Source: Salinispira sp. (GTDB lineage Bacteria; Spirochaetota; Spirochaetia; DSM-27196; Salinispiraceae). Taken from it: a DNA stretch of 64,000 nucleotides. The notes beneath the pieces were generated by a model, which was given only the letters and a program-made list of their open reading frames with translations, was not told the DNA's origin and searched no databases. This document shows positions 1 to 64,000 of this stretch, one piece after another. The first letter of the stretch is position 1, and the number at the start of each line of letters is the position of its first letter. The translations under genes were made by a program, and so were the position numbers. The DNA lies in the NCBI GenBank assembly GCA_965226555.1, contig CBDDDG010000021.1, positions 288,001-352,000 on the forward strand, written 5' to 3'.

Positions 1-1
1 C

Positions 2-3000
2 CGCTCATATCTCAGGCATATTTTTCTGTCAGTACTTCTCATTGTTGTTCTCAGTCCGGTTCTTGCCCAGCAGTCTTGGGTGAAGGTTGCGAAAGATCCC
101 GAAGATGGCTGGAGGCTCTTTGTCGATGGCGAGCCCATGGCAATTCACGGGGTCGTGTGGGCCTTTACCCCCATTGGAGAGACAACAACCTATGATCTCT
201 GGGGTATGGATGATGAATTTATTCAGCGGATGATAGATACCGATGCCCGCCTTCTTCAGGACATGGGCGCTAACGCCATTCGGGTGTTTTCGGATGTGCC
301 GCCTCGGTGGATTACCTACCTGTATGAGCAGTACGGCATCTATACGGTTGTGAATCCGCTCTTTGCGCGCTACGGTATTTCAGTTGATGGACGCTGGCAT
401 CCCCGTACGAACTACGCCGATCTGCGCGTTCGCGAGATCGTTCTTGAAGAAATTCGCGAAATGGCCGAAACATACCGCGATGTGCCGGGCGTCCTCTTTT
501 ATCTGCTCGGCAACGAGAATAACTATGGTCTCGAATGGGAGAGCGGAACCATAGAAGATTTGCCCGTTGGTCAGCGGCTTGAGGTTCGGGCAGGATACCT
601 GTACAGCCTCTTTGAGGAAGCCATCACTATTATTAACGATATTGATCCGACCAAGCCGGTCGGCATTGTCAATGGCGATATTCAGTATCTGAACATTATT
701 AAGGAACTCATTCCCTCGCTCGACATTCTCGGCGTGAATACCTATAGAGGCGATGCGGCCTATGACCTGTTCTATTCGAGTGTGGCGAAATCCTTAGATG
801 TGCCGCTGGTGTTCACCGAGCTCGGCGCCGATGCCTACAACATTGCTACCGGACGCGAAGATCAGTATAATCAGGCTCTCATCATCAAAAATCAGTGGGA
901 AGAACTCTATGAGCAGTCCTACGGCAAGGGAAAATCGCAGAATACTCTTGGCGCCTTTGTTTTTGAGTGGCTCGATGAATGGTGGAAGCACGGACAGTAC
1001 ACCGAGCTCGACATTCATAATACGCGCGGAACATGGAATAACAGCGCCTACCGTTTCGATGTGGTGCCGGGTGAGAACAATATGAATGAGGAATGGTTCG
1101 GTATTGCTGCCCAGAGCACGCAGAAACGAGACGGAATTAATGTTCGGGTGCCCCGCGCCGCCTACTATCTTCTGAGAGATATCTGGACTCTCGATCAGCT
1201 TGCATCAACTCCCGAAGAAATTGAAGCGCATTTTGCCCGCAGTGTTGTTCCCTACGTGAACAGAGGCGATATCGCAGCCCTTCAGCAGCTCAATGAAGAG
1301 GAGAGTGTGGCAGAAATAAGCGGCGAGGCGGTGTTCGCGGGAACTGCATCGTGGAACGACGTCGACCTTGAGGAGCTTGAAACGGGCGGAGTTGAAACAT
1401 CGGTGGGGCAGTGGCTCAAGCTGGGGCTCGATGTCCGCCCCGCTGAAACGGTTTCTGCGGGGGTAACAATACGGCTGCAGGGCGATGTTCCCGATACGGC
1501 ATTTGAATCGCGGCTCTACTCGCATTACAGCCCCTTCATTCTTAAGAGCACTGCCCTTGATGATCCCAGAAATCCTGAAAATAACCCTCAGCTTGCCAAT
1601 CAGGATTTCTATGCCCTCCCCATCGTGAATTTGTATGATGCCTACCTCCACTGGGAAACCGATCTCTTTGACACTGACCTGTATTATCACAACGGTCATG
1701 CCGACTGGATTGGCGAAGGCGATTTTTTCCATTTTCTCCCCGAAAGTTTCGACTTCATCGGCATGGATTTAGCCGGCTCGAAGGCGCCCTACGGAGTTGA
1801 ATTTACCGGCAGGCAGGCGCTTGACGGGCTGAAAATATACGCGGGACCGGAGATTTTCTGGGGAGCGGAACCGCAGGCGCTCATTAAATATTTCAGCAGG
1901 GGTGAGAATGTCTCATGGTCCCTCATATATAATGAGGCCGAATTGTTTTCGAATAACAGCGATCCGCTGGAGAATGCCTATGACCGCCGCGCCAGCGGCT
2001 GGCTCGGTTTTAATTTTCTGCCATGGATTGATGTGAACATTGGTGTTATGACGGCCAACCTGAGCGACATTGACCGTGTCTATACTCATGTGGGTAAGGA
2101 AGCCGATGGTAGTTTTTCGGCGCTGGAGAATCAGGAGCTCACTTTTGCGGATACTCTCGCCGGAAAAATAGAAATTAGTTCTGAAATTTTTCTGCATACG
2201 CGGCTCTTTGCCCGCTATGTTCTCGCGGGACGGGTGGCAGAAACGAACCCGTACATTCCCCGCGGAGGAAGCCATATAGCCGATGTTGGAACCGGTAACC
2301 GGCATGAGTTTGAAGCGGGGCTGACCTTCATGTACGGCCCGCTCGCCATTACTCCCCGCTTTCTCGCGCGCGTTCCCATTAGCCACCCGCTGAGCGCGGT
2401 GAACCGCGGCGCGCGTCGGGCACTTTCTGCCCCATTTGCAGTCTACGCGAACAGGGAGGCCTATAAGGCCGAAATTACCCTGACCTATGACGATGCCGGT
2501 GAAACATATTTCTTCGAATGGAACAATTCAGACCGTGAAAACGGTTTGTTTGCGGCATCGCTCTCGTTTCTCTATTCCTTTTATGAAGGAGCGACCGATG
2601 CGACAACCTACAGAACCCAGTACGGAGACATTGCCTCCTTTTCCGCCGGACTTCCGGAGGTTGAGGGGCTCTGGAACCTGACCGGCCGCGCTGTTCTGAA
2701 CCCATCGACCTCGCTCCGCCTCATTGGCGAACTTCGCGCGGGGAGTCAGCAGAGCTGGGGAGAGGACGACCGCATTGTTACCTACTTCGGCGCGGAGATA
2801 AGCGCGCGGGTCGCGCAGTGGGCCTTCTCGGGAGGCTTCGATATTGATGCCTGGGGGAAGGAAGATTATTACCGGCAGTTTAATCTGACCTATCCGCTGC
2901 AGTGGAATGTGGATGTATCCCGCGCCTTTGCCATTCCTGAGTTTCTCAACAGCGACAACCGCATAGGCATTCAGTGGAAGGGGCGCTCCTACGATGAGCG

Positions 3001-3079
3001 CGCGCCCGACACCGAGACCAACAACGGTCTCTACGCGTGGAAAATGGAATTGTTTACCTACTTGGCATTTAGCTGGTAG
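2..3079 (+). CDS. Secreted clan-A-type glycoside hydrolase (GH2 TIM-barrel/GH158-like) fused to a long beta-rich C-terminal domain; 5' end lies before the window
   Basis: The frame is open from position 2 (RSYLRHIFLSVLLIVVLSPVLA-QQ, signal-peptide-like). It has LGNEN (acid/base) and FTELG (nucleophile) motifs plus FEWLDEWWK, and ends in YLAFSW. Confidence 0.75.
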   Translation, partial: RSYLRHIFLSVLLIVVLSPVLAQQSWVKVAKDPEDGWRLFVDGEPMAIHGVVWAFTPIGETTTYDLWGMDDEFIQRMIDTDARLLQDMGANAIRVFSDVPPRWITYLYEQYGIYTVVNPLFARYGISVDGRWHPRTNYADLRVREIVLEEIREMAETYRDVPGVLFYLLGNENNYGLEWESGTIEDLPVGQRLEVRAGYLYSLFEEAITIINDIDPTKPVGIVNGDIQYLNIIKELIPSLDILGVNTYRGDAAYDLFYSSVAKSLDVPLVFTELGADAYNIATGREDQYNQALIIKNQWEELYEQSYGKGKSQNTLGAFVFEWLDEWWKHGQYTELDIHNTRGTWNNSAYRFDVVPGENNMNEEWFGIAAQSTQKRDGINVRVPRAAYYLLRDIWTLDQLASTPEEIEAHFARSVVPYVNRGDIAALQQLNEEESVAEISGEAVFAGTASWNDVDLEELETGGVETSVGQWLKLGLDVRPAETVSAGVTIRLQGDVPDTAFESRLYSHYSPFILKSTALDDPRNPENNPQLANQDFYALPIVNLYDAYLHWETDLFDTDLYYHNGHADWIGEGDFFHFLPESFDFIGMDLAGSKAPYGVEFTGRQALDGLKIYAGPEIFWGAEPQALIKYFSRGENVSWSLIYNEAELFSNNSDPLENAYDRRASGWLGFNFLPWIDVNIGVMTANLSDIDRVYTHVGKEADGSFSALENQELTFADTLAGKIEISSEIFLHTRLFARYVLAGRVAETNPYIPRGGSHIADVGTGNRHEFEAGLTFMYGPLAITPRFLARVPISHPLSAVNRGARRALSAPFAVYANREAYKAEITLTYDDAGETYFFEWNNSDRENGLFAASLSFLYSFYEGATDATTYRTQYGDIASFSAGLPEVEGLWNLTGRAVLNPSTSLRLIGELRAGSQQSWGEDDRIVTYFGAEISARVAQWAFSGGFDIDAWGKEDYYRQFNLTYPLQWNVDVSRAFAIPEFLNSDNRIGIQWKGRSYDERAPDTETNNGLYAWKMELFTYLAFSW

Positions 3080-3179
3080 GAATACAGTAATGAAAGTTTT
3101 GCATTAATGAAGTTTTGCATCTGGCAAAATTTTCAGTAGCAAAGCTTCTCGCACAATACTTTCAATATGGAGGTGCATT

Positions 3180-3815
3180 ATGAAAGTTAATTTGTATGCA
3201 AAAAGTTTGGGGCTTGTCCTCATGCTTGTTATTTTTCTGGCAGGCTGTCCGATAGTTGAGCCTGATCCTGATGGTGATGGTGATGGTGATCCAACGCCGA
3301 CATTCAACGGAACCGTCTTCGATGATGGTTTTACGGCTGTTGCGAAGGAAAGTGTCGATTTCTGGAATGGCGATAACGGCTTTACGATTGGCGATGAGTT
3401 CAGCGAGTATAAGGAAGGTAATAGTTCCTTGTTTATCGACTGGACGAATGTGAAAGCCACAGAAGGAGAGGGCGATGGATACGCATGGAACGGCATGGCT
3501 GTTGTTGCCAAGCCTGCCATGGAGCAGGATCTCAGTGCCTATAACGCGCTCACGCTCTGGGCCCGCGCTGCCGGCGACTCCACTGTTAATATTGACAAGT
3601 TTGGTTTTGCAGCAGGTACTGACTACGAATTGTCTCTGAATGGTGTTGCGCTTGACAGCACATGGAAACAACTTATCCTGCGCATACCCGACTCATCCGT
3701 ATTTACCTCGGTTTCTAATCTGTTCTATGCGGTAGATGCTGCTCCGGGCGGGAAAATATTCATTGACGATGTGAAGTTCGAGATACTTTCAATGGAGGCG
3801 CATTATGAAAATTAA
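3180..3815 (+). CDS. Lipoprotein with one carbohydrate-binding-like beta-sandwich; short paralogue of the next gene
   Basis: Lipobox FLAGC and SD GGAGG. The segment MEQDLSAYNALTLWARAAG...IFIDDVKFE matches the next ORF. Confidence 0.7.
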   Translation: MKVNLYAKSLGLVLMLVIFLAGCPIVEPDPDGDGDGDPTPTFNGTVFDDGFTAVAKESVDFWNGDNGFTIGDEFSEYKEGNSSLFIDWTNVKATEGEGDGYAWNGMAVVAKPAMEQDLSAYNALTLWARAAGDSTVNIDKFGFAAGTDYELSLNGVALDSTWKQLILRIPDSSVFTSVSNLFYAVDAAPGGKIFIDDVKFEILSMEAHYEN

Positions 3816-5532
3816 TGTTATATCAAAGAGTTTGGGACTTGTTCTCATGTTCATCTTTATTGTTCTGGTAGGGTGTCCTATGGAAACAGATATGGATATG
3901 GATCCTTCTGTTCCTATTGATCCTCCTGCGCCTATTGATGATCCTACTGCGCCATCTGCGCCGGCCGCTCCAATGCTCACGTTTGGGGACGGTGAGCTTA
4001 CTGCTCTGTGGGACGCTCCGTCCGACAATGGCAACGCCGAGATCACGGGCTATCATCTGCAACATAGCGTAAGCGAAGCTGATAATTGGACCTTGCTCGA
4101 TTCCAATGTCATCGGCACAAGCCACACCATTGATGAGCTGGAAAACGGTGTCAGCTACGATGTGCAGGTGCGAGCCGTGAACAGCGTGGGTAACGGAATG
4201 TGGTCGAAAAGCGCAACCGCAAGTCCTGTTGCCGATTCAGGCTCTTCTGTCCATGCATTCATTGTCTACGATGACAGCTACAACTCTGTCATAGACACTG
4301 AAAATGATTTTCCTTCATGGGGTAGTGGTCTTACGCTTGCCGAGGAAACCAGCACGGTAAAAACTGGCAGCAGTTCACTGTCATTCGAATGGACGGCTCC
4401 TGGGAGTGGCACGGAATTTCCCGTAAAAACAGGTATGGAACAGGATCTCACCATCTATACAGCCCTCACATTCTGGGCGCGAGCGGCCGGAAATGCTGAT
4501 CTTGCGGTCACGAAGATTGGTTTTGAATCTGGCACTGCCTATGAAATATCCCTTTCTCCCCTTACGGTTACCAGCTCGTGGCAAAAATTTGTTCTGCCCA
4601 TACCCGATCCGGCGAAACTCACCGCAGCGAGCAAACTGTTCTTTGCGTCAAGCGATGGCGGCGGTAAAATATATGTTGACGATGTTAAGTTTGAGAAGAT
4701 CAGTGGTCTCAGCCTGACCGAGGCAAACATGGCCATTGGGAGCATTGGCGCTGGAGACACCGGAAAGCCTGAAGTATCAGGACTTGTATTCACGTACAAT
4801 GGGGAGAGAATTTCACAGTTTTCGCCCGGAGGGGTTGCTGCCGTTACTGCGTTTCTCCCCTATGCATCTGCATTTGCTTCCGACAATACGGATGTTGCAA
4901 CCGTAGCCGCTGATGGCACCGTTACCGGTGTTGCCGAGGGTACCGCGACAATTACCGCCAAACTTGGGGACTACGACCTCAGCTCCGCGGTTACCATTAC
5001 CGCAGCTACCGCAGCTCCAGAACCTTTTGCCGGCACCATCTATGATGATGCCCTTCAGGGCGGATTTACGGCTGCTACTGCTTCTGCTAACAACAATAAT
5101 GTAGCCATTGATCCTGCCAGCGCAACAGAAAAGGTTGGAAGCAGTGGAACTTCAGTCGAAATTGACGTTCCCGAGGCCCAAGGATGGGGAGGCGGATTCC
5201 TCGAAAATACTGCCGGAGTTGATGCCTCAGGTTTTACCTCATTCAAATTTGCTTTCAATACGGGAACGCTGACAAGCCCGGGTTTTATTGAATTCAAACT
5301 TGAAGATACTGATGGCGGATCGTATACCCCGAACCTCTTTACGTTGACTGGAACCGCAATTAGCGGTTCAACAGGCTGGGAGGAGTACTCAGTTACCTTA
5401 ACTGATATTTCTGCGGTAAATTTTTCAAAATTTAAGGCAGTCGGATTCTGGCATCCAGAGACCACGGCGGATGGCAGCGATACCATGATTCTTCCCGGTG
5501 AATTTTATATCGATAATATCCGCTTTGAATAA
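3805..5532 (+). CDS. Surface lipoprotein: Fn3 + CBM-like + Ig-like (Big_2) + CBM-like
   Basis: Lipobox VLVGC; Fn3 motif WDAP..NG..ITGY...YDVQVRAVN; Big_2 motif SDNTDVATVAADGTVTGVAEGTATITA; ends FYIDNIRFE. Confidence 0.75.
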   Translation: MKINVISKSLGLVLMFIFIVLVGCPMETDMDMDPSVPIDPPAPIDDPTAPSAPAAPMLTFGDGELTALWDAPSDNGNAEITGYHLQHSVSEADNWTLLDSNVIGTSHTIDELENGVSYDVQVRAVNSVGNGMWSKSATASPVADSGSSVHAFIVYDDSYNSVIDTENDFPSWGSGLTLAEETSTVKTGSSSLSFEWTAPGSGTEFPVKTGMEQDLTIYTALTFWARAAGNADLAVTKIGFESGTAYEISLSPLTVTSSWQKFVLPIPDPAKLTAASKLFFASSDGGGKIYVDDVKFEKISGLSLTEANMAIGSIGAGDTGKPEVSGLVFTYNGERISQFSPGGVAAVTAFLPYASAFASDNTDVATVAADGTVTGVAEGTATITAKLGDYDLSSAVTITAATAAPEPFAGTIYDDALQGGFTAATASANNNNVAIDPASATEKVGSSGTSVEIDVPEAQGWGGGFLENTAGVDASGFTSFKFAFNTGTLTSPGFIEFKLEDTDGGSYTPNLFTLTGTAISGSTGWEEYSVTLTDISAVNFSKFKAVGFWHPETTADGSDTMILPGEFYIDNIRFE

Positions 5533-5546
5533 ATAACGTATGTTCT

Positions 5547-5579
5547 GAGGCGGGCTTTCCGCCCGCCTCGGTTTCTTTT
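5547..5579 (+). terminator. Intrinsic terminator
   Basis: Stem GAGGCGGGC-tttcc-GCCCGCCTC followed by a T-rich tract. Confidence 0.65.
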
Positions 5580-5598
5580 CGAAAAAAGGAGCGCAGCA

Positions 5599-6633
5599 AT
5601 GAAGGTAATAGGCAAACAGGCGGCTGGCGGCGCGCCGGAGGCGCAGAACGCGCAGCAGTCAGTATCATCATCATCATCGGCGTTAGCATCAATATCACCG
5701 CCATCAAAATCCGCAAAAACACGCATACCTCTTCTTCTCAAGAGGGTGAGCCGTCAGAAAGCGCTTCAGGCCATGGCAATTCCCGGGGTGCTGTGGATGA
5801 TTATTTTCAATTACATTCCCATGTATGGAATTATCATTGCTTTCAAGGAATTTCAGACCATTCACAGCATTAACAGCGCGCCGTGGGTGGGGCTTGTGCA
5901 TTTTCAGGAACTATTCAGGGATCCTGAGTTCTTCGGTTCCCTGCGGAACACCCTCGGAATCAGCGTGCTGAAACTGCTCATCGGCTTTCCCATACCCATT
6001 ATTTTTGCCATTCTTCTGAACGAAATTACGCAGGTGGGCTTTAAGCGATGGATGCAGACTATTTCTTATTTACCGCACTTTCTTTCATGGGTTGTGCTTG
6101 GGGGCATGATGAGCACCTGGTTTTCCGAAAATGGGCTGGTCAATGAGCTTCTGACAAACACGGGGATCATAAGCGAGCCGCTCCCTTTTCTCGGGAGTCC
6201 GGACGGCTTCTGGCTCATGGCCGTGCTGTCGGAAACATGGAAGGAAATGGGCTGGGGAGCAATTATCTATCTTGCGGCAATATCGGGCATATCTCCCGCG
6301 CTCTACGATGCCGCGGTCATTGACGGCGCAAACCGCTTTCAGAAAATACGCTACATAACCCTGCCGTCCATTGCGGGAACAATTACCATTCTCCTCATTC
6401 TCGCCATTAGCGGCGCGCTCAATACCAATTTTGACCAAATGTTTGTGCTTAACAATCCTCTGAATGAATCGGCGAGCAATGTTCTGGATCTCTATGTGTA
6501 CAGAACGGGCATTCGGGGGCTTCGTCTCTCCTACGCCACTGCTGTCGGCTTGTTCAAGGCCCTTATCGCTCTGGTGCTTCTTCTTGGGGCGAACGGATTT
6601 TCAAAAAAAATACAGAACAGATCGCTGTTCTAA
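5599..6633 (+). CDS. Carbohydrate ABC transporter permease (LplB-like); true start may be downstream
   Basis: Motifs FNYIPMYG, QTISYLPHFLSWVV and EAA-loop LYDAAVIDGANRFQKI. Confidence 0.9.
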   Translation: MKVIGKQAAGGAPEAQNAQQSVSSSSSALASISPPSKSAKTRIPLLLKRVSRQKALQAMAIPGVLWMIIFNYIPMYGIIIAFKEFQTIHSINSAPWVGLVHFQELFRDPEFFGSLRNTLGISVLKLLIGFPIPIIFAILLNEITQVGFKRWMQTISYLPHFLSWVVLGGMMSTWFSENGLVNELLTNTGIISEPLPFLGSPDGFWLMAVLSETWKEMGWGAIIYLAAISGISPALYDAAVIDGANRFQKIRYITLPSIAGTITILLILAISGALNTNFDQMFVLNNPLNESASNVLDLYVYRTGIRGLRLSYATAVGLFKALIALVLLLGANGFSKKIQNRSLF

Positions 6634-6830
6634 AACAAAGTTTTGCAAAATGCAAAACTTTCTATAAAATAGGAGAATGCTAAGCACAAAGAAAGCATTC
6701 CTGACGGACGCATGGGCGAGCAGGAGGCGCAGCCTCCGACCAGCCCTCGGAAACTTTTGCTCCTGGAAATTGTGCAAGCACAATTTTCCAATGCAAAACT
6801 TTCTAAAACAAAGTTTTTTGCGGAATGCAA
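6628..6830. repeat. Composite copy of the dispersed palindromic repeat family
   Basis: Short hairpin AAAGTTTTGCA..TGCAAAACTTT, linker GAATGCTAAGCAC..AGCATTC, GC-rich module and long hairpin. Flanked by the 17-bp direct repeat TTCTAAAACAAAGTTTT (6628-6644, 6801-6817). Confidence 0.85.
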
Positions 6831-6848
6831 AATAAGGAGGGAGAAAGA

Positions 6849-7727
6849 ATGAAACGCATGCAAAAAATCGATGCATTTCCTGCGGTGAATGTTATTCTCA
6901 TGGTTGTTATCTGTTTTGTTACCCTGTATCCGGTGTGGTACTCGGTGGTGCTGTCTTTTAACGATGGCAACGATGCCCTGCTTGGGGGCATTTACTGGTG
7001 GCCGCGGCAGTTCAGTTTGGAAAGTTATCGGGCAATGTTCTCGAATGCCGACATTCTCAATGCCTTCAGCATATCGCTGTTCCGCACGGTTGTCGGAACC
7101 ATTACGCATTTGTTGTTCACGAGCATGGTGGCATATTCCTTTTTGCAGGCGCGCCTGCTCGGACGGAAGACCTACATGACTCTTGGGCTCATTACCATGT
7201 TTTTCAATGGCGGGCTCATTCCGACCTTCCTGCTCATAAAGAATCTCGGGCTCATCGACAATTTACTGGTCTACATTATTCCCACCATGTTCAATTTTTT
7301 TCATCTCATTATCTTTCAGAGCTTTTTCAGGGAAATTCCCCATAGCATTGAGGAAGCGGCAATGATCGATGGTATGAACGACTTCGGTATATTCATAAGA
7401 ATTATTCTGCCGCTCTCAACGGCAGTTCTCGCGACTATCGCGCTCTTTCATGGGGTCTGGCATTGGAACGATTTTTTTCACGGCGTCATTTATATTAATG
7501 ATGCCGATTTGCAGCCGGTAGCGACATATCTGTACCGGGTCATTGCGCAGAATCAGTCGAGCCAGATGCTCGCAAACATGCCTGCCGGCATTGCCCGCAG
7601 CGCTGTTACATCGCAATCTATAAAACTTGCCACCATGGTCGCGGCGACATTTCCTGTCGTTCTCGTCTATCCCTTTCTGCAAAAATACTTTGTTAAGGGG
7701 CTGTTGGTGGCATCAGTAAAAGGTTAG
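6849..7727 (+). CDS. Carbohydrate ABC transporter permease (LplC-like)
   Basis: SD AGGAGG before ATG 6849; motifs FNGGLIPTF, IEEAAMIDG, PFLQKYFVKG. Confidence 0.9.
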   Translation: MKRMQKIDAFPAVNVILMVVICFVTLYPVWYSVVLSFNDGNDALLGGIYWWPRQFSLESYRAMFSNADILNAFSISLFRTVVGTITHLLFTSMVAYSFLQARLLGRKTYMTLGLITMFFNGGLIPTFLLIKNLGLIDNLLVYIIPTMFNFFHLIIFQSFFREIPHSIEEAAMIDGMNDFGIFIRIILPLSTAVLATIALFHGVWHWNDFFHGVIYINDADLQPVATYLYRVIAQNQSSQMLANMPAGIARSAVTSQSIKLATMVAATFPVVLVYPFLQKYFVKGLLVASVKG

Positions 7728-7736
7728 GAGGTAAAC

Positions 7737-9365
7737 ATGAAAAGGTGTTTATTTTATATAGTAATAGTAATGTCGATGGTGATGTTACTCATGCCGCTCG
7801 CAGCAGGCGGAGGGGGCGAAGGAGGGGAACTTCCCGAGCCTAATGCCGAGCTGCTCGATCCGGATGTTCCGGGATGGACGGTTGATACCAGCCCGGTCAG
7901 TTTCGACTGGTACCTGCATTTTTCCTGGTTTCGCGGGGTGTGGGGTGAAGATCCTGTTTCCCGGTATGTTACCGAAAAAACAGGGGTGAATGTCGATTTC
8001 ATTATTCCCGCGGGTAATGAGGCCGAAAAGCTCAATACCCTCATTGCCTCGGGTAAATTGCCCGATTTTATCACCCTCGGGTGGTGGGAACCGCAGGTGA
8101 AGCAGTTGATCGCCGGCGAACTTGTGTATCCGCTCAATCAGCTCGCGGAATACTACGATCCCTATTTCTTCAATGTTGCCAACCCCGAACGGCTTGGCTG
8201 GTACACGCAGGAAGACGGTAATGTTTATTCCTACCCGAACGCTTCGTACTCGTCCGCAGACTATGAGGAACGGGAGCTGCCATCGAACCAGACCTTTCTT
8301 GTGCGCAAAGATATGTGGGAGGCCATCGGCAGCCCGGATATGCGGACTCCCGAAGGGTTCCTGCGCGCCCTCGAAGCGGCGCAGCGAATGTTTCCCGAAG
8401 TGAGCGGTCAGCCCCTCATTCCCCTCGGGCTCCATGAGTTCACCGATACCGGCAACTACTCGCTTGAGTCATATCTCATGAATTTCCTTGCCATTCCACT
8501 GGAAAAGGACGGGCAGCTCTATGACCGCTATGCCGATCCTGACTACCGACTCTGGCTTGCAACATTGCGCGAGGCCAATGAGCGCGGACTTCTTTCTTCC
8601 GATATTTTTCTGGATCGCCGTCCGCAGGTCGAAGAAAAAATTGCTCAGGGCAGATATTTTGCGCTGATCTATCAGCGCAGCGACATGATCGATTCTCAAG
8701 CCATCCGCCATCAGCAGGATCCCAATTCCATTTACATTGCTGTGGATGGACCGGCAAACAGGGCGCTCGACCCCCCGCGCTTAGCAGGGCAGGGTCTTTC
8801 CGGCTGGACAGTAACATTCATTTCCAAAACAACAGCGAACCCCGACCGCGCCATCCGTTTCATGAGCTATCTCATGAGTGAAGAAGGACAGCGCGATCTG
8901 TATTTGGGCATTGAGGGGCTTACCTGGGAAATGCGCGATGGACGCGAACAGTTCATTCCCGAGGTCGCCGAGCTTCTGAACAATGACCGCGGAGCCTTCG
9001 ACCGTGAATACGGCGCTTCGGTGAAGTACTGGATGCTCATGGATAATCCGCTCTTCGCTCAATGGGAAACCGAACCGGTAACGCCCTACAAGGAGATGTA
9101 CGAATGGACGCTGCCCTACACGGTGAGCTATGCCGTCTACGATAACATTGCCCCCCAACCCTTCGAGGAAGAGGGAATTATCGGCGCCAAGCTCAGCAGC
9201 CTGTTCGGGAAAGCCCTCCCTCAGCTCATTCGCGCCGAAAGCGAATCAGAGTTCAATGCCCTCTGGGATGAACTGCACACCGAACGCAGCGCGCTCGGCC
9301 TCGACAAACTTATCGCCTATCAACAGGAGCAGGTACATGCAAACAGAAAAAAACTTGGGCGCTAG
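7737..9365 (+). CDS. Carbohydrate ABC transporter substrate-binding protein
   Basis: Signal peptide ending in AGGGGE; family-1 SBP motifs (KLNTLIASGKLPD, YLMSEEGQ); operonic with the permeases. Confidence 0.85.
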   Translation: MKRCLFYIVIVMSMVMLLMPLAAGGGGEGGELPEPNAELLDPDVPGWTVDTSPVSFDWYLHFSWFRGVWGEDPVSRYVTEKTGVNVDFIIPAGNEAEKLNTLIASGKLPDFITLGWWEPQVKQLIAGELVYPLNQLAEYYDPYFFNVANPERLGWYTQEDGNVYSYPNASYSSADYEERELPSNQTFLVRKDMWEAIGSPDMRTPEGFLRALEAAQRMFPEVSGQPLIPLGLHEFTDTGNYSLESYLMNFLAIPLEKDGQLYDRYADPDYRLWLATLREANERGLLSSDIFLDRRPQVEEKIAQGRYFALIYQRSDMIDSQAIRHQQDPNSIYIAVDGPANRALDPPRLAGQGLSGWTVTFISKTTANPDRAIRFMSYLMSEEGQRDLYLGIEGLTWEMRDGREQFIPEVAELLNNDRGAFDREYGASVKYWMLMDNPLFAQWETEPVTPYKEMYEWTLPYTVSYAVYDNIAPQPFEEEGIIGAKLSSLFGKALPQLIRAESESEFNALWDELHTERSALGLDKLIAYQQEQVHANRKKLGR

Positions 9366-10299
9366 CTCTCATGCCGGGCACAGCTTACGGCAAAACTTCC
9401 CGCAAAATTCCCTGCAAAACTCCCGGACGCCGCGCGCGTCTGGGCAGGGGCGAACCTCCGTTGTTCCGCTCTGCGGATTCCTTGCCGCCCTGTCGCTGCT
9501 TTTTGCCTCATGCAATCCCGATCCCGGAGAACCAGGAGTGCTTGGAGAACCAAGCGCGCTCCTGTGGAGCGATGAATTCAACGGCAGCAGTGTCGATCCG
9601 TCAAAGTGGACCTTTGAAACAGGAAACGGCTGCCCGAGCCTCTGCGGCTGGGGCAACAATGAATCGCAGTACTATCAGGCGGCGAACGCGACAATTGAAG
9701 ACTTTTCGGACGGTGAACGGGGGCTGGTCATTGAAGCGCGGAAGGAAAGTGTCGGCGGATTTGGCTACACATCTGCCCGCATGAAAACCCAGGGGCTGGC
9801 AAGCTGGACCTACGGACGCTTTGAAGCCCGCATAAAACTTCCCAAGGGGCGGGGCATATGGCCTGCGTTCTGGATGCTTGGCGATAACATTACCGAGGTC
9901 GGCTGGCCTGTCTCCGGCGAAATAGACATTATGGAACTGGTCGGGCACGAACCCAACAAGGTGCACGGAACCTTTCACTACGGCGACCCCGGCCACAAAT
10001 ACGATGGCGGACACTACTCACTCCCCACCGGCGACTTCTCCGATGACTTCCACATATTTACCCTCGAATGGGAGCCCGGCGAACTCCGCTGGTATGTCGA
10101 TGGCACCCTCTACAGCCGACAAGCCGCATGGACCACATCTCTGCCCGAAGGATTCCCCGCCCCCTTCGACCGCAACTTCTTCCTTCTCCTGAACCTTGCT
10201 GTCGGAGGACAGTGGCCGGGCTACCCCGACGGTTCCACGGTATTCCCCCAGCGCATGTATGTGGATTATGTCCGCGTGTATTCTCTGGATGGAGGCTGA
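9337..10299 (+). CDS. GH16 beta-1,3-glucanase (laminarinase-type) lipoprotein; start uncertain
   Basis: WSDEFNG, GWGNNESQYY, WPAFWMLG, catalytic EIDIME and NLAVGGQWPG; lipobox LLFASC. ATG 9337 has AGGAG upstream. Confidence 0.9.
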   Translation: MQTEKNLGASSHAGHSLRQNFPQNSLQNSRTPRASGQGRTSVVPLCGFLAALSLLFASCNPDPGEPGVLGEPSALLWSDEFNGSSVDPSKWTFETGNGCPSLCGWGNNESQYYQAANATIEDFSDGERGLVIEARKESVGGFGYTSARMKTQGLASWTYGRFEARIKLPKGRGIWPAFWMLGDNITEVGWPVSGEIDIMELVGHEPNKVHGTFHYGDPGHKYDGGHYSLPTGDFSDDFHIFTLEWEPGELRWYVDGTLYSRQAAWTTSLPEGFPAPFDRNFFLLLNLAVGGQWPGYPDGSTVFPQRMYVDYVRVYSLDGG

Positions 10300-10372
10300 C
10301 AACTGACCTGAATTTGATCTGATTGTGATCCGATTCGTCCTGAATTTTGGGACGAATCGGATTTATAAAAAT
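10207..10372 (+). repeat. Direct repeat A, copy 1 (GH16 3' end plus a 13-bp-stem hairpin)
   Basis: Near-identical to 11579-11744. Contains ATCCGATTCGTCC-N9-GGACGAATCGGAT (10328-10362). Confidence 0.95.
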
Positions 10373-10440
10373 TTCTCAAAATTCGATTATCTATCAATCA
10401 TCCGTGACATTTCTCCTGTTATATATGTAGAGAGGAAATT

Positions 10441-11553
10441 TTGCATACGGCAAAATTTTCAAAGCGAGTGTGCCATCAACATGGCGGGCTCAATATAATG
10501 AGGATGAATGATATGTCCATTATCAATTTTACTTTTGGAGCCGATGGAAATTCTGTCGGGAATGCGGATTCCGATGTTAATGCGGATTCCGATGCCATCC
10601 ACAATCCCTACGATAAGGGCTGGCGAGAACTTCTGAGCTACAAGGAAGGAACGCGTCAACTTTTGCAAAGGTTTTTCACATTCAACTGGCCGCGGAATGT
10701 GAAGGCGGATGATATTACCATTATCCCCACTACATTCATTAGCTCGCACTGGAAGGACAGCATTCCAGATATGATGTACCAAATTACGTTGCGAGAGCCG
10801 GACAGGGTGGGCTATGTTCTCATTGAGCATCAGTCCACGGTGGATAAATCAATGCTCAATCGATTTTTGAATTACAGTAACCTTCTGAGCCAGTGCCTGC
10901 TGAAAGTCGGCGACATACAGCCCGGAGAATTTCCTTCCGTTTTTCCCATTTTGTTGTATACTGGTGATAAGAAGTGGACGGTTTCCACGAGTTTCCGCGA
11001 GCTGGATGATCTGGAGGGTTTTCAGATACTGGGGTCGGGGTTTCAATACCATACGATTCTCGTGAACGAAATGTCTGATGAGCAACTCCAACAGATAGGC
11101 GGGGTATTGGCGGCTGTTATGTATGTCGGCAGACAGCCGAGCACCATGTTTATTGATGTGGAGCAGCGCCCGCAAATACTGGCAAAAATTGGCGCTATGA
11201 TCGCAGATGAAACTTCAGAAATGCTGAATATATTTGCCAGTGTAATAGCAATGATGTTCGGGTTTCGAATAAGCCCGCAGGAAATTGAAAAACACATACA
11301 AACAGGAGAGGAGGTAACAACCATGATTAAACTTGTAGCCGATGAAATTTTCGAATACGGTCTCGCAAAGGGCCGCACTGAAGGGCGCACTGAAGGCCGC
11401 ACGGAAGGGCATCGGGAAGAACGGATGAAAAACGCCAGCGGTATGTTTTCCGAAGGATTTTCAGCCGAAGTCGTTCGGAGGATTACCGGATTGAGCGATG
11501 AGGAAATTCGGGCATTGCAAAACGGTCGGGCATTACAGAATGGATCGCATTGA
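10441..11553 (+). CDS. Rpn/YhgA-like PD-(D/E)XK nuclease (long form); start uncertain
   Basis: HNPYDKGWR, PDMMY, LIEHQSTVD, PILLYTG, and the typical GRTEG repeat tail with ITGLS. Confidence 0.85.
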   Translation: MHTAKFSKRVCHQHGGLNIMRMNDMSIINFTFGADGNSVGNADSDVNADSDAIHNPYDKGWRELLSYKEGTRQLLQRFFTFNWPRNVKADDITIIPTTFISSHWKDSIPDMMYQITLREPDRVGYVLIEHQSTVDKSMLNRFLNYSNLLSQCLLKVGDIQPGEFPSVFPILLYTGDKKWTVSTSFRELDDLEGFQILGSGFQYHTILVNEMSDEQLQQIGGVLAAVMYVGRQPSTMFIDVEQRPQILAKIGAMIADETSEMLNIFASVIAMMFGFRISPQEIEKHIQTGEEVTTMIKLVADEIFEYGLAKGRTEGRTEGRTEGHREERMKNASGMFSEGFSAEVVRRITGLSDEEIRALQNGRALQNGSH

Positions 11554-11568
11554 TTGGCAGTAATGCGC
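11273..11568 (+). repeat. Direct repeat B, copy 1 (rpn 3' end)
   Basis: Near-identical to 15397-15680 except for one extra 12-bp unit. Confidence 0.95.
11323..11553 (+). CDS. Internal in-frame small protein (RpnS-like, 76 aa)
   Basis: Strong SD AGGAGAGGAGGT 7 nt before in-frame ATG 11323, matching the described Rpn gene-within-gene arrangement. Confidence 0.7.
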   Translation: MIKLVADEIFEYGLAKGRTEGRTEGRTEGHREERMKNASGMFSEGFSAEVVRRITGLSDEEIRALQNGRALQNGSH

Positions 11569-11578
11569 TGAAATGAGC

Positions 11579-11744
11579 GGACAGTGGCCGGGCTACCCCG
11601 ACGGTTCCACGGTATTCCCCCAGCGCATGTATGTGGATTATGTCCGCGTGTATTCTCTGGATGGAGGCTGACAACTGACCTAAATTTGATCTATTATCAA
11701 TTCGATTCGTCCTGAATTTTGGGACGAATCGGATTTATAAAAAT
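11579..11744 (+). repeat. Direct repeat A, copy 2
   Basis: Copy of 10207-10372 with a few changes near the hairpin. Confidence 0.95.
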
Positions 11745-11760
11745 GTATAGAGGAGTATTG

Positions 11761-11988
11761 ATGATGAATGTTCTGGATGCAGCCGAACACGTATTAAAAG
11801 AAGCAGGGAAACCCCTCCATGCCAGAGATATTGCCAAGCGGATGATTGAAACCGGATTGTGGTCAACTATTGCTAAAAATCAGAAGAAAGTTCTCGTTTC
11901 CTATATTTGTCAAGATATGAAAAAATGGGGTGATAAATCGCGCTTTATACGGGTAGCTCCCAACACTTTTAACCTTCGAGATGTTTAA
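11761..11988 (+). CDS. Stand-alone HARE-HTH (restriction-associated winged helix) protein
   Basis: DAAEHVLKEAGKPLHARDI...SRFIRVAPNTFNL pattern; SD GAGGAG. Confidence 0.75.
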   Translation: MMNVLDAAEHVLKEAGKPLHARDIAKRMIETGLWSTIAKNQKKVLVSYICQDMKKWGDKSRFIRVAPNTFNLRDV

Positions 11989-11993
11989 CGATT

Positions 11994-13382
11994 ATGGCGC
12001 CAAACAACCCATTAACGCCTGATAGTCAAATACTGACAGTGGAGAAACTTCTTTCCATTGAGAATTTGACCATTCCCGTATATCAGCGGCCGTACAAGTG
12101 GACAGGAAAGAACGTTAACCAGCTTTTCACCGACATTGCAACTCACAAGGACAAATCCTCTTATCGTCTCGGAACAATTGTCTTTCATCAGGATGGTGTC
12201 CGAAAAAATATTGTCGATGGACAGCAGAGAATAATTACACTTTTACTGACTGTTCGCGCATTACTCATACTTCGCAATGACAAAATTGAACGCAGCGATC
12301 TGAAGGAACAGTTGAATTCGCTGGAGCAGAACATGATAAACCCCTGCTTCAAAAATAAAATTTCCAAAAATAACATACACAAAAATTATCTTGAAATTTT
12401 CCGCATTATCGCCCGATCCGATTTTACTGAAGAGCACATCAATTTCCTTTTGAATAAATGCGCAGTCGTCACTTTTACGTTGAATGATATTTCCGAAGCC
12501 TTCCAATTCTTTGATTCCCAGAATGCGCGTGGGCGCGATCTTGAACCGCATGATCTGCTGAAAGCTTATCACCTGCGGGAATTCAGTTCGGATGATGAAC
12601 AGGAGAAGGCTTCCACTGTTGAAGAATGGGAAAGTAGTGAAACAAAGGAACTGGCTAATCTCTTTTCACAATATTTATATCGCATCCGCAACTGGTCGAA
12701 GGGGGCTTCCGCCCGTTATTTTGGCAAAGAAGATACAGAATTGTTTAAAGGCGTCAACATGGAAAAAATAGAACGCTATCCCTATGTTGAACAGTTGCGC
12801 ATAGTACACCGTTTTATTGATCATTATAAACGGCAATACGAACGCAGTATTGATGGTCATACCCGCAGTTTTCCGTTTCATTTAGATCAAACCATCATCA
12901 ACGGCAGGCGCTTTTTTGAGATGATTACGCACTATCAGAAAATGATATGCAACTATAACTGCTCTGTTGCTGATTCCCAATCATTAATTACAATGGAAAA
13001 TCTGAATGGGTATTCAGAAGCGATATTGGAAACTATTAACGACTATACGGGTTGTAAACGCACCGGAGATCGATATGTTCGAACAATTTTCGATTGCCTG
13101 CTGATCTATTATATTGACAAATTCGGGCATGCAGAAATATCCCGAGCAATCGAAAAGATTTTTATTTGGGCATACAGCCTTCGTCTGAAAATGCAGGTGG
13201 TTCATCTTGCCAGTATGGATAACTACGTTCTGAAAAATAACCTCTTTGAGCTTATTAAAGATGCTATTCACCCCACTGACTTTATCAATTGCCCTCTTCA
13301 GGGTTTATTGGAGGTAAAATCTACCAAAACCGAGAAAATTAACAAATTATTTAGTAAGATGAAATATTTGGAGCAACAATAA
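11994..13382 (+). CDS. DUF262 (GmrS-like) domain protein
   Basis: IPVYQRPYKW, IVDGQQR and FDSQNARGRDL motifs. Confidence 0.85.
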   Translation: MAPNNPLTPDSQILTVEKLLSIENLTIPVYQRPYKWTGKNVNQLFTDIATHKDKSSYRLGTIVFHQDGVRKNIVDGQQRIITLLLTVRALLILRNDKIERSDLKEQLNSLEQNMINPCFKNKISKNNIHKNYLEIFRIIARSDFTEEHINFLLNKCAVVTFTLNDISEAFQFFDSQNARGRDLEPHDLLKAYHLREFSSDDEQEKASTVEEWESSETKELANLFSQYLYRIRNWSKGASARYFGKEDTELFKGVNMEKIERYPYVEQLRIVHRFIDHYKRQYERSIDGHTRSFPFHLDQTIINGRRFFEMITHYQKMICNYNCSVADSQSLITMENLNGYSEAILETINDYTGCKRTGDRYVRTIFDCLLIYYIDKFGHAEISRAIEKIFIWAYSLRLKMQVVHLASMDNYVLKNNLFELIKDAIHPTDFINCPLQGLLEVKSTKTEKINKLFSKMKYLEQQ

Positions 13383-13384
13383 TA

Positions 13385-15412
13385 ATGAGTAACAGTAACG
13401 AAATTTCACAACTTTCCGTCCGTGAGCTTCTCGAAAGCGGAGACAAATATATTATCCCCATGTATCAGCGGAATTATGCATGGGACGAGGGCGAAATTAC
13501 ACAACTAATACAGGACATTATTGATTATCTTCCAGAAAAACGTAACTACTACATCGGCACACTTGTCGTTTTCAAAAGGCCTGACACTGACAAGCTTGAC
13601 GAATCTGGCGGATATGAAACCATTGACGGTCAGCAGAGGGTGACCACTTTGGCCCTGTTGGCATCGTATCTGAAAAATGAACGAGTTAATGGAGGATTAT
13701 GCGATATTTCATGGTTAACGCAGTTGCCAATTACATTCGATAGCCGGAAAAAATCACAGAAGACTTTTGATAAAATTTTCACTGGCAAATTCAAAGATGA
13801 CTCTACAGAACATATTGACTCCGAGGAGATAAATACCGCTATTCTGAACGGATATCATCTTATCCAGAAAAATCTCCCTCTGAAACTTGCCGAAAGGGAC
13901 ATTGTACCACAAAAATTTTCCAATTTTTTATTCGACAATGTTCAGATTATGAGAGTGATGGTTCCCGAAGATACCGACATGAATCATTATTTTGAGATCA
14001 TGAATAATCGGGGCGAGCAGTTGGAAAAACATGAAATACTCAAATCTCGGATGCTGGAGACTCTTAAGAACGATAAAGACAGTCAGAACTGCCTTTCCAA
14101 CGTATGGGAAGTGTGTGAGAACATGGAAAAATATGCGCAGATGGGTTTTTCACTGTCTCAACGCAATGCTTTTTTTAAAGAGAAGAATTGGGATTCTTTC
14201 GCTGTGAACAATTTTAGGGAACTTAGTGAGAAAATAAAGCAAATAGGGGGAGAATCAAAAAGCGACGTTAATGATACAGAGCAACTTACTGAAATTATTA
14301 CAGGGTATCGAAGTAGTGCTGATAGCCAACAACGTAACGAGGATGATGGATCATCAGAGCGATTTAACTCCATAATCAATTTCCCCAATTTTCTGTTGCA
14401 TGTTTTACGAGTTCAGACAGGAAAGGATATACCATTGGATGATAAAAGGCTCATCTCAACGTTCGAAGAACACGTGCTCAAAAAAAATGATGCCTCAGAA
14501 AAAATTAAGGAGTTTATCTTCAATCTGCTTCGCTGCAAATTCCTGTACGACAAATATATTATTAAGCGCGAATTCATTAAGGGAAATGACCGTTGGAGTC
14601 TCAAACGCCTTAAATGGAATGAAGGTGGTGTAAAAAATCGCTCCGGCCGCGGATCGTATGTGAATACTTTTGGCAAGGAGGATGACGCTGAAGACGATGA
14701 AGCAGAAAACAGAAAAATTCTCATGCTTCTCTCCGCTTTCCATGTTTCCACACCTACTCGTGTCTATAAACACTGGCTTAACGCTGCGCTACATTATCTA
14801 TTCACTACCGAAATAGTTCTCTGCGAGAAAATTCAACCTGCCGCATACCTACTTCATCTGGAATCTGTGGCTAAATCATTCGTGTTTGATCGTTTTCTGG
14901 CAGCAGATGGCGGACTGGACTATTTTGACATAATTTACACGAAGAAGGGTATTTGCCAAGCGCGAAAAGAAACCATATCGGAAGAAACAATGGACGACAA
15001 ACTTTCTTTCGGCAAAATTGAGAACAACTTAGTATTCAATTTTCTCGACTATCTTTTGTGGCTTGAGTATCGGCATAAGAGTCATGTTCAGAATTATGAA
15101 TTCACGTTTCGGAGTTCGGTGGAACATTACTATCCTCAGCACCCATTGCCCGGATATAAAAAGTTGTCGGCAGAAACACTACATTCATTTGGAAACCTCT
15201 GTTTAATCAGCCACAGTAAAAATTCACGGCTCAGCAATTACATGCCAAAGGCAAAAAATGATCATTATCAACAGAATACAATCGATAGTGTGAAACAACA
15301 TTTAATGATGAAGATGACGGATAATGCAGGCTGGGATAAAGGGAGCATTACCGATCACTTCAAAGATATGAAAAAGGTATTTCTCCAAGCATTAGGGCCC
15401 GCAGGAAATTGA
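13385..15412 (+). CDS. DUF262 + DUF1524 (HNH) GmrSD-like nuclease
   Basis: IPMYQRNYAW, IDGQQR, FEIMNNRG and C-terminal SVEHYYPQ...GNLCLIS..NSRLSN. The stop codon lies inside repeat B copy 2. Confidence 0.85.
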   Translation: MSNSNEISQLSVRELLESGDKYIIPMYQRNYAWDEGEITQLIQDIIDYLPEKRNYYIGTLVVFKRPDTDKLDESGGYETIDGQQRVTTLALLASYLKNERVNGGLCDISWLTQLPITFDSRKKSQKTFDKIFTGKFKDDSTEHIDSEEINTAILNGYHLIQKNLPLKLAERDIVPQKFSNFLFDNVQIMRVMVPEDTDMNHYFEIMNNRGEQLEKHEILKSRMLETLKNDKDSQNCLSNVWEVCENMEKYAQMGFSLSQRNAFFKEKNWDSFAVNNFRELSEKIKQIGGESKSDVNDTEQLTEIITGYRSSADSQQRNEDDGSSERFNSIINFPNFLLHVLRVQTGKDIPLDDKRLISTFEEHVLKKNDASEKIKEFIFNLLRCKFLYDKYIIKREFIKGNDRWSLKRLKWNEGGVKNRSGRGSYVNTFGKEDDAEDDEAENRKILMLLSAFHVSTPTRVYKHWLNAALHYLFTTEIVLCEKIQPAAYLLHLESVAKSFVFDRFLAADGGLDYFDIIYTKKGICQARKETISEETMDDKLSFGKIENNLVFNFLDYLLWLEYRHKSHVQNYEFTFRSSVEHYYPQHPLPGYKKLSAETLHSFGNLCLISHSKNSRLSNYMPKAKNDHYQQNTIDSVKQHLMMKMTDNAGWDKGSITDHFKDMKKVFLQALGPAGN

Positions 15413-15680
15413 AAAACACATACAAACAGGAGAGGAGGTAACAACCATGATTAAACTTGTAGCCGATGAAATTTTCGAATACGGTCTCGCAAAGGGGCGC
15501 ACTGAAGGCCGCACGGAAGGGCATCGGGAAGAACGGATGAAAAACGCCAGCGGTATGTTTTCCGAAGGATTTTCAGCCGAAGTCGTTCGGAGGATTACCG
15601 GATTGAGCGATGAGGAAATTCGGGCATTGCAAAACGGTCGGGCATTACAGAATGGATCGCATTGATTGGCAGTAATGCGC
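15397..15680 (+). repeat. Direct repeat B, copy 2
   Basis: Copy of 11273-11568 lacking one 12-bp unit. Confidence 0.95.
15447..15665 (+). CDS. Orphan RpnS-like small protein (72 aa)
   Basis: Same SD and sequence as 11323-11553, minus one GRTE unit. Confidence 0.65.
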   Translation: MIKLVADEIFEYGLAKGRTEGRTEGHREERMKNASGMFSEGFSAEVVRRITGLSDEEIRALQNGRALQNGSH

Positions 15681-15795
15681 GGGCGAGCGGGAGAATCTGC
15701 CCATCCTCATCATTGTGGAAAAAATCATACAAAAACAGAGAATTATGATACGCTGAGTCTCAATCGCCTCGTCAGAAGGAGGAGATGGAGCAGGC

Positions 15796-17076
15796 ATGAG
15801 CAGAAACGTTGACGAACAATCTATTCCGAACACCGGGTTTCAAACGCTGGACGAGTTCCTCTGGAAGTCGGTTTTGAATGTTGAGGAGCAGAGGAATCCG
15901 GCGAAGGCGCTGGAGAAAATGGGGCTGCTTGTTGCCGATGAGGGCGGGTCGCAGCGCGCTTCTGTCGCTGGCATTTTGATGTGCGCTGAAAATCCTGAAA
16001 CATGGCTGCCGAATGCCTGCATAAAGGCGACATGTTATCGGGGAAAGGATCGCGCGTCCGGGCACATTGATTCGGCTGATATTACCGGTTCCGTTGTGAA
16101 GCAGATTTCGGGAGCGGTTGACTTTGCGGTAAAAAATATGCGGGTCGCAGCGAGGAAGGCGCCGGCGCGGGAGAATTTGCCGCAATACAGTGAAGAATCC
16201 CTGTTTGAGGCCATTGTGAACGCTGTCATCCATCGAGATTATTCAATAAAGGGAGAGAGCATCCGTCTATCAATGTTTGAAGATCGATTGGAAATACAAT
16301 CGCCCGGAAAACTGCTCAACGGAGTGACCGATGAGAACTTGGCAAGCCGACAGGCCACACGAAACGAAGTGCTGGTGAAAATTTTATCGCGCATGCCCGT
16401 TGCCGGCATGAAGGGAACGCAGAACAGGGCATACATTCTGGAGGGGCGGGGGAACGGCATACCCATCATCCAGAAGAAAACCGAAGAACTCAGCGGTAAG
16501 CAGCCGCAGTTCAAAACCATTGATAATGCGGTCTTTCAGGTTACCATTCCGGCTGCAATTCTGGAGCATGTTCCCATACAGACCGCCGTAACTGCCTACC
16601 ACGAGGGGCGCCCCGCAGCAGATATTTGCATACTGGCGCTGTTTCCGAATAAAACAGGGAAGGAAGCGGTAAGCGATGCGGAGGGCAGGGCGATATTGAA
16701 CCTGCATTCCTCCCATTTGCCGATGACCGTGTTTGCGGCCGGCAGCGGCTATGCAGCGAAAATAGAACGGAACTGGATACCCTCCGAGCGCGCCCTTGCC
16801 CTTAACCTGCGGAAACTCCCGGGGGGCGGGTCGCTTATTTTTTCTGATGCGACAGGCTGCATTCCCAATGTGTCCGGGCGCCTGAATCCGATTCGGGATG
16901 CCGATGACCGCACATATCTCTATGCCGCAAACATTTCCATTAACGAGGGCAGGCAGCAGCCGGTTCACTTCTCCTTCGGGGAAGACCTGAGGCTTACCGA
17001 TGCGGAGGGACGGGGCGCTGTCGTTCGCATTGTCGAAATCATCGGACAATCGGCTGTTGTGGAATATGAGCGGTGA
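15796..17076 (+). CDS. HATPase_c_4-type ATP-binding protein, apparently lacking the usual N-terminal AlbA/Schlafen domain
   Basis: EAIVNAVIHRDYS, FEDRLEIQSPGKL and EGRGNGI motifs. Confidence 0.7.
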   Translation: MSRNVDEQSIPNTGFQTLDEFLWKSVLNVEEQRNPAKALEKMGLLVADEGGSQRASVAGILMCAENPETWLPNACIKATCYRGKDRASGHIDSADITGSVVKQISGAVDFAVKNMRVAARKAPARENLPQYSEESLFEAIVNAVIHRDYSIKGESIRLSMFEDRLEIQSPGKLLNGVTDENLASRQATRNEVLVKILSRMPVAGMKGTQNRAYILEGRGNGIPIIQKKTEELSGKQPQFKTIDNAVFQVTIPAAILEHVPIQTAVTAYHEGRPAADICILALFPNKTGKEAVSDAEGRAILNLHSSHLPMTVFAAGSGYAAKIERNWIPSERALALNLRKLPGGGSLIFSDATGCIPNVSGRLNPIRDADDRTYLYAANISINEGRQQPVHFSFGEDLRLTDAEGRGAVVRIVEIIGQSAVVEYER

Positions 17077-17138
17077 TGATAATATCAGCGGTGAGAAGGT
17101 TTTGCGTTTTGCAAAACTTTGTTTGAATTGATACGGAG

Positions 17139-18200
17139 GTGATGACGATGTCATTGCAAACACAGATAGCAAAGATACGCGAAAAGTTAAACAAGCGCGA
17201 GTACGCCAACGAGCAGGCGGTATCGCAGGGCATTGTTGTGCATCTGTTGCAGACAATGAGCTGGCAAACGCAGGAAACGGACAAAGTTTGCCCGCAGTAT
17301 ACGGTTAGGGGCGGACGGGTCGATTTTGCGTTGTGCGTAAATCCAAACGAACCGGTTATTTTTATTGAGGTTAAGCAGCCCGGCGGAATTGATGACGCGG
17401 ACACACAGTTGTTTGAGTATGCGTTTAAGCAATCTTTCCATGGAAGCGTCGATGTTGCGGTCGCGACCGATGGACGGGAATGGCGTTTTTACTGGCCCTC
17501 TGGCAGCGGCAGTTATGAGAAACGGCGGTTTTGCGTTGTGGATTTTCTCGAAGACGATGCCAAAAAAGCGGCGGCAAAGTTACAGCGCTATTTGTCGTGG
17601 GAAAACGTTCGCAGCAAGCAGGCCTTACGAAACGCGAAAAACGATTATGAAGAGTTCTGCAATAAACGCGAAACATGGGAACATATTCCAAAGGCATGCG
17701 CAAAGTTGATGGCGGAACACCGCGATGCGGTTGTTCGCGCGGTATCGGAAAAAGTTAAAACCTTATGCGGCCACACTCCCGCAGATGAGCAAATTACTGA
17801 ATTTCTGGAGACCCTGTCTTTCGAATCCAGATCGGAAAGCGGCGACACATCGCCTCACAAAAAGAGAAGCCTCTCAGGCAAAAAAACGCCGCCACAGTCG
17901 CGAAGCGGCAACAGAGAGAAGATAAGGGTAATTTTCCCCAACGGCCATGAAATATACAACAATGCTGTAACGACAACGTTTGTCGATACCTTGCGCACAA
18001 TCGGCTTCGCCAAAGCGGCGCGGGCGGAGATCATGATAGCTGGGCATCCGTTAATATCGAAGGAACAGCACAAGCCACAGTGGAAAGATGTTGGCGACGG
18101 CTTCTTTGTGTGCACGCATTCCAGCACTAAGGGAAAAATTGAACAACTTCAGAAAATAAGTGAGCGCTTACATGTGAATTTGAAAATTCAAACCTGTTGA
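17139..18200 (+). CDS. HsdR-N-like PD-(D/E)XK nuclease domain protein with a C-terminal accessory domain
   Basis: RVDFAL...FIEVK, QLFEYAF and ATDGREWRFY motifs; SD GGAGGT. Confidence 0.7.
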   Translation: MMTMSLQTQIAKIREKLNKREYANEQAVSQGIVVHLLQTMSWQTQETDKVCPQYTVRGGRVDFALCVNPNEPVIFIEVKQPGGIDDADTQLFEYAFKQSFHGSVDVAVATDGREWRFYWPSGSGSYEKRRFCVVDFLEDDAKKAAAKLQRYLSWENVRSKQALRNAKNDYEEFCNKRETWEHIPKACAKLMAEHRDAVVRAVSEKVKTLCGHTPADEQITEFLETLSFESRSESGDTSPHKKRSLSGKKTPPQSRSGNREKIRVIFPNGHEIYNNAVTTTFVDTLRTIGFAKAARAEIMIAGHPLISKEQHKPQWKDVGDGFFVCTHSSTKGKIEQLQKISERLHVNLKIQTC

Positions 18201-18218
18201 GTCTTGCGGAGGATGAAC

Positions 18219-19022
18219 ATGAAAAAAGTACTATTGCTATTCGGTATTGTCGGCATGATATTTATGACAGCCTGCGATCCTGATATTGTAACACCATCAC
18301 CCGAACCCGATCCCGGAATCAGCACGCCCGAACCTGAACCGGGAGAACCCGAGCCCGGAGTCAGCCCCCCCGAACCTGAACCGGGAGAACCCGATCCCGA
18401 AGACAGTGGATACGAGATACTGGAAACTCGGTACTTGTTTGCTGATTATGAACATGGTGGACTGACGTGGAAAGGCGGCACAAACTTAACAATATTCATA
18501 CCTTCCGGGCGAGTGCGATCCGGTGTATTGGCATATCGGCAACAAATAGATGGGGTATATTATATTTCCGAATATCCGCAGGCATATTTATCGACGCTAT
18601 ATTTTAATATCCCGATAACATTTTATGATTCAGGACAGGTGGCATCAGGATATTTATCTGAAACGCAGCAGATAGGAGGGATATATTTTGCTGCTAATCA
18701 TACAGCTTTTCATGATTCAGGACAGGTGGCAAGCGGATATCTATCTGAAACGCAGCAGATAGGAGGGATATATTTTTCTTCTGTTAATATCATGGCTTTT
18801 TATGATTCAGGACAGGTGGCAGGCGGATGGCTATCTGAAACGCAACAGATAAGGGGAATATATTTTGCTGCTAATCTCATATCTTTCTATGATTCAGGTC
18901 AGGTTGCGTCAGGATATTTATCTGAAGATCAACAAATTGATGGACAATGTTACGGAGGGTACATCACCTTTAATGAAGATGGGACAGTATCGGACGGCAC
19001 TGTCGGAACCGACTGTTCATAA
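18219..19022 (+). CDS. Lipoprotein with a PEP/PGE linker and about 29-30 aa FYDSGQVASGYLSE repeats
   Basis: MKKVLLL...MTAC lipobox; four near-identical DNA repeats of about 87-90 bp at 18620-18950. Confidence 0.75.
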   Translation: MKKVLLLFGIVGMIFMTACDPDIVTPSPEPDPGISTPEPEPGEPEPGVSPPEPEPGEPDPEDSGYEILETRYLFADYEHGGLTWKGGTNLTIFIPSGRVRSGVLAYRQQIDGVYYISEYPQAYLSTLYFNIPITFYDSGQVASGYLSETQQIGGIYFAANHTAFHDSGQVASGYLSETQQIGGIYFSSVNIMAFYDSGQVAGGWLSETQQIRGIYFAANLISFYDSGQVASGYLSEDQQIDGQCYGGYITFNEDGTVSDGTVGTDCS

Positions 19023-19039
19023 TATATTTTCTTGCTTTA

Positions 19040-19488
19040 ACACAGGCAACCCCAAAAGCACGTTTACCCTGAAAACATTGCCCGAAACCGCCGCATTTCA
19101 GCAGCGGGTAACAACCCTCGGTGCGAAGAAAAGAAGCGCGAGCAATAATAAAAAACTCGCCGCCCTCGCGGAAACGTGGAAGCCTCTTGCGGGGCAGAGT
19201 CGGGACATTGCGAAGTTCATTGAGCATCTTCATAGGCTCATTGAGAAAAATTTGGAAACAGTGGAGGGCACTTATAATGCGCGGAAGCATAAGACCTTGG
19301 ACAGCAGAAAAATTCGGAACAATGTGAAGGTGCTCAATGAGAGGCGGAAGGCGCTCGTTGAGTCTCTCAATTTAGCGCATTATTTTCACCGGCAAGCGCA
19401 ATGGCTGCTGGAGCGCTTTCCGGCGGGGGTGTATTGCGATGTTGAGGGTCTTTGTAAGCGTGTTGATATTTCCGAAATAAAAAATAAT
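19040..19488 (+). pseudogene. Fragment resembling the C-terminus of a type I RM methyltransferase (HsdM)
   Basis: YFHRQAQWLLERFPAGVYCDVEGLCKRVDISEI resembles HsdM C-termini. There is no start or catalytic region, and it breaks at a palindromic repeat at 19490. Confidence 0.55.
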
Positions 19489-19566
19489 AGAAAATTTTGC
19501 AGAGCAAACTTTTCAGTAGCAAAACTTTGTTATAATGTAAAAGTATTCCAATGTGGTGCAGCTGAA

Positions 19567-20892
19567 TTACTGCCCCGAAAATTCCGGATGTTCCTCAAGA
19601 ATCGGCAGTATGCTGTGTCCATCGGATATTCCATCAAGCTTCAAAATTTCTTCTACAGCCCTGTGTAATGCTTCTTCCACAACCACATGGGTAATAATTA
19701 CCAGCGGCAGTCCCGAATCCGTTTCACTGTCCGCATGCTGCAGAATGGAACTGACACTTATATTGTAGTTTGCGAGAATGGCGGTAAGTCCGGCGAGTAT
19801 GCCCGACTGATCCTTGAGTTGGAAACGAATGTAGTAGGGCCGCTGTATTTCTGCGGGCGGAAGCTGATTGGACTCATTACTCATGTCCGGCCATGTCCGC
19901 AGGGTGTTGAACAGTGCCGGATAGCTGCCGTTGGCAATACTCAGAACATCGGCAACCACCGCCGATGCAGTAGGAGAACCGCCTGCCCCTCTACCATAAT
20001 ACATGGTATGACCAACACTGTGCCCATATACGCTTATGGCGTTGAAGGATCCGGCGACCCATGCGAGCGGATGCTCCTCTGCGATGAAGGCGGGTTCGAC
20101 CCGCAAAAAGCAGCCTTCCGGTGTTTTCAGCGCAGAGGCAATGAGTTTAATCGTAAAACCCATTTCGGCTCCGAGAACCAAGTCGACAGACTGGAGCTTG
20201 TCGATGCCGGTAACAGGAATTTTGCTGAAATCCATCGCCTCGCCGAAGGCCAGTCCGCCCATTATGGCAATTTTATGCGCTGAATCGCTTCCGTTTACAT
20301 CGAGGCTGGGATCCGCTTCGGCAAGTCCATCTGCCTGAGCCTGGGAGAGCGCATCACCATAGCTCTGCCCCTTTGTGGACATTTCTGTGAGAATATAATT
20401 GCAGGTACCATTCACAATACCAAAAAGCGCGTCAATTTTGTTTGCCGCAAGACCATCAATAAGTGTCCTAATAATCGGAATACCGCCTCCGCAGCTTGCC
20501 TCAAAGGCGATGCAGACCTTATTTTTCCGGGCAGTCGCGTACAGTTCCCGTCCGTAATGCGCAAGAAGCGCTTTATTCGCCGTAACAACATGTTTTCCGG
20601 CCTCAAGCGATTGTATTATCAGCCTTCGGGCAAAATCGGTTCCGCCGACTAATTCAATAATTATCTCTACCTCAGGATCATCGAGCGCAGCCTGCAGTTC
20701 ATATTCAAATAGTTCCGGTGGGAGAGCGCAGTCTTCGGCATGGGCAAAATCTCTATCCACAATGTACTTCAAATATGTATCTATTCCGCTGCGAGCACAT
20801 CGATCTTTCCGATCCTTAAGAATAAGTTGTGCGACACTGCTGCCGACTGTTCCGCAGCCGATGAGAGCGATTGCTATGGTATGTGTGTGCAT
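19567..20892 (-). CDS. hom: Homoserine dehydrogenase with ACT domain
   Basis: GCGTVG, VVTANKA, FEASCGGGIP, NGTCNYIL and GAGGSPTASAV motifs. Confidence 0.95.
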   Translation of the reverse strand: MHTHTIAIALIGCGTVGSSVAQLILKDRKDRCARSGIDTYLKYIVDRDFAHAEDCALPPELFEYELQAALDDPEVEIIIELVGGTDFARRLIIQSLEAGKHVVTANKALLAHYGRELYATARKNKVCIAFEASCGGGIPIIRTLIDGLAANKIDALFGIVNGTCNYILTEMSTKGQSYGDALSQAQADGLAEADPSLDVNGSDSAHKIAIMGGLAFGEAMDFSKIPVTGIDKLQSVDLVLGAEMGFTIKLIASALKTPEGCFLRVEPAFIAEEHPLAWVAGSFNAISVYGHSVGHTMYYGRGAGGSPTASAVVADVLSIANGSYPALFNTLRTWPDMSNESNQLPPAEIQRPYYIRFQLKDQSGILAGLTAILANYNISVSSILQHADSETDSGLPLVIITHVVVEEALHRAVEEILKLDGISDGHSILPILEEHPEFSGQ

Positions 20893-20898
20893 AATCGG

Positions 20899-20927
20899 AT
20901 AATATGCTTGTAGAGATAAGCTGTCAA
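20899..20927 (-). promoter_or_regulatory. Sigma70-type promoter of hom (leaderless spacing)
   Basis: TTGACA-17-TATTAT, then 6 nt to the ATG. Confidence 0.7.
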
Positions 20928-20986
20928 GGTCTTGGGGTTTTAAAAACCCGGAGAATGTCTCCGGGGGGTGCTGGTGCTGGTTAGGC

Positions 20987-21793
20987 CTAGAAGCCTGATG
21001 TTACATTTCCGTTTTCATCAAAGGAAATAGGTGAACTCCAATAATGCTCGTAATCGTCTATGATCTGATCTTTGGCAGATTTTCCCCCTGCTATCTGTCC
21101 GTTTTCATAAAAACTAATGTCAAATCCGCCTTGATAGGTTACGCCGTCTATGGTGGTGTCTTTGGCAAGGGTTCCGCGTTTAAACCGTCCGTTTTCATAA
21201 AAGAAAATATCACTACTATAACTAATGCCCTGATAGGTTACTCCGTTTATTTCCGTATTCTTGGCAAGCCATCCTTGTTTTATCTGTCCGTTTTCATAAA
21301 AGTGAATATTTTTTACAGTTTTGTATGTTGTGCCGTCTATGGTCTGGTCTCCGGCAAGGGTTCCCTCCTTCACCTGCCTGTTTTTATAAAATTGAATGTC
21401 CTTTCCGGCTTTGTATGTTATGCCGTCTATGGTCTGGTTTCCTATGGTCCGGTCTCCGACGAGGGTTCCCTCTACTAGCTGTCCGTTTTCATAAAATTTA
21501 ATGATGTATTGCCCGCCTTCATAGGTTACGCCGTCTATGATCTGGTTTCCTGCAAAGGTTCCCTCTTTTACTTGCCCGTTTTCATAAAATCTAATTTTAT
21601 AACCGCTCTTATAGGTTATGCTGTCTATGATCTGCTCTCCGGCAAGGGTTCCCTCCTTCACCTGCCCGTTTTCGTAATAATATGTAGGAATACTTTTATA
21701 GATTATGCCGTTTATTGTTGTTTCACTGAAGGCTACCTGCCCGGCGGTCAATATCATAATTACCATAATTGATAGTATTGTTAGTTTTCGCAT
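20987..21793 (-). CDS. Secreted protein made of about 8 FYENGQ..EGTLA..IDG.TY repeats
   Basis: Signal peptide, SD AGGAG, and repeats visible in both DNA and protein. Confidence 0.8.
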   Translation of the reverse strand: MRKLTILSIMVIMILTAGQVAFSETTINGIIYKSIPTYYYENGQVKEGTLAGEQIIDSITYKSGYKIRFYENGQVKEGTFAGNQIIDGVTYEGGQYIIKFYENGQLVEGTLVGDRTIGNQTIDGITYKAGKDIQFYKNRQVKEGTLAGDQTIDGTTYKTVKNIHFYENGQIKQGWLAKNTEINGVTYQGISYSSDIFFYENGRFKRGTLAKDTTIDGVTYQGGFDISFYENGQIAGGKSAKDQIIDDYEHYWSSPISFDENGNVTSGF

Positions 21794-22012
21794 TAAAAAC
21801 TCCTATAGGGAAGCTCTGGAAACACGGGTATTTCACACTGTATCGCGGAAATAGCGTTTTTTTAAGCTCCACTGTGATCTAGTATCATCAAAAAATTCGT
21901 TTGTGTCAAGCACTTTTTCTCTTTTGTGCAGAGGTTTTTGTTTTGCGCCCCCGTTTTCCGGTGTTTTCTGCTTGTTTCTCTTGTTCTTTTCATACTTTTT
22001 CGGGGTGTTGCC

Positions 22013-23203
22013 TTATCCCGACTGCAACCGATTGATCAAAAAACACATTCTCTGCATGTTGTAGACCACATCTCCCAAACCAATCTCAAATCTCGCTCTC
22101 TTCAGTCCCTTCCGCCTGACCTGCCGAAATCTCAATGCTCCCTTTCGGTGGGCAAACACATGTTCCACACGGCAGCGAATCTTCGACCACTGGGTATTCT
22201 CCCGCTTCTGCTCATCGCTTATCGGATTGTCCCGCGTCCCCTTGTGCAGTATTCGGCTTTTGCCCTTACCCGCTATCTCGGTGACAACCTTCTCGCAGGG
22301 CTCTCCCCAATAGCCTTTGTCCGCATATACTTCCTGCCCGCTGTCCTGCTCAGGATTCAGTACACGCCCGAGAGACTGCGAATCATGCACCGATGCCGGT
22401 GTCGCATGGAAGGTGAGAACACACTTCGATCCATTATCAATCTTTATGGTGTGGGAATAGCCAAAGAAGAATCTCCCCCGCCGTTTTGTCTTATTCGCAT
22501 CTTTATCGACTTGGCGATCCCGGTGAATCTCCTGCGTTGATGGGTCATCATGCTCTGTCGTATCGCCGGGACGATCCGTAGAAAGCTTTACCCGACGCTG
22601 GGGAGCTTCAATGATCTCGGCATCAATAATCCGACCGTCATTAACAATCAGCTCTTTATCACTCAGCTCCGCGGTAAAGCGCTCGAACAACTCATCAATT
22701 ACTCCTGCCTGCGTCAGCTTTTCCCGAAACTCCCATATCGAAACTTTTGCTACTGGAAATTGTGCAGAGCACAATTTCCAGTAGCAAAAGTTTCAGATTC
22801 AGAATGTTTTCTATGTGCTAAGCATTCTCCTATTTTATAGAAAGTTTTGCCTCAGGCAAAACTTTCATATTGTTTTCTCATCTGGAACGGTATCTTCACT
22901 CGTTATCCCCAGAAAACCCCGAAAACTTGATCGGTCTTCAACCTGAAACTCCAATTCGGCATCGGAAAAATTATAGAGACGGCTAAGAATCAGCATTTTG
23001 AACTTCAGAATTAGGTCAAATCCCGGGCGGCCTCCCGGACCGCGGGGGGTTCCCTTAATGGCTTTCGTGAGAATGGGAAGAAACATACTCCAATTAATAT
23101 GCTTATTTAGCGACAACAGTTTGTTTCGCTTCTCTAATCGGTGTAACCGTTCCTGTTCTGCTCTGTCAGAAAATGATAATTGAGTGTTCATGCCTGCCTC
23201 CAA
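22013..23203 (-). pseudogene. IS5-family transposase split by a 132-bp insertion
   Basis: The N-part ends VPDEKTI and the C-part resumes WEFREKL. Motifs IIDA, YADKGY and RVEHVF are present. Confidence 0.9.
22740..22866. mobile_element. Palindromic MITE-like element inserted in the transposase
   Basis: 26-bp perfect-stem hairpin (22740-22794), linker, and 13-bp-stem hairpin (22840-22866); ATAT duplicated on the flanks. Confidence 0.85.
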
Positions 23204-23354
23204 TGGGTAAGTATCCGATATTCTCCTATCTCACTCACAAAATGTCAATTCACCACACATCACCTACCGAACTGTGAGTTTCCAGAGCTTCCCTATAATT
23301 TTTTTATAAAAAATATTGCAAATTCTGTCAGGCGTTTTTTCCAATGAATCCACC

Positions 23355-23702
23355 TTATTCGCGTAACACGAATCCGTTGTCGCCGTTATATTCGGCATTG
23401 CAACTGTTTTCCAACATGCGACCAATTACAGTAAACGCACACCCGCCGTTGCGGGCTGCGGTTGGACATTGCTCCCTGAAATCTTTGCGGTCAAATTTTT
23501 TACGCACAAGCAAATGCTTTTCAGCTACTTGGATGTCGGCGAGCAGAATTCCTTTTTTGTTAACGCGTTCGGAGCCTTGCGATGTGTAATACATGCAAAC
23601 GCCGTCTCGCCATTTATCGCACCGATACGACGCACCGGGTTTTTTCAAGTGCGGATATTTTGTGCCCGGCGGATTGTTTTTTTCAAAATCAGTTTTTATC
23701 AT
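23355..23702 (-). CDS. Small Cys-containing hypothetical protein
   Basis: 115-aa ORF preceded by TTGACA-17-CAAAAT-6-ATG. Confidence 0.55.
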   Translation of the reverse strand: MIKTDFEKNNPPGTKYPHLKKPGASYRCDKWRDGVCMYYTSQGSERVNKKGILLADIQVAEKHLLVRKKFDRKDFREQCPTAARNGGCAFTVIGRMLENSCNAEYNGDNGFVLRE

Positions 23703-23874
23703 AGTCGCATTTTGGGAGATTATTGCTGGTATGTCAATAAGTTTTCCCCATTGGGGTGGGAAAAATGGGAAAAAATTGAAAAATCACATTGAATCAGCCC
23801 TTGCATCATTCCCAAAATAAATGTATTGTATACGAAACTTTGAAATAAAAATAAAATGTTTTGAGGAGTACGAT

Positions 23875-25116
23875 ATGCACGTTACCGAAGTTACGGATGG
23901 AATTTTTCGCTTATCCGCAAACGCACACAATTTACTGTTTGAGGGCATATGGCCAATTCCTAACGGTGTAAGCATGAACAGCTATATTGTTCGGGGTGAG
24001 AAAATTGCCATTGTCGATGGTGTCTGCGGGTGGGATGGAGTGCCGGAAACACTTTTTGAACAGTTCAAACACATGGATATACATGTTGATGATATCGATT
24101 ATGTTATTGTGAACCATCATGAACCGGATCATAGCGGATGGCTGGAAGATTTTAAGAAGATACGTCCCAACTTTGAAATTATTACCAGTGTCAGAGGGGA
24201 GGCGCTTCTTGATGCCTTCTACGGAATTACCGAGAACATCCGTACCGTTAAAACGGGTGATACGCTTGATCTTGGCGGCGGACGGGTACTTGCCTTTGCC
24301 GACATTCCCAATGTTCACTGGCCGGAGACTATGGCAACCTTCGATACGAAGAGCGGCACCCTCCTTCCCTGCGATGCCTTCGGATCCTTTGGGGCAATTG
24401 GCGATGCTCCCTATGATGATCAGTTGGATCAGAAGGAAATTGATTTTTTTGAACGGGAAGCTGTGCGGTACTATTCCAACATTGTTGCGGCCTTCTGTCT
24501 TCCGGTAAACAAGGCAATTAAAGCAGTGGAGGGGCTGCCGGTGAAAATTATCGCTCCGGGGCATGGAATTGTCTGGAGACAAAATCCGCAAAAGATCATT
24601 GACGATTACAAGCGCTATGCGAGCTACGACAAAAATCCGGCAAAAGAAGAGGTTACTGTTATCTGGGGGTCAATGTACGGCTGTACCGGGAAGGCTATTC
24701 AGCCGCTGGTAGACGCAATTGAATCGGAGAATGTGAAGGTCCATGTTCACCGTGTTCCCGAGGCGCCTCTCGGAGATATTCTCACCTCTGTGTGGACATC
24801 TACCGGTATCGTTATTGCGACTCCCACCTATGAGTACAAAATGTTCCCCCCCGTCTTTGCTGTCGTTGATGAACTGGTGAAGAAAAAGGTAAAGAACCGT
24901 AAGGCCTTTTACATGGGCAGTTACGGATGGTCGGGCGGAGCGAAAAAGGAGCTCGATGAACTCATGGCGCAGCATAAATCTGGCTGGGACTTTCTCGAAT
25001 CGGTTGAGTTTAAGGGGAACCCGACCACTCCCGATCTTAACCGCATTCAGGAACGGGGCCGTGAGTTGGCGCGTGAGGTAAAGCGCATGGTTGCCGAGGC
25101 TCCATCGCCTGTCTGA
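23875..25116 (+). CDS. fprA: Flavodiiron protein (FprA family)
   Basis: NHHEPDHSG, HWPE, CDAFG, PGHG, and flavodoxin-domain SMYGCT and GSYGWSG; SD GAGGAG. Confidence 0.9.
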   Translation: MHVTEVTDGIFRLSANAHNLLFEGIWPIPNGVSMNSYIVRGEKIAIVDGVCGWDGVPETLFEQFKHMDIHVDDIDYVIVNHHEPDHSGWLEDFKKIRPNFEIITSVRGEALLDAFYGITENIRTVKTGDTLDLGGGRVLAFADIPNVHWPETMATFDTKSGTLLPCDAFGSFGAIGDAPYDDQLDQKEIDFFEREAVRYYSNIVAAFCLPVNKAIKAVEGLPVKIIAPGHGIVWRQNPQKIIDDYKRYASYDKNPAKEEVTVIWGSMYGCTGKAIQPLVDAIESENVKVHVHRVPEAPLGDILTSVWTSTGIVIATPTYEYKMFPPVFAVVDELVKKKVKNRKAFYMGSYGWSGGAKKELDELMAQHKSGWDFLESVEFKGNPTTPDLNRIQERGRELAREVKRMVAEAPSPV

Positions 25117-25140
25117 ACCATCGCATGCGGTAATTTAGTA

Positions 25141-25195
25141 GAAACTTTTGCATTGGAAAATTGCGCTTGCGCAATTTTCCAGTAGCAAAACTTTG
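25141..25195. repeat. Palindromic repeat family copy (long hairpin)
   Basis: GAAACTTTTGCATTGGAAAATTGCGC-tt-GCGCAATTTTCCAGTAGCAAAACTTTG. Confidence 0.85.
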
Positions 25196-25286
25196 AGTAT
25201 ATAAATTGACCGTAGATCATTGACGTTTTTGGAAAATACATATATGATCATTTTTTATATACGCGTATTGCGTCATAGGGGGTATA

Positions 25287-25814
25287 TTGTCCGCAAAGAA
25301 ACATCGAATTAATAAGCAAATCCGGGTTAATGAAGTTCGTCTTGTCGATGACAGGGGTGAACAGAAGGGTATTGTTCCCATAGCCCAAGCGCTTGAAGCG
25401 GCAAACGAAAAGGGGCTTGACTTGGTTGAAGTTTCGCCAAATGCCAATCCCCCGGTTTGTAAACTTATCAATTATGGTAAGTATAAATACGAAGTGGACA
25501 AAAAAAACCGGGAATCGAAGAAGCATCAATCTCAGGTACGGTTAAAGGAAATCCGCATGCAGCCCAAGATTGAAGTTCATGATCTTCAATTCAAAACCAA
25601 ACATGTATTGGAATTTCTGCAGGAAGGAAATAAATGCAAGGTAACGATACGGTTTCGCGGGCGGGAGTTTGCGCACACCTATCTTGGGAAAGAAGTGCTT
25701 TTCAAGGTTCTGGATCTTCTTGGTGAAGAAAATTACAACCTCGATAATCCGCCGGCCATGGAAGGAAGATTTATGAGTATGATTCTCAGTCCCAAAAACA
25801 GGAAAAAGAAGTGA
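25287..25814 (+). CDS. infC: Translation initiation factor IF-3 (non-ATG start)
   Basis: [29 protein letters not shown] and [10 protein letters not shown]; upstream TTGACG-17-TATGAT. Confidence 0.95.
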
Positions 25815-25824
25815 GGAAAAGCTA

Positions 25825-26022
25825 ATGCCAAAAATGAAAACCCGTAAATCTGCTGCCAAGCGTTATTCAGTAACGGCAGGAGGAAAAATCAAGTACAAAA
25901 AACAGGGCTTACGTCATATACTTACCAAAAAGAGTACAAAGCGTAAAAGAGGGCTCCGCAAGAGCGGCATTCTCAGCCCGGCTGAAACCAAACGCGTTCG
26001 AAAGTTACTTCCCTATGGGTAA
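25825..26022 (+). CDS. rpmI: 50S ribosomal protein L35
   Basis: [13 protein letters not shown]...RHILTKK; conserved infC-rpmI-rplT order. Confidence 0.97.
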
Positions 26023-26056
26023 GTGAGAATCCAATCGTGTATCTGAGGAGACGACC

Positions 26057-26416
26057 ATGCCAAGAGTAGTTGATGGAACCCGGCGCAAGAATCGCCGAAA
26101 AAAAATACTCAAACAAACGAAGGGTTTCTATGGGGGCAGACGAACCCTTCATAAAACCGCAAAAGATGCCCTGAAGAAGAGTCTGCAATATGCCTACCGC
26201 GACCGTAAGGTCAGGAAGAGAGATTTTCGTCAACTGTGGATTGCCCGAATTTCAGCTTCAGTAAGAGAAGAGGGGCTGAACTATTCCCGTTTTATTCAGG
26301 GCCTGCACAAAGCAGGAGTTGAACTTAATCGAAAAACTCTTTCAAATCTCGCAATTGAAGATAAGCAGGCTTTTTCCTTGCTGATAGAGCTTTCAAAAAA
26401 ACATCTCAATGCATAA
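26057..26416 (+). CDS. rplT: 50S ribosomal protein L20
   Basis: YAYRDRKVRKRDFRQLWIARI and LNRKTLSNLA. Confidence 0.97.
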   Translation: MPRVVDGTRRKNRRKKILKQTKGFYGGRRTLHKTAKDALKKSLQYAYRDRKVRKRDFRQLWIARISASVREEGLNYSRFIQGLHKAGVELNRKTLSNLAIEDKQAFSLLIELSKKHLNA

Positions 26417-26417
26417 A

Positions 26418-26470
26418 GAAACTTTTGCTACTGGAAATTGTGCTCTGCACAATTTTCCAATGCAAAAATC
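26418..26470. repeat. Palindromic repeat family copy
   Basis: GAAACTTTTGCTACTGGAAATTGTGC-tct-GCACAATTTTCCAATGCAAAA. Confidence 0.85.
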
Positions 26471-26493
26471 GATAAAATTATTTGGGAGGAAAA

Positions 26494-27003
26494 ATGATCA
26501 CTATTGAACAAATTCGGCGCCTTGAAAATAAAATTCAGGAAGTTATGGAGCTTCTCCGCCGCTATAAAGATGAGAACGCTCATATAAAAGAGGAGCTTGC
26601 AGCATCTGAGGTGCGTAGAGAAGAGCTTGAAAATGACCTAAAAAAACATCGTGATGAGCAGGAAGAAATTGAGCAGGGCATTCTTAAGGCTCTTGATCAG
26701 CTCAATAACATTGAAGATGTGGTCGGTAATCTGAAAAAAGTCGGAACCCGCAGGGAAGTCGCTCCAGTCGGAACCCGGGAAGCAGCTTCCCATATCGCTC
26801 TTGAACCGTCACATGAACATGATGAATCCAAACATGACGATAACCCCAGTATTGATATTGATATTGATATTGATATTGACAGTTCTGCTGATGATGATCA
26901 TTCCGATCATGATAATGCTGATAATGCCGCATCCGAGATCAACAACGAAGTGGAGTCCGGTGACGATGGTTCCTCTGAAGAAGAGCAGCTTGATATTTTC
27001 TGA
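26494..27003 (+). CDS. ZapB-like coiled-coil protein with an acidic low-complexity tail
   Basis: N-terminal heptads (LENKIQEVMELL), ATTGAT repeats, ends QLDIF; adjacent to a zapA-like gene. Confidence 0.6.
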   Translation: MITIEQIRRLENKIQEVMELLRRYKDENAHIKEELAASEVRREELENDLKKHRDEQEEIEQGILKALDQLNNIEDVVGNLKKVGTRREVAPVGTREAASHIALEPSHEHDESKHDDNPSIDIDIDIDIDSSADDDHSDHDNADNAASEINNEVESGDDGSSEEEQLDIF

Positions 27004-27008
27004 AGCTC

Positions 27009-27344
27009 ATGCGCATGAAAATAGAGTTATTGGGTACCAGTTTTCTTCTTCAATCGGATGAAGACCGCGAATATCTCAAAAAGGTTGTGCGGTATTTTGA
27101 AAAAAAACTTGACGAAACCCGCCGAACCGTTGATACCTCGGATCCTCTGAAACTCGCAATTCTCGCCGGCATGATGATAACTGATGAATTTTTTACCTCA
27201 GAAAAGGGGAGCTCCGAGCTGGCTTCCGATCTGACTGTTAATGATCTCGAAGAAGCCGAGCAGATAACACTCAATCTCATAGACACCATTGCCCAAACAC
27301 TGCGGGAAAATGACCCTGAGCCTTCAGGGGCGGATGAAACATAA
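27009..27344 (+). CDS. zapA: Cell division protein ZapA-like
   Basis: IELLGTSF...EYLKKV...DPLKLAILAG.MITDE pattern. Confidence 0.7.
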   Translation: MRMKIELLGTSFLLQSDEDREYLKKVVRYFEKKLDETRRTVDTSDPLKLAILAGMMITDEFFTSEKGSSELASDLTVNDLEEAEQITLNLIDTIAQTLRENDPEPSGADET

Positions 27345-27367
27345 ATTACTTTCTGCTACTTTCTTCC

Positions 27368-27395
27368 TAAAGTTTCCCCCAAAACCTGCCGACAA
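27368..27395 (+). promoter_or_regulatory. Sigma28 (FliA)-type promoter
   Basis: TAAA-N16-GCCGACAA upstream of a flagellin gene. Confidence 0.7.
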
Positions 27396-27518
27396 TTAAT
27401 ATGGGTAATTTATGTCAAACGATTATAAGACAGGGTCTACTTCTCCTTAATCTTACTATCGGATTTTGAAATAAAGCCTTTAGTAAAACATTCAATTTTG
27501 CTTCAGGTATTCCCACTG

Positions 27519-27536
27519 CCGGGCATGGATGCCCGG
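27519..27536 (+). promoter_or_regulatory. CsrA-type GGA hairpin in the flaB leader
   Basis: CCGGGCA-TGGA-TGCCCGG, with a second GGA in the SD. Confidence 0.65.
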
Positions 27537-27589
27537 TACTGCCGCACGTAAAAATTCGGCATATCTTTATCATCATCAAGGAGGATGAA

Positions 27590-28450
27590 ATGATAATTAA
27601 TCACAACCTTAGTGCTATGTTTGCGCAGCGTCAAAATGGCGTTAATGCCATGAATACCACTAAGAATATTGAGAAGCTGAGTTCAGGTCTGCGGATTAAC
27701 CGCGCCGGCGACGATGCTTCCGGTCTTGCGGTTTCCGAAAAACTGCGCAGTCAAATTCGTGGTCTCCAGCAGGCCAGTCGGAATGCTCAGGATGGAATCA
27801 GCCTTATTCAAACAACTGAGGGTTATCTCCAGGAAACAACCGATATTCTGCAGAGAATCCGCGAACTTTCCATTCAGGCTTCAAACGGTATCTATACGGA
27901 AGCAGATCGGCAGCAGATTCAGGTTGAAGTGAGTCAGCTTGTCGATGAGATCGACCGTGTAGCGAGCCATGCGCAGTTCAACGAATTGAACTTGCTGACC
28001 GGGCGTTTCGCTCAGGACGATGATGTCAATGTCGTAGTGGCGAGCATGTGGTTTCACATTGGCGCCAACATGGACCAGCGGGAACGTGTTTTCATTGGTA
28101 CCATGACTTCTGAGGCCCTTGATGTACGGAATGTCGGATCGGGAGATATTATCACTGTTGTAACTCCCGAAGATGCCAACAAGAACATTGGCATTCTTGA
28201 TGAAGCGCTCAAGGAAGTCAACAAGCAGCGGGCGGATCTTGGCGCGTATCAGAATCGTCTGGAATTAACCATCACCGGGCTTGATGTCGGCGCAGAGAAT
28301 CTGCAGGCATCTGAAAGCCGTATCCGCGATCTGAACATGGCGCAGGAAATGGTCGATTTCACAAAGAACCAGATATTGGTTCAGGCATCGACTGCCATGC
28401 TTGCTCAGGCAAATCTTCAGCCTCAATCAATTTTACAGATTCTTGGTTAA
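27590..28450 (+). CDS. flaB: Flagellar filament core protein FlaB
   Basis: [33 protein letters not shown] and [23 protein letters not shown]. Confidence 0.97.
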
Positions 28451-28483
28451 ATCTGGTAGAAGTTTTTTCTGACGCACATGTTT

Positions 28484-28528
28484 ATGCCGGCCTGTTTTGA
28501 TTCAAAAATAGGTCGGCATTATTTTTTT
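28484..28528 (+). terminator. Intrinsic terminator after the first flaB
   Basis: ATGCCGGCCTGTTTTGA/TCAAAAATAGGTCGGCAT stem followed by a T tract. Confidence 0.7.
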
Positions 28529-28843
28529 CTGATTCTTCGTGAAAGTTTTGCAAAATGCAAAAATTTCTTCGTATTTTTCTTGATGTATACGTCGCAATGA
28601 TGTAATATACATATAACGGCAGAACAATGTTGTTTTGTCGTGGAGCAGGGTCAGGGTCATACGTGATTTTGCATCCAAAGATCTTTGACATAGTTCCCTT
28701 TCTTGACACTGCCTGTCGAATAATTCCGCGATCAACGAAGTGATCTGCTTGCTTGTTTTTAAGCAAATAAGTAGGCGTAGATCACTTCGCTCAGCAGCCT
28801 GAACGGAGTAGGATGAAAATCCTAAAGCGCTGCGATGGCGGGG

Positions 28844-28866
28844 TCAAAAGCACGGATTGCTTTTGA
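28844..28866 (+). promoter_or_regulatory. CsrA-type GGA hairpin in the second flaB leader
   Basis: TCAAAAGCA-CGGAT-TGCTTTTGA. Confidence 0.65.
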
Positions 28867-28892
28867 GAATATATAGTTCAAGGAGGGGTTAA

Positions 28893-29747
28893 ATGATTAT
28901 TAACCACAACATAAGTGCATTATATGCTAACCGCGTGCTCGGTGAGCGTGGTGCTGAAACCCAGCGTTCAATTGAAAAATTGAGTTCTGGTGAACGTATT
29001 ACGCGTGCTGCAGAAGATGCGGCAGGGCTTGCGGTATCGGAAAAAATGCGATCGCAGATTCGAGGGCTTAATCAAGCCAGTAGAAATATCGGCGATGCAA
29101 TTTCGTTTATTCAGACAACAGAGGGGTATTTGCAAAATACAAGCGATATTCTCGGCCGTCTGAGAGAACTAGCTGTACAGTCTGCCAATGGTATCTATAC
29201 GGCCGAAGATCGGTCGCAGATTCAGGTAGAGGTTTCTCAGCTTGTGGATGAAGTGAATCGAATTGCGGATCATGCTCAGTTCAACCAATTGAACATGCTT
29301 ACCGGTCGATTTGCTCGGGACAGCGTTATAGGAGAGGTTATGCAGTTTCACATTGGCGCCAATGTTGACCAGAATGAACAGGTCTTCATTGAAGCAATGA
29401 CTGCGGAATCTCTTGGTTTGCAAAATCAGCAGGGTACTGGCGATCAAATGAGTATTGCCACACCTGAGGCTGCAAATCAGGCTATTGGAACGCTCGATGG
29501 GGCACTCACGTCTGTTAACAGACAACGGGCAGATCTTGGCGCATATCAGAATCGCTTCGAATCGGCTCAAAAAGGGGTTGATATTGCTGCTGAAAATTTG
29601 CAGGCTTCTGAATCCCGCATTCGGGATGCGGACATGGCGAGTGAGGTTGTCGAATTCACTAAGAATCAGATTCTTACTCAGGCAAATACTGCCATGCTTG
29701 CTCAGGCAAACCTTCAAAGTCAGTCAGTTCTTCAGCTTCTTGGTTAG
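28893..29747 (+). CDS. flaB: Second flagellar filament core protein FlaB
   Basis: [30 protein letters not shown] and [10 protein letters not shown]. Confidence 0.97.
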
Positions 29748-29869
29748 TTTTTGATATTGGTCAGGCAATCTCCGTTCATATGGAAAGAAGGTTCTGGATG
29801 TTTCTTCTTTTCTTGATTTTCTCTGTCCCTTCTTCGGGAGGGGCAGAGCATTCTACATGGAGGTGAAAT

Positions 29870-30256
29870 ATGGTACCAGAAATACACGGAATAGAAAAAA
29901 ATGCCGGAGCAGTTCAATTCCGCTCCAGAAACAATTCCCATACATCACCCACCCCGAGCTCATTAAGTAATAAGACAATGAAAATTCGTCAGATTACGGC
30001 GGAAAAAGCTGCTGAAGCCCGCCGTGCGGCGCAGCGAAGGATCAAACAGGAATTAGAACGGGCATCGCGTGAAATACGGCTCCCTGTTAATCATAAACTA
30101 CAATACTCCATCGATTTCAATAGTAAGGATATTATGGTTAAAGTAATTGATGCTACGACGAATAAGGTAATAAAAGAGCTCCCCCCCGAACAGGCCCGTC
30201 GACTTCGTTCGCGCATTCGGGAATTTGCCGGTCTCCTCATTGATAGAACCATCTGA
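29870..30256 (+). CDS. flaG: FlaG family protein
   Basis: KLQYSID...VKVID..T.KVIKELPPE...GLLID; lies downstream of the flagellins. Confidence 0.85.
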   Translation: MVPEIHGIEKNAGAVQFRSRNNSHTSPTPSSLSNKTMKIRQITAEKAAEARRAAQRRIKQELERASREIRLPVNHKLQYSIDFNSKDIMVKVIDATTNKVIKELPPEQARRLRSRIREFAGLLIDRTI

Positions 30257-30405
30257 AATGAGAAACTTTTGCATTTCGCAAAACTCCCTGCAAAATGCGG
30301 GAATGCTCAGTGCATAAAAGCATTCAAAATGAGAAACCTTTGCTGTAGCCTATTGCCATAAATATATTTTTTATGATAGGCTCAGCTTCTGCTAAAAATA
30401 ATTCC

Positions 30406-30479
<74 letters not shown>

Positions 30480-30585
30480 GTAATTTTGAAAAAACAGGAT
30501 TCAGGAGACAGATAGCACGATCCGCTGGGCGATTCGTAGCTGACAGAGGTTCGATTACTCTGCGCGCTATAAAAAGGAGGCTTTT

Positions 30586-31332
30586 GTGAAAAAGTTTATT
30601 GTTACAAGTTTACTATCGGTGTTGATAGTATTTGTGTTGGTTGCGGGATGTACCCCCCCCCCCGTTCAGGGTATGCCAGGTGAGCCTGGCCCGCAGGGAG
30701 AGCAAGGCATTCCGGGAGATGATGGTCAGCCCGGAGCCGATGGTCAGAAGGGAGATGATGGTCAGCCCGGAGCCGATGGTCAGAAGGGAGATGATGGTCA
30801 GCCCGGAGCCGATGGTCAGAAGGGAGATGATGGTCAGGACGGAGATGATGGCGCTGATGCTGTCGATCCGAATGATGGTATTGACCCTGATCCTGCCGCG
30901 CATGATCTGGAGACGACTACATTTGCGGTTGATACATGGCGCGAAGGTATCCATTGGAAAGCTGGTGTGTATATCGTGTATGTTCAGTTAGATAGAATGC
31001 GCTCTGGTACCATTGCTTCGTCAATGTATATTCAAGGAAAGCAATACGTTGCTGGTGATGTTATTTGGCTTGATCCATTGGGCAAAATTGTCGATCCGCC
31101 AGCGGTAGTTGTGGATTATACTATAAGTGATCCGTTTACCTTGGATGCAGATACCGTCTTTGACGGTATCACGTATAAGGGTGGTACGGAACTTATTGTA
31201 TATTCTGGCACCGGCACTGTCTACTCAGGGACGCTTGCTGAAGAAACGGCTATTGACGGGACAACCTACCCCGCTGGCACAGTCGTAACGCTTACTCCCA
31301 CAGGCGATGTTATTTCAACCGTTGCGCCGTAA
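30586..31332 (+). CDS. Lipoprotein with a collagen-like (GXY) stalk and a C-terminal SGTLA..IDG.TY repeat domain
   Basis: Lipobox LVAGC; C11 tract at 30653-30663; three exact 36-bp repeats (GDDGQPGADGQK). Confidence 0.8.
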   Translation: MKKFIVTSLLSVLIVFVLVAGCTPPPVQGMPGEPGPQGEQGIPGDDGQPGADGQKGDDGQPGADGQKGDDGQPGADGQKGDDGQDGDDGADAVDPNDGIDPDPAAHDLETTTFAVDTWREGIHWKAGVYIVYVQLDRMRSGTIASSMYIQGKQYVAGDVIWLDPLGKIVDPPAVVVDYTISDPFTLDADTVFDGITYKGGTELIVYSGTGTVYSGTLAEETAIDGTTYPAGTVVTLTPTGDVISTVAP

Positions 31333-31346
31333 GCGGCAATCCAATC

Positions 31347-31372
31347 CGTGGGTGGGGTTATCCCTACCCACG
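31347..31372 (+). terminator. Hairpin after the lipoprotein gene
   Basis: CGTGGGTGGG...CCCTACCCACG stem with a weak U tract. Confidence 0.45.
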
Positions 31373-31923
31373 CCATATTTCGGGCTTACTGAATAAACGT
31401 TATTAATGCAAAAGTTTTAGTAAAGTTTTTTCAAAAAAAGCGAAAAAGGTATTTACTACCTGTTAGCAGATGTGCTATGGTGCAAGACTATTCATGAAAT
31501 AGGAGGAGTGGGAGATTTTTTATGATCTTCACGCTGTGAAATTTTTGCCGCTGGAAGTTGTGCAAGCACAATTTTCCAATGCACAAGTTTCGCTTTGTTT
31601 TCATGAGTAACGATATTTGAAATTCCTGTGAAAACAGGGCTCAGGCTTATCATATAATGAGTATCTGAGTGTACCAGAGAAGGGGAGAGGAAGCGGCGAG
31701 GTGTAAGCGAAAGCTGTACTTGCTGTGGAATTGAAGAATCCGGGAAGTTGGGAACAGCGCAGTTGGAAACAACAAAGTTGGGAGCAATTTTTCGGAATGG
31801 GTAGAAAAAAGTAACGAGATCCTCTTGCGGCGACGAGTGCCGGAAGAGGAAACAACGCGAATTGGAAAAGAGAACATATGACCGCGTTCGTGAGATGCGA
31901 AAGCAATCACCGACGATGAATAT

Positions 31924-34949
<3,026 letters not shown>

Positions 34950-35092
34950 TATTTTTCGTTGTTGATTGTTTCCAGAAGAAATATCTTGAGTATTGTTCTG
35001 CCCATCCAGTGCGCAGCATACCTTGTCTGCTTTCTCTCTCCTTTTATATTAGTGTAAAACCGCCGCTGGCGGGTATGTATAGTGAATTGTGT

Positions 35093-35208
<116 letters not shown>

Positions 35209-35368
35209 TTTTTGTTTTTACATTCATAGAAAGTTTTTTTCTTGATTGTGCTGTCCCAATGTGATATAACTATAGTACGGCTTTTCGAACTGATATACTG
35301 TACCGATAGGTGCAGGAACAGTCGGAAATGCCGATGAAAAATATTGAAGCATAAAGAGGTATAAAATT

Positions 35369-37413
35369 ATGCGAACTACGTTATTGAAAAGTGGGGGGGG
35401 GTAACCCTCTTCCTATTTTGCGCAATGTTCATTGCGCTGCTTGCCGGATGTCCAATGCCGGAACCAAGCCCTGAACCCGATCCAATGGCGGAACTAACTG
35501 CCCCGGGCACCATGGCTGCTCCAACCCTTGAAGTGGGAAATGGTCAACTAAGGGTTAACTGGACTCCGCCGGAAAATAACGGCAGCGACATTACCGCGTA
35601 TGAACTTCGCCATAGCGATGACGGCGGGAGCAACTGGTCGGATGACATTACTACAGCCGACGCGCCAGCCGTAAGCACCGCCATTGAGGGGCTGACAAAC
35701 GGCACCCCCTACGTCGCGCAGGTGCGCGCACGGAACAGCGCGGGCGCAGGCGAATGGTCGGAATCGAGCGCAGAAGCAACACCTATTGCCGCCGTTCCCA
35801 CGGCGCCGAATGGGTTCATGCTTTCAGTGAGTATGCAAACAATTACCGCAACATGGACTGCGCCGACCGATGCTGGCGACAGCGCCATTACTCACTATGA
35901 ACTACAACATCGCGAAGTTGGAGCAGACGAGTGGGAACCTGTCATTGCCACCGCCGATGCCGACACCCTGACCCTGACCATCCCCATCCTGACAAAAGGT
36001 GCCGAGTACGAGGTGCAGGTCTACGCTGTCAATACAGATGGAAATGGTAACCCAACGGAAATTATGAAAATAACAATTCCGGCTACCACACCCAGCGCGC
36101 CGATAGCTCCTACGCTCACAGCTGGAAATACCCAGATCACCGCAACATGGGGCGCGCCGAATGACGGCGGCAGCGAAATTACCGCGTACCATGTGCAGCA
36201 CAGAATAAGCGCCTCCGGCACGTGGTCAACGGCTGATACAGATAACATCGCCACTATTACTGATGGGGGTACCACGAGTCACATCATTACCGGGCTGACA
36301 AACGATACCTCCTACCAAGTACGGGTGCGCGCTGTCAACGCTATCGGCACTGGCGGCTGGTCATTATCCGCAACGGAAACGTCGCAATTTTCTGCGACAC
36401 AGGTTCCTTATGGTACGGCAGCGACGGTAAGCCTTACGCCTGCCGTTAATGCCATTATTGCCGCTCAGAGTCCAACCGTTTCATTGACCGTGGTGGAACC
36501 GGGCACTCTCGCGGTTAGTGGATCAGGAGACATTACGATCACCGCCGCAACTGCGCCCGTAGGGGTTACCGTTCCGACAGTTAATGCGAGTACCGGAGTT
36601 GTTTCGGTTGCTACGGGTACAACGGCAGGAACATATCTGGTATACGGCACTGAATCTGGAGGTACAGACATACTGTTTGCCGAATATTTTTACGTTACCG
36701 TGAGTCCTGCTGATAACGCTGCACTGGACGCAGCGGTAGCTGCGGGAATATCAAACTGGGGCAATACTGCCGATCTCAACTACATTATTACCACGGCAGT
36801 AACGAATATGGCCGAGGTGTTTTTTAGTAGCGTATTCAATGGCGATATCTCGGGCTGGGATACCAGCGCGGTAACGAGTATGTATAGGATGTTCAATGAG
36901 GCACTCTTATTCAATGGCGATATTTCCGGCTGGGATGTCAGTTCGGTAACGAATATGAGATTTATGTTCCGTTATGCAAGCGTATTCACTGGCGATATCT
37001 CGGGCTGGGATGTCAGTTCGGTAACAAATATGAGCACTATGTTCAATCAGGCAAGCGCATTCAATGGCGACATTTCCGGCTGGGATGTCAGCAAGGTAAT
37101 GAATATGTCCTTAATGTTCAATAACACAAGCGCATTCAATCAGAATATCTCGCGCTGGGATGTTAGTTCGGTAACGAATATGAGCTCTATGTTCCATGCT
37201 GCAAGCGCATTCAATCAAGATCTTGAGGAGTGGAAGGATCATTGGTCGACTGCTGCCGGGACGCTCGATGACAGTGGCAAATACACCGGAAACAAAACAA
37301 ATACGTTTACGGATTCCGGTGTGGAGAATGGGATTATTGATAATAAAGGCACTACAGATACTAGTGATGATGTGGTGGTGGAGGCTGCTGTGGGTACTCC
37401 ATCATGGTATTAG
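35369..37413 (+). CDS. Surface lipoprotein with 3x Fn3 and DUF285-type 25-aa repeats; frameshifted in a G9 tract (main ORF 35425-37413)
   Basis: ATG 35369 with SD GAGGT stops after G9; adding one G joins it to LLAGC. Repeats FNGDISGWDVSSVTNM..MF. Confidence 0.8.
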
Positions 37414-37469
37414 GAGCAGTTTCATAGCCCGCAGCGACTATTGAAACGCGGCAATTCAACTCAGGCAGG

Positions 37470-37755
37470 CGCGGATTTTTCCCCGGATGCTTGGGCGAGC
37501 AGGCGCGGAGCGCCGACCAGCCCCGTGCCTGCCTTTTTTCGATAAAACGGCTGATCGGCGTACGCTTGGGCTGGTCAGAGGCGTGCGCCTCCGGTTCGCT
37601 TATGCGTCTGGATCAGGCTAATATCTCATTTGGAATGCTGTCTTTGTGCTTAGCATACTCTCATTTTGTAGAAAGTTTTGCATTGATAAAATTTTGCATT
37701 GGAAAATTGTGCAAGCACAATTTCCAGTAGCAAAATTTTCAGTAGCAAAACTCTG
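37470..37755. repeat. Large composite of the repeat family (two inverted GC-rich modules, linker, hairpins)
   Basis: GGGCGAGCAGGCGCGGAGCGCCGACCAGCCC and its inverted relative, GGAATGC..GTGCTTAGCAT, and GAAAGTTTTGCA...GCACAATTTCCAGTAGCAAAA. Confidence 0.8.
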
Positions 37756-38195
37756 TAATAAAACTTTTTGAAAAACTTTCTCATATTCACCGTTCATATT
37801 TTACCCGTCTATATGGTATGAGCAAAAAATATATCGGTATGGTACACGCTGGAAATATGCTTTTGAAAATCCCCTGATATTCAGGGACTTCATATATTCA
37901 TACTTCAACAAAGACCTCGCGCTGAGCATTGTTCCCGGGAGCGTGCGTCAATACACCCTATAATACAGGGCGAATTCAACCATACGCTCACCCCATTCCT
38001 GCCCACTCATCCCTCCTTCCCCCATCCCTGAAAAAAAATTCACAAATTTTGCAAAATTCTTTCCGAAAACATAGTCAAAAATGACAGTTTACCCGTCACA
38101 GATATAGAGGAGAGAATTCACCATGGGACCATGTCGCCATGGGAGCTCCCCTATTCAGAAAGAAACGTTCAGAAAAAAACCTTCAGGAGGATTGT

Positions 38196-39284
38196 ATGAT
38201 CGATTTCAAAGAAAAACCCGCCCCCGTTCCCTACGACCAGGGATACCGCTCCCTGCTGTTCCAACCCGCAATAATGCTCCAATTTCTGCAACGCTTTGTC
38301 GGAGGCGCATGGACGAAAAAACTGCGAACCGAGGATATAACCATCGAAAACGGCACATTTTTCATCGACCATGCGAAAACACAAATGGCCGACATTGTCT
38401 GCAAAATCAGAACTCGGGATCACACGGGAGATGTTGCTATCTATGTGCTCCTTGAGCATCAGTCTGGAGTGGACAAAGACATGCCCCTCCGCATGTCGGA
38501 GTACACAAATCTTCTCTATAGAAACATTCACCGCTCCGGCGCAATTCCCGATGACTGCGAGTTGGTATTTCTGCCCATTGTGTTCTATAATGGTACGAGA
38601 AAATGGAAGGTGCCGGGGAATGTCAGAAAGCAACGGAAGCGGGAATTCCCGCAGTATCTTGCCCCTTTTCCTTATGATCTTATTAGCGAGAACGATTATT
38701 CTGCGGAACAGCTACAGCAGCGGGGAAGAATGTTTGCGGCTGTTATGTACCTTGATCTGTACTCGAAAAATCTGCTGAATACGGATTGGGACATTCGGAA
38801 GGTAGAGAAAGCGATAGCAGGAATGCTGAATGAAGAATCGCTGGAGCTGATAGAGGAATTTGTCGGCGTGGTAGATTCGATGTTCGGAATTGTTATAGAC
38901 TTAGATACGTTAATGAACAGATTAGAAAGAACAAAAGAACCGAGAGGTAAGGAGGTAGCAAAAATGTTCAGAATGAATGCGGAAACATTCAGAGCGCGCA
39001 TTGCGGAAATGGGTCGGCAGGAAGGACTACAGACAGGTCGGCAGGAAGGACTTCAGACAGGACTACAGACAGGTCGGCAGGAAGGACTGCGGACAGGTCG
39101 TGAAGAAGGACTTCAGAAGGGGCTACAGACAGGTCGGCAGGAAGGACTGCGAACAGGTCGTGAAGAAGGCATTCGAGAAACGGCCCGCAGTATGTTTTTG
39201 GAAGGCTTGTCGACCGAGGCTGTTCAGAGGATTACCGGGCTGAGCGATGAGGAAATGCGGACAGTGCGGAACGGATCGCATTAA
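38196..39284 (+). CDS. Rpn/YhgA-like PD-(D/E)XK nuclease
   Basis: SD AGGAGG; PYDQGYR, ADIV, LLEHQSGVD, PIVFYNG and GRQEGL repeats. Confidence 0.88.
   Translation: MIDFKEKPAPVPYDQGYRSLLFQPAIMLQFLQRFVGGAWTKKLRTEDITIENGTFFIDHAKTQMADIVCKIRTRDHTGDVAIYVLLEHQSGVDKDMPLRMSEYTNLLYRNIHRSGAIPDDCELVFLPIVFYNGTRKWKVPGNVRKQRKREFPQYLAPFPYDLISENDYSAEQLQQRGRMFAAVMYLDLYSKNLLNTDWDIRKVEKAIAGMLNEESLELIEEFVGVVDSMFGIVIDLDTLMNRLERTKEPRGKEVAKMFRMNAETFRARIAEMGRQEGLQTGRQEGLQTGLQTGRQEGLRTGREEGLQKGLQTGRQEGLRTGREEGIRETARSMFLEGLSTEAVQRITGLSDEEMRTVRNGSH
38964..39284 (+). CDS. Internal RpnS-like small protein (106 aa)
   Basis: TAAGGAGGT, 7 nt before in-frame ATG 38964. Confidence 0.7.
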   Translation: MFRMNAETFRARIAEMGRQEGLQTGRQEGLQTGLQTGRQEGLRTGREEGLQKGLQTGRQEGLRTGREEGIRETARSMFLEGLSTEAVQRITGLSDEEMRTVRNGSH

Positions 39285-39400
39285 TTGGCGCCGCTCGGCC
39301 TGGTCGGCGCTGCGCGCCTGCTCGCCCATGCATCCGGGGCGGTTAGAGAGTTCGAGGTGTCGCGCAACACGGTGCGGCGGTGGGTTCGGAGGATTGTTAT

Positions 39401-39829
39401 ATGAAGAAAACACAGTTACTTAATGCTTCTGTTTCCCGCATTGTTGCAGAAATGGGACATACCGATGGTCTCTGCATTGCAGATGCCGGGTTGCCGATTC
39501 CGGTGAGTACAGATTTTCCGGCTCGGATTGATCTTGCCGTCAGCCCGGGGGTACCGTCATTTCTGGAGGTACTGAGGGCAGTACTCTCTGAAATAGTGGT
39601 GGAGAGGGTGCTTATGGCCGAGGAGATTAAGACGATGAATCCGTCTATGTGGGAAGCAGTTTATAAGTTGCTGAAGCCGGAACTGAGCGCGGAAGCAGCC
39701 GGGGGCTGTATTGAATACCTGAGCCATGAGAAATTTAAGAAGCGTACACATGAAACCCGGGCGGTGCTGAGAACCGGTGAGTGCAGCCCATATTCCAACA
39801 TTATTCTCTATTCCGGAGTTGCATTCTGA
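39401..39829 (+). CDS. rbsD: D-ribose pyranase
   Basis: MGHTD.L.IADAGLPIP, RIDLA and RTGECSPYSNIIL. Confidence 0.93.
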   Translation: MKKTQLLNASVSRIVAEMGHTDGLCIADAGLPIPVSTDFPARIDLAVSPGVPSFLEVLRAVLSEIVVERVLMAEEIKTMNPSMWEAVYKLLKPELSAEAAGGCIEYLSHEKFKKRTHETRAVLRTGECSPYSNIILYSGVAF

Positions 39830-40794
39830 TGGTACAGGGTCAGACGCGGACATGGTCCCATGTTGGGCAGTATGTACAGCGTTCAGGATTGTTGCTGGCA
39901 TTCCTTGTGCTTTGTGTTATCCTCGCGCGTCTCTCCGATCGTTTTCTCACACTACCCAACATTCTGAATGTTCTCAGACAGTCATCTATTAATGGGATTA
40001 TTGCGGTTGGTATGACGCTGGTCATTCTCACCCGGGGCATTGATCTGTCGGTAGGAGCGGTGCTTGCGCTCACTGCGGTGATAACAGCGGAGCTTCTGGT
40101 TCTTGGTTTGCCGCCGGTATCTGCCTCAATTATTGGGATGCTGGCAGGCGGGCTGCTCGGTCTGTTCAATGGGGTTATTGTGACGGTATTTCATCTTCCT
40201 GCCTTTATTGCGACCCTGGGAACTATGACCTTTGCGCGGGGGCTTGCCCTGAATTTCACACAGGGGAAACCCGTTACCGGGCTTCCGGAAGCATTCCGAT
40301 GGCTGGGTACTGGTTTTATTGCGATGGTGCCGGTGCCGGTTATTGCGGCAGGGATGGTGTTTCTCATTGCTGCTGTTGTACTCAAGGGTACTGTGCATGG
40401 GGAGCGTATTTATGCCCTGGGGAACAATCCTGAAGCGGCGCGCTTTACCGGCATTCCAGTGAAGGCCTACATAACAATGATGTATGTCATAACCGGTATT
40501 CTGACGGCGCTTGCCGGACAGATTCTTGTTGGTCGTTTGGACTCGGCGCAGCCGGTTATGGGTATGGGATATGAGTTCAATGCGATTGCGGCGGTTGTTG
40601 TGGGGGGAACAAGTCTTGCAGGCGGGAGCGGCGGTATTGCGGGCACCATTATCGGTGTACTCATTATTGCTGTCATCAACAATGGTCTGAATCTGCTCAA
40701 TGTTCCATCATTCTGGGAACAGGTGGTAAGAGGGGTAGTTATTGCATCTGCCCTGCTTGTGCATAGAGCATCTGCCAGAAAAAAATTAGTATGA
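39829..40794 (+). CDS. rbsC: Ribose-type ABC transporter permease
   Basis: GMTLVILTRGIDLSVG and YEFNAIAAVVVGGTSLAGG; TGATG overlap with rbsD. Confidence 0.85.
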   Translation: MVQGQTRTWSHVGQYVQRSGLLLAFLVLCVILARLSDRFLTLPNILNVLRQSSINGIIAVGMTLVILTRGIDLSVGAVLALTAVITAELLVLGLPPVSASIIGMLAGGLLGLFNGVIVTVFHLPAFIATLGTMTFARGLALNFTQGKPVTGLPEAFRWLGTGFIAMVPVPVIAAGMVFLIAAVVLKGTVHGERIYALGNNPEAARFTGIPVKAYITMMYVITGILTALAGQILVGRLDSAQPVMGMGYEFNAIAAVVVGGTSLAGGSGGIAGTIIGVLIIAVINNGLNLLNVPSFWEQVVRGVVIASALLVHRASARKKLV

Positions 40795-41003
40795 AAAAAT
40801 CATCCCAGAGCAAGGGACATATCCAGACAGAGCCTTCAAGATCGCCTACTACAGAACCCCATAGATGATTCCCGACCTGCTGCGGCTGTTCAGTAGGGGA
40901 AAACAGTATTAAGAGAAATTTTTGCATTGATAAAGTTTTGCCTCATGAAAAACTTGACTAATGCAAAACTTTCTACGATAATAAAAATTAATGGAGGAAA
41001 TTC

Positions 41004-42401
41004 ATGAAGAATTTGAACATTAAACACCGGAAGCATTCCGCGCAGAAAGGTTTCGGATTGTACGCTCTCACGGCATTTTTTATTGCGGGAATACTTCTCA
41101 CTGCCTGTGATATGTGGGGGTTTTATGACGATGGTATTCACTATATCACCGGCACGGAATACGACCTCTACGGTTACAACAAAGACGGCTACAATGCTGA
41201 CGGTTACGATATTGATGGCTATAACGCAGATGGTTACGATGCGGAGGGCTACAACAAAAACGGTTACAATGCAGACGGCTACAATAGAAATGGTTATAAA
41301 GCAGACGGCTACAATGCTGCGGGTTTCAATGCTGACGGCAAACATCGTAACGGCACGAAATACAACGATGATGGCTATGACGAACAGGGTTATAACGCAG
41401 AAGGCTTTAACGCTGCGGGCAAACATCGCGACACCGGCGAGGAATACGACCTCTACGGTTATGGCAAAGACGGCTACAATGCAGCCGGTTTTGATGCCAA
41501 TGGCATTCACCGCGACACTGGCACACAGTACAACCTGTCCGGCTACGACGAAAATGGCTATGATCCATTTGGCTTTAACAGTGAAGGCATTCACCGCGAC
41601 ACTGGCACACAACATGACCTGCGCGGGTTTAAGAAAAACGGGTATAATGCCGCAGGTTTCTACCGAGACGATTTTCTCACACTTGCTGCTGCAGGGAATA
41701 CTGCACCATCCGGTATCTGGTCGGATGGAATAACGATGTGGGTGGCTGATAATACCAATGACAAAATCTACGCCTACAACATGGGTAGCAAGGAACGCGA
41801 TGCAGACAAAGATTTCAACACACTTACAGCTGCCGGGAATACCAACCCCAACGACATCTGGTCCGATGGAACAACAATGTGGGTAATAGATGCAAGCAAG
41901 GATAAAATCTATGCCTATAATATGGTGAGCAAGGAAAACGTACCGACAAAAACTATCTCCGTTGTTGCTGGTAGCGCGGGAATCTGGTCAGATGGAGAAA
42001 CAATGTGGGTAGTACGGGAGTTGGCTGATTCTCCTATTTATGCCTATAATATAAATACTGGGAATCGTACCGATACAAAAGATATTGAAATAATGTTTAC
42101 TGTCCGACGCCTCTGGTCAGATGGGGAAACAATGTGGGTGCTGCAAGCACTTGGCGCCAATAAAGGAATTGCAGCCTACCCGTTGGGCGGTGTCGGTGAC
42201 GGCGAAGTACGGTCTTCATCAAGAGATATCAACATCGCCATGCCTGCTGATATTAGGGGTGCGGGTACTACTGATGGTATTACTGACGCCTCCGGTATGT
42301 GGTCGGATGGGACAACAATGTGGGTGCTGGATAATGCCAGTGACAAAATTTACGCCTACGACTTAGCGACCGGAGCCCGCCCGCCCAAGGCAGCAGAATA
42401 A
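41004..42401 (+). CDS. Lipoprotein with GY(N/D)xx pentapeptide repeats and a GIWSDGxTMWV beta-propeller
   Basis: Lipobox LLTAC; many 15-bp repeats; five WSDG.TMWV blades. Confidence 0.8.
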   Translation: MKNLNIKHRKHSAQKGFGLYALTAFFIAGILLTACDMWGFYDDGIHYITGTEYDLYGYNKDGYNADGYDIDGYNADGYDAEGYNKNGYNADGYNRNGYKADGYNAAGFNADGKHRNGTKYNDDGYDEQGYNAEGFNAAGKHRDTGEEYDLYGYGKDGYNAAGFDANGIHRDTGTQYNLSGYDENGYDPFGFNSEGIHRDTGTQHDLRGFKKNGYNAAGFYRDDFLTLAAAGNTAPSGIWSDGITMWVADNTNDKIYAYNMGSKERDADKDFNTLTAAGNTNPNDIWSDGTTMWVIDASKDKIYAYNMVSKENVPTKTISVVAGSAGIWSDGETMWVVRELADSPIYAYNINTGNRTDTKDIEIMFTVRRLWSDGETMWVLQALGANKGIAAYPLGGVGDGEVRSSSRDINIAMPADIRGAGTTDGITDASGMWSDGTTMWVLDNASDKIYAYDLATGARPPKAAE

Positions 42402-42450
42402 GCGCGCCCGAGTCCGCCCCGAATGCTCGGGCGGACGGAAGCACGTACTA

Positions 42451-42560
42451 ATTGTTGATGCCGAGATCATCGAAGCCCCCAGCGTCGGGTAAATCTCCCC
42501 GCTGAACATACCGGCAATACGACAGAGCATGATGATGACCCATCAGCGCAGGAGATTCAC
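42451..42560 (+). pseudogene. Internal fragment of the same IS5 transposase family as 22013-23203
   Basis: Matches IIDAEIIEAPQRRV...TTEHDDPS.QEIH, with a frameshift. Confidence 0.75.
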
Positions 42561-42658
42561 GGCACAGACCACAGCATTACCGGTCTGACAAACGGCTATA
42601 TGCCAGCCCCGGTCGCCATTCTGATTAACGCAAATTCGGAGAGATTTTACCTGCATGG

Positions 42659-43105
42659 TTGAGAATGTCCCTGTCACATGTGAAACCCCCGCCTGCCCCA
42701 TCCCGAAAAAAAATAAATTTTTTTCAGAAAACATATTCAGAATCCCATAAATTTCTGTTTGCCGATGCGGAGTCCATACATCAACTGCTGCAATTTATTA
42801 ATGATGACTGGATACGGTATGTTTGCCCTGAGAACATTACCCTTATGAGCAACGAGTTCATCGAGAGAGTGCTCGGCAGAGAGCAGTCGAAGAATTTCAG
42901 GCGTAAAATATCGGACATTGTTGCGAAAGTTTCCTTCTGCTGCGGGAAAGAGAAGGAAGAGAAAATGGTGTATATTATTCTGGAGCATCAGTCATCTGTG
43001 GACTATGCCATGAGTGATCGCCAAATTTTCGAATATCCTGTTATCGATGTGAGAGCGCTTGAGGAGGATAAAATACTCAATTCCAGCGGTCGCGTGGCTG
43101 CCTAA
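42659..43105 (+). pseudogene. Truncated Rpn-family gene
   Basis: HKFLF, SDIVAKV and ILEHQSSVD are present, then similarity is lost; no repeat tail. Confidence 0.7.
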
Positions 43106-43159
43106 ATGTGCATACTTCTGCTTGACCGATATGTTCTGAGCAGGTACCTTCATTGTACT

Positions 43160-44308
43160 ATGGCGGAAAAAAATCCCTCAAGAAAGCCGGGAAAAAAACT
43201 AAGCAGCAAAACGAGCAAAACCAGCGGGCGCAAGCCAACGCGCAAACACGGGCGCAAGCCAACACTCAGCCCAACGCGCAAACACGGGCGCAAAGGAAGC
43301 GCGAGCAATGGCGACACGATAATACGGATACTTATTATCCTTGTCATCATCGTTCTCGCCGCTCTCTTATTCAGTCTCATTTTCAGCCCTGGATTTTTCG
43401 GATCAGAAACTGCTTCTGAACCCAATCCATACCCCGAACCGCAGATACCGCTGCCTGCCGATCCATCTGCCGAACAATACCCCGAACACATACCATTCTC
43501 CGAACAATATCCCGATCCCCAACCCAACGGCGATCAGCCGGCAGCAGAAAAATCAGCAGAAAATCAGCTGCCGAAAAAATCAGCAGAAAAATCAGCAGAA
43601 AATGCGCCGGCAGCAGAAAAACTACCCCCCGCCGGCGAAGTACCATTACTCATTATCGTCATCGATGATGTTGGCTATAATCTGGAAGATGTGGATGCCT
43701 TTCTTGAAATACCCATTCCTGTTACCTTTGCAGTTTTACCGCAGGTTACCTATTCCGATGAAGCAGCTGTCCACATAGCAGAAGCCGGACAGGAATTGAT
43801 CCTTCATCTTCCTATGGAAAGTAGAACCGGACAGTTCCCGGGCCCCGGAACCCTTACCGAGGAAATGTCCGATGCGGAATTAATGAATCTCATACAGGAA
43901 AACAGCCGTACTGTCCCGGGGATAGTCGGCATTAATAATCATATGGGGAGTAAGGGCAGCGAAGACAGGCGCATAGTATCTGCGGTACTTGAATTTGCGC
44001 AGCAGAATTCCCTGTTTTTTCTCGATTCCCGAACAACGGCGAACACTGTTATCCCTGAGCTCATTCCCGACTACGGCATAGCCTTTGCCGAACGAGATGT
44101 GTTTCTCGATAATAGCAAAATACGGAGCGACATTGCCGATTCGATGGAAACGGGAAAGAACGTTGCCCGGGAACAGGGCTATGCTGTTCTCATAGGGCAT
44201 GTCGGAACCCGTGAACTGGCTCAGTTTCTTTTGGAAGAATACAGCGGCATAATTTCTGAAGGTTTTGAGTTTGCGGCGCTCAGTAGTCTCTTTTCAGGAG
44301 AAAAATAA
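43160..44308 (+). CDS. Divergent polysaccharide deacetylase family protein, membrane-anchored
   Basis: IIVIDDVG, LHLPME, NNHMGS, FFLDSRT, RDVFLDN and LIGH motifs. Confidence 0.88.
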   Translation: MAEKNPSRKPGKKLSSKTSKTSGRKPTRKHGRKPTLSPTRKHGRKGSASNGDTIIRILIILVIIVLAALLFSLIFSPGFFGSETASEPNPYPEPQIPLPADPSAEQYPEHIPFSEQYPDPQPNGDQPAAEKSAENQLPKKSAEKSAENAPAAEKLPPAGEVPLLIIVIDDVGYNLEDVDAFLEIPIPVTFAVLPQVTYSDEAAVHIAEAGQELILHLPMESRTGQFPGPGTLTEEMSDAELMNLIQENSRTVPGIVGINNHMGSKGSEDRRIVSAVLEFAQQNSLFFLDSRTTANTVIPELIPDYGIAFAERDVFLDNSKIRSDIADSMETGKNVAREQGYAVLIGHVGTRELAQFLLEEYSGIISEGFEFAALSSLFSGEK

Positions 44309-45372
44309 TGCTGATTCTCGGCATAGAAACCTCATGCGATGAATGTTCCTGCGCTCTTGTTCGGGATGGCCGCGCAATTATCTCCCACATTGTTGCTACG
44401 CAGATGCGTTTTCATCGGCCCTATAAAGGAGTGGTGCCGGAAATAGCAGCCCGTAAACACATTGAAATGATTCTTCCGGTATTTGAGCACTGTATGAGAG
44501 AGGCGGAAGAACAGGGAATTACTCTTTCCGAAATTGATGGTATAGGTGTTACGTCCTGCCCGGGGCTCAGCGGCAGTCTGGCGGTCGGGCTGGGCTTTGC
44601 CAAGGGGCTTGCGCTCACATTACAGCGGCCATTTATTGGTATAAACCATATACTGGCGCATTTTTATGCGCCGCGCATGGGTTCCGACATACCGTATCCT
44701 CATTTGGGTTTGTTGGTATCGGGAGGGCATACGATCATTTCAAAAATAATGGACTATGATGATCTGGAAATTCTGGGAACGACCATCGATGATGCCTGCG
44801 GAGAGGCCTTCGATAAGGTGGCCAGACATTTTGATCTTGGGTATCCCGGCGGAAAAATTATTGATGACTTAGCAAAAAAAGGGAACGATACGGCATTTAC
44901 CTTTCCCTTTGCCAACTTATCCAAGCGGGGAAAGAACTATGCTGTTTCATATTCAGGTCTTAAAAATGCTGTTATTAATCAACGGGATCGGTTTTGGGAC
45001 GGTAAAAGTACACAGAGTGTCGAAAACATTTGCGCCAGCTTTCAGCGTGTGGCAATTGACAGTGTATTACGAAAACTTGATCAGGCAGTCAACGATACCG
45101 GTCTGAAAACAGTGGTTGTGGGGGGCGGGGTTGCCGCAAACAGTTATCTTCGCATGGCTCTTGGTTCCCGTCATGGCGATCATCGTGAATCCCGTTCGGA
45201 ATCTCGCCCGGAATTTCGGCGCGGCTATCGGGCATATTTTCCTTCACTGAAATTGTGTACCGACAATGGCGCCATGGTCGCAGGCCTTGCATATCATTAC
45301 CTGAAAAACGGTAAAACCAGCGCCATGGATCATGGAGTATCTGCCCGTGTTAATGCCTTCCGATTTCAGTAG
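44308..45372 (+). CDS. tsaD: tRNA N6-threonylcarbamoyltransferase
   Basis: LGIETSCDE, VSGGHT, DDACGEAFDKVA, GGVAANS and CTDNGAM. Confidence 0.96.
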   Translation: MLILGIETSCDECSCALVRDGRAIISHIVATQMRFHRPYKGVVPEIAARKHIEMILPVFEHCMREAEEQGITLSEIDGIGVTSCPGLSGSLAVGLGFAKGLALTLQRPFIGINHILAHFYAPRMGSDIPYPHLGLLVSGGHTIISKIMDYDDLEILGTTIDDACGEAFDKVARHFDLGYPGGKIIDDLAKKGNDTAFTFPFANLSKRGKNYAVSYSGLKNAVINQRDRFWDGKSTQSVENICASFQRVAIDSVLRKLDQAVNDTGLKTVVVGGGVAANSYLRMALGSRHGDHRESRSESRPEFRRGYRAYFPSLKLCTDNGAMVAGLAYHYLKNGKTSAMDHGVSARVNAFRFQ

Positions 45373-45450
45373 GCAGTGAGCGGGGGCGGCGGCATCAGCG
45401 CAAGCATCACAGGCCGTAATGCCTTCCGATTTCAGTAGGCAGTGAGCGGG
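45351..45450 (+). repeat. 34-bp direct repeat of the tsaD 3' end
   Basis: TAATGCCTTCCGATTTCAGTAGGCAGTGAGCGGG at 45351-45384 and 45417-45450. Confidence 0.9.
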
Positions 45451-45548
45451 AAAAAGTGTAATATGAAGAAGTGTCGTAAGATGCGCTGTTGTTTATGGCA
45501 TATCGAACTGACCCTGAGCATCGGGTCAGATACATACTGGGAGCTATT

Positions 45549-46079
45549 ATGGACCTGAAAACATTCGATGAGGCGATCCGGCGAATTTGGAATTTCCCCA
45601 AACCAGGGATCAATTTTTATGACATTACCAGTGTCCTTGGCAATGCGGAGGCTTTCCGATTCACTATTGATCGTATTACTCAATGGAGCGGGGAATTACA
45701 GGTAGATGTTGTTGTTGGTGTGGAAGCCAGAGGATTTATTTTTGCGGCGCCGGTGGCTGAGAAGAGGGGTATTCCGCTGATACTTGCCCGAAAGAAGGGT
45801 AAGCTCCCCGGTGAGGTGTGGTGCCAGGATTATGATCTGGAATATGGGGTAGATGCAATTTGTATTCAGAAGTCGGATATCCCCGAAGGCAGCAGGGTAC
45901 TCCTCGTTGATGATCTTATTGCAACTGGAGGAACATTTAAGGCAACGGCGGCAATTGTTGAGAAGAAAATGCATTCTACCGTCGCAGGATTCACTGCGGT
46001 CATCGGACTTCCTGCCCTTGGCTATGAGAAAGTTTTAACAACTGCGCCCATCTATACGATCATTAATTTCACGCAGTGA
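45549..46079 (+). CDS. apt: Adenine phosphoribosyltransferase
   Basis: FPKPGINFYDIT, EARGFIF, RKKGKLP and LLVDDLIATGGT. Confidence 0.95.
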   Translation: MDLKTFDEAIRRIWNFPKPGINFYDITSVLGNAEAFRFTIDRITQWSGELQVDVVVGVEARGFIFAAPVAEKRGIPLILARKKGKLPGEVWCQDYDLEYGVDAICIQKSDIPEGSRVLLVDDLIATGGTFKATAAIVEKKMHSTVAGFTAVIGLPALGYEKVLTTAPIYTIINFTQ

Positions 46080-46224
46080 AATTTTTGCAGTGAAAGTTTT
46101 GCTCCTGGAAATTGCGTAAGCAATTTTCCGAGGCAAAACTTTCTATGATGAGAGAATCCTCATTGGAAAATTGTGCAGAGCACAATTTTTGCAGTAAATA
46201 CATGGATACGCGCGCCGATGAAAA

Positions 46225-46253
46225 TTGACAGAGCCGCGGTTTTCTGCTATCGT
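46225..46253 (+). promoter_or_regulatory. Sigma70-type promoter of tRNA-Gln
   Basis: TTGACA-17-TATCGT with an extended TG. Confidence 0.7.
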
Positions 46254-46264
46254 TTGCGCATTAT

Positions 46265-46336
46265 TTCCCGGTGGTGTAATTGGTAACACTACAGATTCTG
46301 GTTCTGTCGTTGGGGGTTCAAGTCCTCCCCGGGAAG
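46265..46336 (+). tRNA. tRNA-Gln(CTG)
   Basis: Acceptor TTCCCGG/CCGGGAA; anticodon arm ACAGA-TTCTGGT-TCTGT. Confidence 0.93.
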
Positions 46337-46442
46337 ATCATTGAAACTTTTGCATTGGAAAATTCTGCTTGCACAATTTCCAGTAACAAAATTTTCTCAT
46401 TGTGTTTTTAATTTCTGAAAGCTACTTCGGGAGGGGCAGAGC

Positions 46443-47654
46443 TTGAGAGAACGAGTATGGTTAGTCCTCGCAGATGGCGAGGTTTTCAAAGGGAGGGGAT
46501 TCGGACATCCCGCTCCCTTTGCCGATAGTCTTGGAAAGAATGATTATGCCGGTATCGGCGAGGTCGTATTTAATACTGCGATGGTCGGATATCCTGAAGT
46601 TCTTACCGATCCATCGTACACAGGGCAAATTGTTGCCATGACCTATCCGCACATCGGTAACTATGGCGTGAATGAGGCATGGAGCGAAAGCGGCCCGACC
46701 GGCACTTCTCATGCGGATCGGCGTCCGGTAAAGGTTGCCGGTTTCATACTTCGAAAACTCTATCCCGGACCTATTCCCGCAGGACGGCAGACCCTGCATG
46801 CCTACCTCCATGAACATTCCATACCCGGTATCAGTGATGTTGATACCCGATCCCTCACATTACGGCTCAGGAAACAGGGAAGTATAAACGGTATTCTTGT
46901 TCAATCCGGCAATTCTTTTCTCAGTGAATCTGAACTGTCTGCTGCGCTGAACTGTCTGAATACCTTTCCGTCCATGGAGGGCCGTAATCTTCTTTCCGCG
47001 GTCGGCAGCCGTGAAATTGTTCCTCCATCCGCATTCTCCGCCCCCGCCGCCGTTTCAGCCGCCGCCGACACCGACCGAAACAATGCCGATATCAGTCTTG
47101 CTCTGTACGATTGCGGGATCAAGGCGAACATTATCCGTGAATTTAAGAACATTTCCTGCGTGCCGACAGTGTATCCGTCAACAGCCTCAGTTTCGGAAAT
47201 CCTTGCCGGAAATCATCACGCGCTCATGGTTTCAAACGGCCCCGGCGATCCTCAAACGCTGGATTATCAAATTCAGACGGTAAAAAAACTTATCGGAAAA
47301 ATTCCCATATTCGGTATTTGTCTCGGACATCAGATTATTGCTGAGGCACTCGGAGCAAAAATTTACAAAATGAAGTTCGGGCATCACGGCATTAACCATC
47401 CGGTTCGCGATGAACGGAGTAAGAAGGTATTTGTTACCAGTCAGAATCACGGGTTTGCGGTGGATGAGGGGAGCCTGCCGGCTTCTACAGAGATCTGGTT
47501 CAGAAATGCGAACGACCAGAGTAATGAAGGCATTAGAAATGATGATCTTGCAGTGTTAAGTGTTCAATTTCATCCTGAAAGCGCTCCGGGGCCATATGAT
47601 TCCCGTTGGATATTTACGGAATTTCTCACTGCTATTCCGATGAAAACTTCATAA
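46443..47654 (+). CDS. carA: Carbamoyl-phosphate synthase small subunit
   Basis: GEVVFNT, LTDPSY, SNGPGDP, GICLGHQ and QFHPE. Confidence 0.96.
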
Positions 47655-47665
47655 AGGAAGCTGAT

Positions 47666-50600
47666 ATGCCCGCGAGAAAAGATATACAAAAAATACTTAT
47701 TCTGGGATCAGGCCCCATTGTCATTGGCCAGGCCTGCGAATTTGATTACTCAGGAAATCAGGCTGTCAGGGCGCTTAAAGAAGAAGGATATACTATTGTA
47801 CTTCTGAACCCCAACCCCGCCACCATAATGACAACCCCCGGCATAGCAGATGCAATTTACATGGATCCGCTTGAACTCGCCTATGTTGAAAAAATAATTG
47901 CGCATGAGAAGCCCGATGCGGTTCTGCCGACCATGGGCGGGCAAACAGCGCTGAACCTCGCTCTGGAAATGGAAAAAGCAGGGCTTTTCAAAAAGTATGA
48001 CATTGAACTTCTCGGGGCAAAGATCGAAAGCATTGAGCTTGCAGAGGACCGCGGCAAGTTCAAAATTCTTATGAACAGCATTGGACTCGAAAGCGCCCGC
48101 TCGGTAATTGCATCTGATCTCCATACCGCCCTGAGCTTTGCCGAAAAACAAGGCCTTCCCCTTATTGTTCGTCCAAGCTACACCTTGGGCGGAAAGGGCG
48201 GCAGCATAGTTGAGAAGAAGGAAGACCTTGTACCTGTTATTACCCGCGCCTTTGATGAAAGTCCTGTTCATCAGGCACTCATTGAGGAGAGCCTTCTGGG
48301 TTGGCAGGAATTTGAAATGGAAGTTATGAGAGATAGCGCGGATAATGCTGTTGTCATATGTTCCATTGAAAATGTTGATCCAATGGGAATACACACCGGC
48401 GATTCCATTACTGTTGCCCCTGTTCAAACGCTGTCGGATCAGGAATATCAGCGTATGCGCACAGCCTCCATTGCCATTCTCCGAGCGGTGGGTGTTGACT
48501 GCGGGGGATCGAACGTACAATTCGCGTATAATCCTGCGAATGGCCGTATGATTGTTATTGAAATGAACCCCCGGGTAAGCCGTTCCTCTGCGCTTGCCTC
48601 CAAGGCAACAGGTTTTCCCATTGCCCGCTGTTCCGCGAAACTTGCCGTTGGATATACGCTTGATGAGATTGTTAATGAAATTACCGGAAAAACAGTGAGT
48701 TGTTTTGAACCATCTCTCGATTATGCAGCGGTGAAAGTTCCCCGATTTGAATTGGAAAAATTCCCCCAGGGATATAATCAACTCGGTACGCAGATGAAGA
48801 GTGTTGGAGAATCTCTGGGGCTTGGCCGTTCATATAATGAGGCTCTGAACAAGGCTCTGCGCTCCTGTGAGCTCGGTGTTCAGGGGCTTGATGATCTCGA
48901 TACATACAGCGATGAGGAAGTAGACGATCTTATTTCCCGCCTTCATCCGAAGCGTATTTTTGCCGCGTACACAAAAATCCTGCGCGCCTGCCGTGCCGCA
49001 AATATCACCGCAACATCCACCGCAGACCCCGCCGATACCTCAGAGCTTCCTGAGTCCCTCCACAGAGTGATCCGTGAAATATCCGAAAAAAGCGGATACT
49101 CTCTCTGGGTTCTCTACAATATGTGTGAACTGGCGAAGATTGAACAGCACATTACGACAGAATTGAATCCAGACATTATGCTGGAAGCCAAACGATCCGG
49201 ACTCTCTGATGAACGTATTGCCACACTCAGGGGCTGCGGCAGTGAGGATATAGGGAAATATCGGGAAGAGAACAACATTCATGCCTGCTATCATTTTGTC
49301 GATACCTGCTCGGGTGAATTTGAAGCCGAAACGCCCTATTTCTATTCAAGCTGGGGAGAAATAAATGAAGCAGCGCCCCTCGGAAACAATGCGGTTATCA
49401 TTCTGGGTTCCGGGCCAAACCGGATTGGCCAGGGACTTGAGTTTGATACCTGCTGTACGCTTTCAAGCCTGAGTTATCAGAAACGCGGAAAGAAAACCAT
49501 TATCATTAATTCAAACCCGGAAACAGTCTCCACCGATTTTAACGTTTCCGACCGGCTCTACATGGAGCCCCTTGTTTTTGAAGACGTAAAGGAAATTCTG
49601 AACACTGAAAGTGTGCGGGATATTATTGTACAGCTTGGCGGCCAAACGCCATTGAATATGGCAAGGCAGTTGCATGAATGGGGCGCGCGCATTGTCGGAA
49701 CATCCATTGAGAACATTGAACACGCTGAAGATCGGAAATTTTTCTCTGAATTTCTCAGAAAAATCGGTCTGCGGCAACCTGAGAACCGCAGCGCGACACA
49801 TCTTGATCAGGTCGAAAAATGTGCCGAGGAAATTGCCTATCCGGTACTTCTGCGCCCGAGTTATGTTCTCGGGGGACGCAGTATGGTCATTGCCTTCAAT
49901 AAAGAGGAAGTGAAGGGATTTTTAAAGCAGGATATCAATGTCAGCCCGGAGAAACCGATCCTTGTGGATAAATTTTTAGAAGACGCCTTCGAGTATGATG
50001 TCGATGCCATCTGTGACGGTGAATGTGTGTATATTGCGGGAATCATGCAGCATATTGAATCGGCAGGTATACATTCAGGCGATTCAGGCTGCATATTCCC
50101 CCCGTACAAAACAAGCCCTGAAATGGAAAAAGAAATAATTGATGCGACAGTTCGTATTGCTCTTGGAATTGAGATAAACGGTTTTCTCAACATTCAATTT
50201 GCCGTCAAAGATCATGTACTGTTTGTTCTCGAAGTAAACCCCCGCGCCAGCCGTACTGTTCCATTCATTTCCAAGGCCAGCGGCATCAATCTTGTTGAAT
50301 CGGCGGTACGCATCTGGGAAGGGCAGAATTTGAGGGAGCAAGGTCTTGTAGCAAAAGATTCGATATATGGCATTGGTACATGTCAGACAGGATGGGCAGT
50401 TAAAGAGGCCATGTTCAGTTTTGACCGCTTTCACAACATTGATCCCCTGCTGGGCCCGGAAATGAAATCGACGGGGGAAGTTATTGGTCTCGGCAGCAGT
50501 TTCGGAGAAGCATTTGCCAAGGCAACTCTTGCTACAGGAACACGGCTTTCGCTCAGGGGCTGCGCCTTTGTTTCAGTTCATGATGCCGATAAGGAAGCGA

Positions 50601-50947
50601 GTATCGCCATTGTGAAAGACCTTGTTGAGCTGGGTTTTGAGATAATGGCAAGCAGGGGAACAGCTGAGTATCTCTTTAAGGCAGGTATTCTATCCGCTGT
50701 TGTATTGAAGCACTATGAGGGGCATCCAAATGCCATAGACTATCTTGAGGCGGGAAAAATTGATCTTATTATCAATACGCCGCTGGGCCGCTTTACTCAG
50801 GCTGAGGATACTGTGTTTCGCATCACGACAATGCGGTACAAGGTGCCGTATACAACAACTATCTCAGCAGCTCAGGCAATGGTCGAAGCTATACGATATC
50901 TGAAGAAAGGGAAGGTGAGTGTTCAATCACTTCCGCAGAATGCCTGA
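47666..50947 (+). CDS. carB: Carbamoyl-phosphate synthase large subunit
   Basis: [37 protein letters not shown] and EVNPRASRT. Confidence 0.97.
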
Positions 50948-50968
50948 TGCGATATGAACTGATGCGAT

Positions 50969-51766
50969 ATGAATGTTGATTCAGCCTTGAAAATTTTACA
51001 TGTTTCGGAAGCGGCTACCTATGATGAGGTCAATGCCTCATATCGCAGGCTCCTCAAGGAATATCACCCCGATAAAAATCGGGAACGCAGCGAATGGTCC
51101 CATAGAATGACCATTCGGCTCACTGAAGCATTCAAGGCGGTAAGCGCTCATCTCCGGAAAAAACCGGAAAAAATCATATCCGATAAGTTTACCGAACCCA
51201 ATTCAGGGTATGGTCTCTATAGTCTCTCCATGCAGGCCCGTATTGCCGCTCTCTACGACAGCTTACTTGAGCATCTTTACAAATACTATTCTGAAGGAAT
51301 GCATAATCTGTATCTCCGTGAAGAGGGAACGCTCCGGCAGCATTACAAGCTTACCCTGCGCCGGATGGAACAAACAATACATGATTTGCGGGGCACGCAG
51401 AAATGGCAGGGAAGCGCGCATCAACATCATCAGGCAAAAATTATTACCAATTTTGCTATTTCGTTTTATGAAAATATGCGTATAAAACCTCGGAAACAGG
51501 AAGTCGGAACTCATCTCAATCTCAAAGCAGAGAAACTTTACAATGCCGGCACATTGGCGCTCGATACATCAATAAAACGGGGAATGCTGACACTTGAACA
51601 CATACAGGGTCTCATATGCCCCGCAGCCCGATACCAAGCAGAACAGAATTTCATTCTGCTTCTGACCAAATACTATGATAGCCCCTATGTTTCTGATACT
51701 CTGGTGAAATTGTCACTGCTGAAAGTCTTTTCGGCATTGTGCGAACAGCTTGAAACATCTCTCTAG
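50969..51766 (+). CDS. J-domain protein
   Basis: N-terminal YRRLLKEYHPDKN (HPD motif). Confidence 0.8.
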   Translation: MNVDSALKILHVSEAATYDEVNASYRRLLKEYHPDKNRERSEWSHRMTIRLTEAFKAVSAHLRKKPEKIISDKFTEPNSGYGLYSLSMQARIAALYDSLLEHLYKYYSEGMHNLYLREEGTLRQHYKLTLRRMEQTIHDLRGTQKWQGSAHQHHQAKIITNFAISFYENMRIKPRKQEVGTHLNLKAEKLYNAGTLALDTSIKRGMLTLEHIQGLICPAARYQAEQNFILLLTKYYDSPYVSDTLVKLSLLKVFSALCEQLETSL

Positions 51767-51844
51767 TTTCTCATATCACGAGCAGGCAGACACGAAAACG
51801 CTGACAAAAACCGGCAGAAAACCAACAGAAAACCGGAATTTTCC

Positions 51845-54463
51845 TCAGCCCTGATCTTCGTTCTTCAGATTCATCTGGGCTATTGCAAGCTTTGCAATGG
51901 GTATTCCATACGGTGAAACAGAAACATAATCCAGTCCGGTTTCGGCAATAAAGTCAATGTTCCGTGGTTCGGCGCCATGTTCTCCGCAAAGACCGAGTTT
52001 AAGATCGGGTCGGGTCATCCTTCCTCGAAGTGTTGCGATGCCAATAAGCGATTGTATCTGAGGCTGCAATACCTGAAAGGGATTATCAGGAAGAATGTCA
52101 AGTTCTGTATAGTCTGAAAAGAAGGTATTGAAGTCATCACGCGATAAGCCGTAGGTTGTCTGAGTAAGATCATTCGTGCCGAATGAGAAAAAATCGGCGT
52201 ACTTGGAAATTTCCGAAGCATCAAGGGCAGCAGCAGGGAGTTCAATCATCGTTCCGACAAGGTAGTCGAGTTTGCCGCTTTTATATTTCTTTCTTACTGT
52301 TTCTTCAATTTCTGCAATACTGAGAATGGTTTTTCCTTCCATACGCTTTCCGTTTCGCATGACCTTAAGTTCATGTTTATTCATTATGAGGGGTATCATA
52401 ATTTCAGGACGGGGATCTTTCCCTTCTTTTTTCAGTTGATACGCAGCTTCAAAAATCGACTTTATCTGCATCTGATAAATTTCAGGATATGACATGGCAA
52501 TGCGAACACCGCGATGTCCAAGCATGGGATTAAACTCATCAAGCAATTCAGTCCGTTCAGCAATGGCAGCGGAGGTGAGACCAACTCCATCGGTTTTAGC
52601 CTGCTTCACAAAATTCTGCATGGCGGTTTTACCGTGAGGCAGGAATTCATGGAGCGGGGCATCAAGGAGCCGGATGGTTACCGGGAAGGAATCCATTATT
52701 TTAAAGAGCCGGTAAAAATCCTGGGTCTGATCTTTTGCAAGGCTATCCAGAATTTTAATACGCATTTTTTTATCTTCTGTGAAAATCATATAACGGAAAC
52801 GATTAATTCTCGATTCATCGAAGAACATATGTTCGGTTCTGCACAGACCAATTCCATGAGCATTGAATTTTTTTGCAAGTTCCGCATCCCGCGGCTGATC
52901 TGCATTAGCATGCACATCCATATTCCCGATATGATTCTGCACAACTTCAAGAAATTCAAGAAGTCCGCTGTCTTCCAATACTGGTTTGGTAAGTGCTCCC
53001 TTACCGATATAGAGCATGGGTTCCTCATAATAGGGAACATTCATGGTCAGATAATCGCCTTCTTTAATAGTTTGTTCGCCTATTATCATGGAATTTTTTT
53101 TGAAAACGGCATTCGGCAGTACAAGGGCAACCTTTCCAAGACTGCGGGCAACCACCGGCGCATGGGAAGCATATCCCCCCTCCGAGGTGAGTACTCCCTG
53201 AGCGAGTTCAATGGCCTTAACATCTCCGGCAAAGGTGGAGGGCATGGCCAGTATCATATGTGTGTCGTCTCCGGCAAGTTGGGCCTGACGGTAGGCAGTA
53301 ACGAGGTTTTCAGCATTAAAATAAACCTTTCCTATGGCGGCGCCTATGGCTCCTGCAATACCTCCCTGCTGTTCGTCAAATTTTTTTACGGAATTTAGGT
53401 CAAGAACAGAGTGAAGAATTTCGGAGATCCGTCCGGGTTTAACTTTTTTGATGATGTAGCGTGAATCAATGACCTTTTCCTGAAGCAGATCAAGGAGGGT
53501 CTTAATTTCAGCCTGAGCTGATTTATTGGGGACAGATGACTGATCAACCAACCATAGTTTCTCGGCTTCAATAGCAAAACGCACCCAGCGCAATTCCTTA
53601 TAATAATACTCAAGCTTTCGCGCAAGTTCCTTCAATATTTTTGTGTTTTTTTCATCAAGTTTACTTATGTCCCTTCCCTTAGTGGATTTTTCATCGTATG
53701 ATTCGGGAAAAAATTCTCCTTGGAGTGTATGTTTTCCGCTTATGATGTGGTGTGTGTAGAAGTATCCGGTAGCACTTTTTTCCTGCATGTTTCCATAGAC
53801 CATTGCCTGAACCATGAGAGCAGAATCGTTCGTTGTCGGGCTTTTTTGAAATACTTTATGGAATTGTTGGATTATGTACTCAAGTTGAAAAAATGGGTTG
53901 GTATAGAATTTTTCAGGGAGAACATCCGTAAAAGATTCAATGGACCTGGTAATACCTGCCTTTGACCTTGTCTTTGCCAGCGCCCTAGCATAGGCCTCAA
54001 TTCTGGAAGTTTCTGATGTATCATCACATATAATATTATTCAGTTTTAGTATGCAATTAATAAGATAGGCATATTCTCCATATGCGAATTTTTCATTGGT
54101 TATCTGCGCAATGGCTTCCACTGCGTCAGTGGTGAGTCCAACATGATGAATTGACGGAAGAGCACTTTGAATGTTGAGCATGGGACTTTCAACAATTTTC
54201 AGCAGGAGCAGATTATTCTTGTGACCATAGCCCTTACCCATAATTTTTTCGATCTGGGTGATGGCCTTTTTTGTTGGATCAAGCATATCCTTGGGTGTAT
54301 CGACAAAGGCCTGTGCCATTTCGGGAGTGATAATAAAACCCGGACAGATCGGCATATCAAGTTCCGCAAGGAAAACTGCCCTGATTCCACGGCTGCCAAG
54401 GATATCCCGATGCTTCAGGGCATCACTGTTTTTTGCGCATCCAAATGAAATAGGTGTACTCAT
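51845..54463 (-). CDS. ppdK: Pyruvate phosphate dikinase-like protein with a divergent N-terminal domain
   Basis: SHAPVVAR, GIGLCRTEHMF, NPMLGHRG, FSFGTNDLTQ and GLCGEHG. Confidence 0.8.
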   Translation of the reverse strand: MSTPISFGCAKNSDALKHRDILGSRGIRAVFLAELDMPICPGFIITPEMAQAFVDTPKDMLDPTKKAITQIEKIMGKGYGHKNNLLLLKIVESPMLNIQSALPSIHHVGLTTDAVEAIAQITNEKFAYGEYAYLINCILKLNNIICDDTSETSRIEAYARALAKTRSKAGITRSIESFTDVLPEKFYTNPFFQLEYIIQQFHKVFQKSPTTNDSALMVQAMVYGNMQEKSATGYFYTHHIISGKHTLQGEFFPESYDEKSTKGRDISKLDEKNTKILKELARKLEYYYKELRWVRFAIEAEKLWLVDQSSVPNKSAQAEIKTLLDLLQEKVIDSRYIIKKVKPGRISEILHSVLDLNSVKKFDEQQGGIAGAIGAAIGKVYFNAENLVTAYRQAQLAGDDTHMILAMPSTFAGDVKAIELAQGVLTSEGGYASHAPVVARSLGKVALVLPNAVFKKNSMIIGEQTIKEGDYLTMNVPYYEEPMLYIGKGALTKPVLEDSGLLEFLEVVQNHIGNMDVHANADQPRDAELAKKFNAHGIGLCRTEHMFFDESRINRFRYMIFTEDKKMRIKILDSLAKDQTQDFYRLFKIMDSFPVTIRLLDAPLHEFLPHGKTAMQNFVKQAKTDGVGLTSAAIAERTELLDEFNPMLGHRGVRIAMSYPEIYQMQIKSIFEAAYQLKKEGKDPRPEIMIPLIMNKHELKVMRNGKRMEGKTILSIAEIEETVRKKYKSGKLDYLVGTMIELPAAALDASEISKYADFFSFGTNDLTQTTYGLSRDDFNTFFSDYTELDILPDNPFQVLQPQIQSLIGIATLRGRMTRPDLKLGLCGEHGAEPRNIDFIAETGLDYVSVSPYGIPIAKLAIAQMNLKNEDQG

Positions 54464-54495
54464 GCTGTCGGTCTCCTCATCTTTATGACGATGTA

Positions 54496-55428
54496 TTAAA
54501 AGAGTTCCAGGGGCTGATCAATACTCCCCTTAAGGAATACTTCAAAACGCGGACTCGCCCCTTCGAACAAGTACCGGCGGAGTTTTGAAACATCCTTAAT
54601 ATGCACGCCGCCCACGCTAATCCTGATCGGCGTACCATGTTTTACCTTGCCCCATTTGAATAAGGCATTTAGATCATTGATTCGCTCGCCATCATAATAC
54701 ACGAGGACATCTAAGTCATCATACGATGAACGATAGCTGGCAATTATACGCTTCCACGATTCAACATTACCGTTATGAAATAGTTCATTAGTAACCAATA
54801 CCGAATATTTTGGAGTAATGCGGTAATTTTCGGTTTTTGAAGGTTCGGGAGATGCAGATGTAGCCGGAGTTGGAACCAGTGCCGGAGCAGAAAATCTCCC
54901 GCCCCCCGCCGCTCGGTATTCTTTTGCCCCTGTAACATCGTTGCCGGCAAGCACCTCATGCACATCATATACTGCCTGATCCTTCATTTCCTTACTCACA
55001 TTACTGTTGAACGATTGAAGATATACGACAAGCAACTCATCCTTCATTATAGGAAGAACCGGTTTCCATGATTCAGGCTGTGTAGGGTTGATAAGGCACA
55101 TACCAATTTCAGGATGCTGATAGGTGATCACAATCTGAAACGCAGTCCATTGGGAGAGCGTTTTACAGATTTTTCGGCAGTCGTCAAAACCCCGCACTGA
55201 GTTTTTGGAACAATAGCTGTATTCAAACTTGTCAACAAGCATGGAACTGATAATGGGAGGAATGTGTTCCTTTATTATTGTATTGTTTGTCAGAGCGGGT
55301 TGGAGAAGATCTGCAAGGTTTTGACCCGAGCTGATGGGTTTGATGAGACTGCTAACATATTTAAAATACCGCAGAGCAACGTTAAACCCTGCTCTGCGGG
55401 AAAAAATATCAAAATTGCCAGAGGACAT
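54496..55428 (-). CDS. Hypothetical protein between cfpA and the ppdK-like gene
   Basis: 310-aa ORF, tightly operonic; C-terminal VTNELFHNGNVESWK...LFKWGKVKHG. Confidence 0.75.
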   Translation of the reverse strand: MSSGNFDIFSRRAGFNVALRYFKYVSSLIKPISSGQNLADLLQPALTNNTIIKEHIPPIISSMLVDKFEYSYCSKNSVRGFDDCRKICKTLSQWTAFQIVITYQHPEIGMCLINPTQPESWKPVLPIMKDELLVVYLQSFNSNVSKEMKDQAVYDVHEVLAGNDVTGAKEYRAAGGGRFSAPALVPTPATSASPEPSKTENYRITPKYSVLVTNELFHNGNVESWKRIIASYRSSYDDLDVLVYYDGERINDLNALFKWGKVKHGTPIRISVGGVHIKDVSKLRRYLFEGASPRFEVFLKGSIDQPLELF

Positions 55429-55434
55429 ATGCCT

Positions 55435-57405
55435 TTAAAGCTCCTGCAATCCATCGTCAGCAATGTTACCCGAAGCCGGTGAAATATCAGCCTTCCCCTT
55501 TACACCAGCCCCAACAGGACTGGCAACAGGCGGAGCGCTTGTCTCGTTGTCATCTACATTTTCATCATTGTCAGCATTGTAGCTCATGCCAATATCCTCA
55601 CGGACAGTTGAACGGCGGCGCGTAAATGCCGCAAAAGCCGCATCCTGAAAACCTTTTGAAACTCCATGGAGGAATTCATTAAGTACGTTTGCCATACTGT
55701 TCAGCGTATGTTTCTTACGTTTGATACTGGTAATATCAACATCGAAGAGAATGCCCGCCTGAATATGATAGGGATTAATCTGATAGTCAAAATCTTCAAA
55801 CTGCTGACGCAGAAATGTAACCCTGTTATCAAGTATTACCCGCTCCTTTGGGTTCTGAAAACCGTAGAGAGTAGATATTTTCTTGGTAAAGTCCGAAAAC
55901 ATTTTTTTGAAGAGCTTCTTTTCATGGAGATATGTTTGATTAAGACGCTCCACTTCTGTTACATCCGCCTTGATATGAGAAATCTCGTTCCAGACCTTTT
56001 TGAGTTCGGCAACGATGGGGTCACCGGTAACATCGAAGCTGGCAGTTTCTTTCCTGCGGCCAATTTTCTGGCTGAGACGGTTGACAAGGCTGTCGAAATC
56101 GGCTACTGCAAAATTTGACCGGTTATCACGATACACTTGCTCAATCACATCATACAGCCGCTGAATTTCCCTGCGGAACGCTTCAAGCTGTGCATCGTAG
56201 GCAGCCTGTTCAACATGGATCTGTTCGGAATCATAGAACTTCAGGCGTATTTGATAACGCTCATCGGGAATATTTTCAATATCGGTATCCTCATATTCCC
56301 GAATGATCAGCTCGCGGGCATTTTTGAGGTTCTCAATGTATTGATAGCCCATTTTACTCCAGTCGAGAATTGAGGTAAGAGAATTAATGACAGTATTGAA
56401 ACCGCGGTTTCGAATGTTTTCAATGTCAATAATCTTTTTCAGATTTTCACGGATGTTTGCGGGATCAAACTCCTTGGGATCGATATCTGCGCGAAGGCCG
56501 GATATTTTATCCATGAGCGATTTCGCGAGAAAACGATAGCGCTTTGAGGCTTCATCACTAACATTGTCATCGGTGAACTCAGGAACCCTGCTCATCTTCT
56601 CGAAAATAATTTCGGAATCGGTCAGTTCTTCCTGTCCATCATCAATACGCTCCATCTGGTAATTTTCAATTTCCTGATCAATAAGGGTGGTGATGGCACG
56701 GCTGATTTGATCCTTTATAAGATATTCAACGGTTGCCTGATACTGAAAGATGGGGCTGATAAGTTCAGAATCAAGAACATTAACTGAGAGCTTAACATCG
56801 AAGACTGTTTTGGGTTTGTGAATGTTATCCTTAAAGGCGCATTTTACAACAGAATAGGCGTTTTCACCGCGGATAAATGCTCCAACATCGGTCTTTTGAC
56901 GGAGCATGGCGTTTGTTTCATTTTCGAGATCATTCATACCCCGCTGAACATGGCCCTGAAGATGTCCGTACATATTTACAATCGATTTCTCAACTTCACC
57001 GGTATTGAATTTTTCAGATCCGGCTACTTCATCAAGAAGAGAAGCAATTTCCTTGGGGGTATAGCGGGCAAGCGACTTATGCTCCTCCTTATCAACAAAA
57101 TTGCGGATCTTTTTCACCATTTCATCTTCAGTTGTGGTGATATAGCGATTAAACATATTCTGGTAGTTTTGATTGAAGTAGTCGTAAAGCTTTTCTTTCA
57201 AACCTCCGCTAATATGCAATTGTTCCAGCGCCTCTTTGGGAAGCTTGGTTTGGATTGTTTTAAGGATACGATCTGTTTCCTCATGGACAAGATTATCATA
57301 TTCTTGTCGATGGTCTCGTCCATCCTGGGCCAAACTGTTTCGCGACCCCACGGCCGATGGCTTGGTCGGATGAAAAACATTTGGACTACGGGCAAGGTCT
57401 GACAT
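55435..57405 (-). CDS. cfpA: Cytoplasmic filament protein CfpA
   Basis: N-terminal [20 protein letters not shown] and C-terminal [17 protein letters not shown], recognised as spirochaete CfpA; SD GAGGAG. Confidence 0.9.
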
Positions 57406-57590
57406 AATTAAACTCCTCATCATGTCGTCTTCAGGTGTTTTTAGTACCTTCGTTATATTTTGGTATTATGTAGTGTCACACTCACTATACCATAATTTAC
57501 TTTCAAAAACTTTTGCATTCTGCAAAACTTTGGTATGTGCTTAGCATTCTCGCACCTTGTAGAAAGTTTTGAATTCTGCAAAACGTTATT

Positions 57591-59891
57591 TCAAAAATTC
57601 ATTGTTTGATTATAATCTAAATTCCGGATTAATTCACGGAAATCTTCTTCATTAACGAGAGTTTTTTCAAAACTTCGATCAAGGAAGCTGCTCGCGATAA
57701 ACCAGATAGTTGCGCTTCCCGCAATTTCGTGAACTGACTGGTCGGGAAGGGTAAGTGTATTTCCCGGATATATCCAGTCTGGGTTTCGTTCAAAGATTGT
57801 TTCTTCACCCAGAAAATCATATCCATTATTATAGCTTATCCAGTTACTAATAAAAAGTACTTCTTCCAGACTCCATTCAATTTTTTCGAATTTATCCGCT
57901 ATAACAGTATCGGCAGCTCTCTCTGTATCTTGATTCTGGGAGGATGTTTCTTGATTCAGGGAGGATATCGCCGCTTCACTTTGAGAAGATGCCGCCGCTT
58001 CACTTTGGGAAGGTGCTTCCTGATTCTGGGCAGATGCTGCCGCTTCGCTTTGCGATTGTTCCTCTGCAGCGCGTGTGTCGCCGTTTTCTCCAGGGGACGA
58101 TTGTGCTCCCCCTGAAAAAAACATGGCAAGGAATAGTACCAGTATGATGGCTGTTCCTGCTACGAGTAAGGGGATAGCAATGTTCCGTTTTCCGGTCTTG
58201 GGCTTTTCTGCGTTCCGTTTTCCGGCATCCTGAGTTGTATATCTTTTATTGGGGGTACCCGCCCTATTGGGATCCTCCGACATCTCTGTTTTGTTGGGAG
58301 TGTTTGCCTTATCGGAAACATTTTTCGATGTATCGGTATGTGAAATTTCCGAGCCGGGGGCAGGTGCATAATAATGTTCTTCAGGATCTCCTTCTGCGGT
58401 TTCATTGCCATGGAGCAGATACTGAAGCGTATTGATGAGCCTCGTGAGTTCATCGTTGTATTCGGATGTTTTCGGTTTGTGCCCTGCAAGATCGGCAATT
58501 TTTCCACGGGTCTCATCCCATGAACGGAAGGTTTTCCGGGTTATTCCTTCAGCCATAAAAAACAATACTGTCCATTTTTTGTCTTGCTGGATAAGCGCTG
58601 CGCGGACAGGAAGCTTTACCGTCATCTGAAGCGATGTAATGTGTTCGGCAATGAATGATGCATCATTGGCGGCGCTGCCGATTTCCAGATGAAGATTAAC
58701 ATAATTCCACACCCACAGGAGAACGGTGAAGCGGGTAATATGATCATCCTGCCTGAGCGATTCAAGCTGCGTTTTTATACCGGATGTAAGATCAAGATTA
58801 TGAATCAGTTCCCGTCCGCGGCTTCCCATAAATTGTTCCAGCGAATTCTGAGCGGTATCGGAATCAACATTCACTGAAACAGAACCGGCAGCGCCGCCGG
58901 GAAGGTAATACGGAACAAGGGGGAGAAGAGGTGGAGGAAGATGAAGCCATGTTTTTCCCTTGGGAAGTGAGAGCGATGTAACAGTATGTTTGGAATTCCG
59001 TTCACTGATTCTGAGATGCTGTTTATACGATTGTACTTTCAGGCAAAAGGGAAGACCTTCTGGCGCGCCTATGTTCACATTCACCGCAAGGTTTTTGAGA
59101 AGGGCAATGAATTTTCCGGTATTTCCCTTCGGATCAGCGTCTGCAACAATTGTGATGTCGGTTTCCTGATCTTTCCCCCGTGATCTCTGCCATTTTACCA
59201 TATTCATGAGGTCCCCCGCATGTGAGGATCCTGCAAAATTCCGGATCATTGATGGAGGAATCATGGCTTCGGCAATGGAGGCAACAGTGCTGTAAACCAT
59301 TCCTGCCGGCTGAACTATTCCATTTTCAAAGAGGGCAAAACTCTTATCCGGGAATACAATAAAACCGGGAAATAAAAGATCATCAGGGGTGAGGAAGTTC
59401 TCTGTTTTGCGTACAAGATCGTCTATTCGCTGAATAAGCTCAATGGCATGACGATCGGTCTTCTCCCGTTCCAGCAGATCAAAGAGACAATTGCCATTGA
59501 GAAATATTTTGCAATTCTCATCATCATAAAAAACAACATTGTCATTATAATTCCGGGCATCATCCTGAGAAATGGAATGATCCATGGCTTTTTTATTCCC
59601 GATAATACGTATCATCGCATCAACAAGTTCCTGAGAACCAACATAGTTTGTCGGTTCCGAAGCAGATGCGGCAATACATGAAGATTCAATGAACCAGTTA
59701 CCGGTTAATCTATCGGTGAGGATAACATATCCGATATAGGGGCGAATGCTTTCGGGGATCGCCGCGCTGTTGCCGATGCGTATGAAAGGTTTGCGCATAT
59801 GGCTCGGGCAACCCGTGTAAAGAATATAGCATTCCTGATCAATATGATATAAGCGGTTGCTGGTAATGTTTGTTTTTCTCTTGGCATTCAA
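57591..59891 (-). CDS. Membrane protein with a C-terminal LysM-like segment
   Basis: One transmembrane segment and RNPDWIYPGNTLTLP; upstream TTGACC-17-TATAAT. Confidence 0.65.
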   Translation of the reverse strand: MNAKRKTNITSNRLYHIDQECYILYTGCPSHMRKPFIRIGNSAAIPESIRPYIGYVILTDRLTGNWFIESSCIAASASEPTNYVGSQELVDAMIRIIGNKKAMDHSISQDDARNYNDNVVFYDDENCKIFLNGNCLFDLLEREKTDRHAIELIQRIDDLVRKTENFLTPDDLLFPGFIVFPDKSFALFENGIVQPAGMVYSTVASIAEAMIPPSMIRNFAGSSHAGDLMNMVKWQRSRGKDQETDITIVADADPKGNTGKFIALLKNLAVNVNIGAPEGLPFCLKVQSYKQHLRISERNSKHTVTSLSLPKGKTWLHLPPPLLPLVPYYLPGGAAGSVSVNVDSDTAQNSLEQFMGSRGRELIHNLDLTSGIKTQLESLRQDDHITRFTVLLWVWNYVNLHLEIGSAANDASFIAEHITSLQMTVKLPVRAALIQQDKKWTVLFFMAEGITRKTFRSWDETRGKIADLAGHKPKTSEYNDELTRLINTLQYLLHGNETAEGDPEEHYYAPAPGSEISHTDTSKNVSDKANTPNKTEMSEDPNRAGTPNKRYTTQDAGKRNAEKPKTGKRNIAIPLLVAGTAIILVLFLAMFFSGGAQSSPGENGDTRAAEEQSQSEAAASAQNQEAPSQSEAAASSQSEAAISSLNQETSSQNQDTERAADTVIADKFEKIEWSLEEVLFISNWISYNNGYDFLGEETIFERNPDWIYPGNTLTLPDQSVHEIAGSATIWFIASSFLDRSFEKTLVNEEDFRELIRNLDYNQTMNF

Positions 59892-60040
59892 TTTAATGTA
59901 TTATATGATAAGAAAATTAATGGGTCAATAAAATATGAAAAACTTTTGCATTGATAAAGTTTTGCCTAAAAAAATTTTGCAAAATGCACAATTTTCTATA
60001 AGTGCCCATAGTACATTTTTTGCGGGATGAATACAGAATT

Positions 60041-61186
60041 ATGATTGTCACACAGCGGACAAAGACAAAGATAATACCTATTGCAGGCGGGAAGGGCGGT
60101 GTCGGTAAAACAGAATTCTGCGCGAATTTAGGTGTTCATCTCGGACAGCTCGGATATAAAGTCATTCTCATAGACCTTGATCTGGGCGGGTCAAATCTTC
60201 ATTCAACACTTGGGCTTAAAAATAAGTCGGTTGGTGTCGGAAACTTTCTCTCAGATAGAAAACTCAATTTCAACAATCTGATCAGCCAGACACACTATTC
60301 GAATGTCGGTTTTATTCCCGGCGATGTATTGGTAGCCGGAACGCCGAATCTCGGCTTTGCGCAGAAACAGAGTCTTATACATAATATCGAAAAACTGGAT
60401 GCCGATTATGTTCTCATTGATCTGGGTTCAGGTTCCTCAAATAATGTGGTCGATTTTTTTCTCATTTCCAATTCAGGAATTTTACTTACCTCTCCCCACA
60501 TTGGGTCAATACTCAACACATACAGCTTTTTGAAAAATACCATATTCCGTTTTCTTATTCGCGCCTTCTCAGGAGAATCGGATGTTGAAAAATATCTCAG
60601 AGAATCCATAAAGGAACGCCGCCCGGGAAATCCGGTAACAATTGCCAATGTATTTGCGGGCATTGAGGAAATGGATTCTGCCTTTGCAAGGAAGGCAAGG
60701 CGATATGTGGATTTGGTACGCCCTCTGCTTGTATTAAATATGGTGAGAACTGCTGATGATTTTGATATTCTCGAAAGATTACGGGATCTTACCGGCAACA
60801 ATCTTGATGTTAAACTGGAAACTCTGGGGATGATCATTCATGATGACAGCATAGCTGCCTCCCATCGTTCGAAAATTCCCATGGTTGAAATTGTTCCCGA
60901 AAGCCTTTTTAGTATTGAGGTTGACCGTATTACCCAGAAAATTGTTCAGTCGCCCAATTTTCCCGAGCTTGCTCTTGCCACCGATCTCTATCCCGATTCC
61001 TATGCGCTCATGCATATAGAATCGAAACAGGATCTGGAACAGCTTTATCAACAGCGCACCGCTCCCGAACGTCAGGCTCAGGCAGATGCCACAGAATTCC
61101 TCGAAGTGCTCAGCACGCAGAAAAAACAAATTCATGAATTACGAAATACTGTTCGGATGCTCTCCATGAAAAACCCTCCGACGTGA
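60041..61186 (+). CDS. MinD/FlhG-like P-loop ATPase
   Basis: GGKGGVGKT, IDLDLGGSNLH and VLIDLGSG. Confidence 0.85.
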   Translation: MIVTQRTKTKIIPIAGGKGGVGKTEFCANLGVHLGQLGYKVILIDLDLGGSNLHSTLGLKNKSVGVGNFLSDRKLNFNNLISQTHYSNVGFIPGDVLVAGTPNLGFAQKQSLIHNIEKLDADYVLIDLGSGSSNNVVDFFLISNSGILLTSPHIGSILNTYSFLKNTIFRFLIRAFSGESDVEKYLRESIKERRPGNPVTIANVFAGIEEMDSAFARKARRYVDLVRPLLVLNMVRTADDFDILERLRDLTGNNLDVKLETLGMIIHDDSIAASHRSKIPMVEIVPESLFSIEVDRITQKIVQSPNFPELALATDLYPDSYALMHIESKQDLEQLYQQRTAPERQAQADATEFLEVLSTQKKQIHELRNTVRMLSMKNPPT

Positions 61187-62749
61187 ATCGGTCTGTTTAT
61201 TAAGAAAATACTCAAAGCTGTCCAGAAGGGCTTCCCAACTCGCTTCCACAATGTTTTCATTAACGCCAACGGTGCCCCAGTCTTCTGTTCCATCGGAACT
61301 GGTAATAAAAACCCGCACCTTTGCGGCAGAAGCACTTTCCGGATTAAGTACCCGAACCCTGTAGTCGATAAGGCGGATTTTTTCCAGTTCCGGATAATGG
61401 GGGCCGAGGGCATTACGGAGAGCAGCATCCAGAGTTTCGACCGGGCCGATTCCCACAGCCGCTCCCATAATTTCAGTTCCGGCATCATCGAGAAACATAC
61501 GCCCAATGGTGCTGCTCTGCAAATGCGTGGTTTTATAGCTTTCTAAATGGTAGTTTTTCAGCTGCACAAAGGGGCGGTAGGTTCCCAGCGCTCTGCGTAC
61601 AAGAATGTCGAAACTGCCTTCGGCCGCCTCATATTCATAGCCTTCGTTTTCTTTGTGCTTGAGTGTTTCAATAAGCGTTTTTACCACGCTGCTGTTTTTG
61701 TCGTAGTTTCCGTACTTGCGCAGTTTTTCGACTATGGTCGATTTTCCTGCCAGTTCACTGAGCAGTACCTGGCGTGAGTTTCCCACGAGAGAACCATCCA
61801 TGTGTTCCATGAGCCGGGGGGCCTTGAGGATGACATCCGCATGCTGTCCGGCCTTATGCGCAAAGGCCGCAATACCAACGAAGGCCTGCCGTTTTTCAGG
61901 AATAATGTTCGCCTTTTCGGCAACAAAACGGCTGAGTGCTGTGAGATGCTCCATGTTTTTTTCGCAATAGGCTTTGTAGCCCATCTTCAGGGTGAGATTC
62001 GGCATAATTTCACAGAGGTTCGCGTTTCCGCAGCGCTCACCCCAGCCGTTTATGGTTCCCTGAATGTGCATTGCTCCATGATGTACCGCTGTAATACTGT
62101 TGGCAACGGCAGTGCCGCAGTCGTTATGAAAGTGTCCGCCGAGGTTCGTGTATCCTGAGCCGGAGAGTTCCTTATACATTGCTGTAACTTCATGGGGGAG
62201 GGTTCCGCCGTTTGTATCGCAGCAGACCAGAACATCGGCGCCAGCCTCTTTTCCGGTCTGTAATACACGGAGCGCATAGTCTTTGTTATCCTTCCAGCCG
62301 TCAAAGAAGTGTTCCATATCGAAAATAACTTCTCGTTCCTCTTTTTTGAGGAAGCTGATGGAGTCGGATATCATACGGAGATTTTCTTCAAGGTCAGTGC
62401 CGAGTACTTTGTGTACATGCTCAGTCCATGTTTTCCCGACAATGACAACGGTATCGGTTTCTGCCTCAAGAAGAGCGCGAATCTGAGCGTCGCTCTCCGC
62501 CTTTCCTCCGGCTTTCCGCGTAGAACCAAAGCTGGCAATGCGCGCGTGCTTTATACTCATTGATTTTATGCGCTTGAAAAACTCGGCTTCCTTTTTGTTG
62601 CTCAGGGGAAAGCCGCCTTCAATGTAGTCAATACCAATTTCATCGAGTCTTCGGGCAATCTGGAGCTTATCATCAAGCGTATAGCTTATCTCAATGCCCT
62701 GCATTCCATCGCGGAGAGTTGTATCGAAAATTGAAATTGTTCTACTCAT
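61139..62749 (-). CDS. cimA: Citramalate synthase
   Basis: DTTLRDGMQ, GTINGWGERCGNA, AFAHKAG and SELAGKS. Overlaps the convergent ATPase gene by 48 bp. Confidence 0.88.
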   Translation of the reverse strand: MSRTISIFDTTLRDGMQGIEISYTLDDKLQIARRLDEIGIDYIEGGFPLSNKKEAEFFKRIKSMSIKHARIASFGSTRKAGGKAESDAQIRALLEAETDTVVIVGKTWTEHVHKVLGTDLEENLRMISDSISFLKKEEREVIFDMEHFFDGWKDNKDYALRVLQTGKEAGADVLVCCDTNGGTLPHEVTAMYKELSGSGYTNLGGHFHNDCGTAVANSITAVHHGAMHIQGTINGWGERCGNANLCEIMPNLTLKMGYKAYCEKNMEHLTALSRFVAEKANIIPEKRQAFVGIAAFAHKAGQHADVILKAPRLMEHMDGSLVGNSRQVLLSELAGKSTIVEKLRKYGNYDKNSSVVKTLIETLKHKENEGYEYEAAEGSFDILVRRALGTYRPFVQLKNYHLESYKTTHLQSSTIGRMFLDDAGTEIMGAAVGIGPVETLDAALRNALGPHYPELEKIRLIDYRVRVLNPESASAAKVRVFITSSDGTEDWGTVGVNENIVEASWEALLDSFEYFLNKQTDSRRRVFHGEHPNSIS

Positions 62750-62763
62750 ATCAGTATACAGTT

Positions 62764-62837
62764 CGGGAATGACGGGATTTGAACCCGCGACCTCCGGCTT
62801 GACAGGCCGGCGTTCTAACCAGCTGAACTACATCCCC
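62764..62837 (-). tRNA. tRNA-Asp(GTC)
   Basis: Reverse-complement cloverleaf with anticodon arm CCGGC-CTGTCAA-GCCGG; upstream TTGACA-17-CATAAT (62862-62890). Confidence 0.95.
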
Positions 62838-62929
62838 ATTTATTGTGTGTAATTGTCAGGAATTATGTAACAAGATATGTACTGTGTCAAGTGCTCTTTT
62901 TTTATATGGGTGAATTCGCCCGCATATAT

Positions 62930-63046
62930 AAAAAGGCGGCTGATATGGAGTCAGCCGCCGGGACATATCCAATGGTAAAGGAGCAAAACCATTTGATACA
63001 TTACACAATTAAACATCACTAATTTAGGAGGTAGTTGATGCACCTT
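62930..63046 (-). ncRNA. Candidate small RNA with three hairpins and CUCC-containing loops
   Basis: Hairpins at 63014-63040, 62967-62997 and 62935-62959; the last is followed by a U tract on the minus strand. Confidence 0.45.
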
Positions 63047-63179
63047 TATATAAAAGAAGACAACGAACTTCTCTCATGGTAACAAAAATATGATTTGTGA
63101 GAATGGGATATTACAGGTTCCCTACAAAGTTTTGCAAAACTTTCTGTGGTTATGTGCCGCATGTTACATTATAATTATA

Positions 63180-64000
63180 GAAACCTTTGAATAACTCCAT
63201 TATATCTGCCGGTAGTCTTTTTTCCACGCAGAAAAAATTATTCATCGTTTTTCACGTTATTCTCTTCAGCATCCTCCGTCTTTTTTCGGCGCGATACGCG
63301 CTATATTCGTTCTTTTTTTCATCTTTTTTCAGTATTTCCCTCATTTCCGGCAGCAGTACCGCCATAAGGGCACAGCTATCCTGTTGTTATGCCGCAACCG
63401 CAGAGTTTTCCAGCGCCATGTTCCCCATTCGCCGTTTCATGCCGATCATCTGTTTCAGATTATACATAATCGCCATACACATAAACCGACTCTGATTCCT
63501 CTGAACTCCCATATACCGCGCCTTTCTTGCGCCGCAATGGAGTTTGCTCAGCCCAAAAAACCGCTCCACCGTATTCCTTACGCGCGACCGCCCGTAATTC
63601 GCCTGCTTCTGCTCATCGGTTAACGGTGTGTTCCGATACGCCCGCTCATGTATTTGATTCTCTATGCCCATCTCCTCAAGCATCGCAGCAATCGCTTTAC
63701 TCCGGTACGCGGCATCCGCGTACACCACCGTCTCATTTACCGTCACGTGTATCTTGAAACCGTAGGTTGTTCGTACCGTTCCATCGCCTCCCTTCTTACT
63801 CGCGTAGGCCGCTTCAGGATCCTGTGTCGATTCTCCTGCGTCATTTTTTTTCTTCCGATGCCGCGAAGCCTGTATGACACTCGCGTCAATTATGCTGACT
63901 GCGCCCCGGTGCACTTCACAATCCTGCGTGTCCAACTGCGCATTCACCGTGTCCAAGAGCGCACTAAGAATATTCTTACGGGTCAGTTGTTCCCGAAACC
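63180..64000 (-). mobile_element. IS5-family element, partial (transposase 63387 to beyond the window), probably with an internal deletion
   Basis: FREQL, IIDAS, DPEA, YGFKIH, YADAAY and RNTVERFF motifs. Probable end GAAACCTTTGAATAAC preceded by TATA. Confidence 0.8.

Follow-up and report, generated by a model that had tools for sequence, protein, structure and literature searches.

A probable scar of known parts: interleaved repeats around an rpn gene and a TgvAB-like cassette in Salinispira sp.

Behind a GH16 glycoside hydrolase gene of Salinispira sp., an rpn gene and a defence cassette sit within two interleaved pairs of direct repeats. Is this a dedicated device for exchanging defence genes, or the trace of ordinary recombination? 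A sequence-only reading of the window (the whole stretch analyzed, 64,000 nucleotides of contig CBDDDG010000021.1) had favored the former and proposed an undescribed system. We find that the locus is most likely a scar left by an ordinary mechanism. The claim of an undescribed system is not supported. The parts are all known: an Rpn toxin-antitoxin gene, a TgvAB pair and RpnS.

Two interleaved repeat pairs

Alignment confirms the coordinates and contents of unit 1 as A (166 bp), the 5' part of rpn and B (296 bp); together with Pfam it also bears out unit 2 as A', HARE-HTH, DUF262, DUF262/DUF1524 and B' (284 bp) (Table 1). The GH16 gene, whose start codon is uncertain, closes a sugar ABC-transport cluster. 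The inserts inside the repeat pairs measure 1.2 kb (166-bp repeat) and 3.8 kb (284-bp repeat), and Pfam finds no mobility gene within them. Position 15701 is the right edge of the entire 5.4-kb insertion.

Table 1. Features of the locus (window coordinates)
Feature	Coordinates	Strand	Evidence or content
GH16 glycoside hydrolase gene, intact	9340..10299	+	Pfam PF00722 E 1.5e-24; ORF list
Repeat A	10207..10372	+	Last 93 bp of GH16 and 73-bp non-coding part
Hairpin in A, 13-bp stem	10328..10362	.	DNA fold z −4.8 (A), −3.5 (A')
R, 5' flank of rpn with the toxin-coding part of the gene (nuclease domain, linker)	10373..11272	+	Missing from unit 2
rpn, 346 aa (370 from upstream TTG)	10513..11553	+	PF04754 (Transposase_31) E 9e-20; TIGR01784 54.6 bits, cut-off 52.1
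Repeat B, with the end of the linker, an internal ribosome-binding site and the RpnS frame	11273..11568	+	Sequence
RpnS frame in B, 76 aa, three GRTE repeats	11323-11553	+	Internal ribosome-binding site
B/A' junction	11569..11578	+	Junction contig in runs X1, X2
Repeat A', non-coding GH16 remnant and hairpin	11579..11744	+	Alignment to A
HARE-HTH stub, 75 aa	11761..11988	+	Pfam and related loci
tgvA-like gene (DUF262 and DUF7834), 462 aa	11994..13382	+	Pfam GmrSD_N and DUF7834
tgvB-like gene (DUF262 and DUF1524 His-Me nuclease), 675 aa	13385..15412	+	Pfam GmrSD_N and GmrSD_C
Repeat B' with stand-alone RpnS gene	15397..15680	+	Alignment to B
Stand-alone RpnS in B', 72 aa, two GRTE repeats	15447-15665	+	Complete frame with ribosome-binding site
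21-bp tail, absent from empty allele	15681..15701	+	Joint 10299 to 15702 in run X4
HATPase_c_4 gene	15796..17076	+	Pfam; directly after GH16 in empty allele
HSDR_N gene	17139..18200	+	Pfam

Searched against the whole genome, A aligns with A' at 96.4% (E 5e-71) and has no third copy. B and B' (E 1e-136) differ by a single 12-bp repeat unit. All eight ungapped differences between A and A' fall within 10310-10330, a clustering that none of 200,000 random placements equaled; these changes lack an explanation and count against the best reading given below. They also create a weak promoter-like site in A' (11668-11697), which we regard as chance level since the promoter scan found 4 sites against 3.9 expected. 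Neither promoter nor terminator scans returned anything above chance. The hairpin in A, whose copy in A' carries one mismatch, is possibly a terminator, although the terminator scan made no call there. Apart from this hairpin, folding of the junction region yielded nothing beyond shuffled sequences (z −0.9 to 0.3).

Two claims about the joints hold in part. The toxin half of rpn is indeed replaced in unit 2; the replacement is not confined to exactly the nuclease-coding part, as the missing 900 bp (140 bp 5' of the rpn ATG and about 254 of 346 codons) exceed the nuclease domain. Likewise, the 10-bp gap between the units is present but is probably no true spacer. It resembles the sequence 3' of B', with GAGCGG lying 4-6 bases on in both, and most likely represents the end of B, fused to A' where two bases overlap. 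The cassette is AT-richer as stated (39.8% GC vs 52.4% in the upstream operon), and B' supplies its last stop codon (15410-15412) along with the last five residues of the tgvB-like product.

The rpn gene and the cassette

Judged by its domain, internal start and repeats, the rpn gene is predicted to be an intact Rpn toxin-antitoxin gene. The product has the conserved D, D and E-x-Q positions, with D86, E105, H106 and Q107 invariant in all seven aligned proteins; the catalytic positions were matched to RpnA numbering by motif order, not direct alignment. GGAGG, a sequence signal, stands seven bases 5' of both ATG 11323 and ATG 15447. B' thus holds an RpnS ribosome-binding site and the entire reading frame, which the sequence-only reading missed; this stand-alone gene starts 34 bp behind the tgvB stop. 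Such an internal RpnS site is found in 90 of 115 rpn ORFs vs 122 of 1,348 other long ORFs, and the four-residue repeats number 1-11 across the 115 rpn paralogs. PDB searches give no match for Rpn. A protein search with rpn returns 14 proteins (13 at 22-29%) and a metagenome search two distant loci (26% and 36%); the closest relative is a 45% paralog in the same genome.

These properties resemble the RpnL/RpnS systems described in PMC10400941, in the part of that paper available: a nuclease domain, an internal ribosome-binding site with Met, variable four-residue repeats, a second cognate RpnS downstream (stand-alone rpnSs such as ypaA), tandem duplication of rpn regions, and clustering with defence genes. 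Unlike the cases in that part, the stand-alone copy here lies 4 kb off, with a foreign three-gene cassette in between, and is one repeat shorter. About 139 full-span rpn loci are present in this genome, compared with 26 given there as a high example; the 30 relatives have 0-6 Pfam matches each. Of the 139, 53 have a single reading frame.

From gene order, motifs and homology, the cassette is predicted to hold an mrr stub followed by a type IV restriction pair of the TgvAB kind. In 2 of 80 related loci, tgvA has a HARE-HTH/Mrr gene of 346 aa in front of it, and the stub is what is left of such a gene. The pair carries YQR (positions 30 and 27) and DGQQR (75 and 81), the second protein has the His-Me finger residues H581, N604 and N613, and FxxxN is present in both proteins as read off the alignment, by the motif definitions of PMC11411939, section 9. 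A 68%-identical gene, AWQ22_RS15765, adjoins AWQ22_15760, a VC1766 hit in Table S5 of that paper; the homology to published TgvAB hits is thus indirect, by way of AWQ22_RS15765. As described in the accessible text of PMC11411939, TgvAB of Vibrio cholerae VPI-2 shares the order DUF262 then DUF262-DUF1524 and the QR, DGQQR and His-Me finger motifs. Here, in contrast to V. cholerae, the pair stands outside a type I RM operon, has the mrr stub 5', and draws its last five residues from an rpn repeat. PDB searches for TgvB give distant DUF262/SspE matches only, the GmrSD-like models of PADLOC cover the DUF262 part only, and NCBIfam has no model for the two genes.

The cassette is foreign to the host, since its DNA is 72% identical to L016 over 3.4 kb, the DUF262 then DUF262-DUF1524 pair is kept in 77 of the 78 related loci with room for it, and no rpn match occurs beside relatives of the first cassette gene in the fetched DNA of 80 loci.

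Reads, assembly and the empty allele

The sequence-only reading had named a chimera of two strains as the finding that would undo it. A 70-base contig spans the B-x-A' junction (11539-11608) in the public contigs of runs X1 and X2, at depths of 4.7 and 13. This is close to the depth of the rpn-specific (3.7 and 9.0) and cassette (5.5 and 10.0) contigs, and A and B run at about twice those values. A junction at approximately single-copy depth in two runs argues against a collapsed two-strain bubble, which has no B-to-A' junction; X1 and X2 may be the source sample, so they place the junction in the reads and lend no independent support. Both B lengths also occur in the sample's runs. That two strain alleles were joined end to end by the assembler is therefore barely credible, even though the genome is listed at 6.67% contamination, the A-specific variant bases are absent among the pieces listed for X1 and X2, and none of the listed pieces covers the stretch from end to end, which makes the assembly the basis for the order of the units.

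The cassette is not deeper than its flanks and thus gives no sign of amplification. More broadly, no switching, excision, collapse or amplification is seen in the contigs, where collapsed paths look alike. Contig depth, which is not copy number, climbs from GH16 (3.2 and 5.6) to the HATPase gene (8.0 and 14.6) in X1 and X2. One contig of run X3 joins R to the shorter B, with three unaligned end bases; it could be a B x B' collapse, and a low-depth graph path gives the same result.

A related strain from another study (run X4) has an empty site, with GH16 running directly into the HATPase gene. This allele, seen as one contig at depth 4.6, matches the end of GH16 at about 94% identity and departs from the window sequence at 10299. 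It lacks rpn, the cassette, B and the 73-bp non-coding part of A, and keeps only the 93 coding bases of A. Of 30 other genomes, none of them of the same genus, five match window positions 9400-17100, inside GH16 only, and the metagenome contigs have no match to a degenerate GH16-end pattern. Neither A-rpn-B nor A'-cassette-B' appears by itself, as an intermediate allele, in the relatives or metagenome contigs searched, so that any order of events is putative.

Origin of the arrangement

The proposed Rpn-linked exchange system, with A and B as its recombination ends and a change of cargo altering the defence state, is highly improbable. The proposal was correct on the geometry, which permits deletion of rpn by A x A', leaving GH16 whole, and deletion or amplification of the cassette by B x B'. 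It was also correct that no integrase is in view: PF00589 has no match on this contig (three in the genome, on C2 and C12), and PF00239, for resolvases, has none in the 93.5% complete genome. The site does vary between strains. However, different cargo between A and B was expected in relatives, and the X4 strain has no other cargo and lacks the ends altogether. Most of A is GH16 coding sequence, and A, the hairpin and the junction all occur at this locus only, which leaves the proposal with neither a linked recombinase nor recurring ends. The absence of rpn from the fetched DNA around the 80 cassette relatives also speaks against such a system. The same design was sought at other rpn loci; a foreign cassette between a C-terminal-only rpn and an identical cognate copy occurs at one of 16 such loci, this one, and interleaved repeat pairs elsewhere lack rpn (C22:9988-15698, C10:299928-302479). 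Rpn proteins, first named as recombination-promoting, are shown in the available part of PMC10400941 to be toxin-antitoxin defence nucleases, not transposases.

We consider it probable, somewhat beyond an even chance, that the 1,372-bp rpn unit was duplicated in tandem and the second toxin half displaced by the cassette through ordinary, enzyme-unspecific illegitimate recombination. The starting point would be the empty site at the GH16-HATPase boundary, as observed in the related strain. An rpn gene with its upstream hairpin may then have entered at the GH16 stop, and [A-rpn-B] would have been doubled, on the spot or through a single crossover that integrated trimmed, recircularized kin DNA. 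The 3.65-kb cassette would have replaced 900 bp (rpn start and toxin) in one copy; of these last two steps, either could have come first. For a toxin-antitoxin gene, losing the toxin and keeping the antitoxin would do no harm.

This duplication-and-displacement reading draws on the junction in the reads, the empty allele, and the range of spacings around rpn genes: a same-strand neighbor stands within 2.5 kb of 56 of the 147 rpn genes, at 1,086-2,181 bp, which includes the unit length. B and B', identical save one repeat unit, and the shared derived non-coding part of A indicate that both units stem from one recent allele. It draws further on the 11 of 16 unique local duplications whose spacers hold no full rpn, on junction microhomology (6-9 bases common with paralogs at several junctions), and on the rpn-free interleaved pairs. 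The recA, comEC and dprA families are present in the genome. As precedents, partial duplications arose in 56 of 60 clones and measured 109-950 bp in the 14 that were sequenced (PMC3240628), and rpn arrays arise by tandem duplication, with stand-alone RpnS genes downstream, according to the part of PMC10400941 available. Against it stand the clustered A/A' changes, the absence of an intermediate allele, the single low-depth contig behind the empty allele, and two further points. The excess of rpn in duplications is not predicted by an rpn-blind process unless rpn dominates the mobile gene pool, and the right edge of the cassette falls 50 bp before the RpnS start, sparing the ribosome-binding site, for which selection or luck is needed.

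The reverse order, as stacked insertions with long target duplication, is fairly unlikely. The cassette and hairpin would have entered at the GH16 stop, rpn would then have been copied in with duplication of the 166-bp A, and B' would derive from a later [B-A'-cassette] duplication followed by a deletion. Four other rpn genes are flanked by duplicated unique sequence (62-226 bp), with the native context preserved outside each copy, and at C10:234589-236002 an rpn tail meets an hsdR start at six shared bases. The promoter-like site in A' adjoins the cassette ribosome-binding site, but it is the chance-level call noted above. Insertion of this mode is published for RM genes (PMC2853133). Yet one extra event is needed, compared with duplication and displacement, to place an identical B' 4 kb downstream, and rpn has no source paralog closer than the 45% one.

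That published mode is the closest parallel. In the available part of PMC2853133, long target duplication is reported for RM types I-IV, and such repeats allow amplification; as here, defence genes are found without mobility genes, between direct repeats of >30 bp and in inserts of <20 kb. Our locus differs in having two interleaved repeat pairs, one repeat being an antitoxin gene. In addition, the X4 empty allele does not hold one repeat copy, as long target duplication implies. With B and part of A missing from it, the repeats cannot simply be a single target that was copied once.

Could Rpn itself drive such events? Leaky activity of >100 rpn genes might leave 3' ends that prime template switching, with rpn genes spreading and trapping cargo between long duplications in no fixed cassette format. 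According to the available part of PMC5350276, the recombination that RpnA promotes is independent of RecA, and its action leaves priming ends. A full rpn is enclosed by 5 of the 16 unique local duplications against 0.36 expected, and none of 20,000 random placements reached 5, a null that takes no account of the rpn share of accessory genes; the high rpn count relative to the 30 relatives points the same way. We nevertheless judge nicking as the driver distinctly unlikely, given the 11 duplications without rpn, a lipoprotein family that carries the same duplication scar, and single reading frames in only 53 of 139 full-span loci. A fuller version is quite unlikely: rpn genes of this lineage would be selfish nuclease elements copied by their own nicks with 60-230-bp target duplications, which would account for the roughly 139 full-span copies. 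The cassette would safely replace the toxin, the antitoxin lying in the 3' end; the orphan RpnS would drift in repeat number as spare immunity against other Rpn alleles; and rpn loci would be landing pads on which defence islands grow. The movement of rpn genes is an open question, the available part of PMC10400941 reporting neither target duplications nor autonomous transposition, a result that also counts against nicking as the driver. With about 139 full-span copies, five of them between long unique duplications, it can be studied within one lineage.

A further parallel to displacement is found in T6SS clusters, where a toxin gives way to an incoming module and its antitoxin stays behind downstream, and where homology-facilitated illegitimate recombination without an integrase was proposed (PMC5361080, available part). 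Unlike that case, the antitoxin here is a gene inside the toxin gene, it is a restriction system that has come in, and the old toxin survives upstream as an intact copy. We found no paper on a cassette between rpn and its stand-alone RpnS; most subscription journals and Dataset S1 of PMC10400941, which may list cases, lay outside the search.

At present, RpnLS and TgvAB are predicted to act as stacked defences, TgvAB against phages with modified cytosines, glucosylated hydroxymethylcytosine being the expected target of a system of this type. The repeats could serve as passive RecA substrates for deletion or amplification, with nothing programming either. The spare RpnS is predicted to be read as the last cassette gene and, having one repeat fewer, not to neutralize the neighboring RpnL. 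The two antitoxins, differing by one four-residue repeat, form a natural test pair for the repeat-number rule of RpnS specificity.

Components of the two units

The gene of unit 1 is a true rpn, with PF04754 (Pfam) and TIGR01784 matches above cut-off and conserved catalytic-type D and E-H-Q positions. Within its family it is divergent, and the closest protein found, a paralog encoded in the same genome, is 45% identical. PMC10400941 shows genes of this type to be toxin-antitoxin systems in which the antitoxin, RpnS, is translated from an internal start. A ribosome-binding site and ATG mark a putative RpnS start in unit 1, and such internal signals occur in 90 of 115 rpn ORFs versus 122 of 1,348 other long ORFs in the same genome.

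The cassette of unit 2 is a predicted TgvAB pair. Both proteins contain DUF262 motifs, and the second has a His-Me finger. Among 80 loci with relatives of the first cassette gene, a tgvB relative lies directly next in 77 of the 78 with room (two ended too early; the single miss had a match slightly below the length cut). On a plasmid, a gene with 68% identity lies next to a published TgvAB hit. The HARE-HTH frame is the stub of a 346-residue mrr gene, which precedes tgvA in two of the loci (L016 and L080). The closest cassette loci come from unrelated phyla at ~72% DNA identity, indicating that the cassette is foreign. As the sequence-only reading stated, it is AT-richer, at 39.8% GC, and B' contains the stop codon of its last gene. 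TgvB keeps its conserved end, the replacement being limited to the variable tail.

B' begins 50 bp upstream of the RpnS start and therefore holds a complete stand-alone antitoxin gene, located 34 bp downstream of tgvB. PMC10400941 already describes stand-alone RpnS genes downstream of their parent, and reports that unequal repeat numbers abolish neutralization. B' RpnS contains two GRTE repeats versus three in the unit 1 copy, and from this published result is predicted not to neutralize the neighboring RpnL. Literature searches covering mostly non-subscription journals found no description of an rpn gene combined with a foreign cassette and an orphan RpnS that differs in repeat number.

Repeat junction and alleles of the site

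The four repeat copies are positioned as first claimed. A single 12-bp unit is all that distinguishes B from B', and differences between A and A' are confined to a 21-bp cluster. A has no further occurrence in the 2.98-Mb genome; more than 100 rpn tails show 74-82% likeness to the final 130 bp of the coding part of B. The B-x-A' junction exists as a separate 70-base contig in two public sequencing runs (X1 and X2, depth 4.7 and 13). This is close to the depth of the single-copy parts; the depth of A and B is roughly double. A bubble of two collapsed alleles, the chimera considered earlier, would give no such junction, which makes an assembly artefact extremely improbable. The order of the units is known from the assembly alone, because X1 and X2 are possibly the source sample itself and no single piece covers the whole locus.

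In X4, a run from another study, one contig (~94% identical over the GH16 end) joins the stop codon of the upstream GH16 gene (10299) to 15702, with 14 other bases in between. This allele is an empty site that lacks the hairpin, rpn, B, and the cassette. In run X3, a loose end departs at the same stop codon and has the first six of these 14 bases before differing, which suggests a third allele. Between strains the site varies, but not by the predicted exchange of cargo between A and B. GTDB contained no genome near enough for comparison, and scanning metagenomes with a pattern for the GH16 end gave no matches. The non-coding part of A is present in both units and absent from the X4 and X3 alleles, indicating that both units come from one derived allele.

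A dedicated Rpn-linked cassette exchange system, as originally proposed, is very unlikely. It is contradicted by the empty allele, by the uniqueness of A, and by the cassette relatives, with an rpn match nearby in 0 of 80 loci. The repeats could allow deletion or amplification, but neither was observed.

Downstream lies defense-island debris, comprising a HATPase_c_4 gene, an HSDR_N gene, a repeat-rich lipoprotein-like gene, and a type I methyltransferase fragment. The HATPase gene is 196 bp shorter in X4.

Proposed order of events

The locus is real, recent, and tidy, with known parts and known kinds of event. Its simplest reading is a tandem duplication with replacement of one toxin half by the cassette. 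GAGCGG occurs a few positions after both B and B', and its last two bases, GG, coincide with the first two of A. The empty allele, the junction, the sequence identities, and the counts across the genome are direct observations, from which we infer how events were ordered and which enzymes acted: a 1,372-bp tandem duplication would have been joined at two shared bases, and the cassette would have taken the place of the toxin half in copy two. The duplication may be local in source, or may reflect single-crossover integration of a trimmed, recircularized kin fragment. Such integration produced 109-950-bp duplications in Escherichia coli (PMC3240628), and merodiploids made by transformation are another precedent (PMC3784515). 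The recA, comEC, and dprA families are present in the genome. Replacement of a toxin with its immunity gene kept has been proposed for T6SS clusters (PMC5361080). The locus resembles "insertion with long target duplication" in having long direct repeats on either side of defense genes and no gene for mobility; that class includes type IV systems, and its repeats permit amplification (PMC2853133). No integrase maps to this contig, in agreement with the sequence-only reading.

Duplications and rpn genes across the genome

Of 285 local direct-repeat pairs, 21 contain 50 bp or more of sequence present in only two copies; merging overlaps reduces these to 16 spacers. A full rpn lies within five of them, versus 0.36 expected under a random-placement null that ignores the large share of rpn among accessory genes; none of 20,000 random placements reached five in this post hoc test. 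The other 11 hold other genes or short stretches, as annotated by ORF reading rather than family scan.

Four rpn genes elsewhere lie between 62-226-bp duplications of unique neighboring sequence (Table). At C10:234589, the duplication covers the initial 153 bp of an hsdR-like gene, with the join at six shared bases. A cassette-first series of insertions agrees with these four scars but requires an extra step for B', and we regard it as unlikely. Non-rpn genes are similarly found between 62-197-bp gene-end duplications, including a multi-copy lipoprotein-like gene next to a duplicated gyrase-like 5' region. At three sites, 6-9 bases are common to junctions and paralogs. Nicking by Rpn as the driver would account for the rpn enrichment and finds support in PMC5350276, but other genes are flanked by the same scars, leaving this explanation distinctly improbable.

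Features in the window and in other parts of the genome
Feature	Contig	Position	Remark
A	window	10207-10372	unit 1
rpn upstream region	window	10391-10460	80% identical to C1:246448-246515, upstream of an unrelated gene
rpn	window	10513-11553 (+)	unit 1
18-bp tandem repeat	window	10561-10596	in acidic N-terminal extension of rpn protein
B	window	11273-11568	unit 1
Putative RpnS start	window	11323	ATG
A'	window	11579-11744	unit 2
B'	window	15397-15680	unit 2
HATPase_c_4 gene	window	15796-17076	
Defense-island debris	window	15796-19668	
Short A/T-rich palindromic repeats	window	6633-6668, 6750-6817, 10435-10466, 17094-17127, 19503-19528	also in frame in many rpn genes elsewhere in genome
MORN-like repeat protein	window	20987-21793	~90-bp internal repeats
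DDE transposase	window	22013-23203	split over two reading frames
rpn between duplications	C10	162113-164173	
rpn between duplications	C10	234589-236002	
rpn between duplications	C21	116354-118470	
rpn between duplications	C25	4086-5835	
Non-rpn between duplications	C16	11119-12908	
Non-rpn between duplications	C16	1778-2688	
Non-rpn between duplications	C21	83722-85525	
Non-rpn between duplications	C22	286534-288122	
Non-rpn between duplications	C23	34974-35982	
Interleaved repeats, hsdS-like	C22	9988-15698	

Two more interleaved repeat pairs occur in the genome, both without rpn. One surrounds two apparent hsdS genes that differ in their middle parts and have a 2.9-kb insert, holding two or three genes, between them; it has the same design as the locus here. 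The other is a duplication with internal deletions.

The rpn expansion, together with the long flanking duplications, is a larger lead than the locus itself. An iterated profile search of the genome finds about 203 rpn loci; 139 span the model, and 53 of these are one reading frame. Thirty relatives have 0-6 Pfam rpn matches each. A same-strand neighbor lies within 2.5 kb of 56 of 147 rpn genes. Five of 16 C-terminal-only loci sit directly behind a full rpn, and a foreign cassette between identical copies is found only here (1 of the 16). Many rpn loci stand in tandem arrays, and many are broken at recurring model positions.
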